62,916 nucleotides of DNA, from the NCBI GenBank assembly GCA_944329365.1, contig CALVIC010000004.1:1-62916 (forward strand). Reading direction: 5' to 3'. The notes below the pieces were generated by a model. It made no database searches. It was not told the origin of the DNA and saw only the letters and a list, made by a program, of their open reading frames with translations. The translations under genes were made by a program, and so were the position numbers. Source of the stretch: an uncultured Bacilli bacterium. Lineage in GTDB: Bacteria; Bacillota_I; Bacilli_A; RF39; UBA660. Below, piece after piece: positions 1 to 62,916 of this stretch (the first letter of the stretch is position 1; each line of letters begins with the position of its first letter).

Positions 1-77
1 AGTTTTGAATCTATACGTTAAAGATCAATTTACTTTGATATTTACGGATAAACATGCTAATTTTATATTGACAATTG

Positions 78-107
78 TTGACATTTCTTGGCTTTTAGGG
101 GTATAAT
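78..107 (+). promoter_or_regulatory. sigma-A-type promoter candidate
   Basis: TTGACA (78-83), 18-nt spacer, TATAAT (102-107), about 25 nt upstream of the ATG at 133. Confidence 0.5.
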
Positions 108-132
108 TATGATTAGATAAGCGGGTGACGGA

Positions 133-1341
133 ATGCAAGAGAATAAAACAGTGATGTTGACACCAGAAATTGTAAGGTGGTTGTCAAGTAAACTTAAACC
201 AAAGAGTTGTGATTACATTGTTTCACAAAACCGTGAAGTATATATTAAGAAGCCTAATAGTAATGCGTGGCATGTTGTGGAAATCCCTCAGATTTCTAAA
301 GATTCAGACAATTTACAAAGGGATTCAGAACTTTTTCAACATGCATGGTTAAAAGTATTTATGTATGCCAAAAATTATTTGGAAACGGTTGTTAAAATTG
401 TTTGTCTGAATAAGAATTTGGTTTCGTCATCAATTATGCCTGAGGTTTTAACTTTTGGTAATCAAATTCAAGTAGGATATGAAAGTTTTAAAGTTCCCCA
501 AGAAGAAGATATCGTTAATTATATGGAAACGCTTGATAAAATTGTTTCTTCATATAATAATTTAGTGGCTAAGATGAAAAAAAACGAGGGGGTAAATGTT
601 CATCAGTCCAGCGTGACTATTGGAAGGGAAGAGCCTGTTTTAAGTCATATTCAAGAAAAAGAGGAGACAAAAGTTCAAGAAAATACTTCTTTGGATTTAG
701 TTATTCGCAAAGTTACGGACGATTATGCTTTAGATGATATTGATTTCAGTAAATTTAGAGAAGATAATGTCGATTTATTATTTGTTCCTTGTCAAGACTG
801 GAAGAGAAAAAGTGATAAGCTATTTGTTCAGAATGTCGAGAGATGTAAGAGAGAAGGTTTTTCAGTTGGAACTTTTGTCTATGGTAAAGCAATAGATGAT
901 GATATGATTGTTAGCGAAGTAAAGAAAGTATATGAGTTATTAGATAGGGTTAAAGATTCGACTACAAATTTAGTCATTTATGCAGTAGATGATAATTATA
1001 TTAAAGATAATGCTGAAGATGAGACAAAAATTATTAAGTTTATCGAAATGTATTTAAAATTTCCTAAGGAATTAAACAATTTTGGTTACGAGACAATTAT
1101 TTCGATGGATATAGACAGTAAAAAAATAATTGACGATGTTATTCAAAAATTTGATTTAGTAAGTGATATTCCGGTTATATATACGGTTATGCCAAAGGAG
1201 AAGGAAAATATTTCTTCTGATGAGTCAGTAATAGTCATCGATCCTAGGAAAGAACATGACGATGTGGTTATTAAAAACGAAAATTTAATTAGAGATATCG
1301 ATAACCAAATTTTAAATAAGCAACATGTTTTAACAGTTTAA
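133..1341 (+). CDS. hypothetical protein; C-terminal half looks like a degenerate GH25 (lysozyme-like) TIM barrel
   Basis: 402-aa ORF downstream of a consensus promoter, with no signal peptide. Residues ~200-330 (DDIDFSKF...GFSVGTFVYG...LVIYAVDDN) parallel the GIDVSKYQ...GIPVGVYLYS...LPVYYDIED pattern of the true GH25 at 26387, but the DxE acid pair is changed. Confidence 0.6.
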   Translation: MQENKTVMLTPEIVRWLSSKLKPKSCDYIVSQNREVYIKKPNSNAWHVVEIPQISKDSDNLQRDSELFQHAWLKVFMYAKNYLETVVKIVCLNKNLVSSSIMPEVLTFGNQIQVGYESFKVPQEEDIVNYMETLDKIVSSYNNLVAKMKKNEGVNVHQSSVTIGREEPVLSHIQEKEETKVQENTSLDLVIRKVTDDYALDDIDFSKFREDNVDLLFVPCQDWKRKSDKLFVQNVERCKREGFSVGTFVYGKAIDDDMIVSEVKKVYELLDRVKDSTTNLVIYAVDDNYIKDNAEDETKIIKFIEMYLKFPKELNNFGYETIISMDIDSKKIIDDVIQKFDLVSDIPVIYTVMPKEKENISSDESVIVIDPRKEHDDVVIKNENLIRDIDNQILNKQHVLTV

Positions 1342-1428
1342 ATTAGAAAAATGTGGGAAATTTTGTGATTAGAAGTAATTATAAGTTTTTTATAATTATT
1401 TTTAGTATAATGAAGACAAGGTGATACA

Positions 1429-3705
1429 ATGCTTAAATTAAAAAATATAAAAAAAGGCTATAAAACTGGAAATTTTATTCAACATGCTTTAAAAAATATA
1501 AGCGTTTCTTTTAGAAAAGATGAGTTCGTGGCTATTTTAGGTCCTTCAGGTTCAGGGAAAACAACTTTACTTAATATTATTGGTGGTTTAGATAGATACG
1601 ATAGTGGCGATTTGATTATCGATGGTAAAAGTACTAAAGGTTTTAAAGATAAGGATTGGGATGCTTATCGTAATCATGCAGTGGGTTTTATTTTTCAAAG
1701 TTATAATTTGATTTCACATATTTCGGTTTTAGAAAATGTGGAAATGGGAATGACTTTGAGTGGAATTTCAGCTGCGGAAAGAAAGAGGAAGGCTTTAGAA
1801 CTTTTAGAAAAGGTTGGTTTAAAAGATCACGCTCATAAAAAGCCAAATCAACTTTCTGGAGGACAGATGCAGAGAGTTGCGATTGCTAGAGCTTTGGCTA
1901 ATGATCCGAAAATTATTTTGGCTGATGAACCAACCGGAGCTTTAGACAGTAAAACAAGCACACAAATAATGGAATTAATTAAAGAAATCGCAAAGGACAA
2001 GTTAGTTATTATGGTTACTCATAATGCAGAACTTGCTAAAGATTATGCATCTAGAATTGTATCGATGAAGGATGGTGTTATTTTAGATGATACAGATCCA
2101 TATGACGATAAAAATAAAAAAAGCGGAGAGCTTTCTATTAAAAAGACTTCAATGAGTTTGTTTTCAGCTTTAAAGCTTTCTTTTAATAATATTAGAACCA
2201 AAAAAGGAAGAACGGCTTTAACAGCTTTTGCATCAAGTATCGGAATTATTGGAATTGCTTTAATTTTATCTTTGTCGAATGGTTTTAATAAGGAGGTTGA
2301 AGAATTCGAGGAGAATTCTTTAGCGCAATCACCAATTATTATTACTAATGAAACAGTACAAATGGATGAAGATACCTTAAAAGCTCTGAATCGTGATAGT
2401 GATTTAGAAGAATATACCAATAAGGATATGGTTTATACGCAAGATGACTTGAGCGAAACACTTATTCATCAAAATAATATTACAGAAGATTATGTTAATT
2501 ATTTAGAGAAGATAAATAAGGACGATGTGGCTGGGGTTTCTTATATGAGGGGAACGAATATTCAGCTTATCGAGAAAAGTGATGGCTACAATTTAGTCTC
2601 TATCGGTTCAAGTGGTTCAGTTAGTACGGGTATGGGTATGCTTCCAGAGGGAAATATAGTCGATAATAATTACGATGTAATTGCCGGTGGCCTCGATAAT
2701 GAACCTGGTTTAATTTTACAAGTTGATAGTAAGAATAGAGTTTCTGCTCGAATTTTGAAGGCTTTAGGTTTTTATGATGAAGAAACTAATTTTGAGGATA
2801 TTTTAAATAAGGAATTTAAGATACCGATAAATGATGAATATTATCAAAAACAAGGTAATTATTTTGTGCCAACAACCGATTTAGAAAAAGTTTATAATAG
2901 TGATGATAGTATTTCTGTTAAGATAAAGGCAATTATCAGAGGTAGGGAAGATAAAAAGGTTGTTACTGATACAAGTTCACTTTATTATAATTCTTCTTTA
3001 GCAGATGAGGTTATTTCTAAAAATAAGGATTCAGAGATTGTAAGAGCTCAGAGGGAGGCTGAATATAATGTTTTAACCCATCAGGCTTTCGATGAAAATA
3101 CGACTAAGGAAAACATTTTGGGCTATCTAGGTGGGGATACATTACCTGTAGCGATATATATTTATCCAAAAGATTTTGAAACTAAAGATAATATTACTAA
3201 TTATTTAGATGATTATAATAAGGGTAAGGATGAGAAAGATATTATCCAATATACGGATATGGCCGGAATGATTTCATCTTTATCAGGCAATATAATGGAC
3301 GCAATTACGATTGTTTTGATTGCTTTTTCTTCGATATCTTTAATAGTTTCTTCAATTATGATTGGAATTATTACTTATATTTCAGTTTTGGAGAGAACAA
3401 AAGAAATTGGTATTTTAAGGTCACTTGGAGCTAGACGGAAAGATATTAAGAGAGTATTTAATGCTGAAACGTTTATTATCGGAATCTTTTCCGGTTTACT
3501 TGGAGTAGGAATTGCTTATGCTCTTACTTTCCCAGTAAATATAATAATTGAAAACTTATCAGGTTTAGCTGGAGTTGCCAAATTAAATCCAGTTCATGCT
3601 TTAATACTTATTTTAGTAAGTCTTACTTTGACAATTATTGGCGGAGCGATACCAGCTAATATGGCGTCTAAGAAAGATCCGGTTATCGCACTTAGAACGG
3701 AGTAG
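1429..3705 (+). CDS. ABC transporter, fused ATP-binding domain and FtsX/MacB-type permease
   Basis: Walker A GPSGSGKTT, signature LSGGQMQR, Walker B ILADEPTGALD. A large extracytoplasmic domain is followed by C-terminal FtsX-like TM helices. RBS AAGGTGA. Confidence 0.9.
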   Translation: MLKLKNIKKGYKTGNFIQHALKNISVSFRKDEFVAILGPSGSGKTTLLNIIGGLDRYDSGDLIIDGKSTKGFKDKDWDAYRNHAVGFIFQSYNLISHISVLENVEMGMTLSGISAAERKRKALELLEKVGLKDHAHKKPNQLSGGQMQRVAIARALANDPKIILADEPTGALDSKTSTQIMELIKEIAKDKLVIMVTHNAELAKDYASRIVSMKDGVILDDTDPYDDKNKKSGELSIKKTSMSLFSALKLSFNNIRTKKGRTALTAFASSIGIIGIALILSLSNGFNKEVEEFEENSLAQSPIIITNETVQMDEDTLKALNRDSDLEEYTNKDMVYTQDDLSETLIHQNNITEDYVNYLEKINKDDVAGVSYMRGTNIQLIEKSDGYNLVSIGSSGSVSTGMGMLPEGNIVDNNYDVIAGGLDNEPGLILQVDSKNRVSARILKALGFYDEETNFEDILNKEFKIPINDEYYQKQGNYFVPTTDLEKVYNSDDSISVKIKAIIRGREDKKVVTDTSSLYYNSSLADEVISKNKDSEIVRAQREAEYNVLTHQAFDENTTKENILGYLGGDTLPVAIYIYPKDFETKDNITNYLDDYNKGKDEKDIIQYTDMAGMISSLSGNIMDAITIVLIAFSSISLIVSSIMIGIITYISVLERTKEIGILRSLGARRKDIKRVFNAETFIIGIFSGLLGVGIAYALTFPVNIIIENLSGLAGVAKLNPVHALILILVSLTLTIIGGAIPANMASKKDPVIALRTE

Positions 3706-3709
3706 ATAT

Positions 3710-4186
3710 ATGAAGACAGATATAGTTATTAAAAATTTGACTAAAAAGAAAATGACAATTAGTACGATGGAGTCTTGCACAGGAGGGGCTTTAGTTAGTG
3801 AGATAACTAGAGTTCCTGGGGCAAGCGTAGTTTTGAAATATAGTGCGGTTACTTATGCAAATGAATTTAAGGTAAAAATGGGTGTATCTAAAGAAGTAAT
3901 CGATAAATATACAGTTTACAGTCCAGAGGTAGCTAGAGAAATGGCTTATCATATAAGTGATTTTACGGATAGTGATTTTGGAGTTGGAATTACAGGAAAG
4001 TTTAATAGGGAAGATCCTTATAATAAAACAGGTGAAAATGATAAGGTTTATATAAGTATTTATGATAAAAATAAAAATACTTATACAGATTTAAGTACTT
4101 ATGTGACGAGTGATGACAGAAGGATTTGTAAGGATGAAGTGGTTTCTTTAGTTATCGATAAGCTTGCACAATTAACTGAAATTTAG
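3710..4186 (+). CDS. CinA-family C-terminal domain protein (nicotinamide-nucleotide amidohydrolase PncC-like)
   Basis: TMESCTGGALVSEIT motif typical of the CinA/PncC domain. I chose the ATG at 3710 because the track start at 3638 lies inside the upstream ABC gene. Confidence 0.75.
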   Translation: MKTDIVIKNLTKKKMTISTMESCTGGALVSEITRVPGASVVLKYSAVTYANEFKVKMGVSKEVIDKYTVYSPEVAREMAYHISDFTDSDFGVGITGKFNREDPYNKTGENDKVYISIYDKNKNTYTDLSTYVTSDDRRICKDEVVSLVIDKLAQLTEI

Positions 4187-4213
4187 GTTTCAGTTTTTTT
4201 AGAAGGTGATTTG

Positions 4214-4573
4214 ATGAATTTAGATTATTTATTTTATAGACTTAGTAAATCAAAGTTTAGAAGTAAGTTTCATTTAAACAGTAAAGATATCGATTATATT
4301 AATAAAAAGGGAATGGATAAAATAAGAGAGCATGCATACGATTTTGTTTCACAAAGGCTTGGACCTGAGGTTATTTCAAACGATGGCAAGCAAACACCAT
4401 GGAGGGGTCATCCGGTGTTTGTTGCTCAGCATGCTACTGGGTGTTGCTGCAGAGGATGTCTTGAGAAGTGGCATGGAATTAAAAAAGGACATAAGCTTAA
4501 TGATAGAGAAATTAATTATGTCGTGTCAGTAATTATGGAATATATTAGAAGAGAATACGAAAAAAAGTCTTGA
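4214..4573 (+). CDS. DUF4186-like protein
   Basis: GHPVFVAQHATGCCCRGCLEKWHGI cysteine motif; RBS AGAAGGTGA; followed by a terminator. Confidence 0.7.
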   Translation: MNLDYLFYRLSKSKFRSKFHLNSKDIDYINKKGMDKIREHAYDFVSQRLGPEVISNDGKQTPWRGHPVFVAQHATGCCCRGCLEKWHGIKKGHKLNDREINYVVSVIMEYIRREYEKKS

Positions 4574-4590
4574 TGTTTCAAGACTTTTAA
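4566..4590 (+). terminator. rho-independent terminator
   Basis: 8-bp stem AGTCTTGA / TCAAGACT with loop TGTT, then TTTT. Confidence 0.7.
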
Positions 4591-4599
4591 TTTCATAAT

Positions 4600-4675
4600 T
4601 GGTGTCCCCTTGGGGGCTCGAACCCCAGACCCACTGATTAAGAGTCAGTTGCTCTACCAACTGAGCTAAGGAGAC
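4600..4675 (-). tRNA. tRNA-Lys (anticodon CTT)
   Basis: Reverse complement folds as a cloverleaf: acceptor GTCTCCT/AGGGGAC, anticodon loop CT-CTT-AA, TTCGAGC T-loop, encoded CCA. Confidence 0.9.
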
Positions 4676-4693
4676 AATTTCCTTTTCACATGT

Positions 4694-4705
4694 ATAATTA
4701 TATCA
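4694..4705 (-). promoter_or_regulatory. extended -10 promoter candidate for tRNA-Lys
   Basis: The minus strand reads TGATATAAT (TGnTATAAT), about 22 nt upstream of the tRNA 5' end. Confidence 0.4.
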
Positions 4706-5060
4706 TATTTTTTGAAAAAATCTAGTAAAAATTTTAAGAAAGTACAATATCTGTGAATTTTGTTTGTTTTTATAGTGAGTTTTATGTGTTAGATGGTGTG
4801 CATAGTATAATAAATTTATAGGGTTTGAAATGAGGCTTCAAGATGGGAGATTTTGTGAGAGTTATAGTAATGGCTGCGCGATGAGAATAAATATATTCCG
4901 AATTATATGGTAAATGTTATTTATGAATTTTGTGATAAAAAAAGAAAAAGTTATTTTATAAATTAGTGAAGTAACTTTTTATTATATTTTGAAAATAACT
5001 TGCTTTTATGATTCATATGTAATATTATTAAATTAGATATTTAGTTTGGAGTGAAAATAT

Positions 5061-5642
5061 TTGAAAAAAATTGATGTTTATGATTTTGATGGAACTATTT
5101 ATGATGGAGATAGTACAGTAGATTTTTTTAAATACAGTTTAAAAAGAAACCGAAAAATATTTCCTTTTTGTTTTAAAATACTTTGTAATGGAATTTTAAT
5201 GGGATTACATGTGATCGATTTGACAGAATTTAAAGATAGATTTTTAAGGTTTGTCAGATATATTCCGGATATTGATGATTATTTAGATGATTTTTGGAAA
5301 AGAAATGAAAAGAAGATTTGTCAGTATTTTTTAGATAATATGAAAAACAAGAAAGATACTTATATTATTTCGGCATCACCTGAGTTTATTATCAAGCCTT
5401 TTGCAGATAAGTTTAAAAATGTCGTGCTAATTGGAACGGATGCGGATAAGAAGAGTGGTAAGATAAATGGCCGAAATTGCAAAGGTGAAGAGAAGATAAA
5501 ACGGCTTAATAAAGTTATAAAGGATTATGAGATAGAAAATTTTTATTCGGATTCAACTAAGGCAGATTTACCACTTTTTAAATTAGCTAGAAATGGTTTT
5601 GTGGTTAAGCATGGAGTTTTAAGTGAATTTAGGGAGAAATAG
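5061..5642 (+). CDS. HAD-superfamily hydrolase (HAD-IB / SerB-like phosphatase)
   Basis: N-terminal DxDxT motif (YDFDGTIYDGDS), later SASPEF and a C-terminal D motif. TTG start with RBS GGAGTG. Confidence 0.75.
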   Translation: MKKIDVYDFDGTIYDGDSTVDFFKYSLKRNRKIFPFCFKILCNGILMGLHVIDLTEFKDRFLRFVRYIPDIDDYLDDFWKRNEKKICQYFLDNMKNKKDTYIISASPEFIIKPFADKFKNVVLIGTDADKKSGKINGRNCKGEEKIKRLNKVIKDYEIENFYSDSTKADLPLFKLARNGFVVKHGVLSEFREK

Positions 5643-5645
5643 TTT

Positions 5646-6395
5646 ATGAAGAAGAATTTAGAGAGTGTTTTGGAATTACTTAATTATCAGGTTGTAATGA
5701 ACGAGGGTAATGTTGTTTTGATCAATATGATTAATGGAAATATTATGCCGGCAAAAATGCGAAAAGATGGTTGCTGTCTGTATAATTTGGGAAGTAAGCT
5801 TGTTATTGTATGGCACGATGATGAGGTTACGGCAATCGATATTATTAATGACGATAAGACGATTAATTTTTGTTATGAGAACGATTATTTAAATTTGTCT
5901 TGTGAAAGTTTATCCGATAATGGAGATTATTTAGCTAGGCTTTCTTTAAACAATGAGACTATTCAGGCTGATTTAAAGGTTAACGATTATGATACATATG
6001 TAGGTTATACTGATGGAAAGGTAGCCTCTGATTTAGAAAAGACGAATTTAGAATATGTCAGCTTTAACGGGAAAGATTATGATACTGTTTTTTTAGAAGA
6101 ATTTGGTAAAGATGCATTTTTAATGAGAAATAGTTTAGAGAATACAGAGATAACGACGAGTAAATGGGCAATAAACTATGGCCGAAGTTTTATTTTTAGT
6201 GATGATATTCGGAGTCATATTGGAAAGGTGTTCAAGGAGTTTGAAAAAGAGATTCCAGGAATTACGGATTTGCTTTCTAAAAGATTTGTTATGACTGGTT
6301 TATGGCGAGATGTTTATAAAGCTTTTGAAAATTCTGAGATGAAGACGAATATTAAAAAGATGGGGAAAAATTTCGTTAAAGAAAAAAAGTATTAG
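5646..6395 (+). CDS. hypothetical protein
   Basis: 249-aa ORF with RBS GGGAGAAA, 3 nt after the HAD gene. No motif recognised. Confidence 0.65.
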   Translation: MKKNLESVLELLNYQVVMNEGNVVLINMINGNIMPAKMRKDGCCLYNLGSKLVIVWHDDEVTAIDIINDDKTINFCYENDYLNLSCESLSDNGDYLARLSLNNETIQADLKVNDYDTYVGYTDGKVASDLEKTNLEYVSFNGKDYDTVFLEEFGKDAFLMRNSLENTEITTSKWAINYGRSFIFSDDIRSHIGKVFKEFEKEIPGITDLLSKRFVMTGLWRDVYKAFENSEMKTNIKKMGKNFVKEKKY

Positions 6396-6466
6396 TATTT
6401 ATAAGATATTTATTTAATATTAAGAACATGACTTTTTAAAAAAATAAAAAAATTTCGTAAAAATAC

Positions 6467-6495
6467 TTGTCAAGAAAAAGAAAATAGGTTATACT
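6467..6495 (+). promoter_or_regulatory. sigma-A-type promoter for the tRNA cluster
   Basis: TTGTCA (6467-6472), 17-nt spacer, TATACT (6490-6495), about 20 nt upstream of tRNA-Ile. Confidence 0.6.
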
Positions 6496-6516
6496 TAGAG
6501 AGTCATGTGACATAAT

Positions 6517-6593
<77 letters not shown>

Positions 6594-6599
6594 TTATTT

Positions 6600-6675
6600 G
6601 GCCTGTTGGTGAAGCGGTTAACACACATGCCTTTCACGCATGGATTCATGGGTTCAAATCCCGTACAGGTCACCA
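6600..6675 (+). tRNA. tRNA-Glu (anticodon TTC)
   Basis: GGCCTGTTGGTGAAGCGGTTAACAC..., anticodon loop CT-TTC-AC, encoded CCA. Confidence 0.9.
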
Positions 6676-6699
6676 ATTTTGTAATTAATAATTTTTATA

Positions 6700-6960
6700 T
6701 AAATACGTTGAAGTGGAGGAGTAATATAAGTGTCTGCTTAGAGAGAGCTAGAGTGGGTGGAAGCTAGTAGTAAGGCTTATATGAATAACACCACAGAGTT
6801 ACTTATTCGAAGCTTTTAGTAGATTAAGTCGGCTGTAATCCGTTACCATATTATATGTTTCAGAAAGATGGAAACTATAGAGTGATCACATTTTTGTGAT
6901 AAATAAGGTGGTACCGCGAATTGCAGTTATTCGTCCTTACGGATGTTTAACTGCTTTTTG
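6700..6960 (+). promoter_or_regulatory. T-box riboswitch leader, specifier AAC (Asn)
   Basis: Stem I has an AGAGAG bulge and a GGTGGAA distal loop. The specifier loop is 5' AGGAGTA / 3' GAATAACA next to the GTGG/CCAC helix, with AAC at 6787-6789 followed by A. T-box sequence AAGGTGGTACCGCG at ~6906-6919. Terminator hairpin GCAGTTA...TAACTGC (6923-6954) followed by TTTTT. Confidence 0.85.
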
Positions 6961-6972
6961 TTTAAATCTTAT

Positions 6973-7048
6973 GCTTGATTAGCTCAGTTGGTAGAGCAAG
7001 CGGCTGTTAACCGCTGGGTCGTAGGTTCGAGTCCTACATCAAGCGCCA
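6973..7048 (+). tRNA. tRNA-Asn (anticodon GTT), copy 1
   Basis: Acceptor GCTTGAT/ATCAAGC, D-loop AGTTGG variant, anticodon loop CT-GTT-AA, discriminator G, encoded CCA. Confidence 0.95.
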
Positions 7049-7056
7049 CTTTATTT

Positions 7057-7132
7057 GCTTGATTAGCTCAGTCGGTAGAGCAAGCGGCTGTTAACCGCTG
7101 GGTCGTAGGTTCGAGTCCTACATCAAGCGCCA
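7057..7132 (+). tRNA. tRNA-Asn (anticodon GTT), copy 2
   Basis: Same as copy 1 except the D-loop reads AGTCGG. Confidence 0.95.
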
Positions 7133-7142
7133 CTTTATTTTT

Positions 7143-7218
7143 GCTTGATTAGCTCAGTTGGTAGAGCAAGCGGCTGTTAACCGCTGGGTCGTAGGTTCGA
7201 GTCCTACATCAAGCGCCA
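7143..7218 (+). tRNA. tRNA-Asn (anticodon GTT), copy 3
   Basis: Identical to copy 1 (AGTTGG D-loop). Confidence 0.95.
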
Positions 7219-7226
7219 CTTTATTT

Positions 7227-7302
7227 GCTTGATTAGCTCAGTCGGTAGAGCAAGCGGCTGTTAACCGCTGGGTCGTAGGTTCGAGTCCTACATCAAGCGC
7301 CA
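7227..7302 (+). tRNA. tRNA-Asn (anticodon GTT), copy 4
   Basis: Identical to copy 2 (AGTCGG D-loop). Confidence 0.95.
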
Positions 7303-7351
7303 TCTTTTTTTGTATGTTTTAAAAAATTATATAGATGTGGAGGAATAGTTT

Positions 7352-7648
7352 ATGCAGAAGTTTACTAAGGAAATGGTTGACGATTATGCAGATAAACTGC
7401 TAATTGGTTTAACGGAAGAGGAAAATAAAATGGTTTTAGATGAATTTGAGGTTATCGATGCGACTATCGATATGATTAATGAAATTCCAAATATCGAAAA
7501 TGTTGAACCGATGACGCATGCTTTAGATGATTTTGAATATGTGCTTAGAGAAGATGAGCCGGAAGAGTCTGTGCCGATTGAAGATTTACTTGCTAACTGC
7601 GATGATCATACAGATAGAGAAGTACAAGTACCAAGGATGGTGGGTTAA
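7352..7648 (+). CDS. gatC: Asp-tRNA(Asn)/Glu-tRNA(Gln) amidotransferase subunit C
   Basis: 98 aa, immediately upstream of gatA and gatB, typical GatC sequence (VEPMTHALD); RBS GGAGGAA. Confidence 0.9.
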   Translation: MQKFTKEMVDDYADKLLIGLTEEENKMVLDEFEVIDATIDMINEIPNIENVEPMTHALDDFEYVLREDEPEESVPIEDLLANCDDHTDREVQVPRMVG

Positions 7649-9106
7649 ATGAGTTATATGGATAAGAGTATCGAAGAGATACATGAAGCTTTGAAGAAAG
7701 GTTTAGTTACAAGTGAGGAACTTGTGAAGGAATCTTTAGAAAAATCACATTTTGTTCAAGATAAATGTAATGCATTTGTGACTATTTTAGATGAGGCGAA
7801 AGGAACAGAGGTTACAGATAGTCTTTTATCTGGAATTCCTTATGGGGTTAAGGATAACTATAGTACCAAAGGTGTTTTAAGTACGGGATCATCTAATACT
7901 TTAAAGGATTATGTTCCATTTTTCTCAGCTACAGCTATCGATAATTTAAGTAAGGCCGGAGCAGTTATGGTTAACAAGACGGTTTTAGACGAGTTTGGTA
8001 TGGGTGGAACCGGAACAACTGGACATACTGGAGTGGTTACAAATCCGTGGGATCATACGAGAATGTGTGCGGGTTCGTCAGCTGGTTCAGCGGCAGCGGT
8101 TGCAGCCGGTGTTTATCCTTATGCGACTGGTAGTGATACCGGAGATTCTATTAGAAAGCCGGCGGCTTACTGTGGTATTGTCGGATATAAGCCAACTTAT
8201 GGAATGATTTCAAGATATGGACTATTTCCTTTTGCTAGTAGTTTAGATCACTGCGGCGTTTTAACGAGAAGTGTTAGAGATGCGGCAATCGTAACTGATG
8301 CGATGAAGGGAATTGATAAGAACGATATGACCTCTTGGGATTCTAAGAATGTTCATCTACTAGATTCTTTAGATGGTAAGGTTTCTTCAAAAAAGCTTTG
8401 TTATATTAAAGAAATTTGTGATATTAAAAATTATCCAAACGCTTCTGATGAACTAAAACGTCATTTAGAAAATTTCATGAAGACTATAGATTTATGTAAA
8501 TCACTTGGAATGGAAGTAGACGAAGTTTCAGTTGATGAGACTTTGCTTAAGGCTTCACCGGCCACTTATGTCGTTATTTCATGTGCGGAAGCGACTTCAA
8601 ATATGTCTAATTTAACAGGATTTATTTTTGGTCCACGAGCTTCTGGAGATAAATGGGATGAAGAGATGAAAAACTACAGAACTAAAGGCTTTTCTCCACT
8701 TATTAAGAGAAGATTTGTCATTGGCTCTTATGTTCTGCAGGCACAAAATAAAGATCGTTACTTCCACAATGCTCAAAGGGTTAGAAGACTTTTAGTTGAC
8801 GAGTGGAAAAAGCTATTTGAAAAGTACGATGCAGTTATTTTACCGGTTGGCTCAGGTCCGGCTAAGAAGCTTGAAGGTTCTAAAGATGCTTTAGATAAGA
8901 ATACGGCTATTTTAGAGGATCATTTACAAATTGGTAATTTTGGTGGTTTTCCTTCTATTACGATTCCTAATGGATTTATAGATGGCCTTCCAGTTGGTGT
9001 TAATATAACTGGTAATTGTTATGAAGATGAGAAGGTTTTGAATATCGCTTATGCTTTAGAAGGAGCGATGGACTATAAAGGTCAAATTTGCAAGGAGGTG
9101 CGTTAA
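7649..9106 (+). CDS. gatA: Asp-tRNA(Asn)/Glu-tRNA(Gln) amidotransferase subunit A
   Basis: Amidase signature (GSSAGSAAAVAAG, GSDTGDSIRKPA); start abuts the gatC stop. Confidence 0.95.
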   Translation: MSYMDKSIEEIHEALKKGLVTSEELVKESLEKSHFVQDKCNAFVTILDEAKGTEVTDSLLSGIPYGVKDNYSTKGVLSTGSSNTLKDYVPFFSATAIDNLSKAGAVMVNKTVLDEFGMGGTGTTGHTGVVTNPWDHTRMCAGSSAGSAAAVAAGVYPYATGSDTGDSIRKPAAYCGIVGYKPTYGMISRYGLFPFASSLDHCGVLTRSVRDAAIVTDAMKGIDKNDMTSWDSKNVHLLDSLDGKVSSKKLCYIKEICDIKNYPNASDELKRHLENFMKTIDLCKSLGMEVDEVSVDETLLKASPATYVVISCAEATSNMSNLTGFIFGPRASGDKWDEEMKNYRTKGFSPLIKRRFVIGSYVLQAQNKDRYFHNAQRVRRLLVDEWKKLFEKYDAVILPVGSGPAKKLEGSKDALDKNTAILEDHLQIGNFGGFPSITIPNGFIDGLPVGVNITGNCYEDEKVLNIAYALEGAMDYKGQICKEVR

Positions 9107-10564
9107 ATGAATTACAAGGTAATGATCGGTCTTGAGATGCACTGCGAGATTAGTAAGACAAAGACTAAGGTATTTTCAAGTGCGAAGAATTCATTTAGTG
9201 AAACTCCTAACTGTAATGTTAGACCTGTGGATATGGCTTTTCCTGGTACTTTACCGGTTGTCAATAAGGAAGCTGTTAAAATGGCCCTTATGGCAAGTAT
9301 GATTTTAGGGTGCACGCAACCAGAGTATTTATATTTTGAAAGAAAGAATTATTATTATCCGGATTTACCAAAAGGTTTTCAAATTACGCAGGAAACTAAA
9401 CCCGCACCAGTTGGAAGTTATGGTAAGCTTACTTACGAGTGTAAGGGTGAAAAGAAAACAGTTAGAATAAATAATTTACATTTAGAAGAGGATGCTGCTT
9501 CTTCTGATCATTATACTAGTTGTTCAAGAATTAATTACAATAGAGCAGGAGTTCCTTTACTTGAGCTTGTTACGGAACCTGATTTTCATTCAGCTGATGA
9601 GGCAGTTGCTTTCTTAGAAGAGATGAGGAGTATTTATCAGTATGCAGGTATTTCTGAGGCTGATAGCAAAAAAGGTCAAGTTAGATGTGATGTCAATGTA
9701 TCTATTATGGATAAGAATTTGGATGATAGTGACCCAAATAACTGGGGAACTAAGGTTGAAATTAAAAACGTTAATTCATTTAGCGGAGTTAGAGATGCCA
9801 TAAACTATGAGATTCAAAGACAAATTGATTTGAAAGAAGACGGTAAATATGATGAGATGCCTCAGCAAACTCGTAGATGGGATGAGGAAAGTGCATCTAC
9901 AATATTTATGCGTGGAAAGGTCGATGCAATCGATTATAAGTATTTTGTCGAGCCTAATATTCCAAAGTTTAAGATTTCTAAAGAATGGCTTGAAGAAATT
10001 AGAAAGTCTATACCGATGCTTGCTCACGAGAGAAAAGATATGTATATGAAGGAATACGGAATTTCTGAATACGATGCTAGTATTTTAGTTAAGGAAAAAC
10101 CGGTAGCTGATTTCTTTGAGGAGACTTTAAATTTAGGAGCTAATCCAAAGAGTGCGTCTAATTGGATTACGACTAATTTACTTGGTAATTTAAATAAAAT
10201 GGAAATTACAATTGAAGAGTCTAAACTTACTCCTAGTCATTTAGCTGAACTTATTAAAATGGTCGAGGATGGAGAGATTTCTTCTCAGCAGGCTAAGGGT
10301 GTGTTTACCGAAAGTTTAGAGAGTGGTAAGAGTCCGAAGAAGATTGCTTCAGAAAAGGGGCTTAAACAGATTACGGATACTAGTGAGATTGAAAAAATCG
10401 TCAATGAAGTTTTGGATGAAAATCCTGATATTATCGAGCAATATAAGAATGGTAAAGTAGCTATGGTTAATTATTTAGTTGGCCAGGTTATGAAGAAGAC
10501 TCACGGAACGGCTAATCCAAGTTTAGCTCGTGATGTGATGGCCAAAGAGATAGAGAAGAGGTGA
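9107..10564 (+). CDS. gatB: Asp-tRNA(Asn)/Glu-tRNA(Gln) amidotransferase subunit B
   Basis: N-terminus IGLEMHCEI, NLHLEEDAAS, C-terminal YqeY-like tail; start abuts the gatA stop. Confidence 0.95.
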   Translation: MNYKVMIGLEMHCEISKTKTKVFSSAKNSFSETPNCNVRPVDMAFPGTLPVVNKEAVKMALMASMILGCTQPEYLYFERKNYYYPDLPKGFQITQETKPAPVGSYGKLTYECKGEKKTVRINNLHLEEDAASSDHYTSCSRINYNRAGVPLLELVTEPDFHSADEAVAFLEEMRSIYQYAGISEADSKKGQVRCDVNVSIMDKNLDDSDPNNWGTKVEIKNVNSFSGVRDAINYEIQRQIDLKEDGKYDEMPQQTRRWDEESASTIFMRGKVDAIDYKYFVEPNIPKFKISKEWLEEIRKSIPMLAHERKDMYMKEYGISEYDASILVKEKPVADFFEETLNLGANPKSASNWITTNLLGNLNKMEITIEESKLTPSHLAELIKMVEDGEISSQQAKGVFTESLESGKSPKKIASEKGLKQITDTSEIEKIVNEVLDENPDIIEQYKNGKVAMVNYLVGQVMKKTHGTANPSLARDVMAKEIEKR

Positions 10565-10568
10565 TATT

Positions 10569-12311
10569 TTGAATATTTATAGAACACAGTATAATAAAGA
10601 TCTATCTGAAGATTGTATCGGAAAAGAGATAAGAGCTTGCGGGTTTGTCGAGAATATTCGTGATCATGGAGGGGTTATATTTGTCGATGTTCGTGATGAG
10701 ACAGGAATGCTGCAAGTTGTAAGTAATGACGATAAGATGTTTGAGGGTTTAACTAAAGAGTCAGCGGTTACTTTAAAGGGTACGGTTCGAATGAGAGACG
10801 AAGAGAATTTCAATCCAAAGATTAGTACTGGAACAATCGAAGTTTTAGCTTCAGAGTTTAAAGTTTTAGGTAAAGCTAATAACGAACTTCCTTTTGAAAT
10901 AATTACTTCAAAGAATGTTAATGAAGAAGTTAGACTTAAATATAGATATTTAGATTTAAGAAATCCAAAGGTTCATGAGGTTATTAAGTTTAGAAGTGAA
11001 GTTATCAAGTTTTTGAGAAATAAAATGGATAGTTTAGGTTTTACGGAGATTCAAACACCAATTTTAACAGTTTCTTCTCCAGAAGGCGCGCGCGATTATT
11101 TAGTTCCTTCTCGTAAATATAAAGGTAAGTTTTATGCACTTCCACAAGCACCACAACAATTTAAACAACTTTTGATGGTTGCTGGATTTGATAAATATTA
11201 TCAAATCGCTCCTTGTTTTAGAGATGAGGATGCTAGAGCTGATAGATCACCGGGTGAGTTTTATCAACTTGATATGGAAATGGCTTTTGCGACAGCAGAA
11301 GATGTATACGAGGTATCTGAAGAGGTTGTTTACGAGACTTTTAAAAAGTTTTCTAATAAAGAAGTTTCTCCAAGACCGTTTAAGAGAATTCCTTATAGAG
11401 AAGCAATGCTTAAGTATGGTACTGATAAGCCTGATTTAAGAAATCCACTTGAAATTATAGATTTAACTGAGGTATTTAAAAATACAACTTTTAAACCTTT
11501 TTCTGGTTCATGTGTTAGAGGTATTACAGTTCATGATATTGCTTCTAAGCCAAATTCTTGGTTTAACGAGCTTGTTGCATATGCGTCAAGTATTGGAATG
11601 CCAGGTATTGGATATATAAGCGTTTTAGATGATATGAGTTTTAAAGGACCTATTGATAAGTTTTTAACTGATGAAGAGCGAAAGGGACTTATAGAAAAAG
11701 CTTCTTTAAAGAAAGGCTCAGTACTATTCTTTATTGCCGATAAGAAGGAAAAAACAGCTTCAATTCAGGCAGGAATGATTAGAACAGAGCTTGGTAAGAA
11801 GTTAGATCTAATTGATAATAACAAATTTGAATTCTGTTTTATTACAGATTTTCCGATGTATGAATACGATGATACTTTGGGAAAATATATATTTATGCAT
11901 AATCCATTTAGTATGCCAAAAGGCGGACTTGAAGGACTTGATAATCCAAATATAGAAGATATTTTAGCTGATCAATATGATATCGTGTGCAACGGCGTGG
12001 AGCTTTCTTCTGGAGCTGTTAGAAATCACGATGTAGCAGTTATGGAAAAAGCGTTTGAGATAGCTGGTTATACTAAGGAAGATGTAAAGAATAGATTTAA
12101 ATCCTTATATACAGCTTTCCATTATGGGGCACCACCTCATGCAGGTATCGCACCAGGTATTGATAGAATGATTATGCTACTTAAAGATGAGCCAAATATT
12201 AGAGAGGTTATTGCATTTCCACTTAACAGTAATGCTCAAGATGTGATGATGGACGCACCTTCAGAAATTAGTGAGGCTCAGCTTAGAGAGGTTCATATTA
12301 AGATTAGATAA
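10569..12311 (+). CDS. aspS: aspartate--tRNA ligase, bacterial type. I infer it is non-discriminating from its context
   Basis: Class IIb motifs (FYALPQAPQQFKQLLM, CFRDEDARADR, GIAPGIDR). TTG start 4 nt after gatB. Confidence 0.9.
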   Translation: MNIYRTQYNKDLSEDCIGKEIRACGFVENIRDHGGVIFVDVRDETGMLQVVSNDDKMFEGLTKESAVTLKGTVRMRDEENFNPKISTGTIEVLASEFKVLGKANNELPFEIITSKNVNEEVRLKYRYLDLRNPKVHEVIKFRSEVIKFLRNKMDSLGFTEIQTPILTVSSPEGARDYLVPSRKYKGKFYALPQAPQQFKQLLMVAGFDKYYQIAPCFRDEDARADRSPGEFYQLDMEMAFATAEDVYEVSEEVVYETFKKFSNKEVSPRPFKRIPYREAMLKYGTDKPDLRNPLEIIDLTEVFKNTTFKPFSGSCVRGITVHDIASKPNSWFNELVAYASSIGMPGIGYISVLDDMSFKGPIDKFLTDEERKGLIEKASLKKGSVLFFIADKKEKTASIQAGMIRTELGKKLDLIDNNKFEFCFITDFPMYEYDDTLGKYIFMHNPFSMPKGGLEGLDNPNIEDILADQYDIVCNGVELSSGAVRNHDVAVMEKAFEIAGYTKEDVKNRFKSLYTAFHYGAPPHAGIAPGIDRMIMLLKDEPNIREVIAFPLNSNAQDVMMDAPSEISEAQLREVHIKIR

Positions 12312-12335
12312 TATGAACTTTTTTTCATAAATTAA

Positions 12336-12363
12336 TTGACTTTGTTTTGTTTTAGTTTATACT
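12336..12363 (+). promoter_or_regulatory. sigma-A-type promoter candidate
   Basis: TTGACT (12336-12341), 16-nt spacer, TATACT (12358-12363), upstream of the vWA gene. Confidence 0.5.
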
Positions 12364-12388
12364 AGATGCTGGTAAATGGAGGTGGACA

Positions 12389-13174
12389 ATGGGAACTTTA
12401 AAAAAAGAAAGCAATGACAATTTAATAAAAATAAAAGACGAGATTGACTTAGACATTAATAATATAAAAATGTTTTTAAGTTCTGAAGTAGAGGGATGTG
12501 CGGAAGCTGAACTTGATTTGACTATTAAGAATTTTTTTAAAAAGAGTATAGATGTAATGTTTGTTTTTGACAGAAGTGGTTCTTGTGCGGGTACAGAAAT
12601 TGATATGATTAGAGGATTTAATAGTTTTATTAAACACGAAAAAGAAAAGAAAAACAATGATTTTATTACGGTGTCTTTATTTAATCAGGAAAATAAGATT
12701 GTGTATGATAGAGCTTCAACAAATAAAATTAGCGAATTTGAGTATCAAGTTTATGGGAATACAGCTCTTTATGATAGTGTGTGCGAAGGGCTTATGAGAC
12801 TTCAAGAAAATCATGATGATACAGAAGTTATAGTTGTTATTATGACTGATGGTGAGGATAATTCAAGTTATAAATATGATGTTAATATGACAAAAGAACT
12901 TATTTCAAGTCTGAAAAATCAAGGGTGGCATTTTATCTTCTTAGGCGCAATGGACTATGCAAAAAAATATGCATCTTTGCTTGGAATTGATAAAAAATAT
13001 GCGGAAATTTACAGTCCTGAGGCAGTATACATGAACTTTAAAGCTATCGAAAAAGTTGTCGATGATGTTCATGATCGTGGTAAGGTTAGTGAAGATTGGG
13101 CAGAGTCAGTTATTGATGCAAGATATCAGATTGAAGGTAGAAAAGATAGTCATGTTAAAAGACTTGGAAGATGA
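12389..13174 (+). CDS. cytosolic von Willebrand factor A (vWA) domain protein
   Basis: MIDAS residues DRSGS, GNTALYD and MTDGEDN. No signal peptide. RBS GGAGGTGG. Confidence 0.8.
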   Translation: MGTLKKESNDNLIKIKDEIDLDINNIKMFLSSEVEGCAEAELDLTIKNFFKKSIDVMFVFDRSGSCAGTEIDMIRGFNSFIKHEKEKKNNDFITVSLFNQENKIVYDRASTNKISEFEYQVYGNTALYDSVCEGLMRLQENHDDTEVIVVIMTDGEDNSSYKYDVNMTKELISSLKNQGWHFIFLGAMDYAKKYASLLGIDKKYAEIYSPEAVYMNFKAIEKVVDDVHDRGKVSEDWAESVIDARYQIEGRKDSHVKRLGR

Positions 13175-13209
13175 AAATAAACAATTTATTTTAAGTAGGA
13201 GAAAATTTA

Positions 13210-14004
13210 ATGAGAAGTGATTTTAAAGATTATTATAAGATACTTGATGTTTCTAAAAATGCTACTTCGGATGAGATAAATAGGGCTTTTAGGAAGTTGT
13301 CTCGTAAGTATCATCCTGATATTTCAAAAGAAGAGAATGCGGAAGAGGTTTATAAAATAATAAATGAGGCGTATGAGGTTTTAGGTGATGAAGAAAAAAG
13401 ACGGGAGTATGATTTTCTTTATCATGATTATTTAAATTATTTTAATTCAGATTTTAGAGATGAGAAGGAACGAGTTATATTAAAGGTTCAAATCGTTAAG
13501 ATTTTAAAAGTATGTGATTTTTTAAATAAAGAATACGAGATTATAATGAATAATAATACAGGTGAAGATATAAAGAAAAATATCGAAAATTTAAATGAAT
13601 GTTTAGCTTTTATAAATAAGAAAATTAAATTTTTAATAGAAAATTTATCTTCAAATAATTTAACTCAAGAAAAAAGCTTATTAATAGAAAAATACAGGTA
13701 TAATATTGAATGTATCAATAATTTAAAGGTTAAACTTTTAGAGAGATATAATGATTTAATTTTGTGCTACATTGATCAAATAGATTATTTTATATTATCT
13801 GTAAATAGTAATTCTTATGAAAAAATTACAAAGCTTAAAGTGGAAATTGATGATTTTGTAATGGAACTTAATGATGTGAATGCCTTTGATATTCAAGATA
13901 ATTTGATAAAACTTAAACAACGCATCACTTTATTAGATAATTTACTTTTAACGATAGATGATAGGAAGAAAGATAATACAAAAGTTAAAAAATTACATTT
14001 ATAA
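13210..14004 (+). CDS. J-domain protein with an Asn/Ile/Leu-rich, coiled-coil-like C-terminal region
   Basis: DYYKILDV...YHPD...[16 protein letters not shown] (HPD motif intact). No DnaJ Gly/Phe or zinc-finger regions. Starts 35 nt after the vWA gene. Confidence 0.85.
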
Positions 14005-14133
14005 TGTTTTAATGATTATTTTTTTGAAAATTTGGTTAGATTTTTTTCATTCGGACAAAATAACGGTACGTTCAGACATGGATGTATTTTTATTTTTAAT
14101 TTTACGTTATACTGAATAAAGTAGGTGGGTTTT

Positions 14134-14670
14134 ATGTTAGAAGAAGATAGATGTAAAAAATGCGGAGCTAAGTTAGTCCATGGACAGTGTTTTGATTGCA
14201 AAGATTTAAAGGTTATCGAAAAGGGTTATATTATGGTAATCAATAAGGATGATCAAAAAATTTACAATAAAAGGTTTGAGGTGATGTATAATAACAAAGA
14301 TTTTATTTTGTCTTTTGTTTTAGGCCTGATGTATGCTTCTTTTAGTGGTCATATAATAATTGGAATGAGCGGAGCGTTTATCGATGTTTTACTTGTTTGG
14401 TTATTTTCGATAATTATGAGAGCAGATGTATTTGTTACAATAGTTTTTGCTGGATGCTTTTTGATTTTTAGGATTATATGTGGGTTTGTTTTAAATAAGG
14501 TTTGTATTCAGGTTGATCAGGTGAAGATAAACAAGATAAAAGTAAAGTACCGAAAAGGTTATAAACAGGTTTTAAAAAGCCACAATCCCGATGGAAAGAT
14601 TTATTTAGTTAGTACACTTATATTATTTGTGTCTTTACTTTGTGGACTATTTTGGTTTAGGTTGTCATAA
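14134..14670 (+). CDS. membrane protein with an N-terminal zinc ribbon
   Basis: CKKCGAKLVHGQCFDC (CxxC-x7-CxxC) followed by about 4 hydrophobic helices. I chose the ATG at 14134, which has RBS AGGTGG. Confidence 0.65.
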   Translation: MLEEDRCKKCGAKLVHGQCFDCKDLKVIEKGYIMVINKDDQKIYNKRFEVMYNNKDFILSFVLGLMYASFSGHIIIGMSGAFIDVLLVWLFSIIMRADVFVTIVFAGCFLIFRIICGFVLNKVCIQVDQVKINKIKVKYRKGYKQVLKSHNPDGKIYLVSTLILFVSLLCGLFWFRLS

Positions 14671-14686
14671 GTTTTATTAGAATTTA

Positions 14687-14717
14687 GAAGTCAAGCTTTT
14701 GATTGTTTGACTTTTTT
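14687..14717 (+). terminator. rho-independent terminator
   Basis: Stem AGTCAA / TTGACT with a 12-nt loop, then TTTTTT. Confidence 0.55.
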
Positions 14718-14733
14718 GCGTAAAGGAGGGTCT

Positions 14734-15735
14734 ATGAAAAAGATTGCAGTTTGCTTGCCAAGCTATAATGAAGAGGACAATATCGAAAATATTACGATGA
14801 AAATTGATAAGGCATTAAGAAGTGTGAGTAAGAATTATAGATGTGTGATTGTAAACTGTGATAGTGGTAGTACTGATAAGACAAATGAGATTTTTAGAAA
14901 TCTTAAGACGAGGGTAAAAAAGATATCTATCTTAAATAAGGAGAAAGGTAAGGGCGTTAATATTATAAGTTTTATGGATTATTGTTATAAAAATAATATT
15001 GATTATGCTTTTACTTTTGATGCGGATTTGACTAGTTTTGAAGAGGAGTGGATTTATAAAATTTTAGATAAGCTTAAGGATAATGATTTTGTGGTTCCAA
15101 TTTATAAAAGACGAAGGTATGAGGGAAATACAACAAATCATTTGATGATCCCACTTATTTATTATTACTACGGAGTGATAGTTAGACAACCGATAGGTGG
15201 TGATTATGGATTTAACAAAAGTTATATAAAAAAATTTCAAAAGTATAAAACTGATTTTATTAGAGGTTACGGAATAGATATTTTTATGTTTTTATTAGCT
15301 TTAAAGGAAGTCCGAGTTAGTGAAGTAAGTCTCGGTTTTAAAAGACATAAACCTAGTTATGGAAAGATGGAGAAGATTTTTAAAGAGGTTTTAATAAGTT
15401 TTGATAAAACGAGAAAGTATTTAGGCGATATAGATAATATTAGTTTTAGTGGTGAGGGCATACTTTCAATCGATTCTTCGTTAGATGAAGAGTTTTATGA
15501 TCATTATCGGGTCCGAGATACTTATAATTTTAAGTTGGAAGAGAGTAATTGGGTTTTAACTTTAAAGAAGTATTTGAATTATTCGAGGATAGATAATTTA
15601 TCTGAATTTTTGATAAGTTTTAAGTGCTACACAAGAGCTTATTGGAGAGAGTTTAAGGATAAGAGCCCTGAGGAGTGTGAAAGACAGATTTACGATTTAG
15701 CTTATTTATTAAAGGAGGAAAAGGTGTGCTTATAA
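14734..15735 (+). CDS. GT-A fold glycosyltransferase (GT2 / GpgS-like)
   Basis: IAVCLPSYNEEDNIE N-terminus, DADL (DxD), RRRYEGNTTNHL segment. I chose the ATG at 14734 with RBS AAAGGAGGG, because the track start at 14707 lies in the terminator. Confidence 0.8.
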   Translation: MKKIAVCLPSYNEEDNIENITMKIDKALRSVSKNYRCVIVNCDSGSTDKTNEIFRNLKTRVKKISILNKEKGKGVNIISFMDYCYKNNIDYAFTFDADLTSFEEEWIYKILDKLKDNDFVVPIYKRRRYEGNTTNHLMIPLIYYYYGVIVRQPIGGDYGFNKSYIKKFQKYKTDFIRGYGIDIFMFLLALKEVRVSEVSLGFKRHKPSYGKMEKIFKEVLISFDKTRKYLGDIDNISFSGEGILSIDSSLDEEFYDHYRVRDTYNFKLEESNWVLTLKKYLNYSRIDNLSEFLISFKCYTRAYWREFKDKSPEECERQIYDLAYLLKEEKVCL

Positions 15736-16916
15736 TTAGAGATGATTATGTTAGTCCAGAAGATAATTTAATAGAGATTACCGAAAGAAAAGGTATTGGA
15801 CACCCTGATACTTTAGCGGATATGCTAGCCCTTGAATGTTCAAAGGCTTATGCTAAATTTTGTCTTAAAAATTATGGCTGTGTTTTACATTATAATTTGG
15901 ATAAGCTTTATATTGGTGCTGGACTTTTTAAGTATGAAAGAGGGAGGGTTATAAAGAAAAGTAATATTATAGTTAATTTAAATGGAAGAGTTACAAATTC
16001 GATGAATGGCGAGATGATAGATTTAGATTCTATTTTTAAACCGGTTATAAAGAAGTATTTGAAAACGGTTTTACCGAGGCTCGATGTGGAAAATGATTTA
16101 ACGATAAATATAAATTCGACGCAGAATACAAAAAGAGATTATTGGTATAGTCCAAGAGATATCAACGATGTTCCAGATTATAAAAATGTGACGGCGGGCG
16201 ATACGGCTTTATGTGTGGCTCATGGTGATTTTACTTTTTGCGAGAGGCTTGCTTTATATTTAGAAAGCATTTTATATGATAAGACTATAGAAGGTTATAT
16301 GAGTCCTAAATATAAGGATATAGGACAAGATATAAAGTTTATGGTTTCAAGAATTGGCAAAAAGGTTGAGGTAACTATTTGTCTTCCAGTTTTGAGAGGT
16401 TGCTACAAAAATGATATGGAGTACGATAAGATTATTAAAAAATATGAAAGAATTTTTTATAAATCTTTAGATAATTTCGATAATCCTAGGGGATATCAGG
16501 TTGTCATTCGAGTTAATTACAAGGATGATGGAATGATAGATAAGTATACTTTATGTATTGGAACTTGCGCGGAATGTGGGGAGGAAGGAATTGTCGGTAG
16601 AGGTAATGATGGCCAAGGACTTATTTCAGCGTTTAGGCCACATACTGTCGAGGCGCCGTTTGGAAAAAATGTGAGATATCATACAGGTTATGTAGTTTCT
16701 TTTATGGCTCAAAGAGCGGCTTCGAGGATATACAAGGAACTTGGGGTAAAATGTATGATTTATGCAATAACAAGAAACCGTAATTCTTTATATGATCCTT
16801 ATGTGTTTTATTTGAGTGTCGATAATAAACAGGATGAAGGGAAGATAAGAGAGATTATTTTATCTGAATTCAACAAGGATTATTTAGATAAGATTTTTGA
16901 AAAGGAGCTGGTTTAA
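15726..16916 (+). CDS. archaeal-type S-adenosylmethionine synthetase (MAT) homologue
   Basis: ERKGIGHPDTLAD, LHYNLDKLYIGAG, IGQDIKFMV, GTCAECGEEGIVGRGN and FRPHTVEAPFGKN match, from memory, the conserved blocks of Methanocaldococcus-type MAT. GTG start overlaps the GT gene by 10 nt. Confidence 0.75.
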   Translation: MLIIRDDYVSPEDNLIEITERKGIGHPDTLADMLALECSKAYAKFCLKNYGCVLHYNLDKLYIGAGLFKYERGRVIKKSNIIVNLNGRVTNSMNGEMIDLDSIFKPVIKKYLKTVLPRLDVENDLTININSTQNTKRDYWYSPRDINDVPDYKNVTAGDTALCVAHGDFTFCERLALYLESILYDKTIEGYMSPKYKDIGQDIKFMVSRIGKKVEVTICLPVLRGCYKNDMEYDKIIKKYERIFYKSLDNFDNPRGYQVVIRVNYKDDGMIDKYTLCIGTCAECGEEGIVGRGNDGQGLISAFRPHTVEAPFGKNVRYHTGYVVSFMAQRAASRIYKELGVKCMIYAITRNRNSLYDPYVFYLSVDNKQDEGKIREIILSEFNKDYLDKIFEKELV

Positions 16917-17870
16917 GTGGAGGAGTTTTGTTTAGAGAGCTGCGGAGCTAAATGTGCGGTTATAAGTGATCAAAATTTAAGAGAGTTTTTCGAGAAAAAC
17001 AAAGATTATATGAATATTCCGGATTTAAAAACTCTGGACGATAGTTTTAAAGCAAAAGATGTGTTTATTTATTTAGATTGTAAACCTTCTGAAGAGGCGA
17101 TTAAATGCGGAGAGAACTGTATTTATATGCGTTATCCGAAGAGTGAGCTTACTGACTCTAATATTGCTTATGTTGTTCGTTATTTACTTGAAAAGCAATA
17201 TGGTGAAGATAACAAAGCTACTTGTCATTCGGCATGTGTATCAAAAGATGGCTATGGTATTTTGCTTTTGGGCGGGGCAGGTAGTGGTAAAACTAGTATG
17301 GCGGTTAATATGTGCCTTCAAAAAGGTTATAAGCTTGTCAGTAATGATCAGACAGTAATTGGACTTTTTAATAACAATTTATATGCTTACGGAGGAACGA
17401 AGTTTATTAATTTTAGGTATTCTTCAGTTACGGAAAATATGCCTTATTTAGAGAAGAGGATTTTTCCGGAGATTCCCGAGGATGTGTGGAATGAAAAGAA
17501 GCTTGTTTTAGGAAAAGACGTGGGAATGGAATTAGAAGATAGACCGGTTTTGATTAATCAGGTGGATGTTATTCAAATTGATAACAGAAAAAAGAGGCTT
17601 GGAGTTAAATCGGGAGAGAGCTGGAAGAATAACTTTTTACTTTACAATATTCTTTCAGAAAATATTAGAAATACGACGTCAACTATCGTCGATAAAAGAG
17701 GTAAACCAATCGGTTATGTTCCTTCATATGATAGCGAAGAGCTTTTTAAAAGTAGATGTGAAATGATGAAGATTATAAATAATAGTTGTTTTGATGTTTT
17801 AAGTGGTCCACTTGATAAGGCGATAGATTATATAGATAATAAAAATAAAATTTTGAGAAAGGAGATGTAA
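16917..17870 (+). CDS. HPr-kinase C-terminal-like P-loop protein
   Basis: HSACVSKDGYGILLLGGAGSGKTSMAVNMCLQKGYKLVSNDQTVI parallels the HprK Walker A region and the following xxADD. GTG start lies directly after the MAT-like stop. Confidence 0.65.
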   Translation: MEEFCLESCGAKCAVISDQNLREFFEKNKDYMNIPDLKTLDDSFKAKDVFIYLDCKPSEEAIKCGENCIYMRYPKSELTDSNIAYVVRYLLEKQYGEDNKATCHSACVSKDGYGILLLGGAGSGKTSMAVNMCLQKGYKLVSNDQTVIGLFNNNLYAYGGTKFINFRYSSVTENMPYLEKRIFPEIPEDVWNEKKLVLGKDVGMELEDRPVLINQVDVIQIDNRKKRLGVKSGESWKNNFLLYNILSENIRNTTSTIVDKRGKPIGYVPSYDSEELFKSRCEMMKIINNSCFDVLSGPLDKAIDYIDNKNKILRKEM

Positions 17871-17872
17871 AT

Positions 17873-18364
17873 ATGCGAGATATTAAGTTTAAAGAAGGGG
17901 ACGATTTATTCAATTATAGAGTAGCGGCAATTATCGAAAACAAGGGTAAATATTTATTCCAAATAATGCCTGGCGATGAGTGTTTTACTTTAGTTGGAGG
18001 TAGAGTCCGGTTTATGGAAACTTCTAGGGATGCTTTAATAAGGGAAGTTTTGGAGGAGACTGGCTATGACATCAGTAGAGCGGAGATAAAACTTTCACTT
18101 ATTGCCGAAAATTTTTTCGATTATAAAGATAAAAATGAGGTTGTACACAACGTTCAGACTTTACTTTTTGTTTATAAGGTAGATATCGATGAAGACGTGA
18201 TTAAGGAGAAAAGTTTTGTAATGAAAGATAAGGATGATACAACTTTAAACTGGGTAAGTTATGATGAGGCCAAAAAGGCTGAGATATTACCGGAGACGGC
18301 AAAACGTATTTTAGATGACGATTGTTTAAAATATGAACTTATAAATGACAGGCAATTTAGTTAG
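17873..18364 (+). CDS. NUDIX hydrolase
   Basis: Nudix box GGRVRFMETSRDALIREVLEETGYD. ATG 2 nt after the preceding stop. Confidence 0.85.
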   Translation: MRDIKFKEGDDLFNYRVAAIIENKGKYLFQIMPGDECFTLVGGRVRFMETSRDALIREVLEETGYDISRAEIKLSLIAENFFDYKDKNEVVHNVQTLLFVYKVDIDEDVIKEKSFVMKDKDDTTLNWVSYDEAKKAEILPETAKRILDDDCLKYELINDRQFS

Positions 18365-18399
18365 AATATATAAAACTGTGAAAGATTCAATAAAAAACT

Positions 18400-18426
18400 C
18401 GTTTTTCCTTTAAAAAACGGTTTTTT
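18400..18426 (+). terminator. rho-independent terminator
   Basis: Stem CGTTTTT / AAAAACG with a 6-nt loop, then GTTTTTT. Confidence 0.65.
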
Positions 18427-18466
18427 ATTATAATATAAGTCTTAAACAAAATAATTTTACCATAAT

Positions 18467-18493
18467 AAAAAGCCTAATAAAGTTTGGCTTTTT
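18467..18493 (-). terminator. rho-independent terminator (usable in both directions)
   Basis: Stem AAAAAGCC / GGCTTTTT with an 11-nt loop, directly after the stop of the minus-strand ORF. Confidence 0.6.
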
Positions 18494-18495
18494 GG

Positions 18496-18906
18496 TTAAG
18501 AATTATTTTCGGTTAGAGATGCGATTAAATCTTTCGCTTTATTATATAAAGAGTCGACGTTTTTTACTTTCTTTTTGACTCCATTATAATTTACTTTTAC
18601 ACTATATCCATAGTCAAATATTTGTTGATCGGTGTAATTTTCTTTTAATATTTCTTCTATGAAAGATATTACTTTTTTGAATTCTCCGTCTGAAAGTTCT
18701 TTTATTTTAGTTAAATGGTTTTTGTTATTCAAAAAAGAGTGGTGTTGATTGTTACCAGATTCTTCATCCATAAACAAGCAATATTGATAGGTGTATACAG
18801 ATTTGTCTTCCATAATTAAGGTTCCACCATAAGTAATTGTTCGGCCATCCCAGTGATTAACATTTAAAATAGCTTTTTTTATTGCATCATCGATTTGTTC
18901 TTTCAT
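18496..18906 (-). CDS. hypothetical protein
   Basis: 136-aa ORF, the only minus-strand gene in this neighbourhood, with its own terminator. No motif recognised. Confidence 0.6.
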   Translation of the reverse strand: MKEQIDDAIKKAILNVNHWDGRTITYGGTLIMEDKSVYTYQYCLFMDEESGNNQHHSFLNNKNHLTKIKELSDGEFKKVISFIEEILKENYTDQQIFDYGYSVKVNYNGVKKKVKNVDSLYNKAKDLIASLTENNS

Positions 18907-19019
18907 TTTATTTGTTACCTCTTTTCTATATATTTATTATAACATATTTGATATAATTTGTTTAATTATATGTATATATATGGTAATATTTTAATAGATA
19001 GAGAAAGGATGAGTGTTTA

Positions 19020-19658
19020 ATGGAATATGAAGTTAGATTTTATTTTCCTAGTGAGGAATATGATAATATTATTCAAAAGCTTAGTAAAATAGGTGATTTG
19101 AAAAAAGAGAATAAGAGATACGAAAAAACGTCACAGTTTGATCATCCTTGTGATGATATGAGTTTTTATACTAAAGAGATTGACGGAAGATTTAGAATAA
19201 GAATTACTAAAAGTGACGATACCGAAAAATGTATGATTAGCTGGAAGAGAAGGCTTCATTCACCTTCTAAGAGTGAAGTAAATAGGGAGGAAGAGGTAGA
19301 AGTTTCAATTAATTACGGCGAATATGATAATTTGATGTATTTAATTAACAATGTTTTAAAAATGAAAGATATTGAAAGTTATGAAAGATATAGAACTATT
19401 TTTCATGATGAGGATGTGGAGATTGCTGTAGATGAGTATCCGTTTGGAATAGCATTAGAAGTTGAGAATAAAAGTGAGAGAAATGATCCACAAGAAGTTG
19501 TTAGGAAATGGGTAGGTAAAATAGGCCTTGATATAAAAGATGCTTATCCTCTATCATGGGATGATAAGTATTCAGAACTGTGCCGAAATCAAGGGGTAAA
19601 ACAATATAGTCATGTTACTTTTGATCTTCCAATGCCAAAGGTAATTAACAAGAAGTAA
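19020..19658 (+). CDS. CYTH-domain protein (triphosphate tunnel metalloenzyme / CyaB-like)
   Basis: N-terminal EYEVRF (ExExK-type strand), RFRIRI, ISWKRR, EEEVEVSI, YERYRTIF and VEIAVDEYPFGIALEVE follow the order of CYTH beta-strand motifs. Confidence 0.7.
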   Translation: MEYEVRFYFPSEEYDNIIQKLSKIGDLKKENKRYEKTSQFDHPCDDMSFYTKEIDGRFRIRITKSDDTEKCMISWKRRLHSPSKSEVNREEEVEVSINYGEYDNLMYLINNVLKMKDIESYERYRTIFHDEDVEIAVDEYPFGIALEVENKSERNDPQEVVRKWVGKIGLDIKDAYPLSWDDKYSELCRNQGVKQYSHVTFDLPMPKVINKK

Positions 19659-19681
19659 TTTAGGTGTATGGAGGTGTTTTA

Positions 19682-20227
19682 ATGAAGTGTATAAAAACTT
19701 TAGTAGATGAGGATTTTGGTTTAAAATCAATTAATTTTGATAATCCTCGAATAAGATATGGGGCTAGAGGTATTATAATTGGTTTTGATGGGAAAATAGC
19801 AATTTTTAATAAGATTAAGAAAGGTGAATATAAATTGCCTAGTGGGGGCATAGATGAAGGAGAGAGTCCAGAGGCCGCTTTTAAAAGAGAAGCTTTAGAA
19901 GAAACTGGATGTGAGATTGAGATAATAAAATTGCTTGGTACGATAGAAGAGGATAAGAGCTTGGATAATTTTAAACAGATTTCATATGTGTTTGCGGCGA
20001 AGGTTGTTAATGATGGTCATTGTTTGAATTTAACCCAGAAAGAAAGGGATGAAGGTGCTAGACTTCTTTGGGTTAAAGATAGCGATGCTTTAAAGCTTAT
20101 TACGAACTGTTATGATAAATTAAAAGCTTCAGAATATGAAAATTTATATCATAGTAAATTTATTGTTATGAGAGATAAATATATAATGGAGTATTATTTA
20201 AATAATAAGGGAGAAATTTTAAAGTAA
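19682..20227 (+). CDS. NUDIX hydrolase
   Basis: Nudix box GGIDEGESPEAAFKREALEETGCE. I chose the ATG at 19682 with RBS GGAGG, 23 nt after the CYTH gene. Confidence 0.85.
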   Translation: MKCIKTLVDEDFGLKSINFDNPRIRYGARGIIIGFDGKIAIFNKIKKGEYKLPSGGIDEGESPEAAFKREALEETGCEIEIIKLLGTIEEDKSLDNFKQISYVFAAKVVNDGHCLNLTQKERDEGARLLWVKDSDALKLITNCYDKLKASEYENLYHSKFIVMRDKYIMEYYLNNKGEILK

Positions 20228-20366
20228 ATTTTTATTTTTTGTTATAAAGACTTTTGTTTTTAAGACTTTTTTGATATATTATTATAGAAACAGCTAGAAT
20301 ATTTGAAGATTTAATTTTGCATTTTTATGAGTGCAAAATTCTTTGCGTTTATAGAAAGGAGTGTTT

Positions 20367-22409
20367 ATGGAAGATTTTGAGTTAGAAAAGAAACGTTTAG
20401 CTTGGACTTTAGATGAGTATGAGGAGATTATTTCAGATACTGATTTAAAGATACGAAATTTACCTAATTTTTATAAGGGCGATTACGATAAGATGATGGA
20501 AGAAAAAGCGAGACTTTTAGGTAAAAAGGATGTAATCCAAAGAAGTATGGATAAGCCATATTTTGCGAGAATTGATTTTGAAAAGGCATCTGATAAAACT
20601 AAAGATGTGTGTTATATCGGAAAAGTTGGAGTTATTAATTATGACAAAAAAATAATAACGGTAGACTGGAGGGCACCTATTGCTAGTTTGTATTATGATT
20701 CTAATATCGGCAAGACCTCTTATTTGGCTCCAGAAGGTGAGATTTTTGGAAGTTTACTTACTAAAAGGCAATATGAAATTGAAAAGGGAGAGCTTATAAG
20801 TTTTAGTGATGTGGATACTGTAAGTAATGATGAGCTTTTAAAACCTTATTTGGGTGTTAGTGCGGATAAGAGACTTAAAAATATAGTGGCAACGATTCAA
20901 AGTGAGCAAAATAAAATTATAAGAAGGAATATGAAAGACAATTTAATAGTTCAAGGGGTAGCTGGTAGTGGTAAAACAACAGTTGCCCTGCACAGGATAG
21001 CTTATTTAGTTTACAATAACCGGGATTTGTATAAACCGAGTAGATATATGGTTATTGGACCGAATAAGTTTTTTGTCGATTATATCGCAAATATTTTACC
21101 GGATTTAGATGTTCATGGGGTTTGTCAAAACACTTTAGAGGAGATGGCAATTAGATATTTAAACGAGGATTTAAAGGTTTACAGCTGTTTAAAGATAACC
21201 GATGTTGGAGGTAGAGCTAGTTACATTACTTCTTTAGATTTTAAAGAGGTAATAGATAAATACTTTAGAGATTATACCGATAATTTAATTCCAGATAGGG
21301 ATTTAGTTTATAAGGATTTTAAGATAGTGGGTTATGAGAAGATAAGAGATATATACACGGGAATAAATAAGGAGACTCACAGAAATTTAAGCGTGAGATG
21401 TGAGAAGACGATAGCTACTTTAGAGAAGGAAATAATTAGATATAAGGATATTATTTTACAGAGGTTACTCGATAAGAGTTTAAAAGAGGATGATATAAAA
21501 AAGATTAAAGATAGAGAACTTTTAAAGAAAGAGCTTGGTACAGGTGGCAGTAATATTTTAAAAGGTTATTTTAAAAAGCTTTTAAAAACACCTAGAGAGA
21601 TATATGCAGAAATTATTAGAAATGAGTTTAGTGACAAAGAAAAGGTAAAAGAAATTTTAAGAGGAGAGGTTAATATAGAGGATTTAACTCCACTTATGTA
21701 TATTAATTATTTACTCAGTGGTTCTTTAGACTTTGATAAGTTTAAGCATGTTGTTATCGATGAGGCTCAGGATTACAATACTTTTACTTTTTATGTTTTA
21801 AAGAAGATTTTGAAAAATGCATCATTTAGTATTTATGGCGATTTAGCTCAATCATTATATGAATATAAAAGTATTAAATCGTGGGATCAAGTTAAGGATG
21901 CGCTTGGGAATTGTGAGCTTCTCAATTTAGAAAAGAGTTACAGAACAACAATTGAAATAATGAATGAAGCTAATAAGATAAATAAATATTTAGGTTATAT
22001 TTTAGCAGTTCCAGTAATTAGGCATGGGGAAGAAGTTCAGTATATTAAAAGCAGAAACATTAAGGATGACATAATTAATATAGTTTCTGAGATGAAAAAT
22101 AAAGGTTTTCAAAGTATTGCGATAATTACAAAAGATGAAGTACAAAGTAGAGTGGTTTATGATTTTGTTAAAGATAAGTTACAAGTTAAAAAAATAAGTG
22201 ATGATGATTTAAAATTTGAAGAAGGGGTATGTATTATTCCAAGTTATTTAGCTAAAGGTCTTGAGTTTGATGCGGTTATTATTCCGGATGTTCAAGATTT
22301 TGATGAGAATAATAAAACGGATATGAAACTTTTATATGTTTCAATGACTAGGGCATTACATGTGTTAAATATTTTGTATGATAAAGAGGTACCTTTAGTA
22401 CTTAGATAA
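20367..22409 (+). CDS. helD: HelD-type UvrD-like helicase (RNA polymerase recycling ATPase)
   Basis: KPYFARIDF, VDWRAPIASLYYD, NIVATIQSEQNKIIR and LIVQGVAGSGKTT match, from memory, B. subtilis HelD (SPYFGRIDF, DWRAPISSLYYD, SIVATIQKEQNRIIR, LIVQGAAGSGKT). C-terminal KSYRTT and LAKGLEFD are helicase motifs. Confidence 0.85.
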   Translation: MEDFELEKKRLAWTLDEYEEIISDTDLKIRNLPNFYKGDYDKMMEEKARLLGKKDVIQRSMDKPYFARIDFEKASDKTKDVCYIGKVGVINYDKKIITVDWRAPIASLYYDSNIGKTSYLAPEGEIFGSLLTKRQYEIEKGELISFSDVDTVSNDELLKPYLGVSADKRLKNIVATIQSEQNKIIRRNMKDNLIVQGVAGSGKTTVALHRIAYLVYNNRDLYKPSRYMVIGPNKFFVDYIANILPDLDVHGVCQNTLEEMAIRYLNEDLKVYSCLKITDVGGRASYITSLDFKEVIDKYFRDYTDNLIPDRDLVYKDFKIVGYEKIRDIYTGINKETHRNLSVRCEKTIATLEKEIIRYKDIILQRLLDKSLKEDDIKKIKDRELLKKELGTGGSNILKGYFKKLLKTPREIYAEIIRNEFSDKEKVKEILRGEVNIEDLTPLMYINYLLSGSLDFDKFKHVVIDEAQDYNTFTFYVLKKILKNASFSIYGDLAQSLYEYKSIKSWDQVKDALGNCELLNLEKSYRTTIEIMNEANKINKYLGYILAVPVIRHGEEVQYIKSRNIKDDIINIVSEMKNKGFQSIAIITKDEVQSRVVYDFVKDKLQVKKISDDDLKFEEGVCIIPSYLAKGLEFDAVIIPDVQDFDENNKTDMKLLYVSMTRALHVLNILYDKEVPLVLR

Positions 22410-22423
22410 GGAGGATTTGAGGT

Positions 22424-22879
22424 ATGGAATATGAATATAGTTTTAAGGTAGATAGTTTAGATTGGTATAAAAAATACTGTGAAGAAAATGGCTATGAAAA
22501 GAGATTAGAGTATGATCAGGTAAGGGAACTTTTTACGAGTGATAATAAGATACTTGCAAGAATTACGACAACCAAAACTGAAAATAATATAGATATATTT
22601 TTAGATTTTAAAGACGATGATGATTCAGAGAGGATATATAAAGAGGCTAGGGAAACTATTCCTCTTAGAGTAACTGATGAAAATAGAGGCGCAATAGATT
22701 CAATTTTAAATATTTTAGGTTATAAAAAGAAAAAACATTTAGTCAGAAAGAGATATATTTATAAAAAGGGAAAAGTTAAGTTTGAGATGGATGATTATAC
22801 TAAACCTGAAATTATGCATGTGGTGGCAATCGAGGGGGATAAGGATGAGGTTACAAAAGTTTATAATGAAATAAAATAA
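22424..22879 (+). CDS. CYTH-like small protein (divergent)
   Basis: EYEYSFKV start, ILARIT, LVRKRYIY and VKFEMDDY...HVVAIEG resemble CYTH strand order, with the acidic/basic motifs partly degenerate. RBS AAGGAGG, 14 nt after helD. Confidence 0.5.
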   Translation: MEYEYSFKVDSLDWYKKYCEENGYEKRLEYDQVRELFTSDNKILARITTTKTENNIDIFLDFKDDDDSERIYKEARETIPLRVTDENRGAIDSILNILGYKKKKHLVRKRYIYKKGKVKFEMDDYTKPEIMHVVAIEGDKDEVTKVYNEIK

Positions 22880-22948
22880 TTGTGGAAGAAGAGATTAAAA
22901 CCTTTTCTTTTTAAATAGATAGAATTATATTAGATTTGGAAAAATTCC

Positions 22949-22977
22949 TTGACAGATAATTATTTTTTAGGTAAAAT
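22949..22977 (+). promoter_or_regulatory. sigma-A-type promoter for tRNA-Ser
   Basis: TTGACA (22949-22954), 17-nt spacer, TAAAAT (22972-22977). Confidence 0.7.
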
Positions 22978-22995
22978 TAGTTCGTAAGCTTTATT

Positions 22996-23089
22996 GGAGT
23001 AGTACTCAAGTAGGCTGAAGAGGCGCCCCTGCTAAGGGTGTAGATCGGGTTAAACTGGTGCGAGGGTTCGAATCCCTCCTACTCCGCCA
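22996..23089 (+). tRNA. tRNA-Ser (anticodon GCT)
   Basis: Type II tRNA with a long variable arm, acceptor GGAGTAG/CTACTCC, anticodon loop CT-GCT-AA, encoded CCA. Confidence 0.9.
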
Positions 23090-23103
23090 TTATTTTGCTT
23101 ATT

Positions 23104-23138
23104 AAACTCTTACATTTTGGTAGGAGTTTTTATTTTTG
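23104..23138 (+). terminator. rho-independent terminator
   Basis: 10-bp stem AAACTCTTAC / GTAGGAGTTT (one G-T pair), then TTTATTTTT. Confidence 0.7.
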
Positions 23139-23197
23139 CTCATTTTTGTTTCAGGTAAATAATAAAATATGATATAATTTGTCTATGGAGGCTATTT

Positions 23198-25138
23198 ATG
23201 AATAAAAAAACAGTAATTGTATTAGTGGCAGCGGTAGTAGTGTTAATTATTGCTGTATTTAGAATTTTCGGAATGCAAACAGAGGGAGAAAACGAAGTAG
23301 AAAATGTTGTTTCTTTGATGGAGAAGCAAATTCAGGATGAAAATAAACTGAAAATATCAGGTTATACTTTAGATGATCCTAATGTGGTTTTAAATCCTTA
23401 TGAAATTTCACCTTTAACGGCTTTAGTAATATTTGAAACGGATGAAGAAGTAAGTCCCGAAGTGACAATTCATGGCGATTCAGATCTTACGACATATACA
23501 CATACTTTTACTAAGGGAACAGAACATTATTTGCCGATTTATGGACTTTATGCGGGAAGAGAGAACAAGGTTACGATTAAATGTGGCGATAAAGAGAAAG
23601 AACTTACGATTAAGACTGATGAACTTCCTGACGATTTTATTTTACCAACTAGTGTTAAAAAGGATGAGAGTAAACTTAATAACGATTTGTATTTTTATAC
23701 GCCATCTAGTTTTGGATATACGGCGGCTTACGATGTTAATGGTGATGTTAGATGGTATTTAACAGAGTCAGCTATTTGGGAAATTAACAGACTTGATAAT
23801 GGGAGACTTTTAGTTAGTACAGAAAGGCTTGCCGAGGTTCCTTATTATTCGACTGGCTTATACGAAATGGATATGCTTGGAAAGATATATACTGAATACA
23901 GTTTGCCTGGCGGTTATCATCACGATTATTATGAAATGGAAAATGGTAATTTGCTTGTGGCTTCTGATGATTTTAATAACGATTCGGGAACGGTTGAAGA
24001 TTATGTGGTTGAAATAGATAGAAAAAATGGTAATATTGTTAAAACTTTTGATTTGAAAGACATTTTAAAAATGACTGATGGCCAGAGCGAAAATTGGATA
24101 GAATATGATTGGTTCCACAATAATTCTGTGTGGTATGATAAGAAGACTAATTCAATTACTTTATCTGGAAGGCATCAGGATGCGGTTATCAATATCGATT
24201 ATGATACTGGCAAGCTTAACTGGATACTCGGTGATCCTGAGGGATGGAGCGATGAGTATCAAAAATATTTCTTTAAACCAGTAGGAGATAATTTTGAATG
24301 GCAATGGTCACAACACGCGGCAATGATTACGCCAGAAGGTTATGTATTCTTGTTTGACAATGGGAATAATAAATCAAAGAATGAAGATGAATATGTGGAT
24401 TCGGCCGATAGTTATTCAAGAGGGGTTATGTATAAGATTGATACTGATAAAATGACTATTGAACAAGTATGGGAATATGGAAAAGAGAGAGGTAGTGATT
24501 TTTATTCTCCTTATATATCTGATGTTGATTATTTAGATAAAGATCATTATATTGTTCATTCAGGTGGTATTTCTTATAAGGATGGAAAAATTCAAAATCA
24601 GCCAGCTGGTTTAGCCGGAGCGGATACTTTAAAAAGCGATACAGTAGAGCTACTTAATAATGAAGTGATATTTGAAATGATTTTGCCTACTAATAATTAT
24701 AGAGTTGAAAAGATGAGTTTATATAGTGATGATGAGTTTGAACTTGGGGTTTCAAAGGAACTTGGTAGTTTAGGCGTTACCGATACTGAGGATGAAAAAT
24801 TTACGCTAATGAGTAATGCTAAAGAGCAAGACGATAATTACAAGTCTCACGATATTTCCATAAAGAAGGAAAAAGATAGACTTGCGGTAACTGGAACGTT
24901 TGAGAGAGGAACAGAGGTTAAGATTATTTTATACAAGGATATGATGGAGAAAGTTTATAATATGAGAATAAGTACACGTCCTTATACGGCTTTGTGTGTC
25001 GATCTTGGTAATAATAACGACAGCGATGATTTAACAGTTACGAAGTATATTAATAGTGATGGTTTGATTGGTAAATATACAATATTTATCGAAATCGATG
25101 GAGTAATTTATAAAACTGACGAATATGTTTCATTTTAA
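23198..25138 (+). CDS. membrane-anchored arylsulfotransferase (ASST)-family beta-propeller protein
   Basis: N-terminal TM helix; GGYHHDYYEMENGNLLV, WFHNNSVWYD, LSGRHQDAVINIDYDTGKLNWILGDPEGW. Confidence 0.7.
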   Translation: MNKKTVIVLVAAVVVLIIAVFRIFGMQTEGENEVENVVSLMEKQIQDENKLKISGYTLDDPNVVLNPYEISPLTALVIFETDEEVSPEVTIHGDSDLTTYTHTFTKGTEHYLPIYGLYAGRENKVTIKCGDKEKELTIKTDELPDDFILPTSVKKDESKLNNDLYFYTPSSFGYTAAYDVNGDVRWYLTESAIWEINRLDNGRLLVSTERLAEVPYYSTGLYEMDMLGKIYTEYSLPGGYHHDYYEMENGNLLVASDDFNNDSGTVEDYVVEIDRKNGNIVKTFDLKDILKMTDGQSENWIEYDWFHNNSVWYDKKTNSITLSGRHQDAVINIDYDTGKLNWILGDPEGWSDEYQKYFFKPVGDNFEWQWSQHAAMITPEGYVFLFDNGNNKSKNEDEYVDSADSYSRGVMYKIDTDKMTIEQVWEYGKERGSDFYSPYISDVDYLDKDHYIVHSGGISYKDGKIQNQPAGLAGADTLKSDTVELLNNEVIFEMILPTNNYRVEKMSLYSDDEFELGVSKELGSLGVTDTEDEKFTLMSNAKEQDDNYKSHDISIKKEKDRLAVTGTFERGTEVKIILYKDMMEKVYNMRISTRPYTALCVDLGNNNDSDDLTVTKYINSDGLIGKYTIFIEIDGVIYKTDEYVSF

Positions 25139-25195
25139 CTAGACATATTTTATAAATTTTGTTAATATATTTAAATGTGAAAGGAAAATATATTT

Positions 25196-25351
25196 ATGAA
25201 ATGTCCAAAAGAAATTTTAATAGATAGTCTGGATGAAGCCGGCCAAAAGAATTTAGATAATTTCTTAAAGGAAAGAAGAGTTAAGAAGAGGGAAGTAAAG
25301 ATTTTGGTAAAAAAATCAAGTGACGGTTTTCGAAAGACGAAAAGGGATTAA
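25196..25351 (+). CDS. small basic protein (51 aa), unannotated in the ORF track
   Basis: ATG at 25196 preceded by GAAAGGAAAA. MKCPKEILIDSLDEAGQKNLDNFLKERRVKKREVKILVKKSSDGFRKTKRD. The stop is followed directly by a terminator. Confidence 0.45.
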   Translation: MKCPKEILIDSLDEAGQKNLDNFLKERRVKKREVKILVKKSSDGFRKTKRD

Positions 25352-25372
25352 AAGAATCGTTTGATTCTTTTT
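25352..25372 (+). terminator. rho-independent terminator
   Basis: Stem AAGAATC / GATTCTT with loop GTTT, then TTT. Confidence 0.6.
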
Positions 25373-25395
25373 AATTTTATGATAGGGGGATAATT

Positions 25396-26328
25396 ATGAA
25401 AAAAACAGCGGTAATATATAATCCTAAGGCAACAGGGATGAGTAAACTTGATTTAGACAAGGTAAAAAGTATTTTTAATAAACGGATCAAAGCAGATTTG
25501 TTTGAAAGTCAAAAGGCTGGTGATACGCCAAGATTGGTGCAAAAGGTTAATGATGATTATGACTGGATTATTACGATGGGCGGAGACGGAACAATGGGTG
25601 AGGCCGTTCAGGCATTAAATGATGTTACTCAAAGAGGGTTTTATTCTCATATTCCGGTTGGAACGACTAATGATACGGCTAATAATTTCGGAATGAGAGG
25701 TTATGATCCTTATACTTTGATTAAAATGATGACAAGTTCTGGCAATTTGAGAGAAATAGATATGGATGCTTTAGAAGTCAATGGAAGGGCAGTAGGTTAT
25801 GTTTCAGCGTGCGGGGCATTTACTGATATACCTTATAGAACACCAAGATTTTTGAAGATGAGTTTGGGAACTTTAGGTTATTATACAACTTTAGGATTAA
25901 TGTTTCCGGAAATTATTCATGATTTGATCAAGAAGCCTTTAAAACTTACTTATGAGAGGAATGGCAAAAAAGTAGAGACAGAAGCACTTACATTACTTGT
26001 TTCGAATTCTAAAAATTTTGCGGGAATGAATTTGTATCCAAATACTTCTATAGCTGATGGTAAATTTGAAGTGGCAATTGTTAAGAAAATTCCATTTGCA
26101 AAGCTTTACGATTTTGCTTCAAAAGTTAGTAATTATGATGAAGGTAAGTTTTCAATGGAGGATTATTCGGATTATGTCGATTATTTTCAAACTGATAATT
26201 TCGAGGTAATGGTAGATACTGATAAGAAGTCACTTAACAACGATGGCGACGAGGTGATGATGGATAGTAATAGGTTGAAGTACGATATAAAAAAGAAGAT
26301 TAAAGTAATGGTTCCAAAGGTTAAATAG
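25396..26328 (+). CDS. diacylglycerol-kinase-family lipid kinase
   Basis: GGDGTMGEAV and PVGTTNDTA motifs of the DAGK catalytic domain. Confidence 0.85.
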   Translation: MKKTAVIYNPKATGMSKLDLDKVKSIFNKRIKADLFESQKAGDTPRLVQKVNDDYDWIITMGGDGTMGEAVQALNDVTQRGFYSHIPVGTTNDTANNFGMRGYDPYTLIKMMTSSGNLREIDMDALEVNGRAVGYVSACGAFTDIPYRTPRFLKMSLGTLGYYTTLGLMFPEIIHDLIKKPLKLTYERNGKKVETEALTLLVSNSKNFAGMNLYPNTSIADGKFEVAIVKKIPFAKLYDFASKVSNYDEGKFSMEDYSDYVDYFQTDNFEVMVDTDKKSLNNDGDEVMMDSNRLKYDIKKKIKVMVPKVK

Positions 26329-26359
26329 GTATTAGTAATTTCTATTTAACCTTTTTTTT
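26318..26359 (+). terminator. rho-independent terminator
   Basis: 11-bp stem AGGTTAAATAG / CTATTTAACCT overlapping the stop codon, then TTTTTTT. Confidence 0.75.
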
Positions 26360-26386
26360 CATATATATAAATGAAGGGAGGTTTGC

Positions 26387-27364
26387 ATGGAATATAAGGG
26401 AATAGATGTTTCTAAGTATCAAGGGAACATCAATTTTAAAAAAGTTAAGAATGCTGGTATTCAGTTTGCAATTGTCAGAATAGGATATGGACAATATGAA
26501 AGTCAGAAAGATGAGTATTTTGAGGCCAATTACGAAGGCTTTAGAGCTCAGGGTATTCCAGTAGGTGTATATCTTTATTCTTATGCAAAGAGCGTGAGTG
26601 ATGCAAAGAAAGAAGCAGCAGTCGTTTTAAAGTGGCTTAATGGAAGAAGGCTTAATTTACCGGTTTATTACGATATTGAAGATAAAAGTCAAATTAATTT
26701 GGGTAAAAATACTTTAACTAAGATGTGTGAAGCTTTTTGTGAAGAAATCGAAAAAGGTGGTTACTGGGCTGGAGTATATGCGAATAAGTATTTCTTTACG
26801 ACGTATCTTGATTATCAGAAGCTCGGTGAGAAATACACTTTGTGGGTAGCGCAGTACAACGATGTAAATACGTTTAGCGGGAAATATGATATGTGGCAGT
26901 ATACGTCTTCGGGAAGAGTAAATGGAATTAGTGGGAATGTCGATTTAGATACTTTATATAAAGATATATTTACCGATACAGGTAATGACAGAGTAGATTT
27001 GCCGGATTTAAGTGATTATAATGGAACTTCGATAGTCGACGCACTTAAAAGTGTAGGTTATGATAGTTCATTTGATTCGCGAAAGAATTTATATAGAGAA
27101 GTAGGTTTTACTGATACTTATAAGGGTACGGCTTTACAAAATGAGAATTTATTGGACGCATTAAAAAGAGGTAGTAATGAATATTATTATTCAGATTATA
27201 AGGGTTATTCATTTGTCGATGCTTTAAAACAAATAGGCGTTGATGCTTCTTTTGCAAATAGGAAGATAATTGCGGCACGTAATGGTATTAGTAATTATAA
27301 GGGTACTAGTTCTCAGAATTTAAAGTTGCTTAATTTACTTAAGGAGGGTAAGCTTCGAAAATAA
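26387..27364 (+). CDS. GH25 muramidase with two C-terminal ~55-aa repeats (probable wall-binding modules)
   Basis: GIDVSKYQGNINFKKV, YYDIED, DMWQYTS. The repeats are YNGTSIVDALKSVGYDSSF...YKGTALQNENLLDALKRG and YKGYSFVDALKQIGVDASF...YKGTSSQNLKLLNLLKEG. No obvious signal peptide. Confidence 0.85.
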   Translation: MEYKGIDVSKYQGNINFKKVKNAGIQFAIVRIGYGQYESQKDEYFEANYEGFRAQGIPVGVYLYSYAKSVSDAKKEAAVVLKWLNGRRLNLPVYYDIEDKSQINLGKNTLTKMCEAFCEEIEKGGYWAGVYANKYFFTTYLDYQKLGEKYTLWVAQYNDVNTFSGKYDMWQYTSSGRVNGISGNVDLDTLYKDIFTDTGNDRVDLPDLSDYNGTSIVDALKSVGYDSSFDSRKNLYREVGFTDTYKGTALQNENLLDALKRGSNEYYYSDYKGYSFVDALKQIGVDASFANRKIIAARNGISNYKGTSSQNLKLLNLLKEGKLRK

Positions 27365-27409
27365 AATAATTTTAGAAGTTTTATTTAAAAAATTATGTTT
27401 TATTTTTAC

Positions 27410-27438
27410 TTGACTCTAAATTTAAATTAGTTTATAAT
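27410..27438 (+). promoter_or_regulatory. consensus sigma-A promoter of an orphan small RNA
   Basis: TTGACT (27410-27415), 17-nt spacer, TATAAT (27433-27438). Confidence 0.7.
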
Positions 27439-27444
27439 TATGTC

Positions 27445-27543
27445 ATAAGATGAATTTAAACAAATGCCTTAGTTATTCCCGGGGCATTAGGCCCCGGAAT
27501 CTTCTATGCATTGGGGGTACCCTTTATGGGTACTCTTTTTTTT
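27445..27543 (+). ncRNA. candidate small RNA (~100 nt) of unknown class
   Basis: Lies between a consensus promoter and a strong terminator (GGGTACCC/GGGTACTC stem at 27515-27535, then T8). The body is a long hairpin: AATGC/GCATT outer stem, a 7x7 internal loop, and a CCGGGGC/GCCCCGG inner stem with loop ATTAG. No credible ORF. Confidence 0.5.
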
Positions 27544-27562
27544 GAAATTTTTAATTAAATTC

Positions 27563-27591
27563 TTGACTTAAGTGGAATAAATTACTATAAT
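27563..27591 (+). promoter_or_regulatory. consensus sigma-A promoter of the glyQS leader
   Basis: TTGACT (27563-27568), 17-nt spacer, TATAAT (27586-27591). Confidence 0.7.
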
Positions 27592-27597
27592 TTACTT

Positions 27598-27735
27598 ATA
27601 CTTTTGATAAGGGCGATGACGGGCTTGGAACCCCTGAGCCGTATATAAAAAGAGATTCTTTCTTGAATAAGTAAGGTGGGACCGCGGAGAAATTCGTCCT
27701 TACAATTTTTGGAGGAATCTTTTTATTTGGAAAGG
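27598..27735 (+). promoter_or_regulatory. compact T-box leader, specifier GGA (Gly), truncated Stem I
   Basis: K-turn GGC-GATGA...TGA-GCC (27612-27640) encloses a GGG/CCC helix capped by loop CTTGGAA (GGA at 27627-29, then A). There is a short Stem III, the T-box sequence AAGGTGGGACCGCGG (27673-27687), and an imperfect terminator followed by TTTTTATTT. Confidence 0.7.
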
Positions 27736-27744
27736 ATGGATAAA

Positions 27745-29124
27745 ATGGAAAAAGTAACGATGGAAAAATTAGTTAGCGTGTGCAAGCAATACGGATTTGT
27801 TTTTCAAGGTAGTGAGATTTATGGTGGCCTTGCCAACACTTTTGATTATGGACCACTTGGAGCCGAGCTTAAGAATAATATTAAGAAGGCATGGTGGAAG
27901 AAGTTTGTTTCTGAACATATGAATATTTATGGGCTTGACAGTGCGATTTTGATGAATCCAGAGGTTTGGGTTGCTTCTGGTCATGTGGCAAATTTTTCTG
28001 ATCCACTTGTCGATTGTAAGAAGTGCAAGAGTAGACATAGAGCAGATAAGCTTATCGAAGAGTTTACTCACGGCGAGGTTACCGGTGATGGATTTAGCAA
28101 TGAAGATCTTGAGAATTTTATTAAAGATAACCATATTAAATGCCCAAAATGTGGTAGTGAAGATTTTACGAGAATAAGACAATTTAATTTGCTTTTTGAA
28201 ACTAGTATGGGAGTTACAGAAGATACGAAGAACAAAGTTTATTTGCGAGGTGAAACTGCTCAGGGTATTTTTGTTAATTATGCGAATGTTCAAAGAAGCA
28301 TGAGAGCCAAGGTTCCTTTTGGAATTGGACAAGTTGGTAAGGCTTTTAGAAATGAAATAACACCTGGGAATTTTATTTTTAGACAAAGAGAGTTTGAGCA
28401 GATGGAGCTTGAGTATTTTATTAACCCAAAGGATGAAAAGGAAGCTTTTGATTTTTGGCGTAAGTATTGTATGGATTTTTTAATAAGTCTTGGAATAAAA
28501 AAAGAAAATTTAAGATACCGCGATCATAAAAAAGAAGAACTTGTTTTTTATAGTAATGCGACAACTGATATTGAATATAATTATCCACAAGGGTTTGGTG
28601 AATTATGGGGAATTGCCGATAGAACAGATTACGATTTAAAGACTCATATCGAACATGCTGGAGCCGATTTAACTTATTTGGATCCAGAGACTAATGAGAA
28701 ATATGTTCCTTATGTTATCGAGCCTTCTGTCGGACTTGATAGATTATTTTTGGCAGTTATTACGGATGCTTATAAGGAAGAAGTTTTGGAAGATGGTAGT
28801 ACGCGTGAGGTTATGAGTATTATTCCGGCGCTTGCCCCTTATAAGGCAGCTGTTTTGCCACTTGTTAAAAAAAGACATAATGATAAGGCTTTAGAAGTTT
28901 ATAATATGCTTTCTAAGGACTTTAATGTTACTTATGATATGACGGGAAATATTGGAAAGAGATATAGAAGAGAAGATGTGGCAGGAACGCCATATTGTAT
29001 TACAGTCGATGATGAGACGATAGAAAAAGGAACTGTTACAGTTAGAGATCGCGATACAATGCGTCAAGAAGTTGTAAAGATCGACGACCTTTCAAGTTAT
29101 ATAAATGAAAAAATTAAGTTCTAA
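27745..29124 (+). CDS. glyQS: glycine--tRNA ligase (homodimeric class II type)
   Basis: FVFQGSEIYGGLANTFDYGPLG, FRNEITPGNFIFRQREFEQME. I chose the ATG at 27745 (RBS AAAGGA) because the upstream track extension runs through the T-box. Confidence 0.9.
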   Translation: MEKVTMEKLVSVCKQYGFVFQGSEIYGGLANTFDYGPLGAELKNNIKKAWWKKFVSEHMNIYGLDSAILMNPEVWVASGHVANFSDPLVDCKKCKSRHRADKLIEEFTHGEVTGDGFSNEDLENFIKDNHIKCPKCGSEDFTRIRQFNLLFETSMGVTEDTKNKVYLRGETAQGIFVNYANVQRSMRAKVPFGIGQVGKAFRNEITPGNFIFRQREFEQMELEYFINPKDEKEAFDFWRKYCMDFLISLGIKKENLRYRDHKKEELVFYSNATTDIEYNYPQGFGELWGIADRTDYDLKTHIEHAGADLTYLDPETNEKYVPYVIEPSVGLDRLFLAVITDAYKEEVLEDGSTREVMSIIPALAPYKAAVLPLVKKRHNDKALEVYNMLSKDFNVTYDMTGNIGKRYRREDVAGTPYCITVDDETIEKGTVTVRDRDTMRQEVVKIDDLSSYINEKIKF

Positions 29125-29237
29125 TAAAAAAATAAATGTATTTTTAATGCAAAAGGTGAAAAAAAGTTTTCTTTTTGAAAAAACTATGGTAAAATTATTA
29201 GTAGTAAAGTGATAATTTTCACTTAAGGAGGATAAAT

Positions 29238-29642
29238 ATGGGTATAATGAAGAAAATTTTAGGTGAAGAGGAAGATGTTTTTGCAGCCCCTGATAACAAT
29301 AAATATTATGAGTTAAATCCAGAGGAAGCTTTAACTGAAGATGGCGGTGCAAAGATGATTCTTTTGGAGCCAAGAGCTTATTCGGAATCACAACAGATAG
29401 CCGATCACTTAAAGAAGAGGAATACTGTAATTGTGAATTTACACCGAGTTACCCCTGAACAAGCTAAGAGGATCGTAGACTTTTTAAGTGGAACGATTTA
29501 TGCGATAAACGGTGATTTGCAAAAAATTGGTGGAGGGATTTTTCTTTGTACACCTAACAATGTAAGTATTCAAGGAAAGATTGATAGTAATGCCGAAGGT
29601 AAAGGCATTCATGATAACGACGATATAGATATTGAGTGGTAA
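29238..29642 (+). CDS. sepF: cell division protein SepF
   Basis: [29 protein letters not shown]...[23 protein letters not shown]; RBS AAGGAGG. Confidence 0.85.
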
Positions 29643-29672
29643 AAAATTAAAAGCTAAAGAGAGGCAAAGTTT

Positions 29673-30152
29673 ATGGAGAAATTTAAGAGGACAGTTAGAG
29701 GTTACGATCCTGAAGAAGTAAATGCTTTTTTGGATAAGGTAATCGCCAAAGTTGAGTCAATGGTTGCAGATATCGAAAAGAAGAATGCGACGATTAAGAG
29801 TTTGCAAGAACAGATTAAGAGTTTGCAGGAAGAGAGTACCGATAATGAAGCAATGAAAGAAAAACTCGAACAGTATGAGAGAATGGAAAGTACTTTGAAC
29901 AAAGCAATTATTATGGCTCAAAAGACCTCTGACCAATTAAAAGTTGCCGCTCATAAAGAATCTGAAATAATGATAGATGAAGCTAAGAAGAATGCAAGTA
30001 GAATTGTCAACGACGCACTTATGAAAGCTGAGAAAATAGAAGATGAGTCAATGAAAGTTAGAAGGAATGTCGAGGTTCTTAAGCGAAGACTTAAGACGAT
30101 TGTCGAATCACAACTTGATATTATTAGCGATATTGATAAACTAGAACTTTAA
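29673..30152 (+). CDS. divIVA: DivIVA-domain protein
   Basis: N-terminal FKRTVRGYDPEEVNAFLDKV followed by coiled coil. Confidence 0.8.
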   Translation: MEKFKRTVRGYDPEEVNAFLDKVIAKVESMVADIEKKNATIKSLQEQIKSLQEESTDNEAMKEKLEQYERMESTLNKAIIMAQKTSDQLKVAAHKESEIMIDEAKKNASRIVNDALMKAEKIEDESMKVRRNVEVLKRRLKTIVESQLDIISDIDKLEL

Positions 30153-30153
30153 A

Positions 30154-30365
30154 GCATTTGATAGAGACGTTATAAATAAAAAGTTTTAAAGAGAGTCAGT
30201 GGCTGGTGGAAGCTGACAACTTTTGTTTATATGGATCACTCTTGATGTGCTTTTCTGAAGTTAGTAGGAAAAGACGGTAACGCGTTATAGTTTTGAGAGT
30301 ATTTTAAAATAAAGTAAGGTGGTACCGCGGGAAAAACTCGTCCTTAATTAGGATGAGTTTTTTTG
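30154..30365 (+). promoter_or_regulatory. T-box riboswitch leader, specifier ATC (Ile)
   Basis: AGAGAG bulge and GGTGGAA distal loop. Specifier loop 3' side ATGGATCA next to the AGAG/CTCT helix, with ATC at 30235-30237 followed by A. T-box AAGGTGGTACCGCGG (30316-30330). Terminator AAACTCGTCCT/AGGATGAGTTT followed by T7. Confidence 0.85.
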
Positions 30366-30398
30366 TTATTTTTATGGTATAATATTTGGCAAAAGGTG

Positions 30399-31142
30399 AT
30401 GAATGTGTTTGAGTATAAAGGTGTTAAAATAAATTATTTAAGATATGGAAATCCAGAGGGGCAATGTTTAGTTTTACTTCATGGTTGGGGTCAGAATATT
30501 CAGATGATGAAACCGCTTGGGGATGCACTTCAAAAAAATGATGTTATTATTATTGATTTTCCTGGTCATGGTGCTAGTGAAGAACCGAAAGAGGTTTGGA
30601 AGCTTGAAGATTTTGCCGATATGGTTCATGAATTACTTGAGTCTTTGAAGGCAAAGAGTCCGATATTGGCTGGTCATTCTTTTGGCGGAAAGGTCAGTTT
30701 GATTTATGCAAGTAAATATCCGGTTAAGAAGTTAATTTTATTTGGAAGTCCTTTTAAGGTTAAAATAAAAAAACCGACGGTCAAAATGAGGTTTTTAAAG
30801 GCACTTAAAAAATTACCGGGGATGGATAAAATAGGGGAAGCGATGAAAAAGCATATAGGGTCTTCTGATTATAGAAACGCAAGTCCAATAATGAGACAGA
30901 TAATGACCTTACATGTTAATACAGATATTTCGGATTTAGCTTCGAAAATTAAATGTCCTACTTTGATTATTTGGGGTGACAAGGATGAAGCTGTACCAAT
31001 CGAGGATGCTTACGAGCTTGAAACTTTAATTCCGGATTCAGCTGTTATTAAGTATGAAGGATGCACACATTATGCATATTTAGAAAGGCTTAATCAAACG
31101 ATATCAATTATGAATAATTTTATAGGAGAAGATGAAAAATGA
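30399..31142 (+). CDS. alpha/beta-fold hydrolase
   Basis: HGWGQN oxyanion region, nucleophile elbow GHSFGG, C-terminal D...H. The start is uncertain: ATG at 30399 or GTG at 30405. Confidence 0.8.
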   Translation: MNVFEYKGVKINYLRYGNPEGQCLVLLHGWGQNIQMMKPLGDALQKNDVIIIDFPGHGASEEPKEVWKLEDFADMVHELLESLKAKSPILAGHSFGGKVSLIYASKYPVKKLILFGSPFKVKIKKPTVKMRFLKALKKLPGMDKIGEAMKKHIGSSDYRNASPIMRQIMTLHVNTDISDLASKIKCPTLIIWGDKDEAVPIEDAYELETLIPDSAVIKYEGCTHYAYLERLNQTISIMNNFIGEDEK

Positions 31143-32728
31143 TAGATAATTTTTTGATATGTTCAATACCTTATTTTATTTATGTGATGTATAAGTCACT
31201 CGATTCTTTTCATATGCTTCAGCAAAATAAATATAATAGAAAGAAAACATATTTAAAATGGCTTAAGAATAATCCAAAACAATTTATAGATTTTAGTATT
31301 TTATTTGTTTTGTTTATTATATTTATGTTTACAGAAACAGCTGATATTTTACTTGGTTGTTTTGCTGGTTTTTATATTATTTTGATTGTTAAAATGTATT
31401 TGGATAGTAAAAGTAGTCAAAATAAATTACCACTTAAATATACGGCGAGAATGAAAAGGTTACTTGTTACTAATTTGATTACAAATACTTTACCGATTTT
31501 AATTATGGCTTTGTTTGTAAATGAAAGTAACTTAATTTATTTTATATTGATTTTAGGTTTGATTGGTTATTTAAATAATTTATATATTTTAGTTGCTTTG
31601 CTTATCAATACGCCGGTTGAAAGTTATGTCGGTTATTATTTTAAAAGAAAAGCTATTAATAAGCTTAAGAGTATGCCTGATTTAAAGGTAATTGGAATTA
31701 CTGGAAGTTACGGAAAAACTAGTAGTAAAAATATTTTGAACGATATTTTAAGTATTAAATATAATACTCTTCCAACTCCAAAGAATTTTAATACACCTTT
31801 TGGACTTATGATTTCAATTAATAATTATTTAGATAAGTTTACAGATATATTTATTGCGGAGATGGGTGCTTGTCAAGCCGGTGATATTAAAGAACTTTGT
31901 GATTTGGTTCATCCAAAATACGGAATTATAACGAGAATTGGTCTTGCTCATTTGGCAACATTTGGCAGTCAAGAAAATATTCAAAAAACGAAGTTTGAAC
32001 TTGTAGAGTCACTTCCTGATGATGGACTTTGTGTCCTTAATGGTGATGATGAATGGCAGAGAAGCTATAAAAAGAAAAGTGGGTGCCGAGTTAAATGGAT
32101 CGGTATTGAAAGCGAAGATGTAGATGTAAGGGCAGTTAATATTACTTTAAGTCCTAACGGAACAGAGTTTGATTGTTTAATCAAGGGAGATAGTAATAAA
32201 TATCATTTTCAAACAAGGTTACTTGGAGAAGCTAATGTTTATAATATTTTGGCTGGTATTGCTTTAGGTTTAGAGTTTGGAATGAATATGGAACAACTAA
32301 AGGCTGGAGTTAGAAAGGTTCGAGCAGTCGAACACAGACTTGAGCTTAAGAGGAAGGGCGATATTACGTTTATTGATGATGCTTATAATTCAAATCCAAC
32401 GGGTTCTAAAATGGCTATCGATGTTTTAAAGATGATGCCTGGTAAACATATTATCGTCACTCCAGGTATGATTGAACTTGGTAATCAAGAGTATGAAAAA
32501 AATAAAGAGTTTGGAATGCAGATGAGGGGAATAGACGAAGTTATTTTAGTTGGAGAAGAGAAGACTAAACCGATTCAAGAAGGTCTTCGAGAAATCGGCT
32601 TTGATGAGAAACATATTCATATTATAAATGATGTTTTGAAGTCTTTTGAATTAGTAAACAAATTAAAAGATGGTGAGACTTATGTTTTGCTTGAGAATGA
32701 TTTACCAGATATATTTAATGAGAAATAG
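31139..32728 (+). CDS. murF: MurF-like Mur ligase (UDP-MurNAc-tripeptide--D-Ala-D-Ala ligase family) with an N-terminal polytopic membrane region
   Basis: GITGSYGKTSSK P-loop, IAEMGA, ITRIGLAHLATFGS, DDAYNSNP. The first ~160 aa are hydrophobic helices rather than the usual soluble N-domain. Confidence 0.75.
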   Translation: MIDNFLICSIPYFIYVMYKSLDSFHMLQQNKYNRKKTYLKWLKNNPKQFIDFSILFVLFIIFMFTETADILLGCFAGFYIILIVKMYLDSKSSQNKLPLKYTARMKRLLVTNLITNTLPILIMALFVNESNLIYFILILGLIGYLNNLYILVALLINTPVESYVGYYFKRKAINKLKSMPDLKVIGITGSYGKTSSKNILNDILSIKYNTLPTPKNFNTPFGLMISINNYLDKFTDIFIAEMGACQAGDIKELCDLVHPKYGIITRIGLAHLATFGSQENIQKTKFELVESLPDDGLCVLNGDDEWQRSYKKKSGCRVKWIGIESEDVDVRAVNITLSPNGTEFDCLIKGDSNKYHFQTRLLGEANVYNILAGIALGLEFGMNMEQLKAGVRKVRAVEHRLELKRKGDITFIDDAYNSNPTGSKMAIDVLKMMPGKHIIVTPGMIELGNQEYEKNKEFGMQMRGIDEVILVGEEKTKPIQEGLREIGFDEKHIHIINDVLKSFELVNKLKDGETYVLLENDLPDIFNEK

Positions 32729-32741
32729 GAGGAGATAGATT

Positions 32742-33935
32742 ATGAAAATAAAAGTTGGTGTTATTTTTGGTGGCGATTCTGTTGAGCATGAAGTTAGTAT
32801 AATTTCAGCTTTGCAAGCAATGGAGAATATCGATACAAATAAGTACGATATTGTACCAATTTATATTAGTAAGGATCGTAACTTTTACACTGGTCAAAGT
32901 CTTAGAGATATGGATACTTATAAATATTTTGATAGTATGAAGAAGTATGCAAAACAAATTACTTTAGCTAGAAAAGGCGATGTGGTATATTTACAAAAGG
33001 TAAAAGGTTTCTTTAGAAAGGATCTCGATTATATCGATGTTGCTTTTCCAATTGTTCATGGTAAGGGTGTTGAAGATGGAAGTTTGGCTGGTTATTTAGA
33101 AACTTTAGGTCTTCCAGTTGTTGGTCCTTCAATGCTTGGTGCTTCTGTTGGTCAAGATAAGGTTGTTTTAAAGCAAATTCTTATGGCTAATGACATTAAA
33201 GTTCCAAATTATGTTTGGTTTTATGATTATGAATATAATTTAGATAGTGATAAGATTATCGAGAAGATAGAGAAGCTTGGTTATCCAGTAATTGTAAAGC
33301 CGGCTTGTCTTGGAAGTACGATTGGTATTACGGTTGCTCACGATAGAGATGCTTTAAAGAGGGCAATAGATACGGCAATGGAATATGAGACAAAAATACT
33401 AATTGAAGAGATGATTCCTAATTTGCTTGAACTTAATTGTGCGGTTTTAGGTAATTATGAATATCAAGAAACTAGTTTAATTGCTGAAATGAAGACAGGT
33501 AATGAGCTTCTTACTTTTGAAGATAAATATTTAAGAGGTGGCAAAGGTAAAAAGGGCGGAGCTATTAAGAGTGGTTCAATGAGTAATAGTCAATTTGATG
33601 TTCCGGCGAAAATCGAAGAGAAGATGGAAGATGAAATTTATAAAATTTCTAAGGAAACATTTAGAGTTTTAAATTTAAAAGGTGTTTGTCGAATCGATTT
33701 CTTGGTTAATAAAAAGACTGGAGATATTTATGTTAATGAACCAAATACAATTCCAGGTTCACTTGCTTTTTATATGTTTAAACCAAAGGGTAAGGATTAT
33801 ACAGAACTTTTAGATGAGCTTATAAAGATGGCTATTAAAGATTATAAAAACAATAAGAAGAAAACTTCTAGTTTTGATTCAAATATTTTAAGTAATTATA
33901 ATGGTGTTAAAGGGTTAAAAAAGGGAGTTAAATAA
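32742..33935 (+). CDS. ddl: D-alanine--D-alanine ligase (long form)
   Basis: GVIFGGDSVEHEVSIISA, ATP-grasp core, NEPNTIPGS. Confidence 0.9.
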   Translation: MKIKVGVIFGGDSVEHEVSIISALQAMENIDTNKYDIVPIYISKDRNFYTGQSLRDMDTYKYFDSMKKYAKQITLARKGDVVYLQKVKGFFRKDLDYIDVAFPIVHGKGVEDGSLAGYLETLGLPVVGPSMLGASVGQDKVVLKQILMANDIKVPNYVWFYDYEYNLDSDKIIEKIEKLGYPVIVKPACLGSTIGITVAHDRDALKRAIDTAMEYETKILIEEMIPNLLELNCAVLGNYEYQETSLIAEMKTGNELLTFEDKYLRGGKGKKGGAIKSGSMSNSQFDVPAKIEEKMEDEIYKISKETFRVLNLKGVCRIDFLVNKKTGDIYVNEPNTIPGSLAFYMFKPKGKDYTELLDELIKMAIKDYKNNKKKTSSFDSNILSNYNGVKGLKKGVK

Positions 33936-33952
33936 GGATAGGAGATGCTTTT

Positions 33953-36688
33953 ATGAAAGATTATAAGGATACTTTACTTATGCCAAAGACTGAATTTAAA
34001 ATGAGAGGTAATTTGGCTGAGAATGAAGTTTTACAAAGAGAAAAATGGGATGAAATGGATTTATACAATTTAATAAAAAACAAAAATAAGAATAATAAAC
34101 CATTTATTTTACATGATGGACCACCTTATGCGAATGGAAATATTCATTTGGGTCATTCTCTTAATAAAATTTTAAAAGATTTTATTAACCGTTCTAAGAT
34201 GATGGAAGGTTATTATGTAGAGTATATTCCAGGATGGGATACTCATGGTCTTCCGATTGAACAAGCAGTAACTAATAGTGGGGTTGACCGTAAAAGTATG
34301 AGTGTGGCTGATTTTAGAGAGCTTTGTAAGAATTACGCTTTGAAACAGGTTGAAAAACAGATGACTGATTTTAGAAGACTTAATGTTATTGCGGACTGGG
34401 ATCATCCTTATATTACTTTAACTAAGGAATATGAAGCTAGACAAATTGAAGTTTTTGCAAAAATGGCTCAGAAAGGTTTGATTTTCAAAGGGTTAAAACC
34501 AGTTTATTGGTCACCAAGTAGTGAAACTGCTTTAGCAGAGGCGGAAATTGAATATAAAGATCGCAAGGATCCTTCAGTTTTTGTGGCTTTTCCAGTTACT
34601 GAGGGTAATGATTTTGTAAAAAAAGGAGATAAACTTGTTATTTGGACAACTACGCCTTGGACTTTGCCTGGTAATACGGCTGTTTGTGTCGGTGAGAATT
34701 TCGATTATGTCAGAGTTAAAGTTGGCAAGGATAATTATGTAGTAGCTAAAGATTTAGCTAATGATTTGATGCAAGATTTTGGTTTTGGCGAGTATAAGGT
34801 CGGCAAGAGTTTTAAGGGTAAAGATTTACTTGGAGTTAAATATTCTCATCCATTTATGGATAGAACCTCACCAGTTGTTTTAGGTCATCATGTTACTTTA
34901 GATGCCGGAACAGGTCTTGTTCATATCGCACCTGCTTATGGTGAGGATGACTTTATTGTTGGTCAAACATATAGTTTGGATATGGTTAATGGTGTTAATG
35001 ATCAGGGTGTTTTAACTGAAGAATCCGGTAGATTTGCGGGATTGTTCTTTGAAGACGCTAATAAAGAGATTCCAAAGTGGCTTGAGGAAAATGGCTATTT
35101 ACTTAAACTTAAGTTTATTACCCACTCATATCCTCATGATTGGAGAACAAAAAAACCGATTATTTTTAGAGCGACTAAACAATGGTTCTGTAGTGTCGAT
35201 AAAATTAGAGATGATATTTTAAATGAACTTGAAACTAATGTTAAATTCCATACAGAGTGGGGTAAGACACGTATTTACAATATGATTCGTGATAGAGGTG
35301 ACTGGTGTATTTCAAGGCAACGAGCTTGGGGTGTGCCTATTCCAATTTTCTATAATGAGGATGGTTCAGAAATTGTCGATTACGATGTTATGATGCATGT
35401 GGCTTCTTTATTTAGAGAATATGGTTCAAACGTATGGTTTGAAAGGGATGCAAAAGATTTACTTCCAGAAGGTTATACAAATCCTGCTAGTCCAAATGGT
35501 AATTTCACTAAAGAAACTGACATTATGGATGTATGGTTTGATTCAGGTACTTCATGGGCAGGAACTTTACTTGAAAGAAAACTTCCATATCCTGCAGATG
35601 TTTATTTGGAAGGTTCTGATCAATATCGTGGATGGTTTAATTCTTCATTAATTTGTAGTATGGCATATTCTGGTCATAGTCCTTATAAAGAACTTGTGTC
35701 TGCTGGCTTTGTCTTAGATGGTAAAGGATTTAAAATGAGTAAATCTATTGGTAATGTCGTTAATCCGATGGATATTGTAAGTAAGCAGGGCTCAGATATT
35801 TTAAGACTTTGGGTTGCTAGTGTCGATTATACCGAAGATGTTAGATTTAGCGATGATCTTCTTAATCAAGTAAAAGAAGGATATAGAAAGATCAGAAATA
35901 CTTATAGATTTATGCTTGGTAATTTGTTTGATTTTAATCCAGATCATGATAGGATTAGTTATGACAAGATGCCTCAAGCTGATAAGTATATGATGATTAC
36001 TTTAAATGATTTGGTACGAGATATTAGAAAGAATTACGATGATTATGATTTTGACGAAATTTATAAATTAGTTATAAATTTTGTAAATTCACTTTCTAAT
36101 TTCTATTTAGATTTTACCAAGGATATTTTATATATCGAACAAGCTGATAGTTTCGAGAGAAGAAGTGTTCAGACGGTTTTATATGAAATCTTAACTTCTT
36201 TGATTAAATTAATGGCACCTATTTTACCTTATACTAGTGAAGAGGTTTATAAATTACTTCCTGGTACTAAAGAAAAGAGTGTTCATTTAGAGAGATTCCC
36301 AGAGGTTCAAACTTATAAGGATGAAGAGGAGATTCGCGAACTGTTTGATTTATTCTTCGATATCAAGAACGATGTTTATAAAGCTTTGGAAGAAGCTCGT
36401 AACGAAAAGGTTATCGGTAAATCACTTGAAGCTAAGGTTTTACTTAATTTAAGAGAAGAGGATAAAGAAACTCTTAAACCGATTGCTTCTAAGTTAAAGC
36501 AATTATTGATTGTATCAGATGTCGTACTTACAGCTTTAGATTTACCAAAATATGAATATGCTGGAATTCAAGTTCAAAAATTTGAAGGTGGCAGATGCGA
36601 GAGATGTTGGAATTACTTTAATGAAACTGATTTAACTGATGGTTTGTGCCCAAGATGCGCGAATATTGTAACTAAAGAAGAACTTTAA
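33953..36688 (+). CDS. ileS: isoleucine--tRNA ligase
   Basis: HDGPPYANGNIHLGH (HIGH), KMSKS, C-terminal CxxC...CPRC zinc finger. Starts 17 nt after ddl. Confidence 0.95.
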   Translation: MKDYKDTLLMPKTEFKMRGNLAENEVLQREKWDEMDLYNLIKNKNKNNKPFILHDGPPYANGNIHLGHSLNKILKDFINRSKMMEGYYVEYIPGWDTHGLPIEQAVTNSGVDRKSMSVADFRELCKNYALKQVEKQMTDFRRLNVIADWDHPYITLTKEYEARQIEVFAKMAQKGLIFKGLKPVYWSPSSETALAEAEIEYKDRKDPSVFVAFPVTEGNDFVKKGDKLVIWTTTPWTLPGNTAVCVGENFDYVRVKVGKDNYVVAKDLANDLMQDFGFGEYKVGKSFKGKDLLGVKYSHPFMDRTSPVVLGHHVTLDAGTGLVHIAPAYGEDDFIVGQTYSLDMVNGVNDQGVLTEESGRFAGLFFEDANKEIPKWLEENGYLLKLKFITHSYPHDWRTKKPIIFRATKQWFCSVDKIRDDILNELETNVKFHTEWGKTRIYNMIRDRGDWCISRQRAWGVPIPIFYNEDGSEIVDYDVMMHVASLFREYGSNVWFERDAKDLLPEGYTNPASPNGNFTKETDIMDVWFDSGTSWAGTLLERKLPYPADVYLEGSDQYRGWFNSSLICSMAYSGHSPYKELVSAGFVLDGKGFKMSKSIGNVVNPMDIVSKQGSDILRLWVASVDYTEDVRFSDDLLNQVKEGYRKIRNTYRFMLGNLFDFNPDHDRISYDKMPQADKYMMITLNDLVRDIRKNYDDYDFDEIYKLVINFVNSLSNFYLDFTKDILYIEQADSFERRSVQTVLYEILTSLIKLMAPILPYTSEEVYKLLPGTKEKSVHLERFPEVQTYKDEEEIRELFDLFFDIKNDVYKALEEARNEKVIGKSLEAKVLLNLREEDKETLKPIASKLKQLLIVSDVVLTALDLPKYEYAGIQVQKFEGGRCERCWNYFNETDLTDGLCPRCANIVTKEEL

Positions 36689-36702
36689 TTAGTTCTTTTT
36701 TT
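36676..36702 (+). terminator. rho-independent terminator
   Basis: Stem AAGAACT / AGTTCTT with loop TTAATT, then TTTTT. Overlaps the ileS stop. Confidence 0.75.
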
Positions 36703-36710
36703 GTGTAAGT

Positions 36711-36738
36711 TTGACAAATAGTTATTTTCATATATAAT
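36711..36738 (+). promoter_or_regulatory. sigma-A-type promoter candidate
   Basis: TTGACA (36711-36716), 16-nt spacer, TATAAT (36733-36738). Confidence 0.6.
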
Positions 36739-36767
36739 ATAGGTGTTGAATTTGGAGGTATATTATT

Positions 36768-38231
36768 ATGAATTTGGAAGAGTATCAAGGAATTATTAAT
36801 GAAGAGATGTTTAAAATTATAAATGAACTTGTGAAAAATGGTAAATTAAAAGAGTACCGTCCTATATATGAAATGTTTGAGGACGAGAAAAAGGAATTAG
36901 TTTCAATGGAGGATAAATCTTCTGAAGAGGTTTATAGTAAAATTATCGAAGAATATTTAATGAAAGTAGAGGGTATTGCAAAGTTAGTACCTGGTTTAAC
37001 TACGGGAATTAAAGATGCAAAAACTGGAACAGAAATATATACATATAGTGGCAAGACTAGTGCGAATGGAGAAAATGTAGGTGAGAATACCCGTTTTGAT
37101 ATTGCTAGCGTGACTAAATTATTTACGACAACTTTAGCTTTAAAATTAGCTGAAGAAGGTAAATTTTCTTTAGATAAGTCAGTTTCTTCTTATAAAGGTG
37201 GTAAATATAAATATTTAAATATTCCAGTAGAAGAAATGGCTAAATATTATTATGAGCTTAGAACTCCAGGGCGTCTTGATGAACGTGATGGTGAGCTTTC
37301 AAAAGAAGAACTTGAGAAGAGACTTAGTGGGACAAAAGTAGCGAAAGATAAAACTTTTGTTTATAGTGATATTCCATTTATTATTTTAAAAGATATTATG
37401 CCAGAGAGTGATGAATATTTTAAGAAATATTTTAATGATGAGATGAAGATGCTTAATACTAGTTATGATTATTTTGGGTCTTTAACTGGAGGCAAGGATG
37501 GAGAACTTAATGAAGTTCATGACCCTAAGGCTAGAGTTATGGAAAGATATGGAATTAATCCTGGACATGCGGGAGTATTTTCAACAAGCCGTGATTTAGT
37601 TAAATTTAGTGATGCTTTAAGAAATGGATTTTTAAGTGAGGATTCTTTAAATAAAATGATAACTCCAGCTATAAATACGCCTATGCTTTTAGACGAAAAC
37701 GGAAATCCTGTCATGAAAAAAGATAAAAATGGTAATGCGACTGACCCAATACGTATTTCAAGAGGAATGGGAGTTTATATTAAACATCCCGAAGGAATTA
37801 GGGTAAATGAACTTCCAGCTCCGGTTTCTGATTCAGCTTTTGCAATGACAGGTTTTACTGGTTCACATATGGTTGTGGATTTAAAAAATGGTTTGACTAC
37901 TAATATTTTAGCTAATCCAATTTCGGATAATGGTCAAAGAGAAGTAGTAATCGACAATAAGAGATTTATAATTAGAGATTGCGGGAAAGTCTTTGAGGAT
38001 GGGACTAAGTTTAAAGTAGTAAACAGAACATCTGAGGTTTATGATAAAGAAGGTAATTTAATTACAAAAGCGCCTTATACGAGAATTACCAACACTTTAA
38101 AAGAAGAACAGATAAATGTTTTATTAAAGCTTCGTTTAGCTAAAAATTGTTTACTTAGAAAAGCTGAATATGAACGTGATAAAGATGAGGTTCATGATGT
38201 GTTTGAAACACCAAGAAATATTAAAAAATAA
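36768..38231 (+). CDS. serine hydrolase of the beta-lactamase / PBP4*-like family
   Basis: SxxK motif in FDIASVTKLFTT. No signal peptide seen. Confidence 0.7.
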   Translation: MNLEEYQGIINEEMFKIINELVKNGKLKEYRPIYEMFEDEKKELVSMEDKSSEEVYSKIIEEYLMKVEGIAKLVPGLTTGIKDAKTGTEIYTYSGKTSANGENVGENTRFDIASVTKLFTTTLALKLAEEGKFSLDKSVSSYKGGKYKYLNIPVEEMAKYYYELRTPGRLDERDGELSKEELEKRLSGTKVAKDKTFVYSDIPFIILKDIMPESDEYFKKYFNDEMKMLNTSYDYFGSLTGGKDGELNEVHDPKARVMERYGINPGHAGVFSTSRDLVKFSDALRNGFLSEDSLNKMITPAINTPMLLDENGNPVMKKDKNGNATDPIRISRGMGVYIKHPEGIRVNELPAPVSDSAFAMTGFTGSHMVVDLKNGLTTNILANPISDNGQREVVIDNKRFIIRDCGKVFEDGTKFKVVNRTSEVYDKEGNLITKAPYTRITNTLKEEQINVLLKLRLAKNCLLRKAEYERDKDEVHDVFETPRNIKK

Positions 38232-38242
38232 GGAGAATATAT

Positions 38243-38884
38243 ATGTTGTATATGCCGGAATATGAAGAAGGAAGTTATGAATATAATTTCTTAAAGAGAA
38301 TTTCAAAATCTACTGATTTAGCTGAAACTGTTAAATATGGATTACCAGATGATAAAAATTTTTTATGTAGTGCGTTAGTTTTTCGTCCAGAAGTTTTTAA
38401 ATTTTTTCCTGATAAGTATAAGGATGATGAAGAACTTGTGATGGAAGCTATTTATTGGAATCCTTTTATGCTTAAATTTGTAAGTTATAGACTTCGAAGC
38501 AATGAAGATGTGGTTTTAAAGGCACTTGAAAAATCATATGATGGACGCGTTTTTGAGTTTGCGAGTAAAAACCTTCGCGATGATGAGAACTTTGTGGCTA
38601 GAATAGTGGTAAAATATCCAAGGAGTTTTGAGTTTGCGACTGAAAGACTTCGTGATGATAAAGAATATGTTAGGGATTTAATACCTACGACATATGGAAA
38701 AATTACTTTATATGTCAGTGATAGATTGAAAAAAGATCCAGACATCATTAAAATTGCTTTAAGGTATGGCATTGACTTAAAGGAAGAGTTTCCTGAATTA
38801 TATTCTGATGAAGATAAAGAAGTAAAAGACATAAAAGGTCATCCCAAAATATTGGGCTTATTTAAAAGAAAATCTAGATTTTAA
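38243..38884 (+). CDS. DUF4116-repeat protein
   Basis: Repeated units of the form ...FASKNLRDDENFV... and ...FATERLRDDKEYV... Confidence 0.6.
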   Translation: MLYMPEYEEGSYEYNFLKRISKSTDLAETVKYGLPDDKNFLCSALVFRPEVFKFFPDKYKDDEELVMEAIYWNPFMLKFVSYRLRSNEDVVLKALEKSYDGRVFEFASKNLRDDENFVARIVVKYPRSFEFATERLRDDKEYVRDLIPTTYGKITLYVSDRLKKDPDIIKIALRYGIDLKEEFPELYSDEDKEVKDIKGHPKILGLFKRKSRF

Positions 38885-38907
38885 GAACTTTAACTAGTTC
38901 TTTTTTT
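38883..38907 (+). terminator. rho-independent terminator (near-copy of the one at 36676)
   Basis: Stem AAGAACT / AGTTCTT with loop TTAACT, then TTTTT. Confidence 0.75.
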
Positions 38908-38946
38908 GTTTTTAGTTAAATACAATTAAGTGGGGTGTGATTTATT

Positions 38947-39636
38947 TTGTTTAATTTTTTGAAAAAATTATTTAAAGATTTTTATCTTTTCACAGCTTCT
39001 TATTCAAACAATGTTTTTCCTGATCCACTTTCAAAAGAAGAAGAAGAAGAATGTATAAAAAAAGCTAATATGGGTGACCGGGAGGCAAGAAGTAAACTTA
39101 TCGAGCATAATTTACGTCTTGTTGCTCATATTGTAAAAAAATATGATCATAAATCGGAAAATTCTGATGATTTAATTAGTATTGGAACAATAGGTTTAAT
39201 TAAAGGGGTAGATAGTTATTCTTTTAAGCATAAAACTAGACTTACTACGTACTGCGCGAGGTGTATCGAAAATGAAATTTTGATGCATTTTCGAAGTGAT
39301 AAAAAAAACAATAAGAATATTAGCTTAGATGAGCCGATTGGTTTTGATAAGGATGGAAATACAATTACTTTTTTGGATATATTAAAAACACCAAAGCCTG
39401 ATTTTGCTTTGGATTTGTATAAACAGAATAATTTAAAGCTTTTAAAGAAATATTTTGGTGTTTTAAGTGATAGAGAGAAAGAGATTATTATTAAGAGGTA
39501 TGGTTTAAATGGCGAAGAGGAGATTACACAAAAAGAAATTGCAAAAGAGCTAAATATTTCAAGAAGTTATGTTTCAAGAATTGAAAAACGAGCTTTGACA
39601 AAAATACTTAGAGAATTTATTAAAAATAAAAATTAG
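38947..39636 (+). CDS. sigK: sporulation sigma factor pro-sigma-K, uninterrupted
   Basis: Pro-sequence then FPDPLS; LIEHNLRLVAHIVKKY, DLISIGTIGLIKGVDSY and YCARCIENEILMHFR closely match B. subtilis SigK, from memory. TTG start. Confidence 0.8.
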   Translation: MFNFLKKLFKDFYLFTASYSNNVFPDPLSKEEEEECIKKANMGDREARSKLIEHNLRLVAHIVKKYDHKSENSDDLISIGTIGLIKGVDSYSFKHKTRLTTYCARCIENEILMHFRSDKKNNKNISLDEPIGFDKDGNTITFLDILKTPKPDFALDLYKQNNLKLLKKYFGVLSDREKEIIIKRYGLNGEEEITQKEIAKELNISRSYVSRIEKRALTKILREFIKNKN

Positions 39637-39655
39637 GATACTTTAGGAGTATCCT
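39635..39655. terminator. bidirectional terminator hairpin between convergent genes
   Basis: Stem AGGATACT / AGTATCCT with a 5-nt loop, between sigK (+) and the 39655-40152 ORF (-). Confidence 0.6.
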
Positions 39656-40152
39656 TAAATTATATGATTCATAATGTAGAAGAACCAGCCACCAGAGATA
39701 GATAGAGTGACAAATCCTAAAACGGCACATCTAAAGAAGTTTTCAGCCATACCACCTTCAGAGAAACCATTATAGTGGATTCCTTCTTTATAATGGTTAG
39801 TTGTTAATTTTTTTGTCTTTCCATGTTCTTGACCGTTTGAGAAATTTTCTTCTTCTTTTTGTGCTTCGGCTTGAATTTTCGCAATTTCTGCGCGCAAAGC
39901 TTTAAGTCCGTCTAAATCGAGGTCGTCAATATCGGCAGCAGTTTGATTGCTTTCAGACTTTTCTGGTTTGTTTGGAATGTAGAAAGGCCCAGTTGTTTCA
40001 AATTTATTTAGTTCACTGAGTAGGCTATCAGATTTATCAGGTTCGTCAAAACTTCCGAAGAGTTTTTCAATAGTCTCAACTTTTTCAGTTGTGGCCTCTT
40101 CAGGTGAAAGTTTATTTGAATTTTGGGGGTTATTATAATTAAATCTATCCAT
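39655..40152 (-). CDS. hypothetical protein with a C-terminal membrane anchor
   Basis: 165-aa ORF with RBS GGAGG, acidic low-complexity N-terminal part, C-terminal hydrophobic helix. Confidence 0.6.
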   Translation of the reverse strand: MDRFNYNNPQNSNKLSPEEATTEKVETIEKLFGSFDEPDKSDSLLSELNKFETTGPFYIPNKPEKSESNQTAADIDDLDLDGLKALRAEIAKIQAEAQKEEENFSNGQEHGKTKKLTTNHYKEGIHYNGFSEGGMAENFFRCAVLGFVTLSISGGWFFYIMNHII

Positions 40153-40256
40153 GTTCTAGCCTCCATACTATAAATAAATTATACTACAAATTATTTAATA
40201 ATTCAATTTAAATTAGTGTTATGACAAAACATTTACTACTTTTTAAGAATAAGTAC

Positions 40257-40286
40257 TTGACAATACAAAGTAGTAAGTAATATAAT
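40257..40286 (+). promoter_or_regulatory. sigma-A-type promoter candidate
   Basis: TTGACA (40257-40262), 18-nt spacer, TATAAT (40281-40286). Confidence 0.55.
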
Positions 40287-40304
40287 GTAGACAAGAGGTG
40301 AGGT

Positions 40305-40628
40305 ATGAATTCACAGTTTAAAAAAGGAGTACTAGAGCTTATTGTTCTTCTATCAGTTAATAAGCGAGATATGTACGGATATGAACTTGTTTTAGAGGTT
40401 TCAAAAGTGGTTGATGTCAACGAGGGAACTATTTATCCACTTTTAAAGAGGCTTACTAATGAAAAATATTTTGAGACATATTTGGTTGAATCGACAGAGG
40501 GACCTTCGCGAAAGTATTATAAAATTACAGTTCTTGGGAAAAATAGATTAGAAGAATTAAAAGAGGTATGGATTAATTTCAGCAATGCAGTGAGCGAATT
40601 TATTAGGGAGTGTGAAAAGAATGAATAA
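40305..40628 (+). CDS. PadR-family transcriptional regulator
   Basis: GVLELIVLLSV...MYGYEL...EGTIYPLLKRLTNEKY...SRKYYKIT. Confidence 0.85.
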   Translation: MNSQFKKGVLELIVLLSVNKRDMYGYELVLEVSKVVDVNEGTIYPLLKRLTNEKYFETYLVESTEGPSRKYYKITVLGKNRLEELKEVWINFSNAVSEFIRECEKNE

Positions 40629-42000
40629 GAAGGAATTTTTAGAAAAAATTGAGAAGAAATTATCGGTTTTAGATGAAAAAGAGAGAAAAGATATTTTAGA
40701 TGAGTACAAAGACACAATTTCTGAAAAAGTTAAGCGTGGTCAGAGTGAAGAAGAGGCGGTTGCCGATTTTGGTGATATCGATGAGTTAGTTAAGGAAGTT
40801 TTGAGTGCTTATAAGATAGATCCTGATTATGATGTGAAAGAGGAAAGTACATTTAACAAGATTTTAAACGACGGGGAAGATTTAATAAAAAAAGGTGCGG
40901 ACAAGCTGGCTAAGACAAGTCGGGATTTAGCTTCGGATTTTAAGAAGACAAATAAGGATATCAATTTGTCACTTGTATTCGAGATTGTAATTAAAATAAT
41001 AATTGCGATTTTCTTAATTGGTTTTTTAAGACTTCCGTTTTTACTGGTTTATAGGGTTGGTGGAGAGATGCTTGATAGTATTTTTTCTCCATTTGGCGAT
41101 TTGTTTTCTTTCCTATTTGGAATTTTACTTTTCATTATTTATATTTCACTTTGTGTTTTGGTGTTTGTTTCGTTATTTAAGAGCTATTTTAAACACGAGG
41201 AGTCTGCCGACAATGAAAATATGGAAGATGAGAATTTAGAAGAAGACGTTAAAAAAGAAGTAAAAGCTGTTAAGGTGAAAGAACAAAGTGGTCATTCATT
41301 TTTAGGAGAATCTATTATGTTAATTTTGAAGTTATGGCTCATTATTTTTGTAATGGTTCCAGCGGCATTTATCGATTTAGGTATTTTATTCGGTTTATGT
41401 CTTTCAGTTGTTTACTGGATAAAAGGGATAAATCTTTTAGGTCTGACACTTTTATTAATCGGATGTTTAGTGATGTGTACGTGGTTTATTAAACTTATAT
41501 ATAATGTGATTTTTAAATCAGGAAAGAATAATTTTATCGTTTTAGTTGGGTCTATTGTTTTAATAATTATTGGAGGTCTACTTTTTACCGATATGGTTAT
41601 CAATATTGATTATCGCGATGGTGTACCGGCAAGTGTAGAGAAGACAGTAAAGGATTTTGAATATCAGATAGATGGCAATACAAATGTTTATAATTATACA
41701 GGTGGAGACGTTAAGAAAGAGGTTGCCGAAGGAATGAAAGATGGAGATATCAGACTTGAGGTTACTTATTATAAAGACGTAAATAACGTCTCAGTTAGAG
41801 ATTATGAGTCATCTGATGATTATAGAAATATCGAAATTACAACTGAAAACGATGGAGCCGGCAGTACTAAATTTATGTATAATCAGTTTATCGATAATTT
41901 AAAGAATAACAAGATTTATGATTATGACAGATATTACGATATTGATGTGGTCGTTTATGGAAATGAGGCGACATTAAAAATGATAGGAGAAAGCGAGTAG
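40621..42000 (+). CDS. DUF1700-like membrane protein (usual PadR partner)
   Basis: N-terminus KKEFLEKIEKKLSVLDEKERKDILDEYKDTISE, then multiple TM helices. The ATG overlaps the PadR stop. Confidence 0.65.
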   Translation: MNKKEFLEKIEKKLSVLDEKERKDILDEYKDTISEKVKRGQSEEEAVADFGDIDELVKEVLSAYKIDPDYDVKEESTFNKILNDGEDLIKKGADKLAKTSRDLASDFKKTNKDINLSLVFEIVIKIIIAIFLIGFLRLPFLLVYRVGGEMLDSIFSPFGDLFSFLFGILLFIIYISLCVLVFVSLFKSYFKHEESADNENMEDENLEEDVKKEVKAVKVKEQSGHSFLGESIMLILKLWLIIFVMVPAAFIDLGILFGLCLSVVYWIKGINLLGLTLLLIGCLVMCTWFIKLIYNVIFKSGKNNFIVLVGSIVLIIIGGLLFTDMVINIDYRDGVPASVEKTVKDFEYQIDGNTNVYNYTGGDVKKEVAEGMKDGDIRLEVTYYKDVNNVSVRDYESSDDYRNIEITTENDGAGSTKFMYNQFIDNLKNNKIYDYDRYYDIDVVVYGNEATLKMIGESE

Positions 42001-42013
42001 TTTTCTCTTTTTT
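41987..42013 (+). terminator. rho-independent terminator
   Basis: Stem GAGAAA / TTTCTC with a 9-nt loop, then TTTTTT. Confidence 0.5.
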
Positions 42014-42022
42014 GGTGTCAAT

Positions 42023-42051
42023 TTGACAAAAAGTTATTTTGTGATTATAAT
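42023..42051 (+). promoter_or_regulatory. consensus sigma-A promoter
   Basis: TTGACA (42023-42028), 17-nt spacer, TATAAT (42046-42051). Confidence 0.65.
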
Positions 42052-42084
42052 AATCGCGTATTTTGATACACAAAGAGGTGGAGT

Positions 42085-42744
42085 ATGGCAGAAAATTATA
42101 ATAATATTATCGAAACGTTGGATGTGATATATGCAGCAAGTGGTGGTAAACTTAAGGTTTTTTTAACGAGAAAGAAAGATGATCCTTATAAAGGTTATTG
42201 GATTTTACCTGGTGAGTTTTTAAAAAATGATGAAACTTTGGATGACAAAGCAATGGAAATTTATCAGAGGGCAACGTCTCTTAGTAATGGAAAGGTTTCG
42301 CAAAGTAAGATTTTTAGTGATTTAAATAGGTATCCAGATAGAAGAATAATCGCACAAAGTTATTTTTCAATTACGGACGAGCGTTTAGTTATGATAAAAA
42401 ACGAAAATGGAGAAAGTGCGTGGTTTGATACCGATGAACTTCCAAAACTTGGTTATGATCATGAAAAGATTATTTCATCAGTTACAAAAGAGGTAAAAAC
42501 GAAAATTATTAACAATACAGATGATATTTTGTTAGATTTCTTTCCCAATGATTTTACGTTACCAGAACTTCAAAAATTTTATGAAACAGTTATGGGTAAA
42601 AAGATGGATCGAAGAAATTTTTACAAAAAATTTGTTTCACAAGATTTAGTCCTTGATACAGGCGTTAAAACAACTGGTTCAAGTGGAAGACCAGGAGTGC
42701 TTTATAGGTTTAATGTAGAAAAAATGCGAGGAAAAAGAGTATGA
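42085..42744 (+). CDS. NrtR-like protein: degenerate Nudix domain plus C-terminal winged helix
   Basis: The Nudix-like region YWILPGEFLKNDETLDDKAMEIYQRAT lacks the full REx2EE box. The C-terminus LPELQKFYETVMGKKMDRRNFYKKF...GRPGVLYRF resembles the NrtR wHTH. Confidence 0.6.
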   Translation: MAENYNNIIETLDVIYAASGGKLKVFLTRKKDDPYKGYWILPGEFLKNDETLDDKAMEIYQRATSLSNGKVSQSKIFSDLNRYPDRRIIAQSYFSITDERLVMIKNENGESAWFDTDELPKLGYDHEKIISSVTKEVKTKIINNTDDILLDFFPNDFTLPELQKFYETVMGKKMDRRNFYKKFVSQDLVLDTGVKTTGSSGRPGVLYRFNVEKMRGKRV

Positions 42745-43169
42745 ATAATAAGGGATTTGGATTAAAAGAATTCGTAATTATTATTGCTGTTATATTTATT
42801 TGTTTTATAATTATAATGGGAATATATCAAAGCAATATTTCTAAATTAGATGATGATTCTAATGACGAGAAAGTGAAGGTAACAGATGATGTTACTTATA
42901 ACGATTTAGAGACAGAACTTAGAAATGCAGCTTCAAAGTATCAAGATGATACTTATCAGACAACTAGCGACGCAGTTGTTTCAATGATAATTAAGTCTGA
43001 TTTTTTAGAGGATGAAGGTTATTTAGATACAATTAAAGATTTGAAAACAAAAAAACCTTGTGAAGGTTATGTCGAATTTAATCAGGATCATATGAAGATA
43101 ACTTATAAAGCTTATTTAAAATGTGATAATTATAAAACTAAAGGTTTTGATGAAGATAATTTAAATTAA
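42741..43169 (+). CDS. small membrane-anchored protein with a prepilin-like N-terminus
   Basis: MNNKGFGLKEFVIIIAVIF has the pattern G/FxxxE followed by a hydrophobic helix. The ATG overlaps the preceding stop (ATGA). Confidence 0.5.
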   Translation: MNNKGFGLKEFVIIIAVIFICFIIIMGIYQSNISKLDDDSNDEKVKVTDDVTYNDLETELRNAASKYQDDTYQTTSDAVVSMIIKSDFLEDEGYLDTIKDLKTKKPCEGYVEFNQDHMKITYKAYLKCDNYKTKGFDEDNLN

Positions 43170-43747
43170 GTCAGTTTAACTGGCTTTTTATTTATGATGA
43201 CAGAATATGTTTCTAGGATATTTTTAATTTTTAGATAGTCTTCTTCATAGATATCGAAAGTATAGATTATTTCATTTCCATAAGATTTATCGATTTTTAT
43301 ATTTTTTAATAGATGATCAATTTGTTTTAGATTATGATAGGGGAAGGTAATGGTTATCGTAAATCCGTTTTTTATTTCTTTTATTTCACATTTGTTTAAG
43401 GCTTCACTTGCCGATGTGGAATAAGCTCTTATTAAACCGCCCGCACCTAATTTAATCCCACCAAAGTAACGAATGACGATGCATAAAATATTGGTTAAAT
43501 TGTTTATTTTTAAAACTTTTAAGATGGGCATTCCAGCGGTTCCAGATGGTTCACCATTGTCATCGCATTTTTCTTCACCTTCAATGATATAAGCGAAGCA
43601 ATAATGGGTCGCATCTTTATATTGATCTTTAATGCTTTTTAATATAGTATTAATTTCTTGTTTGTCTTTTATAGGAGTAATTATGGTTATGAATTTGGAT
43701 TTATTTATTATTATCTCATTTGTTTCTAATTTTGTAATTGTTCGCAT
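43166..43747 (-). CDS. yigZ: YigZ / IMPACT-family protein
   Basis: INKSKFITII, DDNGEPSGTAGMPIL, VIRYFGGIKLGAGGLIRAY. I chose the ATG at 43747 with RBS GGTGA. Confidence 0.8.
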   Translation of the reverse strand: MRTITKLETNEIIINKSKFITIITPIKDKQEINTILKSIKDQYKDATHYCFAYIIEGEEKCDDNGEPSGTAGMPILKVLKINNLTNILCIVIRYFGGIKLGAGGLIRAYSTSASEALNKCEIKEIKNGFTITITFPYHNLKQIDHLLKNIKIDKSYGNEIIYTFDIYEEDYLKIKNILETYSVIINKKPVKLT

Positions 43748-43851
43748 GTTTTTCACCAATTAAATTATAACTTAGTTTGTTTTTTTAGGCAAACTTGTTT
43801 TTAAAAATAATTAAGGCGTGATATAATTACATAGAGAAAGGACTGGTTTAG

Positions 43852-45621
43852 ATGATCCTTGAGAAGTTGAAATTAGTTCCCCATAAGCCTGGGTGCTATT
43901 TAATGAAAAATAAAGATGGGGTTATAATATATGTAGGTAAGGCTAAGGATTTGAGAAATAGACTTAATTCTTATTTTCATTCTTCACATACAGGTAAAGT
44001 GGCTAAAATGCTTTCAGAGATTGCCGATTTTGATTATATTGTTGTTTCTTCGGAAACAGAATCTCTTATTTTAGAGATGAATTTAATCAAGAAAAACGAT
44101 CCAAAATACAATGTTTTGCTTCGTGATGATAAGAGTTATCCTTATATCGAGCTTACTAATGATAAGGTTCCAAGATTAATAGTAGTTAGGAATGCTCATC
44201 TTCGAAGAAAAAAAGGGGGAGCAAGGTTATTTGGACCTTATCCGAATGCTTATGCGGCAAAAAAAACAGTTAATCTATTAAATCAGATATATCCGCTTCC
44301 TAAATGTAAAATTTTTCCGAAAAAAACTTGCCTTTATTATCATATTGGTCAGTGTTTGGGATATTGTGTTAAAGATGTTCCAAAGGAAAAAATTGAAGCA
44401 ATGGAGAAGGATATTATTAAGTTTTTAAGAGGAGATGCGAGTTTAGTTACGGATAGATTAAAACATGAAATTCAAATTGAAAGTGATAATTTGAGATACG
44501 AGAAGGCCTTGGAACTTAAAGAGATGCTGGATTATATAAATGCGATTATGGTCAAGCAAAAGGTCGAGATCAACGAAACTTCCGATACGGATATTTTTGG
44601 ATATTATGCGGATGGAAATTATCTTAGTGTTTTTGCTTTCTTTGTCAGAGGTGGTAAGATTGCCTCACATCATCATCAGATTATTGCCCTAATAGATAGC
44701 GAGGAAGAGCTTACCCGTTATATTGCTAAATTTTATCAAAGGGCAATTTTACCTAAGGAGTTATTGGTTCCGGATATAGTTGATGCGAATTTGCTTTCAG
44801 ATTATTTCAAGATAAGTGTTAGGATTCCGGAAAAGGGGGTTAAGAAGAAACTCGTGGATATGGCATCTGATAATGCGAAGAAACAGCTTGAGGACAAGAT
44901 TGAACTTTTAAATAGAGAAGATGAGATGACTAGTAAAGCTAACGAAGAGCTTAGAGAGGTTTTAGGACTTGAAAAGTTAGATAGGATTGAACTTTTCGAT
45001 AATGCGCATTTGTTTGGAACTTATAATGTTTCGGGAATGGTGGTGTTTATGGATGGTAGGCCCGCTAAAAATGAATATCGCAAATACAAAATATCATTTG
45101 ACAAAAATGATGATTATGGAACGATGAGAGAGGTTGTTTATCGAAGATATTTTAGGGTTTTAAAGGATAATTTGGTGAGGCCGGATTTGATTATTGTCGA
45201 TGGTGGTCTTGGACAGATGCATGTAGCTAAAGAGGTTTTAGACAGTTTGAATATGAATATTCCTTTGGTTGGGTTAAAGAAGGATGATAAACACTCGACT
45301 AATGCTTTGCTTACTTTTGAGAGAGAAATTCCAATTGAGAAGAGGAGTAATTTATTCCATTATTTAGAGAGAATGCAGGACGAGGTTCATAATTTTACGA
45401 TAAGTTATCATAAGCAGATTAGAAGCAAGGGGCTTTACGCAAGTGTGCTTGATAATATCGAAGGAATTGGTCAGAAGAGGAAGCAAGAGCTTTTAAAGAA
45501 GTTTAAAACGATGGAGAATTTAAGGAAGCAACCATTATCGGAACTTGAAAAGATTTTACCAGAGAAGGTGGCTTTGGATTTAAAGAGAGTTTTAGATGAT
45601 TTGAATAAAGAAAAAAAGTAA
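43852..45621 (+). CDS. uvrC: excinuclease ABC subunit C
   Basis: GIY-YIG N-terminus (GCYLMKNKDGVIIYVGKAKDLRNRLNSYF), UvrBC domain, C-terminal HhH. Confidence 0.95.
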   Translation: MILEKLKLVPHKPGCYLMKNKDGVIIYVGKAKDLRNRLNSYFHSSHTGKVAKMLSEIADFDYIVVSSETESLILEMNLIKKNDPKYNVLLRDDKSYPYIELTNDKVPRLIVVRNAHLRRKKGGARLFGPYPNAYAAKKTVNLLNQIYPLPKCKIFPKKTCLYYHIGQCLGYCVKDVPKEKIEAMEKDIIKFLRGDASLVTDRLKHEIQIESDNLRYEKALELKEMLDYINAIMVKQKVEINETSDTDIFGYYADGNYLSVFAFFVRGGKIASHHHQIIALIDSEEELTRYIAKFYQRAILPKELLVPDIVDANLLSDYFKISVRIPEKGVKKKLVDMASDNAKKQLEDKIELLNREDEMTSKANEELREVLGLEKLDRIELFDNAHLFGTYNVSGMVVFMDGRPAKNEYRKYKISFDKNDDYGTMREVVYRRYFRVLKDNLVRPDLIIVDGGLGQMHVAKEVLDSLNMNIPLVGLKKDDKHSTNALLTFEREIPIEKRSNLFHYLERMQDEVHNFTISYHKQIRSKGLYASVLDNIEGIGQKRKQELLKKFKTMENLRKQPLSELEKILPEKVALDLKRVLDDLNKEKK

Positions 45622-45638
45622 AAAAATTTTAGGTAGAA

Positions 45639-45675
45639 AAATAGCTTTAAATTAAATAGCAAAGCTATTTTTTTC
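45639..45675 (+). terminator. rho-independent terminator
   Basis: 10-bp stem AAATAGCTTT / AAAGCTATTT with a 12-nt loop, then TTTTT. Confidence 0.7.
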
Positions 45676-45766
45676 GTTTTTTTGAAATTCGACATAACTT
45701 TACATTTTTTGCTTATTTTGATATATTTGTAGAAGAATAGAACAAGAGTAGTAATGAGGCGATTGT

Positions 45767-46336
45767 ATGAAAAAGTTTTGGTTATTTATAGTCATCACTT
45801 TAGTAGTAGTTATTTTAGGATTTACTTTGTTTACTTTGTGGTATGAAGGTTTTAAGGAAGATAAGCAAGAGACTACAGAGATGGTAAGTAAGGTAAGTGA
45901 GAATTATGAGATTTTTCAGACAAAAATAAATAATTTTTCTAATTTGAGAAATGAGTTTTATACAAATAAGGAAGAGCTATATTATGAAACTTTGGCTACA
46001 TCAGCAGATGTTTGGAATAATTTTATGGATTCTTATATGCAGGCAATTATGGATGTAGAAAGTGCTTCTTCATATTTAAAAGAGAACTGTGATTTTGAAT
46101 ATGGGGATATCGGCGCGCGAACTAAGTGTACTAATTTTAAGGCTAATTATGAAGCTGCGCAAAATTATTATTTGACCGATGTGGAAGTTTACAACAAGTT
46201 AGTCGATGATTATGACAAGTGGAATGCGGTTAATGGAGGAGGTAATCCTGTAGTAAATAAGCTCGAGAAGGTAACAATCGATGATTATATAGATTTTGAT
46301 GGGGATGGCGAGTATTTTGGAAAAGAGGTGGCTTAG
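45767..46336 (+). CDS. hypothetical membrane-anchored protein
   Basis: N-terminal TM helix, 189 aa, stop abuts the next gene. Confidence 0.6.
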   Translation: MKKFWLFIVITLVVVILGFTLFTLWYEGFKEDKQETTEMVSKVSENYEIFQTKINNFSNLRNEFYTNKEELYYETLATSADVWNNFMDSYMQAIMDVESASSYLKENCDFEYGDIGARTKCTNFKANYEAAQNYYLTDVEVYNKLVDDYDKWNAVNGGGNPVVNKLEKVTIDDYIDFDGDGEYFGKEVA

Positions 46337-47545
46337 ATGAACGATGAAGTAGAGTATTTGTTCGATGAAGAAAAAGAGATGAATAGTAAATCTTTAAAGG
46401 TTGATAAGTGTTCAAATACTGAGTCTGCTTTTGATTCTTTAGAGGATGAAAAAAATTCGGAAAGTAATTCTTCAGAGGATAAAAACTTAAAAAAGGATAA
46501 AAAATTTTTTAAAAAGGGTAAATTATGGATGAAGATTTTAGCTTGTTTTGTGATTTTAGGTATTTTAGGTACGTCTAGTTTAGGTTATTTATTATATGGT
46601 CCTTATCCAAGTTTTCGGAACTGGCTTATTACAACAGCTATGACGACAATGAGTCATAAATATTTGGCAACCTGGTTTTACGATGATGAGACGATTGAGG
46701 CTGTTTTACAGGATAATTATGTTGCCGATGGTAATTTGGCGACGGATACTAGTCAGGTTAGTTTCGTAAATTATTCTTCTTCGCATACAATGTATAAGAA
46801 CAAGTATGATAAGGAAGTTTTAACTAAGGATCTAGGTAACGATTTATATAAGAAAATAGATATTAATGAAGATGGACTTCGAGGCTATTTAATTGTGATT
46901 TATGATCCTTCTAAGGTTAAGGTTGCAACCGCAAAAAATATGGGAAAATATGGCGATATGTTGACAAGTATTGCTAAAGATAATAATGCAGTTATTGCAA
47001 TGAATGCAAGTGGTTTTTCTGATCCTAATCAAAGGGGTAATGGAGGAAGTCCACATGGAATGGTAATTCAAAATGGAAATCTCGTATATAATTCGGCAAG
47101 AGCTGATGTTGGAGGTGGAATTATAGGTTTTACTAACGATAATAAGCTTATTTTAGGTCAGATGAGTGCGGAAGAGGCTTTGCAAAATGGAGTTAGAGAT
47201 GCGGTTGAATTTGGACCTTATTTAATTGTCAATGGTGAGCCTTCGTTTATAAAAGGTAATGGGGGCTGGGGAACTGCTCCTAGAAGTGCGATTGCTCAAA
47301 GGCAGGATGGAATTGTGCTATTTTTAGTAATGGATGGCCGTGATTATGCTCATGGTATTGATGGGGCTGATATGGTCGATTTGACCGAAATTTTGATGAA
47401 GTATGGAGCTTATAATGCTGCAAATTTAGATGGTGGAACGTCTAGTGGTTTAGTTATTAATGGTGAGTTTGCAAATAAACCGAGAAATGGTAGTGGTGAA
47501 GCAAAGACAAGGGCAATTCCAAATGCTTGGATTGTAACGGAGTAG
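46337..47545 (+). CDS. phosphodiester glycosidase (DUF2233) family protein, membrane anchored
   Basis: AMNASGF, GPYLIVNGEP, RSAIAQRQDGIVLFLVMDGR, NLDGGTSS. Confidence 0.7.
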   Translation: MNDEVEYLFDEEKEMNSKSLKVDKCSNTESAFDSLEDEKNSESNSSEDKNLKKDKKFFKKGKLWMKILACFVILGILGTSSLGYLLYGPYPSFRNWLITTAMTTMSHKYLATWFYDDETIEAVLQDNYVADGNLATDTSQVSFVNYSSSHTMYKNKYDKEVLTKDLGNDLYKKIDINEDGLRGYLIVIYDPSKVKVATAKNMGKYGDMLTSIAKDNNAVIAMNASGFSDPNQRGNGGSPHGMVIQNGNLVYNSARADVGGGIIGFTNDNKLILGQMSAEEALQNGVRDAVEFGPYLIVNGEPSFIKGNGGWGTAPRSAIAQRQDGIVLFLVMDGRDYAHGIDGADMVDLTEILMKYGAYNAANLDGGTSSGLVINGEFANKPRNGSGEAKTRAIPNAWIVTE

Positions 47546-47600
47546 AGTTTTATAGTTTGCAAGTTTATGAGTATAATAAAAATAGAGGTGAAAGTTACAA

Positions 47601-48659
47601 GTGGCTAAAAGAAGAGGAAAGAAAAAGAAGTCAAGATGGCTTATAGTTATGGTTTTACTTGGTTTGATAGGGGCCGGATGTTATTATATTTATAATAATC
47701 AAGAGGTTTTAGATGATATTAAAGATAAGTCGCCTGAGGTAAAAAAGTTACAGATTGTCGATGAGAATTCAAAGACGAGGCCGATTGCGATTATGATAAA
47801 TAACAATCATGAGGCATGGCCACATGCCGGTCTTCAAGATGCCTATATTACTTATGAGATACTTGCCGAGGGCGGGATTACGAGGATGATGGCAATTTTT
47901 AAGGACCAAGATACGACAAAGATTGGTTCAGTGAGGAGTGCGAGACCATATTATTTAGATTATGCACTTGAGAATGATGCGATATATGTTCATTATGGTT
48001 GGAGCGATCAGGCAAAGGCAGATATTGCGTCACTTGATATCGACAATATAAATGGTTTAACTGTTTCTTCAGTGTTTTGGAGAGATAAGTCGCTTAATAA
48101 GGCAACTGAGCATACGGTGTTTACAAGTATGGACAGAATAAAAGAATATGCTAAGGAACAAGGCTACGATAGGGATACTAATAAGGATTTACTTTTAAAT
48201 TATAGTGCCGATGAGGTCAGTTTGAAAAATAAGGAAGGTTCAATGCCAGCTGATAATGTTTATATGAAGTATTCTTATTATACGGATACTAGTTATGAAT
48301 ATGATTCAGAAAACAAAGTTTATTTAAGAAGTATGTCAGGTGAACCTCATGTCGATGCGGTAACTGGTGAACAGTATACTTATAAGAATATTATAATTAC
48401 GCCAATTGAAAGTCATGCTTATGATTCTTATGGTAGACTTAAGCTTGATAATATTGGTTCAGGTGATGGCTATTATATAACGAATGGTTATGCTGTGCCG
48501 ATAAAATGGGAGAAATCTAGTAGAAGTAGTCAAACAGTTTACACGGATTTGAGTGGAAATGAGATAAAAGTTAATGATGGAAATACTTTTATTCAAATAA
48601 CACCAATCGGTGAAGATATTGAAATTACTGGCAATTCAGATGAAAGTGAGGCAGATTAA
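47601..48659 (+). CDS. DUF3048-family protein, membrane anchored
   Basis: PIAIMINNNHEAWPHAGLQDAYITYEILAEGGITRMMAIF. GTG start with RBS AGAGGTGA. Confidence 0.65.
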   Translation: MAKRRGKKKKSRWLIVMVLLGLIGAGCYYIYNNQEVLDDIKDKSPEVKKLQIVDENSKTRPIAIMINNNHEAWPHAGLQDAYITYEILAEGGITRMMAIFKDQDTTKIGSVRSARPYYLDYALENDAIYVHYGWSDQAKADIASLDIDNINGLTVSSVFWRDKSLNKATEHTVFTSMDRIKEYAKEQGYDRDTNKDLLLNYSADEVSLKNKEGSMPADNVYMKYSYYTDTSYEYDSENKVYLRSMSGEPHVDAVTGEQYTYKNIIITPIESHAYDSYGRLKLDNIGSGDGYYITNGYAVPIKWEKSSRSSQTVYTDLSGNEIKVNDGNTFIQITPIGEDIEITGNSDESEAD

Positions 48660-48718
48660 GTGAATTTGATATTAAACTTTGAATATGCTATAATGTTGAT
48701 GTTTGAGGTGAGTAAGAA

Positions 48719-49228
48719 ATGAGTATTAAAGACCCTGAATATAAGCTTATAGTTAAGGATATTTTAGAAAACGAAGAGTTTTTAAAACTTAAAGATATAG
48801 AACATCATGGAACGACACGTTATATTCATTCGACAAAGGTTTCTTATATTTCATATAAGATTGCGAAAGTTTTAAGACTTGATTATGAAAAGACAGCTCG
48901 CGGAGGACTTATGCATGATTTCTTCTTTAGTCCAGAGCATAGATGTGCAAAGGAAAGGTCTATTTCTTTCTTTGCTCATCCACCAAAGGCTTTAGCTTTA
49001 GCAAAATCTCAGTTTAACTTAAGCAAAAAGGAAGAGGATATGATTTTATCTCATATGTTTCCTTCTTATCCAGCTTTACCTAAATATTTAGAAACTTGGA
49101 TTATCAGTTTTGTCGATAAAGGGGTAGCTATTCAAGAATTTTCAGTTAAATTTTCAACGCAATTTAAATTTAAACTTAAATATGCATATAATTTATTTTT
49201 GATATTTGCGATTGGAATTATTAAGTAA
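48719..49228 (+). CDS. HD-domain phosphohydrolase-like protein
   Basis: HHGTTRYIHS...GGLMHDFF (H...HD pattern), C-terminal hydrophobic tail. Confidence 0.65.
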   Translation: MSIKDPEYKLIVKDILENEEFLKLKDIEHHGTTRYIHSTKVSYISYKIAKVLRLDYEKTARGGLMHDFFFSPEHRCAKERSISFFAHPPKALALAKSQFNLSKKEEDMILSHMFPSYPALPKYLETWIISFVDKGVAIQEFSVKFSTQFKFKLKYAYNLFLIFAIGIIK

Positions 49229-49235
49229 AAAAGTG

Positions 49236-49258
49236 ACTAACATTGTTAGTTATTTTTT
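49236..49258 (+). terminator. rho-independent terminator
   Basis: Stem ACTAAC / GTTAGT with a 3-nt loop, then TATTTTTT. Confidence 0.5.
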
Positions 49259-49314
49259 GTATTAGGTAGATTTTTACATAAAAAAACGGCTCGCTGGCCG
49301 GTTACAATCATAAA

Positions 49315-49391
<77 letters not shown>

Positions 49392-49551
49392 AACATATAC
49401 ATTATAACAAAAAATTGGCAAGATATAAAGGGGTTGATTTTAAAATAGGATAATTATGTTATTCGTTACTTGTAAAATTATTTTTTTTATGGTATTTTGG
49501 ATATATTGATATCTTTTATAAAATAGCCAGATGGTAGATTGGAGTGATTTT

Positions 49552-49851
49552 ATGAATTTAAAAAAAGTACAAAAAGAAGTATGGGAAAATAAAGTTAATA
49601 AAGGTTTTAATACAACGAATGTGGAATTAGAGTTTTGCTTATTATATGGAGAAGTTGCGGAAGCATTTGATGCATATAGAAAGAAAAAAGATGACTTAAA
49701 CGAAGAACTTGCCGATATTGCAATTTATTTACTTGGAATTTCAGAGATGCTAGGATATGATTTAGAAGATGAAATTGTTAAAAAAGTATCAAAGAATAAA
49801 AAACGAGTTTATAAAAAAATAGATGGGGTAAACGTTAGAGTAAGTGATTAA
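49552..49851 (+). CDS. MazG-like nucleoside triphosphate pyrophosphohydrolase (small all-alpha type)
   Basis: LLYGEVAEAFDAYRKKK...EELADIAIYLLGISEMLGYDLEDEIVKKVSKNKKR. I chose the ATG at 49552 with RBS GGAGTG. Confidence 0.75.
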   Translation: MNLKKVQKEVWENKVNKGFNTTNVELEFCLLYGEVAEAFDAYRKKKDDLNEELADIAIYLLGISEMLGYDLEDEIVKKVSKNKKRVYKKIDGVNVRVSD

Positions 49852-49860
49852 TTTTTTAGT

Positions 49861-49891
49861 AAAACTTCATATTCTGAGGTTTTATTTTTTT
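49861..49891 (+). terminator. terminator or attenuator hairpin between mazG-like and the ABC-F gene
   Basis: Stem AAAACTTC / GAGGTTTT (one G-T pair), then TTTTATTTTTTT. It ends ~25 nt before the ABC-F start codon. Confidence 0.55.
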
Positions 49892-49914
49892 AATTAAATA
49901 AGGAGTGATGAAGT

Positions 49915-51519
49915 ATGATTGAGATAAATATTAATAAGGCTAAAAGAAATTTTGGTTTTAAAAAAGTTTTGAATGGTTTTGATTTTGAAGCAAATACGGG
50001 AGATAGAATAGGTTTGATTGGACCGAATGGATGCGGGAAGACAACATTATTTAAAATAATTGCAGGAGAAGAGAAGTTAGATTCAGGGACTATTTCGGTT
50101 AGAAAAGGAGCAAGTGCCGGGTTACTTTCACAAATTCCACCTAAAGTTTCTGACGATTTGCTTGTTAAAGATGTTTTGCTTAAAAACTTTGAGAAGGTAT
50201 TTAATATTGAAAAAAAGATGCGAGAGGATGAAAAGAATTTTGCCAATCTTTCATCTAAAGAGTTAGATAAGGCACTTAAAAGTTATGGAAGATTACAAGA
50301 TGAGTTTCAAGCTTTAGGAGGATATGAAATAGGTGAAAAGATAAGTAGAGTGTGTTGTGGTTTTAAGATATCTGATGATATGTTAAACCGAAGCATTAAT
50401 TTTTTATCTGGTGGTGAGAAGACTATAGTTTCATTAGCTTCACTTGTCCTTAGAAATCCTGATATTTTACTTTTAGATGAACCAACTAATCATTTAGATA
50501 TTGAAACTTTAGAGTGGTTTGAAAAGTTTTTAGGAAATTATAAAGGAACGATTGTGATAAGTTCACATGATAGGTATTTTTTAGATAAAGTGGTGACTAA
50601 GATTGTCTTCATTGATAAGGGAAAAGCGGATATTTATAATGGAAATTATTCTTATTATTTAAAGGAGAGTGAAAGAAGAACTTTAGCTGAGTTTGAAAGT
50701 TATAAGAGTCAGCAGAAACAAATAGAGGCAATGAGGGCAGCAATTAAAAGGCTTAGACAGTGGGGAACGGAAGGTGATAATCCGATTTTCTTTAGAAGAG
50801 CAGCTAATATTGAAAGAAGAATTGAAAGAATGGAAATGATTGATAAGCCTGATAGTAAAAAGAAGATTCCTTTAAGCTTTGAAATAGACGATAGATCTGG
50901 GAAAGATGTTTTAAAGATAGATAAGATAGATTTAAGTGCGGGTAAACGAGAGCTTTTAAAAGGTGCGTCTATGAGTTTAAAATATGGTGAAAAGGTTTGC
51001 TTGATGGGAAAAAATGGTTCTGGTAAATCTACTTTAGTTAAGGCAATTTTGAATTTAAGTGATGATAAGATTAAAATAGGTGCGCAAGTTTCTATCGGTT
51101 ATATTCCGCAAGAGATTCGTTTTGAGAATGATGAGGCGACTATTTTAGAGGTTTCAAGAAAGGTTTTTGATGGTGATGAGACGCATCTTCGTTCTGCTCT
51201 TTCTAAATTTATGTTTTATGGGGAGAGCGTGTTTAAAAAAGTAGGCAATTTATCTGGTGGTGAAAAGGTAAGACTTAAGTTATTTGAACTTTTGCAAAAG
51301 AAGGCTAATTTTTTGATATTAGATGAGCCAACTAATCATATTGATATTGATACAAGAGAGATACTTGAGGATGCTTTAGCAGAATATAAAGGTACTTTAT
51401 TATTTGTTTCGCATGATAGGTATTTTATTAATAAGCTAGCTAAGAGAATAGTTTGCTTTGAGAATAAAAAATTAGTTTCATATTTAGGAAATTATGATGA
51501 TTACAAGGAGCATAGATAA
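49915..51519 (+). CDS. ABC-F family ATPase (two NBDs, no TMD; translation factor or ribosome-protection type)
   Basis: Two Walker A sites (GPNGCGKTT, GKNGSGKST) and two signatures (LSGGEKT, LSGGEKV), with an interdomain linker of ~60 aa. Confidence 0.85.
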   Translation: MIEININKAKRNFGFKKVLNGFDFEANTGDRIGLIGPNGCGKTTLFKIIAGEEKLDSGTISVRKGASAGLLSQIPPKVSDDLLVKDVLLKNFEKVFNIEKKMREDEKNFANLSSKELDKALKSYGRLQDEFQALGGYEIGEKISRVCCGFKISDDMLNRSINFLSGGEKTIVSLASLVLRNPDILLLDEPTNHLDIETLEWFEKFLGNYKGTIVISSHDRYFLDKVVTKIVFIDKGKADIYNGNYSYYLKESERRTLAEFESYKSQQKQIEAMRAAIKRLRQWGTEGDNPIFFRRAANIERRIERMEMIDKPDSKKKIPLSFEIDDRSGKDVLKIDKIDLSAGKRELLKGASMSLKYGEKVCLMGKNGSGKSTLVKAILNLSDDKIKIGAQVSIGYIPQEIRFENDEATILEVSRKVFDGDETHLRSALSKFMFYGESVFKKVGNLSGGEKVRLKLFELLQKKANFLILDEPTNHIDIDTREILEDALAEYKGTLLFVSHDRYFINKLAKRIVCFENKKLVSYLGNYDDYKEHR

Positions 51520-51627
51520 TATTTATTTATTTATTTTATTTAGTGTATTTTAAATATTACCGCCGATAAAGAAAAATAAGAACTTAGACAAATGTTAAAG
51601 ACTTTAAAAAAAATAATTGTAAGGGCA

Positions 51628-51656
51628 TTGACAATTATTTTTTTGTGTAATAAAAT
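51628..51656 (+). promoter_or_regulatory. consensus sigma-A promoter
   Basis: TTGACA (51628-51633), 17-nt spacer, TAAAAT (51651-51656). Confidence 0.65.
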
Positions 51657-51693
51657 GTACTACGGTGATGAGGTAAAGAGTGAGGTGATATAG

Positions 51694-52149
51694 GTGGAAT
51701 CGGGAATTTTTTTTGAATTAAAAAAGCTTGAACAGGAGATTTTTCGGACGTTTTTTAATTTGGATGATGTCAGTAAAATGAAAAGACCTTCACCAACACA
51801 AATGAGAATTATCGCTTACATGTTGAACCACAAAGATACAGATGTTTATCAAAGAGATTTAGAGGGAGTGTTAAATCTTCGGAGGGCAACAGTATCTGAG
51901 GTTTTGCGAACGATGGAGAAGAATGGTCTTATTTCGAGGGTTATTAGTGAGAGTGACACGAGAATTAAAAAAATTATTTTAAATAAGAAAACAGATGAGA
52001 TTTTTCAGCGTAAGAGAAAGACATTTGAAGAAATTGAAAAATCTTTAGAAAAAAACATTTCTGAACAGGATTTAAATAATTTTAAAAAAGTAATTAAGCA
52101 AATGATTAGTAATATTGAATATATTAAAGAGGAAAGGAAGAGAGTATGA
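51694..52149 (+). CDS. MarR-family transcriptional regulator
   Basis: wHTH region QRDLEGVLNLRRATVSEVLRTMEKNGLISR. GTG start with RBS GAGGTGA. Confidence 0.8.
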   Translation: MESGIFFELKKLEQEIFRTFFNLDDVSKMKRPSPTQMRIIAYMLNHKDTDVYQRDLEGVLNLRRATVSEVLRTMEKNGLISRVISESDTRIKKIILNKKTDEIFQRKRKTFEEIEKSLEKNISEQDLNNFKKVIKQMISNIEYIKEERKRV

Positions 52150-53906
52150 TAGAGTTATTAAAGAGATTAGATAAAAAAGATATTATATATGCAATTATAT
52201 GTATTGTTTTTATTGTACTGCATGTTTGGCTCGATTTAAAAATGCCGGATTATATGTCAGAAATAACTGTTTTAGTTCAAACTGAAGGCAGTAAGATGCA
52301 AGATATTTTAATAAATGGTGGGTACATGGTTTTATGTGCTTTAGGTAGTTTTGCATTTGCAGTTATTGCTGGTTATTTAGCTGCAACTATTTCTTCTAAT
52401 TTCTCAAAGAATTTAAGAAAAGAGATTTTTGATAAAGTTGAGAGTATCGATACAGAAGAAGTAAAGCAATTTTCAACTAGTAGTTTAATTACAAGAACCA
52501 CTAATGATGTTACTCAAGTTGAAATGCTTATCGCAATTGGACTTCAGCTTTTAATTAAGGCACCAATTACGGCGGTTTGGGCGGTTACAAAGATTTTAAA
52601 TAAGAGCTGGCAATGGAGTGCTTTAACAGGTGTTGCTGTAGTTATTTTACTTTCTGTAATTATTACTCTTATGATAATTGTTATTCCAAGATTTAAAAGG
52701 GTTCAAAAGCTTATCGATAAGTTAAATGGAGTTACAAGAGAAAATTTAACTGGTATTAGAGTTGTTAGGGCTTTTAATGCGGAAGATTATCAAGAAGAGA
52801 AGTTTAACAAAGTAAATACAGATTTAACAGATTTACAACTTTATAATCAAAAGAAATTTGCAATTATGTCACCGGTTATGTACATGATAATGTACTGTCT
52901 TACTTTGGCTATTTATTTTGTTGGAGCTTATTTAATTGAAAATTCAGTAATGGCTGATAAGATAGAGATATTTGGTAATATGGTTGTATTTAGTTCTTAT
53001 GCAATGCAAGTTATTATGTCTTTTTTAATGCTTGCGATGATATTTATGATTTTACCTCGTGCGCAAGTTTCGGCTAATCGTATTAATGAGGTTTTAGATA
53101 CGAAGGAATCTATTAAAGAGGGAAGTTTTGATGGAAAAACTGAAGAAGTTGGAACTGTCGAATTTAAGAATGTTTCATTTAGATATCCCGATGCGGATGA
53201 ATATTTACTTAGAAATATTTCATTTAAGGCAAATAAAGGAGAAACTGTGGCCTTTATTGGATCAACTGGTAGTGGTAAGAGTACTTTGATTAATTTAATT
53301 CCGAGATTTTACGACGCAACTGATGGTGAGGTTTTAGTTGATGGAGTTAATGTTAAAGAGTATACTGAGGAGGCTTTAAATAATAAGCTTGGATATGTAC
53401 CACAAAAGGCCGTTATGTTTAATGGAACTGTTAATTATAATATTGCTTATGGCGATAATGGAAAAGGCGAGATAAGCGAGAAGAAGATAAAAGAGGCAGC
53501 TAATGTTGCTCAAGCTTCTGAGTTTGTTGAGAAAATGGACGATAAGTATGAGACTCACATTGCGCAAGGTGGTACTAATGTATCTGGTGGTCAGAAACAA
53601 AGGCTTGCTATTGCTAGAGCAATCGCTAGAGATCCAGAAATTTATATTTTTGACGATTCTTTTTCAGCTTTGGATTATAAGACTGATTCTGTGTTAAGAC
53701 GTGAACTTAAAAATTATACTAAAGATGCGACTAGTTTAATCGTTGCTCAGAGAATTGGAACGATTATGAACGCTGATAAGATTATAGTTTTAGATAGTGG
53801 TAAATGCGTAGGTATGGGAACCCATAGGGAGCTTCTAAAGAATTGTGAGGTTTATAAAAAAATAGCTTTATCACAACTTTCAAAGGAGGAATTGGAACGT
53901 GAATAA
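52146..53906 (+). CDS. ABC exporter half-transporter (TMD-NBD), subunit 1 of a heterodimer
   Basis: Six TM helices, then GSTGSGKST, VSGGQKQR, IYIFDDSFSALD. Start overlaps the marR stop. Confidence 0.9.
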   Translation: MIELLKRLDKKDIIYAIICIVFIVLHVWLDLKMPDYMSEITVLVQTEGSKMQDILINGGYMVLCALGSFAFAVIAGYLAATISSNFSKNLRKEIFDKVESIDTEEVKQFSTSSLITRTTNDVTQVEMLIAIGLQLLIKAPITAVWAVTKILNKSWQWSALTGVAVVILLSVIITLMIIVIPRFKRVQKLIDKLNGVTRENLTGIRVVRAFNAEDYQEEKFNKVNTDLTDLQLYNQKKFAIMSPVMYMIMYCLTLAIYFVGAYLIENSVMADKIEIFGNMVVFSSYAMQVIMSFLMLAMIFMILPRAQVSANRINEVLDTKESIKEGSFDGKTEEVGTVEFKNVSFRYPDADEYLLRNISFKANKGETVAFIGSTGSGKSTLINLIPRFYDATDGEVLVDGVNVKEYTEEALNNKLGYVPQKAVMFNGTVNYNIAYGDNGKGEISEKKIKEAANVAQASEFVEKMDDKYETHIAQGGTNVSGGQKQRLAIARAIARDPEIYIFDDSFSALDYKTDSVLRRELKNYTKDATSLIVAQRIGTIMNADKIIVLDSGKCVGMGTHRELLKNCEVYKKIALSQLSKEELERE

Positions 53907-56238
53907 TAATGCAAAAAGTACTCCTAAACATGGTCCTGGGGCAAATATGAACGCACCAGAGCACGCAAAAGATTTTAAAGGAGCAATTAAAAGATTAGTA
54001 AAAGAACTTGATAGATATAAGGCTTTAGTTATTATAGCTTTTGTTTTAGCGATACTTGGTTCAGTTATTTCAATTTTAGCTCCTGATAAATTATCAGAAC
54101 TTACTGATGAGATTTCTGAAGGCTTAGTTATCAATCAAGAAAATATGAAAAAACTTTCAACGACAGTGGAGAAAAGTGTTTCTGAAGATAAATTAAGTAA
54201 AGTCATACCAGAAATGTTAGATATTAATTTATCTAGTGAAAGTATGACTTCTGTTTTGAGTAATCCTTCTATTAAGGCAAAAGATAAAAGTGCGTTTAGA
54301 GAATTTACGAGTAAACTTCAAAGTATGGATGAAAGCGAAATAAGTGAAGAGATGGCAAAATTACCGGAGTCTGTTTTGAAAGTCATTTTGCCAGAATCTA
54401 CTTACGAAGGAGTAAAAATCAGTACGGATGATAAGATTGCTTTACTTAAGATGGATAAAGATAATTTAAATTTACCAAAGAGTGTTCAAAATGTTTTGTT
54501 TGATGAAATAACAATTGATGGGGTTAAAATTTCTCCTCATGATCAATACGAATTTGCAGTAACGTTAAGTAGTTTGGATAAAGATGCAGATTCAACTGAA
54601 CTTTATAAGAAGTTAGATACTTTACCGGAAGATGTTAAAGAAGTTATTGAACCGATGATGAATTTCAAGGCTATTAAAGGAATTGCTTTATTCTTACTAA
54701 TAATGTATTTATGTAGTGCGTCATTTACTTATATTCAAGCAATTTGTATGACGTATGTTTCGATTAAATTTTCAAAGAATTTAAGAAGCAGGATTTCTAC
54801 TAAGATAAACAAGTTGCCACTTAAATATTTTGATAAACATTTCACTGGAGATGTTTTGTCAAGGGTAACTAACGATGTTGATATGATCGGTCAAACTATG
54901 CATCAATCTTTATCAACTTTAGTTAGTAGTATAACTTTATTTGTTGGAACTTTAATCATGATGTTTGTGACTAACTGGATTTTGGCATTAACGGCAATTG
55001 TTGCAAGTTTAGTTGGTTTTGCGGGAATGTTTCTTATTTTATCTAAATCACAAGGTTATTTTGTGGCTAGACAAGAGGAACTTGGTAATTTGAATGGTCA
55101 TATTGAAGAGATTTATTCAGGTTTAAATGTTGTTAAGGCTTATAATGGTAAGGAAGATTCTGATAAGAAATTCGACGTTTATAATCAAAGAGTATGTGAT
55201 GCAAATAGAAAGAGTCAATTCTTATCTGGAATGATGCAACCACTTATGATGTTCATTGGTAACTTTGGATATGTGGCAGTATGTATTGTTGGGGCATTAC
55301 TAACAATGAATGGGACAATTACGTTTGGAGTTATTGTGGCATTTATAACTTATGTTAGATTATTTACTTCACCACTTGGTCAAATCGCGCAAGCTTTAAA
55401 TTCACTTCAATCAACAGCAGCTGCTTCTGAGAGAGTATTTGAATTTATCGATGAAGAAGAGATGAGTGATGAAAGTAATATTACTAGATTACTTAATAAA
55501 GATGAGGTTCGCGGTGAAATAGAGTTTGATCATGTTACATTTAAGTACGATGGTAATGATAAACCAACGATTAAAGACTTTACAGCCCAGGCTTTACCTG
55601 GTCAAAAGATTGCGATTGTCGGACCGACTGGAGCCGGTAAGACGACGATGGTTAATTTACTTATGAAGTTTTATGAAATAAATGGTGGAGATATTAAAAT
55701 AGATGGAGTTTCTACTAAGAAACTTTCTAGAAAAAATATTCACGATTTATTTACAATGGTTTTGCAAGATACGTGGTTATTTAACGGAACGGTAATGGAA
55801 AATATTGTCTATAATAGAGAAAATGTTTCGAAAGCTGAAGTAGTTGAAGTTTGTAAAGAGGTTGGTTTAAATCACTTTATAAGAACGTTACCTAAGGGTT
55901 ATGACACAGTTTTATCTGATAACGATAGCGTGTCTGCAGGACAAAGACAATTACTTACGATTGCTAGAGGCATGATTCAAAAGACATCATTCCTTATTTT
56001 AGATGAAGCGACGAGTAATGTCGATACAAGAACTGAGGAACTTGTACAAGAGGCAATGGATAAGCTTACGGAAGGTAGAACTTCATTTATAATTGCTCAC
56101 AGACTTTCAACAATTAAAAACGCTGATTTAATTTTAGTTATGAAAGACGGAAATATAATAGAGCAAGGTAATCATGACGAGCTTATGGCTAAAGGTGGTT
56201 TTTATGCCGATTTGTACAATTCACAGTTTGAATTATAA
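53899..56238 (+). CDS. ABC exporter half-transporter, subunit 2, with a ~190-aa insert between TM1 and TM2
   Basis: GPTGAGKTT, VSAGQRQL, FLILDEATSNVD. At 779 aa it is ~190 aa longer than its 586-aa partner subunit in this window, and the extra segment lies after TM1. Confidence 0.85.
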   Translation: MNNNAKSTPKHGPGANMNAPEHAKDFKGAIKRLVKELDRYKALVIIAFVLAILGSVISILAPDKLSELTDEISEGLVINQENMKKLSTTVEKSVSEDKLSKVIPEMLDINLSSESMTSVLSNPSIKAKDKSAFREFTSKLQSMDESEISEEMAKLPESVLKVILPESTYEGVKISTDDKIALLKMDKDNLNLPKSVQNVLFDEITIDGVKISPHDQYEFAVTLSSLDKDADSTELYKKLDTLPEDVKEVIEPMMNFKAIKGIALFLLIMYLCSASFTYIQAICMTYVSIKFSKNLRSRISTKINKLPLKYFDKHFTGDVLSRVTNDVDMIGQTMHQSLSTLVSSITLFVGTLIMMFVTNWILALTAIVASLVGFAGMFLILSKSQGYFVARQEELGNLNGHIEEIYSGLNVVKAYNGKEDSDKKFDVYNQRVCDANRKSQFLSGMMQPLMMFIGNFGYVAVCIVGALLTMNGTITFGVIVAFITYVRLFTSPLGQIAQALNSLQSTAAASERVFEFIDEEEMSDESNITRLLNKDEVRGEIEFDHVTFKYDGNDKPTIKDFTAQALPGQKIAIVGPTGAGKTTMVNLLMKFYEINGGDIKIDGVSTKKLSRKNIHDLFTMVLQDTWLFNGTVMENIVYNRENVSKAEVVEVCKEVGLNHFIRTLPKGYDTVLSDNDSVSAGQRQLLTIARGMIQKTSFLILDEATSNVDTRTEELVQEAMDKLTEGRTSFIIAHRLSTIKNADLILVMKDGNIIEQGNHDELMAKGGFYADLYNSQFEL

Positions 56239-56261
56239 AAGAAGAATTTTCTTCTTTTTTT
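56238..56261 (+). terminator. rho-independent terminator
   Basis: Stem AAAGAAG / CTTCTTT with loop AATTTT, then TTTTT. Confidence 0.65.
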
Positions 56262-56366
56262 GGTTAAAAGTGTGATATAATGATAATAAGTCTTACTATA
56301 GAAATTGCTGAGAAGAAATTTGCAATCATAATAACGGTAAGAAATTAATAACCAAGGAGGGGTATT

Positions 56367-58391
56367 ATGAATCAAGAGTATTTAGAATATTTTATCAACC
56401 CAGAATCAATTAACATAAAAAATGATCACGATTATGACGAGGCTTTAAGAGGACTTTCCGCGCTGAGAACTTATTATCTTCAGACAAATAACAAGCTTGA
56501 TATTTTGAAGAGAAATGATTCTAAAGATTTTTTAGAAATGAGTAGATTAGAAGGTGAGAAAGCGTTGATTTCTCACTCAATCAGTAAAGTTGGTAGTAAA
56601 TTAGATAGTTATGTTTCAATGCGGGATATAGATGGTTTAACAAATAGGGATATGCTTTTAAGAAAGCTAAAGATTGTTAACGAGCGAATTGATGAGATTA
56701 AAAAGCAAAAAGAAGAAAATGAAAGAAAATATAATACGATAGGTAATTTATCTTTAAATACCGAAGAAAAGCAACTTAATGATTTTATTGTTTTACTTGA
56801 AGAGAGGCTCGGTAAGAGACAGACTCAATCTTCTTCACAAGATGTTCAAGATTTAGTTGCCGAAGGAAGAAAGGCAGTTTTAGAAATTTGGGATTTAATT
56901 AAAAAAGGTTCTCAAAAGGGAAACGAAGATAATTCCGATATTTTGATAGAAGTTAGCTCTGCAAAAGGTAAATTCAATAATTTTTTAAAAAAATTAGGTA
57001 GTGATGCAGATAGTCTTTTAAAGACAGATAAAGAATTTTTAAGAAAGATTGATTATTATCTTCAGTTGTGTGACGAGATGGAATCATATCAGAGTATGCT
57101 AAAGGATGCGGCTCTTGGTAGGAAATTACCGACTCAAGAAAAACCGGATGATTTAAAAAGAAAAATTGAGGATGTTTATAACGAGATAGAAAACAAATAT
57201 AAAGCTTTAGGTGGTAAAGATGATGCGGTTTTAAGTAATACACAAGTAAAAGGTTATGCTGTGTTTGATTTCGATGGCGTCACTTATGTAGTTTCTGACG
57301 AAGTTACGGAATCTATGATTAAACAAGGGTTAGATGGCGTTAATTCAGATAAGGTAATATTACTTAGCGGGATTAAACCTGGAATTAATAATTACAGTGC
57401 TAAAGGGTTAAAAATAAATGCCGATAGTAGTGGTAAAATTACAGTTATGGATAAAGATGGTAAAAATATAGATTCTAAATATTATGATGAGATCAGAAAG
57501 ACTGAGCTTGGAAATTATGCAATATATGAATACAATGGAGCTAGTTATGTATTTGGTAATGATTTAGATAGCGACAAGATAAGAAAAGGAATTCCTGGTC
57601 TTGAGAGTTCTGATAATGTAATGCTTGTTAATTCTTTGAAACCGGGAATGAATCGCTTAAAATTAGATAATAATCATGCCGTTTTAATTAATTTAGATGG
57701 CGATGGTAAGATTAAACTTACCGATGCCGATAATAAAGATTTGGTGGCAAGTTATTTTGAAAATGATAAAAATGCTGTAATTCCAAATTTAGATAATATT
57801 TCGATAAAAGATAATAATAAACCTACTCCTCAAAGGGTAAATGATGAACATAAAGCTTCAAAAGATTTGCTTTCAAAACTTAAGAAAAACTGGAAGAAGA
57901 TAGTTTTAGGGGTTGCTACTTTAGCTGTAGTTGCAACTGCAGGTCTTGGTATTAGCTATGTGGTTCGAAGTTTGAATAGTCCAGCACAAGAAGTAACTCA
58001 ATCAAGAGAAATTGAATCGCAAGAACATAGAATTTCCGATAGTGTTAAAAGTCAGGTTGAGGAGACAAATAATAATGATAATATAGATTATCAATCAGTT
58101 GTCAATGATGTTGCAAATTCTGGTTTAAATGTTTACAGTGATGCTTATAGTGCGACTAGTAGAACAAATGGTCAGACAGCTAATCAATGGTTCCAATATG
58201 ATTCTCCAATAGGAGTTTATAATACAGCGACGCATAGTTATCAAAATTTAACGGCTGATCAATTAGCTAGTTTAGATACTTTGGAAGCTTTAGCTCAGGA
58301 TCCGAATAATGCTGTATTATTTGGTGAGAGTATGCAAAATGCTTCAGGTTTTATGAATGCTCAAGATTTAGTTCAAAGTATACAAAAATAG
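56367..58391 (+). CDS. large hypothetical single-pass membrane protein with a coiled-coil N-terminus and two ~86-aa repeats
   Basis: RBS AAGGAGGGG. The repeats start near 57252 and 57510 (GYAVFDFDGVTYVVSDE... and GNYAIYEYNGASYVFGND...). TM helix IVLGVATLAVVATAGLGISYVV. Confidence 0.65.
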   Translation: MNQEYLEYFINPESINIKNDHDYDEALRGLSALRTYYLQTNNKLDILKRNDSKDFLEMSRLEGEKALISHSISKVGSKLDSYVSMRDIDGLTNRDMLLRKLKIVNERIDEIKKQKEENERKYNTIGNLSLNTEEKQLNDFIVLLEERLGKRQTQSSSQDVQDLVAEGRKAVLEIWDLIKKGSQKGNEDNSDILIEVSSAKGKFNNFLKKLGSDADSLLKTDKEFLRKIDYYLQLCDEMESYQSMLKDAALGRKLPTQEKPDDLKRKIEDVYNEIENKYKALGGKDDAVLSNTQVKGYAVFDFDGVTYVVSDEVTESMIKQGLDGVNSDKVILLSGIKPGINNYSAKGLKINADSSGKITVMDKDGKNIDSKYYDEIRKTELGNYAIYEYNGASYVFGNDLDSDKIRKGIPGLESSDNVMLVNSLKPGMNRLKLDNNHAVLINLDGDGKIKLTDADNKDLVASYFENDKNAVIPNLDNISIKDNNKPTPQRVNDEHKASKDLLSKLKKNWKKIVLGVATLAVVATAGLGISYVVRSLNSPAQEVTQSREIESQEHRISDSVKSQVEETNNNDNIDYQSVVNDVANSGLNVYSDAYSATSRTNGQTANQWFQYDSPIGVYNTATHSYQNLTADQLASLDTLEALAQDPNNAVLFGESMQNASGFMNAQDLVQSIQK

Positions 58392-58407
58392 AAAAGAGGA
58401 TATGCTT

Positions 58408-58683
58408 ATGAAAGATATGGTTATAACACTAGGAACTGATAAATGGTTAGTTGTAGCAGAAACTGTTTATAACGATGAGACTTATGATTATCTTGTTAAA
58501 GTCAATCAAGATGAAGATGAAATTTTAGATGATAAAAAAGTTGTAAAAGTGATTATGGATAATGGTGAAAAATATATGGATGAGGTAACTGATGGGGATA
58601 TTTTAAAAAATGTTGTGCCTTTATTAGTGCCAGAGGCTAAAAAATATATTACTAATCCAGAGCTTTTATCAGAACTTAAATAG
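58408..58683 (+). CDS. small acidic hypothetical protein
   Basis: ORF starts 17 nt after the large protein's stop. I chose the ATG at 58408 with RBS AAGAGGA. Confidence 0.55.
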   Translation: MKDMVITLGTDKWLVVAETVYNDETYDYLVKVNQDEDEILDDKKVVKVIMDNGEKYMDEVTDGDILKNVVPLLVPEAKKYITNPELLSELK

Positions 58684-58725
58684 GCACTTTTAAGTGCTTA
58701 TTTTTATAAAAGGAGATGTTTAAAG

Positions 58726-59400
58726 GTGATAAAGACAAAGAAACAGGGACTTTTGATAGTTTTATCAGGGCCGTCTGGTAGCGGAAAAAATACAGTTTGT
58801 GATATGGCAAAGGAAGTTATGCCTAATATTTGGGAATCTGTTTCAATGACGAGTAGGAAACCTCGGAAAGGTGAGGTTGATGGTAAAGATTATTATTTTG
58901 TCAGTGAGGAAGAATTTGAAAAGAATATCGAAGATGGTAAGATGCTTGAACATGCTAAGTTTGCTGGAAATTATTATGGTACGCCGAGAGAAAGTGTTCA
59001 AAAGCAATTAGATGCTGGGAGAGATGTGTTACTAGTGATTGAGATTCAAGGAGCATTGCAAATTAAGGAGAAAATTCCTCAAGCGTTGTTCGTATTTTTA
59101 CTTCCGCCTAGTATGAAGGAACTTAAGAGAAGACTTAGAATGCGAAAAACGGAGACTGAAGAGAAGTTGATGGAAAGGTTTGAAACGGCTTATAAGGAGA
59201 TAAACGAACTTCCTAAGTACAACTATGTAATTGTTAACGACAAGGCCGATGAGGCGGCACGTAAATTAGAGGCAATTATAAGTGCGGAGAAATGCAGGGT
59301 TGATAGAATTGAAGAGGTATTTTTGGACACTGACGAAGAGAGATTACATGAGGAACTTGTCGATAAGGATTTAATTAATGAACCACTTGATTTGAAGTAA
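58726..59400 (+). CDS. gmk: guanylate kinase
   Basis: LSGPSGSGKNTV, SMTSRKPRKGEVDGKDYYFVS, YYGTPRE. GTG start. About 30-aa acidic C-terminal extension. Confidence 0.9.
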   Translation: MIKTKKQGLLIVLSGPSGSGKNTVCDMAKEVMPNIWESVSMTSRKPRKGEVDGKDYYFVSEEEFEKNIEDGKMLEHAKFAGNYYGTPRESVQKQLDAGRDVLLVIEIQGALQIKEKIPQALFVFLLPPSMKELKRRLRMRKTETEEKLMERFETAYKEINELPKYNYVIVNDKADEAARKLEAIISAEKCRVDRIEEVFLDTDEERLHEELVDKDLINEPLDLK

Positions 59401-59502
59401 TTTGTTTTTTTAGGTAGTTTGTGTTAATATAACACACATAAATTTGGAAAAGCATTTTGTAAGCTTTTACATATGTTAGAAGTAAGAGGGGTATGTTTTA
59501 TG

Positions 59503-60183
59503 ACTTTGGCAAAAGAGAAGGTTTTTGCGGAAGGCTTTGGCTTCAAGAAATTATTTTTAATATTTGTAATTGGTTCGATTTTTGGGGCCTTATATGAACA
59601 GATTTTAAATTTGGTTAAGGTTTATACGGCAACAGGTGATATTGTCTGGGAACTTCGAAGAGGAGTTATATATGGTCCGTTTAGTCCGATTTATGGAGCG
59701 GGTGCGGTTTTAATTGTGTATTTGTTTGCTCGAAAAAATTATTCAAATTTGAAGACTTTTATTTATGGAGCTTTATTTGGGGGAATTTTTGAGTATGCAA
59801 TTAGTTTTTTACAAGAAACATTTACACATACAACATCTTGGGATTATTCTAGTTATTTTTTAAATATAAATGGCCGTACGACAATTCCTTATATGATTGT
59901 ATGGGGATTATTTACTTTAGTTTTTGTTAAAGGTGTTTATCCATTTTTATCGAAGTGGATCGAGAGGATTCCAGTCAATATTGGTAATGTCTGTTTTAAT
60001 ATAATTTTGATATTTTTGATTATCGATATGACTGTCTCATGGACTGCTTTAATTAGAAGTGCGATGAGACGTAGTGGGATAGACCCAATTACTCCGGTTG
60101 GAGAGATATATGACAAAGTATATCCTGATTCAGTTTTGGCAAAAAGTTTTCCTAATATGGATTTTAAGGTAAGTGGTAAGTAA
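59503..60183 (+). CDS. polytopic membrane protein (DUF1113 / 'putative ABC-transporter type IV'-like)
   Basis: FGALYEQILN, GVIYGPFSPIYGAGAV, GGIFEYAISFLQE. Confidence 0.5.
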   Translation, partial: TLAKEKVFAEGFGFKKLFLIFVIGSIFGALYEQILNLVKVYTATGDIVWELRRGVIYGPFSPIYGAGAVLIVYLFARKNYSNLKTFIYGALFGGIFEYAISFLQETFTHTTSWDYSSYFLNINGRTTIPYMIVWGLFTLVFVKGVYPFLSKWIERIPVNIGNVCFNIILIFLIIDMTVSWTALIRSAMRRSGIDPITPVGEIYDKVYPDSVLAKSFPNMDFKVSGK

Positions 60184-61445
60184 TGATAGTAGTTCAAATG
60201 ATTTTGGTTATAATTGCTGCTTGGCTTCTTTTGAGGAAGTGTTTGATTTCTTTAAAAGGGGTGGAGAAAAAACTTGTTAAAAGTGGAAATGAGCCGGCTT
60301 TTGCCGTTTTAATTCCGGCCAAAGATGAATCGGCAGTTATCGAAGGGTTACTTAAAAGTTTGGATAATCAGTCATATAAAATTAATAAAAATGATGTTTA
60401 TGTGATTGTTGAAGACAAGAATGATCCAACTTATGATATAGTTTTAAAGAGAGGAAACAGAGTAGTTGTTAGACGTGATTTTACTTATAAGTGCAAGGGT
60501 GGAGCTTTAGATGAAGCGGTTAAACTTATTATAAGTGAAGGTAAGCATTATGACGCTTATTTTATATTTGATGCGGATAATGTTTTAGATAAAGATTTTT
60601 TCATGGAGATGAAGGAAAGTTATAAAGAAGGTTATGATGTTGGAATAGGTTATCGTAATACTAAAAATGGTAATGATAATATTTATGCGGCGGCAAGTTC
60701 GCTTACATTTTCAATGATTAACAGTTTAGGCAATAGTTTTAAGGCTAAACATAGGTTAACGCTTACAGTTAGTGGTACTGGTTTTTATATAAGAGGCAGT
60801 ATTTTAGAAGGATTGGGTGGATATCCCTTTTATAGTTTAACTGAGGATTATGAGTTTAGTTTGTATGCAGTATTAAACAATCTTTCAACGACTTACAATA
60901 GAGAGGCAAAATATTATGATGAGCAGCCAGTTAGTTATGATATGACGATTCGGCAAAGAACTAGATGGATTAAGGGTTATTTTATGGCAAGAAGGATGTA
61001 TTATAGAGATTTAAAAGAAAAACTTATTAATAAAGATAGTAATTATGCATCTACTTATGTAACACTTGTAGGAGTTAAACCTTATATTTTATTGGTTTTG
61101 GCTTTACTGTGTGAAATTATAAAAAGTATTTTTGATATTTCAATGGCTTCGTTTGCCGATAAACCGATAGGAATGTTTGTTTATCATTTGATGGTTATAT
61201 TATTTTGTGTTTATTTGGTTTTAGTCGTATTTACAGCGGTATTACTCGTTATAGAAAAAGATTCTTTAAGACTAAATAAATGGATGAAGTTTAAAGTTTT
61301 ATTTTATAATCCATTATTTTTAGCAGGATATGTAAAATGTCTTTATTTATCTATTAAAAGTAAGAATTTGATTTGGGAGAGGATTCCACATACAGTTAAT
61401 TCAAGTTTGGATGAAGAACTTATTGAAGAGAGAGTAAAGAAGTGA
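60183..61445 (+). CDS. membrane-embedded processive family-2 glycosyltransferase
   Basis: FAVLIPAKDES, FDADN, TEDYEFS, RQRTRWIKG (QxxRW-type), C-terminal TM helices. Start overlaps the previous stop. Confidence 0.8.
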   Translation: MIVVQMILVIIAAWLLLRKCLISLKGVEKKLVKSGNEPAFAVLIPAKDESAVIEGLLKSLDNQSYKINKNDVYVIVEDKNDPTYDIVLKRGNRVVVRRDFTYKCKGGALDEAVKLIISEGKHYDAYFIFDADNVLDKDFFMEMKESYKEGYDVGIGYRNTKNGNDNIYAAASSLTFSMINSLGNSFKAKHRLTLTVSGTGFYIRGSILEGLGGYPFYSLTEDYEFSLYAVLNNLSTTYNREAKYYDEQPVSYDMTIRQRTRWIKGYFMARRMYYRDLKEKLINKDSNYASTYVTLVGVKPYILLVLALLCEIIKSIFDISMASFADKPIGMFVYHLMVILFCVYLVLVVFTAVLLVIEKDSLRLNKWMKFKVLFYNPLFLAGYVKCLYLSIKSKNLIWERIPHTVNSSLDEELIEERVKK

Positions 61446-61493
61446 TGCTTTTAGGTATTGCTTTTTTTTGTGCTATAATTTAGAGAGAAAGGT

Positions 61494-62357
61494 ATGATGA
61501 ATATGCGAGAGATTTTTAATGAAACTTATGACGAAGAACGTGCTTTATATAATTTAAAGGATGCGCTGGTTAAGGACTGCCATTTTGCGGGACCGGCTGA
61601 TGGGGAGTCAGTTTTAAAGGAAGCTAGAAATATAGATGTTCAAAATTGTACTTTTTCACTTAGATATCCAATGTGGCACGATGTAAATTATAAGTTAAGC
61701 GATTCTAATTTGGACGAACTTACACGGGCTCCTCTTTGGTATACGAAGGAAGGAATTATCGATAATGTGATTATTTCTTCTGTTAAGGCTTTAAGAGAAA
61801 GCGAGAATATCGAGGTTCGAAATTCGAAAATCGACTCGAGAGAGTTTGGCTGGAAGTGTCAGGGGATAAAGGTTTTGGATAGTAAAATTAATTCGGAATA
61901 TATATTTTTAAATAGTAAAGATATAAAAATTTTAAATTTAAATTTTACAGGTAAGTATTCTTTCCAATATACGGAGAACGTAGTTATCGAAAATTCTAAT
62001 TTGGATACAAAAGATGCTTTTTGGCATAGTAAAAATGCTTTGGTTAAAAATTCTGTAATAAAAGGTGAGTATTTGGGATGGTTTTCAGATGGGCTTACAC
62101 TTATTAATTGTAAGATAATTGGAACTCAACCACTTTGCTATTGTAGAAATTTAAAACTTGTTGATTGTGAGATGGTCGATGCCGATTTGTCATTTGAGTA
62201 TTCTGATGTTGTCGCGACGATTAAAGGTTCAGTTGATTCGATTAAAAATCCAAGGTCTGGTAAGATAACGGTAGAAAAGGTTTCTGAAATAATTAAAGAA
62301 GATTCGATTATGGAGGATAACTGTGTTATTGAGGTTTTGGATAAACGAAAAAGATAG
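61494..62357 (+). CDS. DUF3737-like / beta-helix repeat protein
   Basis: Repetitive (I/V)xNSx(I/L)-type units (VRNSKIDS, VIENSNLDT, VKNSVIKG). Family assignment is from memory only. Confidence 0.5.
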   Translation: MMNMREIFNETYDEERALYNLKDALVKDCHFAGPADGESVLKEARNIDVQNCTFSLRYPMWHDVNYKLSDSNLDELTRAPLWYTKEGIIDNVIISSVKALRESENIEVRNSKIDSREFGWKCQGIKVLDSKINSEYIFLNSKDIKILNLNFTGKYSFQYTENVVIENSNLDTKDAFWHSKNALVKNSVIKGEYLGWFSDGLTLINCKIIGTQPLCYCRNLKLVDCEMVDADLSFEYSDVVATIKGSVDSIKNPRSGKITVEKVSEIIKEDSIMEDNCVIEVLDKRKR

Positions 62358-62453
62358 TTATGGTTTTTGATTTTGGTAATGGTAATGACATGTATATATT
62401 TTAGGTATAGTTTATTAGATAGAAATATATAAACAGAAGGGAATGGTTATAAG

Positions 62454-62786
62454 ATGAACATTAATATAGATGGAAAAAAATATAGTGTTAGTTTGGAAGA
62501 TAATAGGGCAGTTAAGGAATTAATATCAAGGCTTCCGTTAGAGTTAGAAATGAATGAGTTAAATGGGAATGAAAAATATTATTATTTGGATGAGAGTTTG
62601 CCAACTTCTTCAGAGAGAGTAGGCCGAATTCAAAAGGGTGACATTATGCTTTATGGCGATGATTGTTTAGTTATTTTTTATGAATCTTTTAATACGCCTT
62701 ATTCTTATACGAGAATTGGAAGGATTGATAATATAGAAGATTTAAATTTAGGTAGTGGTAAGGTTAGCATTTTGTTTAGTGAGTAA
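62454..62786 (+). CDS. cyclophilin-like-fold small protein
   Basis: NGNEKYYYLDESLP...GDIMLYGDDCLVIFYESF...YTRIGRI pattern. Family assignment is from memory only. Confidence 0.5.
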   Translation: MNINIDGKKYSVSLEDNRAVKELISRLPLELEMNELNGNEKYYYLDESLPTSSERVGRIQKGDIMLYGDDCLVIFYESFNTPYSYTRIGRIDNIEDLNLGSGKVSILFSE

Positions 62787-62810
62787 AAGCGTCAAAAATG
62801 ATGCTTTTTT
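62786..62810 (+). terminator. rho-independent terminator
   Basis: Stem AAAGCGTC / GATGCTTT (one G-T pair) with a 6-nt loop, then TTTTT. Confidence 0.6.
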
Positions 62811-62916
62811 AATGTGATAATTACATTTTTTACCATTTTATTTTTTAATTAAAATGTCAAGTGCAACTTTTGAAAATCTGTAGATATGGTTGCCCGAGCG
62901 GTTAATGCTAATGTTT

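Follow-up and report, generated by a model that had tools for sequence, protein, structure and literature searches.

A translationally coupled operon for a glycosyltransferase, a methionine adenosyltransferase homologue, an HprK-like P-loop protein and a Nudix hydrolase in an uncultured Bacilli bacterium: a probable small-molecule biosynthetic cassette

The window considered here, the whole stretch of 62,916 nt that was analysed, carries at positions 14734-18364 a translationally coupled operon encoding a GT-A glycosyltransferase (GT), a homologue of the archaeal-type methionine adenosyltransferase (MAT), an HprK-like P-loop protein and a Nudix hydrolase; its source is a gut bacterium. The genes and the hairpins that bracket them are as follows.

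14686..14717, + strand, AT-rich hairpin with an 11-bp stem and a U-run (-12.2 kcal/mol, z -3.8 on folding)
14734..15735, + strand, GT gene (333 aa)
15726..16916, + strand, MAT-homologue gene (396 aa), with a 10-nt overlap with the GT gene
16917..17870, + strand, HprK-like gene (317 aa), with a GTG start that abuts the MAT stop
17873..18364, + strand, Nudix gene (163 aa), with an ATG start 2 nt past the HprK-like stop
18390..18428, + strand, AT-rich hairpin with A/U runs on both sides (-11.2 kcal/mol, z -4.5)

The tight packing of the four ORFs reported in an earlier note on this DNA, with its overlap, abutting start and 2-nt gap, is exactly as that note had it, and a GGAG-type Shine-Dalgarno sequence lies 5-10 nt 5' of all four starts. 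For the GT gene the ATG at 14734, which is preceded by AAAGGAGGG, is favoured over a TTG at 14707, because the latter lies inside the first hairpin. This hairpin ends approximately 16 nt before the GT start codon and serves the upstream gene as its intrinsic terminator, although it may instead act as a leader element for the operon; the hairpin at the other end, which none of 200 shuffled sequences equals in folding, is the operon terminator. Folding backs both of the bracketing terminators that had been proposed, though a consensus terminator scan recovered neither of them because their stems have fewer than three G-C pairs. A further hairpin at 18466-18494 belongs to the convergent minus-strand gene. 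All of the motifs quoted previously for the four proteins are present in the translations, and the Pfam families expected of three of them are matched, with PF00535 for the GT (1.8e-14), PF01941 for the MAT homologue (1.4e-61, 209 bits against a cutoff of 27) and PF00293 for the Nudix protein (9.7e-10, 39 bits against a cutoff of 21.1); the fourth expectation, PF07475 (HprK_C), is reached at only 1e-05 and 25.6 bits, under its cutoff of 33.3.

The GT-A fold with a DxD motif that had been read from the first gene holds up well, both in the Pfam match and DAD motif (residues 96-98) and in the AF2 model (pLDDT 93, pTM 0.92), which has a C-terminal helical domain and is devoid of transmembrane segments and interface helices. 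In Foldseek searches with this model the first matches are to the mannosylglycerate synthase (MgS) of R. marinus (2y4j and 2bo4; TMq 0.72-0.74, full length, ~385 aligned columns), followed by glucosyl-3-phosphoglycerate synthase (GpgS) at an rmsd of about 3 A, and the GT is thus predicted from its modelled structure to be a soluble, retaining GT-A enzyme of the MgS/GpgS type. The hallmark residues of these enzymes include the DxD motif, an Asp-Lys-Asp/Glu network, a metal-binding His and an acceptor-carboxylate Thr (MgS T139 / GpgS T187) (PMC2581804). In an alignment of 27 sequences K73, D96, D98, R126, T134, D182 and H205 of the GT are invariant and fall at the MgS hallmark positions, such that the nucleotide-sugar, metal and acceptor-carboxylate sites are all intact; R126 corresponds to MgS Arg131, which we take to be the acceptor-carboxylate Arg. 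The GT therefore shares with MgS (family GT78) and GpgS (GT81) a full-length fold and these sites, but its identity to them is only 13-21 % and its scores lie below the curated cutoffs, far so for GpgS (NF010496, 47.8 vs 262 bits) and narrowly for PF21969 MGS_GT (24.2 vs 27), which is found in most of the GT homologues. It is further set apart by its linked partners, a MAT paralogue and an enzyme of the PEPCK/HprK fold, which occur in no known glycosylglycerate pathway. In three CPR members, including Nealsonbacteria, the GT is fused to a histidine-phosphatase domain (His_Phos_1), an arrangement that, by analogy, echoes the two-step synthase/phosphatase logic of the GpgS and GpgP pair. The window contains no dedicated sugar-phosphoacid phosphatase partner; HAD, PHP, HD or MBL enzymes accompany other versions of the cassette.

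At the level of sequence the best PDB matches of the GT are GtrB, DPMS and ArnC, and some of its homologues carry the JGI label 'involved in cell wall biosynthesis', both of which would fit a GT2 enzyme whose product is a polyprenyl-phosphate sugar or which decorates lipid or teichoic acid, with precursors supplied by the other genes. However, we regard such an envelope glycoconjugate role as highly improbable, given the absence of membrane or interface helices, a structure search that puts MgS and GpgS first and the polyprenyl-phosphate enzymes at rmsd values of 14-16 A, and the lack of any linked flippase, polymerase or lipid-carrier gene.

The product of the second gene is a genuine PF01941 member without the bacterial MetK signature, as the earlier note had it, and it aligns over its whole length to the PDB entry for MjMAT (7p82; E 2e-45). 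The motifs ERKGIGHPD (20-28), LHYNLD (54-59), GTCAECGEEGIVGRGN (279-294) and FRPHTVEAPFGKN (303-315) are all present, although the score is under all five NCBIfam models of archaeal MAT (PF01941 / PRK04439), the best being NF003362 at 292 vs 481 bits. Those MATs that are linked to the partner genes described here are monophyletic, forming one distinct clade within PF01941 that can be recognised by the motif G[ST]C[IA]ECGEEG. Invariant catalytic and ligand residues are H26, R21/K22/D28/D32, K204, R292, K314, Y274 and D202; in TkMAT the corresponding roles are those of the catalytic His, the triphosphate ligands, the adenine-stacking Tyr and the ribose-binding Asp201, and methionine is contacted by His62, Asn64, Asn161, Asp283 and Leu145, with Asp283 touching both a ribose hydroxyl and the methionine amino group (PMC3853416). 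The catalytic and triphosphate residues are kept in the window protein, as are the carboxylate-binding His55 and Asn57, but the set of methionine contacts is incomplete. The equivalent of Asp283 is Glu286, with Glu in 17/17 and 116/116 clade relatives, whereas Asp occupies this position in all 72 sequences from outside the clade (71 from three other groups, and L070). Asn161 is replaced by Gly158, a position that varies across the clade (N64/A29/G16/S7), and Leu145 by an Ile that is Lys or Arg in about 17 % of the relatives. Judged by these residues, the protein is a diverged, cluster-linked paralogue of the archaeal-type MATs, with a catalytic apparatus that is complete and methionine contacts that are in part changed or relaxed. 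It resembles MjMAT, TkMAT and SsMAT in the alignment and in the retained His, Lys/Arg/Asp, Tyr and Asp202 residues, and differs from the archaeal enzymes in belonging to a separate bacterial clade clustered with partner genes, in two clade-specific Cys residues at positions 281 and 284, and in a gating loop that is longer by an insertion of 8 residues.

The third product was previously assigned as HprK-like on its Walker A region, and while its P-loop fold is upheld, the PEP carboxykinases are a better structural match than HprK/P. Curated models score it low (TIGR00679, 29.2 bits vs 240), and it contains GGAGSGKTS at 119-127 and SND at 142-144. Its AF2 model (pLDDT 93, pTM 0.89) matches both groups in Foldseek with a probability of 1.0, the ATP-dependent PEPCKs at E 3e-9 and TMq 0.45-0.48, and HprK/P at E 3e-7 to 1e-5 with a TM-score of only 0.25-0.28 of the query. 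Residues H104, G119, G122, G124-K125-T126-S127, N143-D144, R167, D222 and R251 are invariant; the upstream His and the downstream Asp are in an HprK-like register, and are presumably equivalent to His140 and Asp179 of L. casei HprK/P. The family comprises 139 representative clusters at E<=1e-30, with no fusions among the best 150 matches, and no ptsH, crh or PTS genes are present at any locus examined. The model thus suggests a stand-alone, two-domain P-loop phosphotransferase of the PEPCK/HprK superfamily, which shares its P-loop domain with HprK/P and aligns with PEPCK in its two-domain architecture, but differs from HprK/P and from the HprK-related peptide kinases and 'ScmC' in having no significant Pfam membership, no HPr or PTS association and no RiPP context.

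Joint conservation of the four genes, which had been suggested as a check, is seen for three of them. The GT, MAT and HprK-like genes form a conserved module inherited together across phyla, although the Nudix gene is confined to one lineage. A gene of the MAT clade adjoins an HprK-like gene at 19 of 20 informative loci, drawn from small-genome Bacilli, Clostridia, several Patescibacteria, Moorena, Streptomyces and Nocardia, and the GT gene is usually adjacent too. One clade member (L091) has no HprK-like gene, and at the Moorena locus there is no recognisable GT within 8 kb. All three core genes are found together in Patescibacteria, an uncultured Clostridium, Streptomyces, S. nogalater, Nocardia and Nealsonbacteria, and the form with all four genes has at least four flanking contexts that are unrelated to one another (the window with L001 and L002, L003-4, L005, and L089). 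Pairwise-distance correlations among the three core proteins are 0.84-0.93, values also expected from shared phylogeny and linkage.

These patterns bear on the simplest alternative, in which the PF01941 gene is the sole MAT of an organism with a reduced genome and its neighbours are unrelated, being adjacent by chance or through operon economy. No canonical metK was found within the 63-kb window, all of the MAT catalytic residues are intact, PGAP names some relatives 'methionine adenosyltransferase', and there are housekeeping genes on both flanks. Nevertheless, we disfavour this explanation for the present genome and consider it very unlikely: the same partners recur across phyla in spite of changing flanks, the curated MAT equivalog models all score below cutoff, the Asp-to-Glu change and relaxed methionine contacts extend through the clade, and a search for a SAM riboswitch found none. 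A purely housekeeping role is further argued against by the canonical MetK that adjoins the cassette in Shapirobacteria (L013). The clade is also present in actinomycetes and cyanobacteria, of which Streptomyces, Nocardia and Moorena are expected to have MetK.

Extended versions of the cassette add a CofE-type gamma-glutamyl ligase, an AroE-type dehydrogenase, an inositol-dehydrogenase/isomerase-type fusion and phosphatases. The CofE-like protein passes the TIGR01916 cutoff (235 vs 180.65 bits), and its gene is absent from the lineage of the window. Such cassettes recall the assembly of the F420 tail, in which CofE acts as a gamma-glutamyl ligase on a phospho-lactyl or phospho-glyceryl carboxylate, since they place a CofE-type protein beside a predicted maker of an O-substituted alpha-hydroxy acid, the same chemical type; unlike the F420 pathway, they have no FO synthase, CofC or CofD genes. 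The recurrence of these small-molecule enzymes (CofE, AroE and IolG-like proteins, and phosphatases) also weighs against modification of a ribosomal peptide or protein, in which the HprK-like enzyme would phosphorylate Ser/Thr residues, the GT would glycosylate, and the MAT would feed radical-SAM or methyl chemistry, on the models of HprK/P acting on HPr and HprK-like kinases acting on lasso-peptide precursors. There are hints in its favour, in weak HprK_C and 'ScmC' annotations among the homologues, weak NCBIfam matches to HprK-related kinase A/B, a second HprK-like gene, an NTP_transf_5 gene and an M16 peptidase gene in the actinomycete versions, and a radical SAM/SPASM pair 5' of the cassette at one locus (L006). 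We nonetheless think this unlikely, since the GT retains the acceptor-carboxylate residues and full-length fold of MgS, PEPCK, a small-acid enzyme, beats HprK/P as the match for the kinase, and the gene calls at the four-gene loci include no PqqD/RRE, precursor peptide or leader protease.

The Nudix protein has the complete Nudix box claimed for it, GRVRFMETSRDALIREVLEETGY (pattern GX5EX7REUXEEXGU), and no characterised close relative in the PDB. Orthologues lie 3' of the HprK-like gene only in L001, L003/L004, L005 and L089, and the gene is a lineage-specific fourth member, restricted to the Bacilli sub-lineage of the window and outside the conserved core; elsewhere its slot is taken by a SpoT-type HD (HD_4) or a HIT protein. 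A link to the CYTH gene at 19020-19658 through tripolyphosphate, raised previously as a speculation, finds no support in synteny, as the gene is limited to the window and L001, a relative with 96 % identity; the CYTH assignment itself is borderline (PF01928, 23.6 bits vs a cutoff of 23.2). Two Nudix genes, the CYTH gene and a UvrD/GajB-like helicase gene within 4 kb, together with weak PADLOC PDC-S07 matches for the Nudix proteins, might recall a nucleotide-signalling or anti-phage module in a defence island, composed of a synthase of an adenosyl derivative, a kinase and Nudix/CYTH degraders. We give this next to no credence, as PADLOC is blank for the GT, MAT and HprK-like proteins, the CYTH, second Nudix and helicase genes are not co-conserved, and the flanks at other loci are housekeeping genes.

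The earlier note envisaged a pathway for a small molecule derived from a nucleoside or sugar phosphate, or for the modification of a macromolecule. The idea of a dedicated unit stands, but because the GT is specifically of the MgS/GpgS type the proposed product narrows to a small alpha-hydroxy-acid glycoside. In such a pathway the GT would use an NDP-sugar as donor and attach its hexose to the 2-OH group on a small alpha-hydroxy-carboxylic acid of the glycerate, 3-phosphoglycerate or lactate type, and the P-loop enzyme would make or re-phosphorylate the acid or the glycoside, using ATP or possibly the PPi from the MAT reaction. The MAT paralogue would move the 5'-deoxyadenosyl group from ATP onto methionine, or onto an amino acid resembling it, and so give the pathway its own supply of SAM or a SAM-like compound as co-substrate or building block. 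The Nudix protein may clear a nucleoside-diphosphate-linked by-product or intermediate, a role that the HD or HIT hydrolase could fill in other lineages, and the longer cassettes would elaborate the product with their ligase, dehydrogenase, fusion protein and phosphatases. The logic that joins the three core enzymes is conjecture, and two points count against it: we know of no precedent for an adenosyltransferase in a glycosyl-acid pathway, and 3-phosphoglycerate requires no dedicated kinase.

In summary, no description of an operon of this composition was found in the searchable literature, in agreement with the earlier note. On balance, and with moderate confidence, we favour the view that the operon represents, in a minimal form specific to Bacilli, a conserved biosynthetic cassette that has spread horizontally and has a soluble small-molecule product; that its core enzymes stay together even among very distantly related bacteria points away from ordinary SAM synthesis and towards a small-molecule pathway that has not been described.

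The window holds, in minimal form plus a Nudix gene, a conserved cassette of a glycosyltransferase (GT) of the mannosylglycerate synthase (MgS)/glucosyl-3-phosphoglycerate synthase (GpgS) type, a phosphotransferase of the PEP carboxykinase (PEPCK)/HprK fold and a diverged methionine adenosyltransferase (MAT) paralogue. The four ORFs lie where the earlier note had placed them:

14734-15735, + strand, GT; PF00535 match
15726-16916, + strand, MAT homologue; PF01941, 209 bits
from 16917, + strand, HprK-like P-loop protein; PF07475 sub-threshold (25.6 bits versus a cutoff of 33.3)
from 17873, + strand, Nudix hydrolase; PF00293 match

The tight coupling described there is confirmed, in that the GT and MAT genes overlap by 10 nt, the HprK-like start abuts the MAT stop and the Nudix start is 2 nt past the HprK-like stop; a GGAG-type ribosome-binding site is present upstream of all four starts. 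The PF01941 match upholds the description of the second protein as an archaeal-type MAT homologue, and the predicted PF00535 and PF00293 matches are likewise borne out, whereas PF07475 remains under its cutoff. Folding supports the terminators said to bracket the set, each of which is followed by a U-run and is far more stable than the shuffled sequences against which it was judged (-12.2 kcal/mol, z -3.8; -11.2 kcal/mol, z -4.5); neither was detected by a consensus terminator scan, because both stems are AT-rich. Rfam gave no riboswitch or leader RNA match upstream of the operon, and in the stretch from the upstream hairpin to the GT start codon a sigma-70 scan gave no convincing promoter. 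The operon may be transcribed by readthrough from the upstream Zn-ribbon membrane-protein gene (14125-14670, with synteny kept in two compared loci, L001 and L002), or else the hairpin may belong to a leader. No more than about 16 nt lie between the hairpin with its U-run (14686-14717) and the GT start codon (region 14686-14733), and a mechanically called ORF start, TTG at 14707, falls within the hairpin.

At least 154 relatives of the MAT homologue were found at 36-97 % identity, nearly all in uncultured Bacillota/Bacilli, Patescibacteria and actinomycetes, and the window protein is 96 % identical to its counterpart on DVFV01000122. The window comes from a relative of Candidatus Coprosoma intestinipullorum, a low-GC gut bacterium that is uncultured. 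The order GT-MAT-HprK-like-Nudix is found again at 54-65 % MAT identity in wholly different flanks (the set follows Lon in loci L003 and L004, follows radical SAM and precedes RF-1 in L005, and has LigA before it and an AMP-binding gene after it in L089). At 37-49 % MAT identity the Nudix gene is gone and the other three are still together, a form seen in an uncultured Clostridium, several Patescibacteria lineages, two Streptomyces, S. nogalater and Nocardia wallacei. Co-conservation therefore holds across lineages and changing flanks for GT, MAT and HprK-like genes, but not for Nudix as a constant fourth member.

After a scan of 185,579 species genomes with the family alignment, 80 further PF01941 loci were taken up, and profile searches placed the partner genes beside only a subset of them. 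The partner-linked MATs form a single clade in a neighbour-joining tree, distinct from the archaeal MATs; two more bacterial PF01941 clades, which lack partner genes, also fall outside it. The sole outlier is Enterococcus rivorum (locus L070), with an HprK-like neighbour and a MAT outside the clade. The HprK-like gene is present in 19 of the 20 clade loci with sufficient flank, and pairwise distances among the three core proteins agree with r = 0.84-0.93 (13 loci).

Several of these loci merit separate description. At L091 (8196-9557) a Pol-beta-type nucleotidyltransferase (236 aa) and a 188-aa protein stand in place of the HprK-like gene, and GT, SDH, an AP_endo/GFO fusion and MBL are retained. 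The E. rivorum locus (L070, 6922-15842) is akin to the cassette yet separate from it, and comes from a cultured species: its PF01941 protein has W and N at two carboxylate contacts, and besides the HprK-like gene it encodes a myo-inositol-1-phosphate-synthase-like protein, two APH kinases, NTP_transf_5, a HAD phosphatase and a PHP domain protein. The two partnerless clades, comprising loci L015, L018, L025 and L027-L050 (actinomycetes) and L016-L034 (Patescibacteria and others), keep the canonical Asp/Asn residues at the methionine contacts and have neither an HprK-like nor a GT partner within 8 kb; one is common in Streptomyces, a genus that already has MetK, the canonical bacterial type.

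The distribution of the clade bears on whether the PF01941 gene is purely a housekeeping MAT, as might be supposed from the lack of any metK in the 63-kb window. Against this, a Shapirobacteria locus (L013) has a canonical MetK directly beside the cassette (9085-10152, - strand; 46 % identical to E. coli MetK over 372 residues), so that both MAT types coexist in one reduced genome, and the clade is also present in Streptomyces, Nocardia and Moorena, which are expected to carry MetK. The clade is thus unlikely to be purely housekeeping in role, and the same reasoning extends to the window gene.

Substrate contacts of TkMAT (PMC3853416) were mapped first to 89 family sequences and then to 116 clade sequences. 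The catalytic His, the triphosphate ligands, ribose Asp201 and the carboxylate-binding His62 and Asn64 (TkMAT numbering) are unchanged throughout the clade, and the stacking Tyr is replaced, by Phe, in just one member (Tyr in 115/116). The position of Asp283, which in TkMAT contacts a ribose hydroxyl and the methionine amino group (PMC3853416), is Glu in 17/17 and 116/116 clade members, with GEEG replacing GDDG; it is Asp in L070 and in all 71 sequences of three other groups. The Asn161 position is relaxed (N64/A29/G16/S7 over the clade, with Gly in the window protein), and about 17 % of the clade have Lys or Arg where TkMAT has Leu145. Clade-specific cysteines C281 and C284, on either side of an active-site Glu (GTCAECGEEG), are kept in about 107 of the 116 members, where archaeal MATs have Ser and Asn/Met/Ala, and could bind a metal or have a redox role. 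The protein reaches the cutoff of none of the five curated NCBIfam MAT models. Judged by its sequence, the paralogue would be an adenosyltransferase by every catalytic criterion, since the catalytic residues are kept, yet it partly fails the methionine-site test because of the changes at Asp283, Asn161 and Leu145.

The AlphaFold model of the GT (pLDDT 93, pTM 0.92) has as its best PDB match Rhodothermus marinus MgS, over the full length including the C-terminal helical domain (TMq 0.72-0.74), followed by mycobacterial GpgS (rmsd about 3 Å, about 20 % identity). Polyprenyl-phosphate GT2 enzymes, which came top in sequence-level PDB searches, align poorly in structure (rmsd 14-16 Å), and that reading was rejected. 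MgS residues were placed on the GT by profile alignment and compared with the GpgS/MgS structures (PMC2581804), and invariance was judged over 27 family members:

MgS residues and their GT counterparts
Lys76: K73, invariant
Asp100/Asp102: D96/D98, invariant
Arg131: R126, invariant
Thr139 (acceptor carboxylate): T134, invariant
QPLGG loop: QPIGG152-156, invariant
Asp192: D182, invariant
His217 (metal): H205, invariant

Most GT homologues contain the Pfam MGS_GT domain, and in three Patescibacteria members the GT is fused to a histidine-phosphatase domain, the family to which the mycobacterial glucosyl-3-phosphoglycerate phosphatase belongs. We infer that the acceptor is probably a small alpha-hydroxy-carboxylic acid.

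For the P-loop protein, the model (pLDDT 93, pTM 0.89) best matches ATP-dependent PEP carboxykinases (E 3e-9, TMq 0.45-0.48, both domains aligning) and then HprK/P (E 3e-7 to 1e-5). H104, GxxGxGKTS and N143-D144 are in HprK/P register, together with R167, D222 and R251. The 'HprK-like' label thus stands for the P-loop fold and motif register, but PEPCK is the better structural match and HprK_C falls below cutoff. On its model the protein is a putative phosphotransferase of the PEPCK/HprK superfamily; no evidence connects it to HPr. When 1.84 billion representatives were searched exhaustively with the family profile, 139 clusters matched at E<=1e-30 and 590 at <=1e-10. The best 150 family matches include no domain fusions; each is a stand-alone protein, with lengths from 124 to 372 aa and in most cases about 300-340 aa. 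No relevant literature turned up for 'ScmC' (PF27840), for PF01941 or for the family names in combination.

Longer cassettes are compact operons encoding CofE-like, MAT, HprK-like, HD, GT and AroE-like proteins, an AP_endonuc_2/GFO-IDH-MocA fusion and MBL, with the CofE-like and AroE-like proteins above the TIGR01916 and TIGR00507 cutoffs, respectively; none of the long-form accessory genes (CofE, AroE, IolG-like, MBL, HD, HIT, APH) occurs elsewhere in the window. The slot after the HprK-like gene is filled, according to lineage, by Nudix, SpoT-type HD or HIT proteins, three unrelated nucleotide-hydrolase folds, which suggests a nucleotide-linked intermediate or by-product.

Downstream of the operon (19020-22409) lie a borderline CYTH gene (19020-19658), a second Nudix gene 5 nt later (19664-20227) and a UvrD/HelD-like helicase with weak GajB-type PADLOC matches. 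The earlier note had raised, as speculation, a link between CYTH, whose class includes tripolyphosphatases, and the MAT by-product; we have dropped this idea because CYTH, the second Nudix and the helicase are conserved solely in the near-identical, 96 %-identical relative L001. In L003 and L005 the post-Nudix gene belongs to an unrelated family (212-219 aa). A defence system reading was also set aside, PADLOC giving no match for the core proteins.

The flanking genes are housekeeping (gatCAB, aspS, tRNA arrays, T-boxes), and the window DNA is chromosomal. A T-box leader (6699-6941, 151.7 bits) precedes four tandem tRNA-Asn(GTT) genes (6973-7302), a gatC-like ORF (7352-7648), gatA, gatB and aspS (region 6699-12311), so that one T-box appears to govern the entire indirect Asn-tRNA route, tRNA genes included. 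Directly upstream of the operon (12389-14670) are genes for a protein with a vWA domain, a DnaJ-domain protein whose C-terminus is long and coiled, and the Zn-ribbon protein, which is multi-pass; relatives of these are also upstream in L002. An arylsulfotransferase (ASST, PF05935, 6.6e-106) with an N-terminal Ig-like domain is encoded at 23198-25138, with a tRNA gene upstream (22996-23086). GC skew is very strong and uniform throughout (1-62916; 0.25-0.46 per 2 kb) and almost every ORF of >=120 aa is on the + strand, as would fit DNA from the leading strand of a low-GC Bacillota chromosome.

Taken together, we infer that the cassette would make a glycosylated, transiently phosphorylated small organic acid, with SAM or a SAM-like adenosyl compound as co-substrate or building block. 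A more specific proposal, which we regard as rather doubtful, is that the GEEG-type paralogue does not make SAM and instead adenosylates another methionine-like acid, and that GT and kinase glycosylate and phosphorylate this or a partner acid, giving a previously undescribed adenosyl- or sulfonium-containing glycoside, cofactor- or signal-like. If so, the glycoside would be common to Patescibacteria, small-genome gut Bacilli, actinomycetes and cyanobacteria, and in longer cassettes the CofE homologue would gamma-glutamylate it.

No earlier description of the cassette was found in the literature searched, which leaves out most subscription journals. To our knowledge, MAT is regarded as a housekeeping enzyme with one function; a clade that combines a fixed change in the active site with two constant partners would be a rare case of MAT neofunctionalization, or at least of dedicated pathway-specific SAM supply. 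The stand-alone PEPCK/HprK-fold family, which comprises several hundred sequence clusters, also gains from the cassette a functional context for the first time. Its retention in extremely reduced genomes, those of Patescibacteria and Coprosoma-like gut Bacilli, suggests that the product is important to these organisms, and it offers a defined three- or four-gene handle toward a new metabolite in microbial 'dark matter'.
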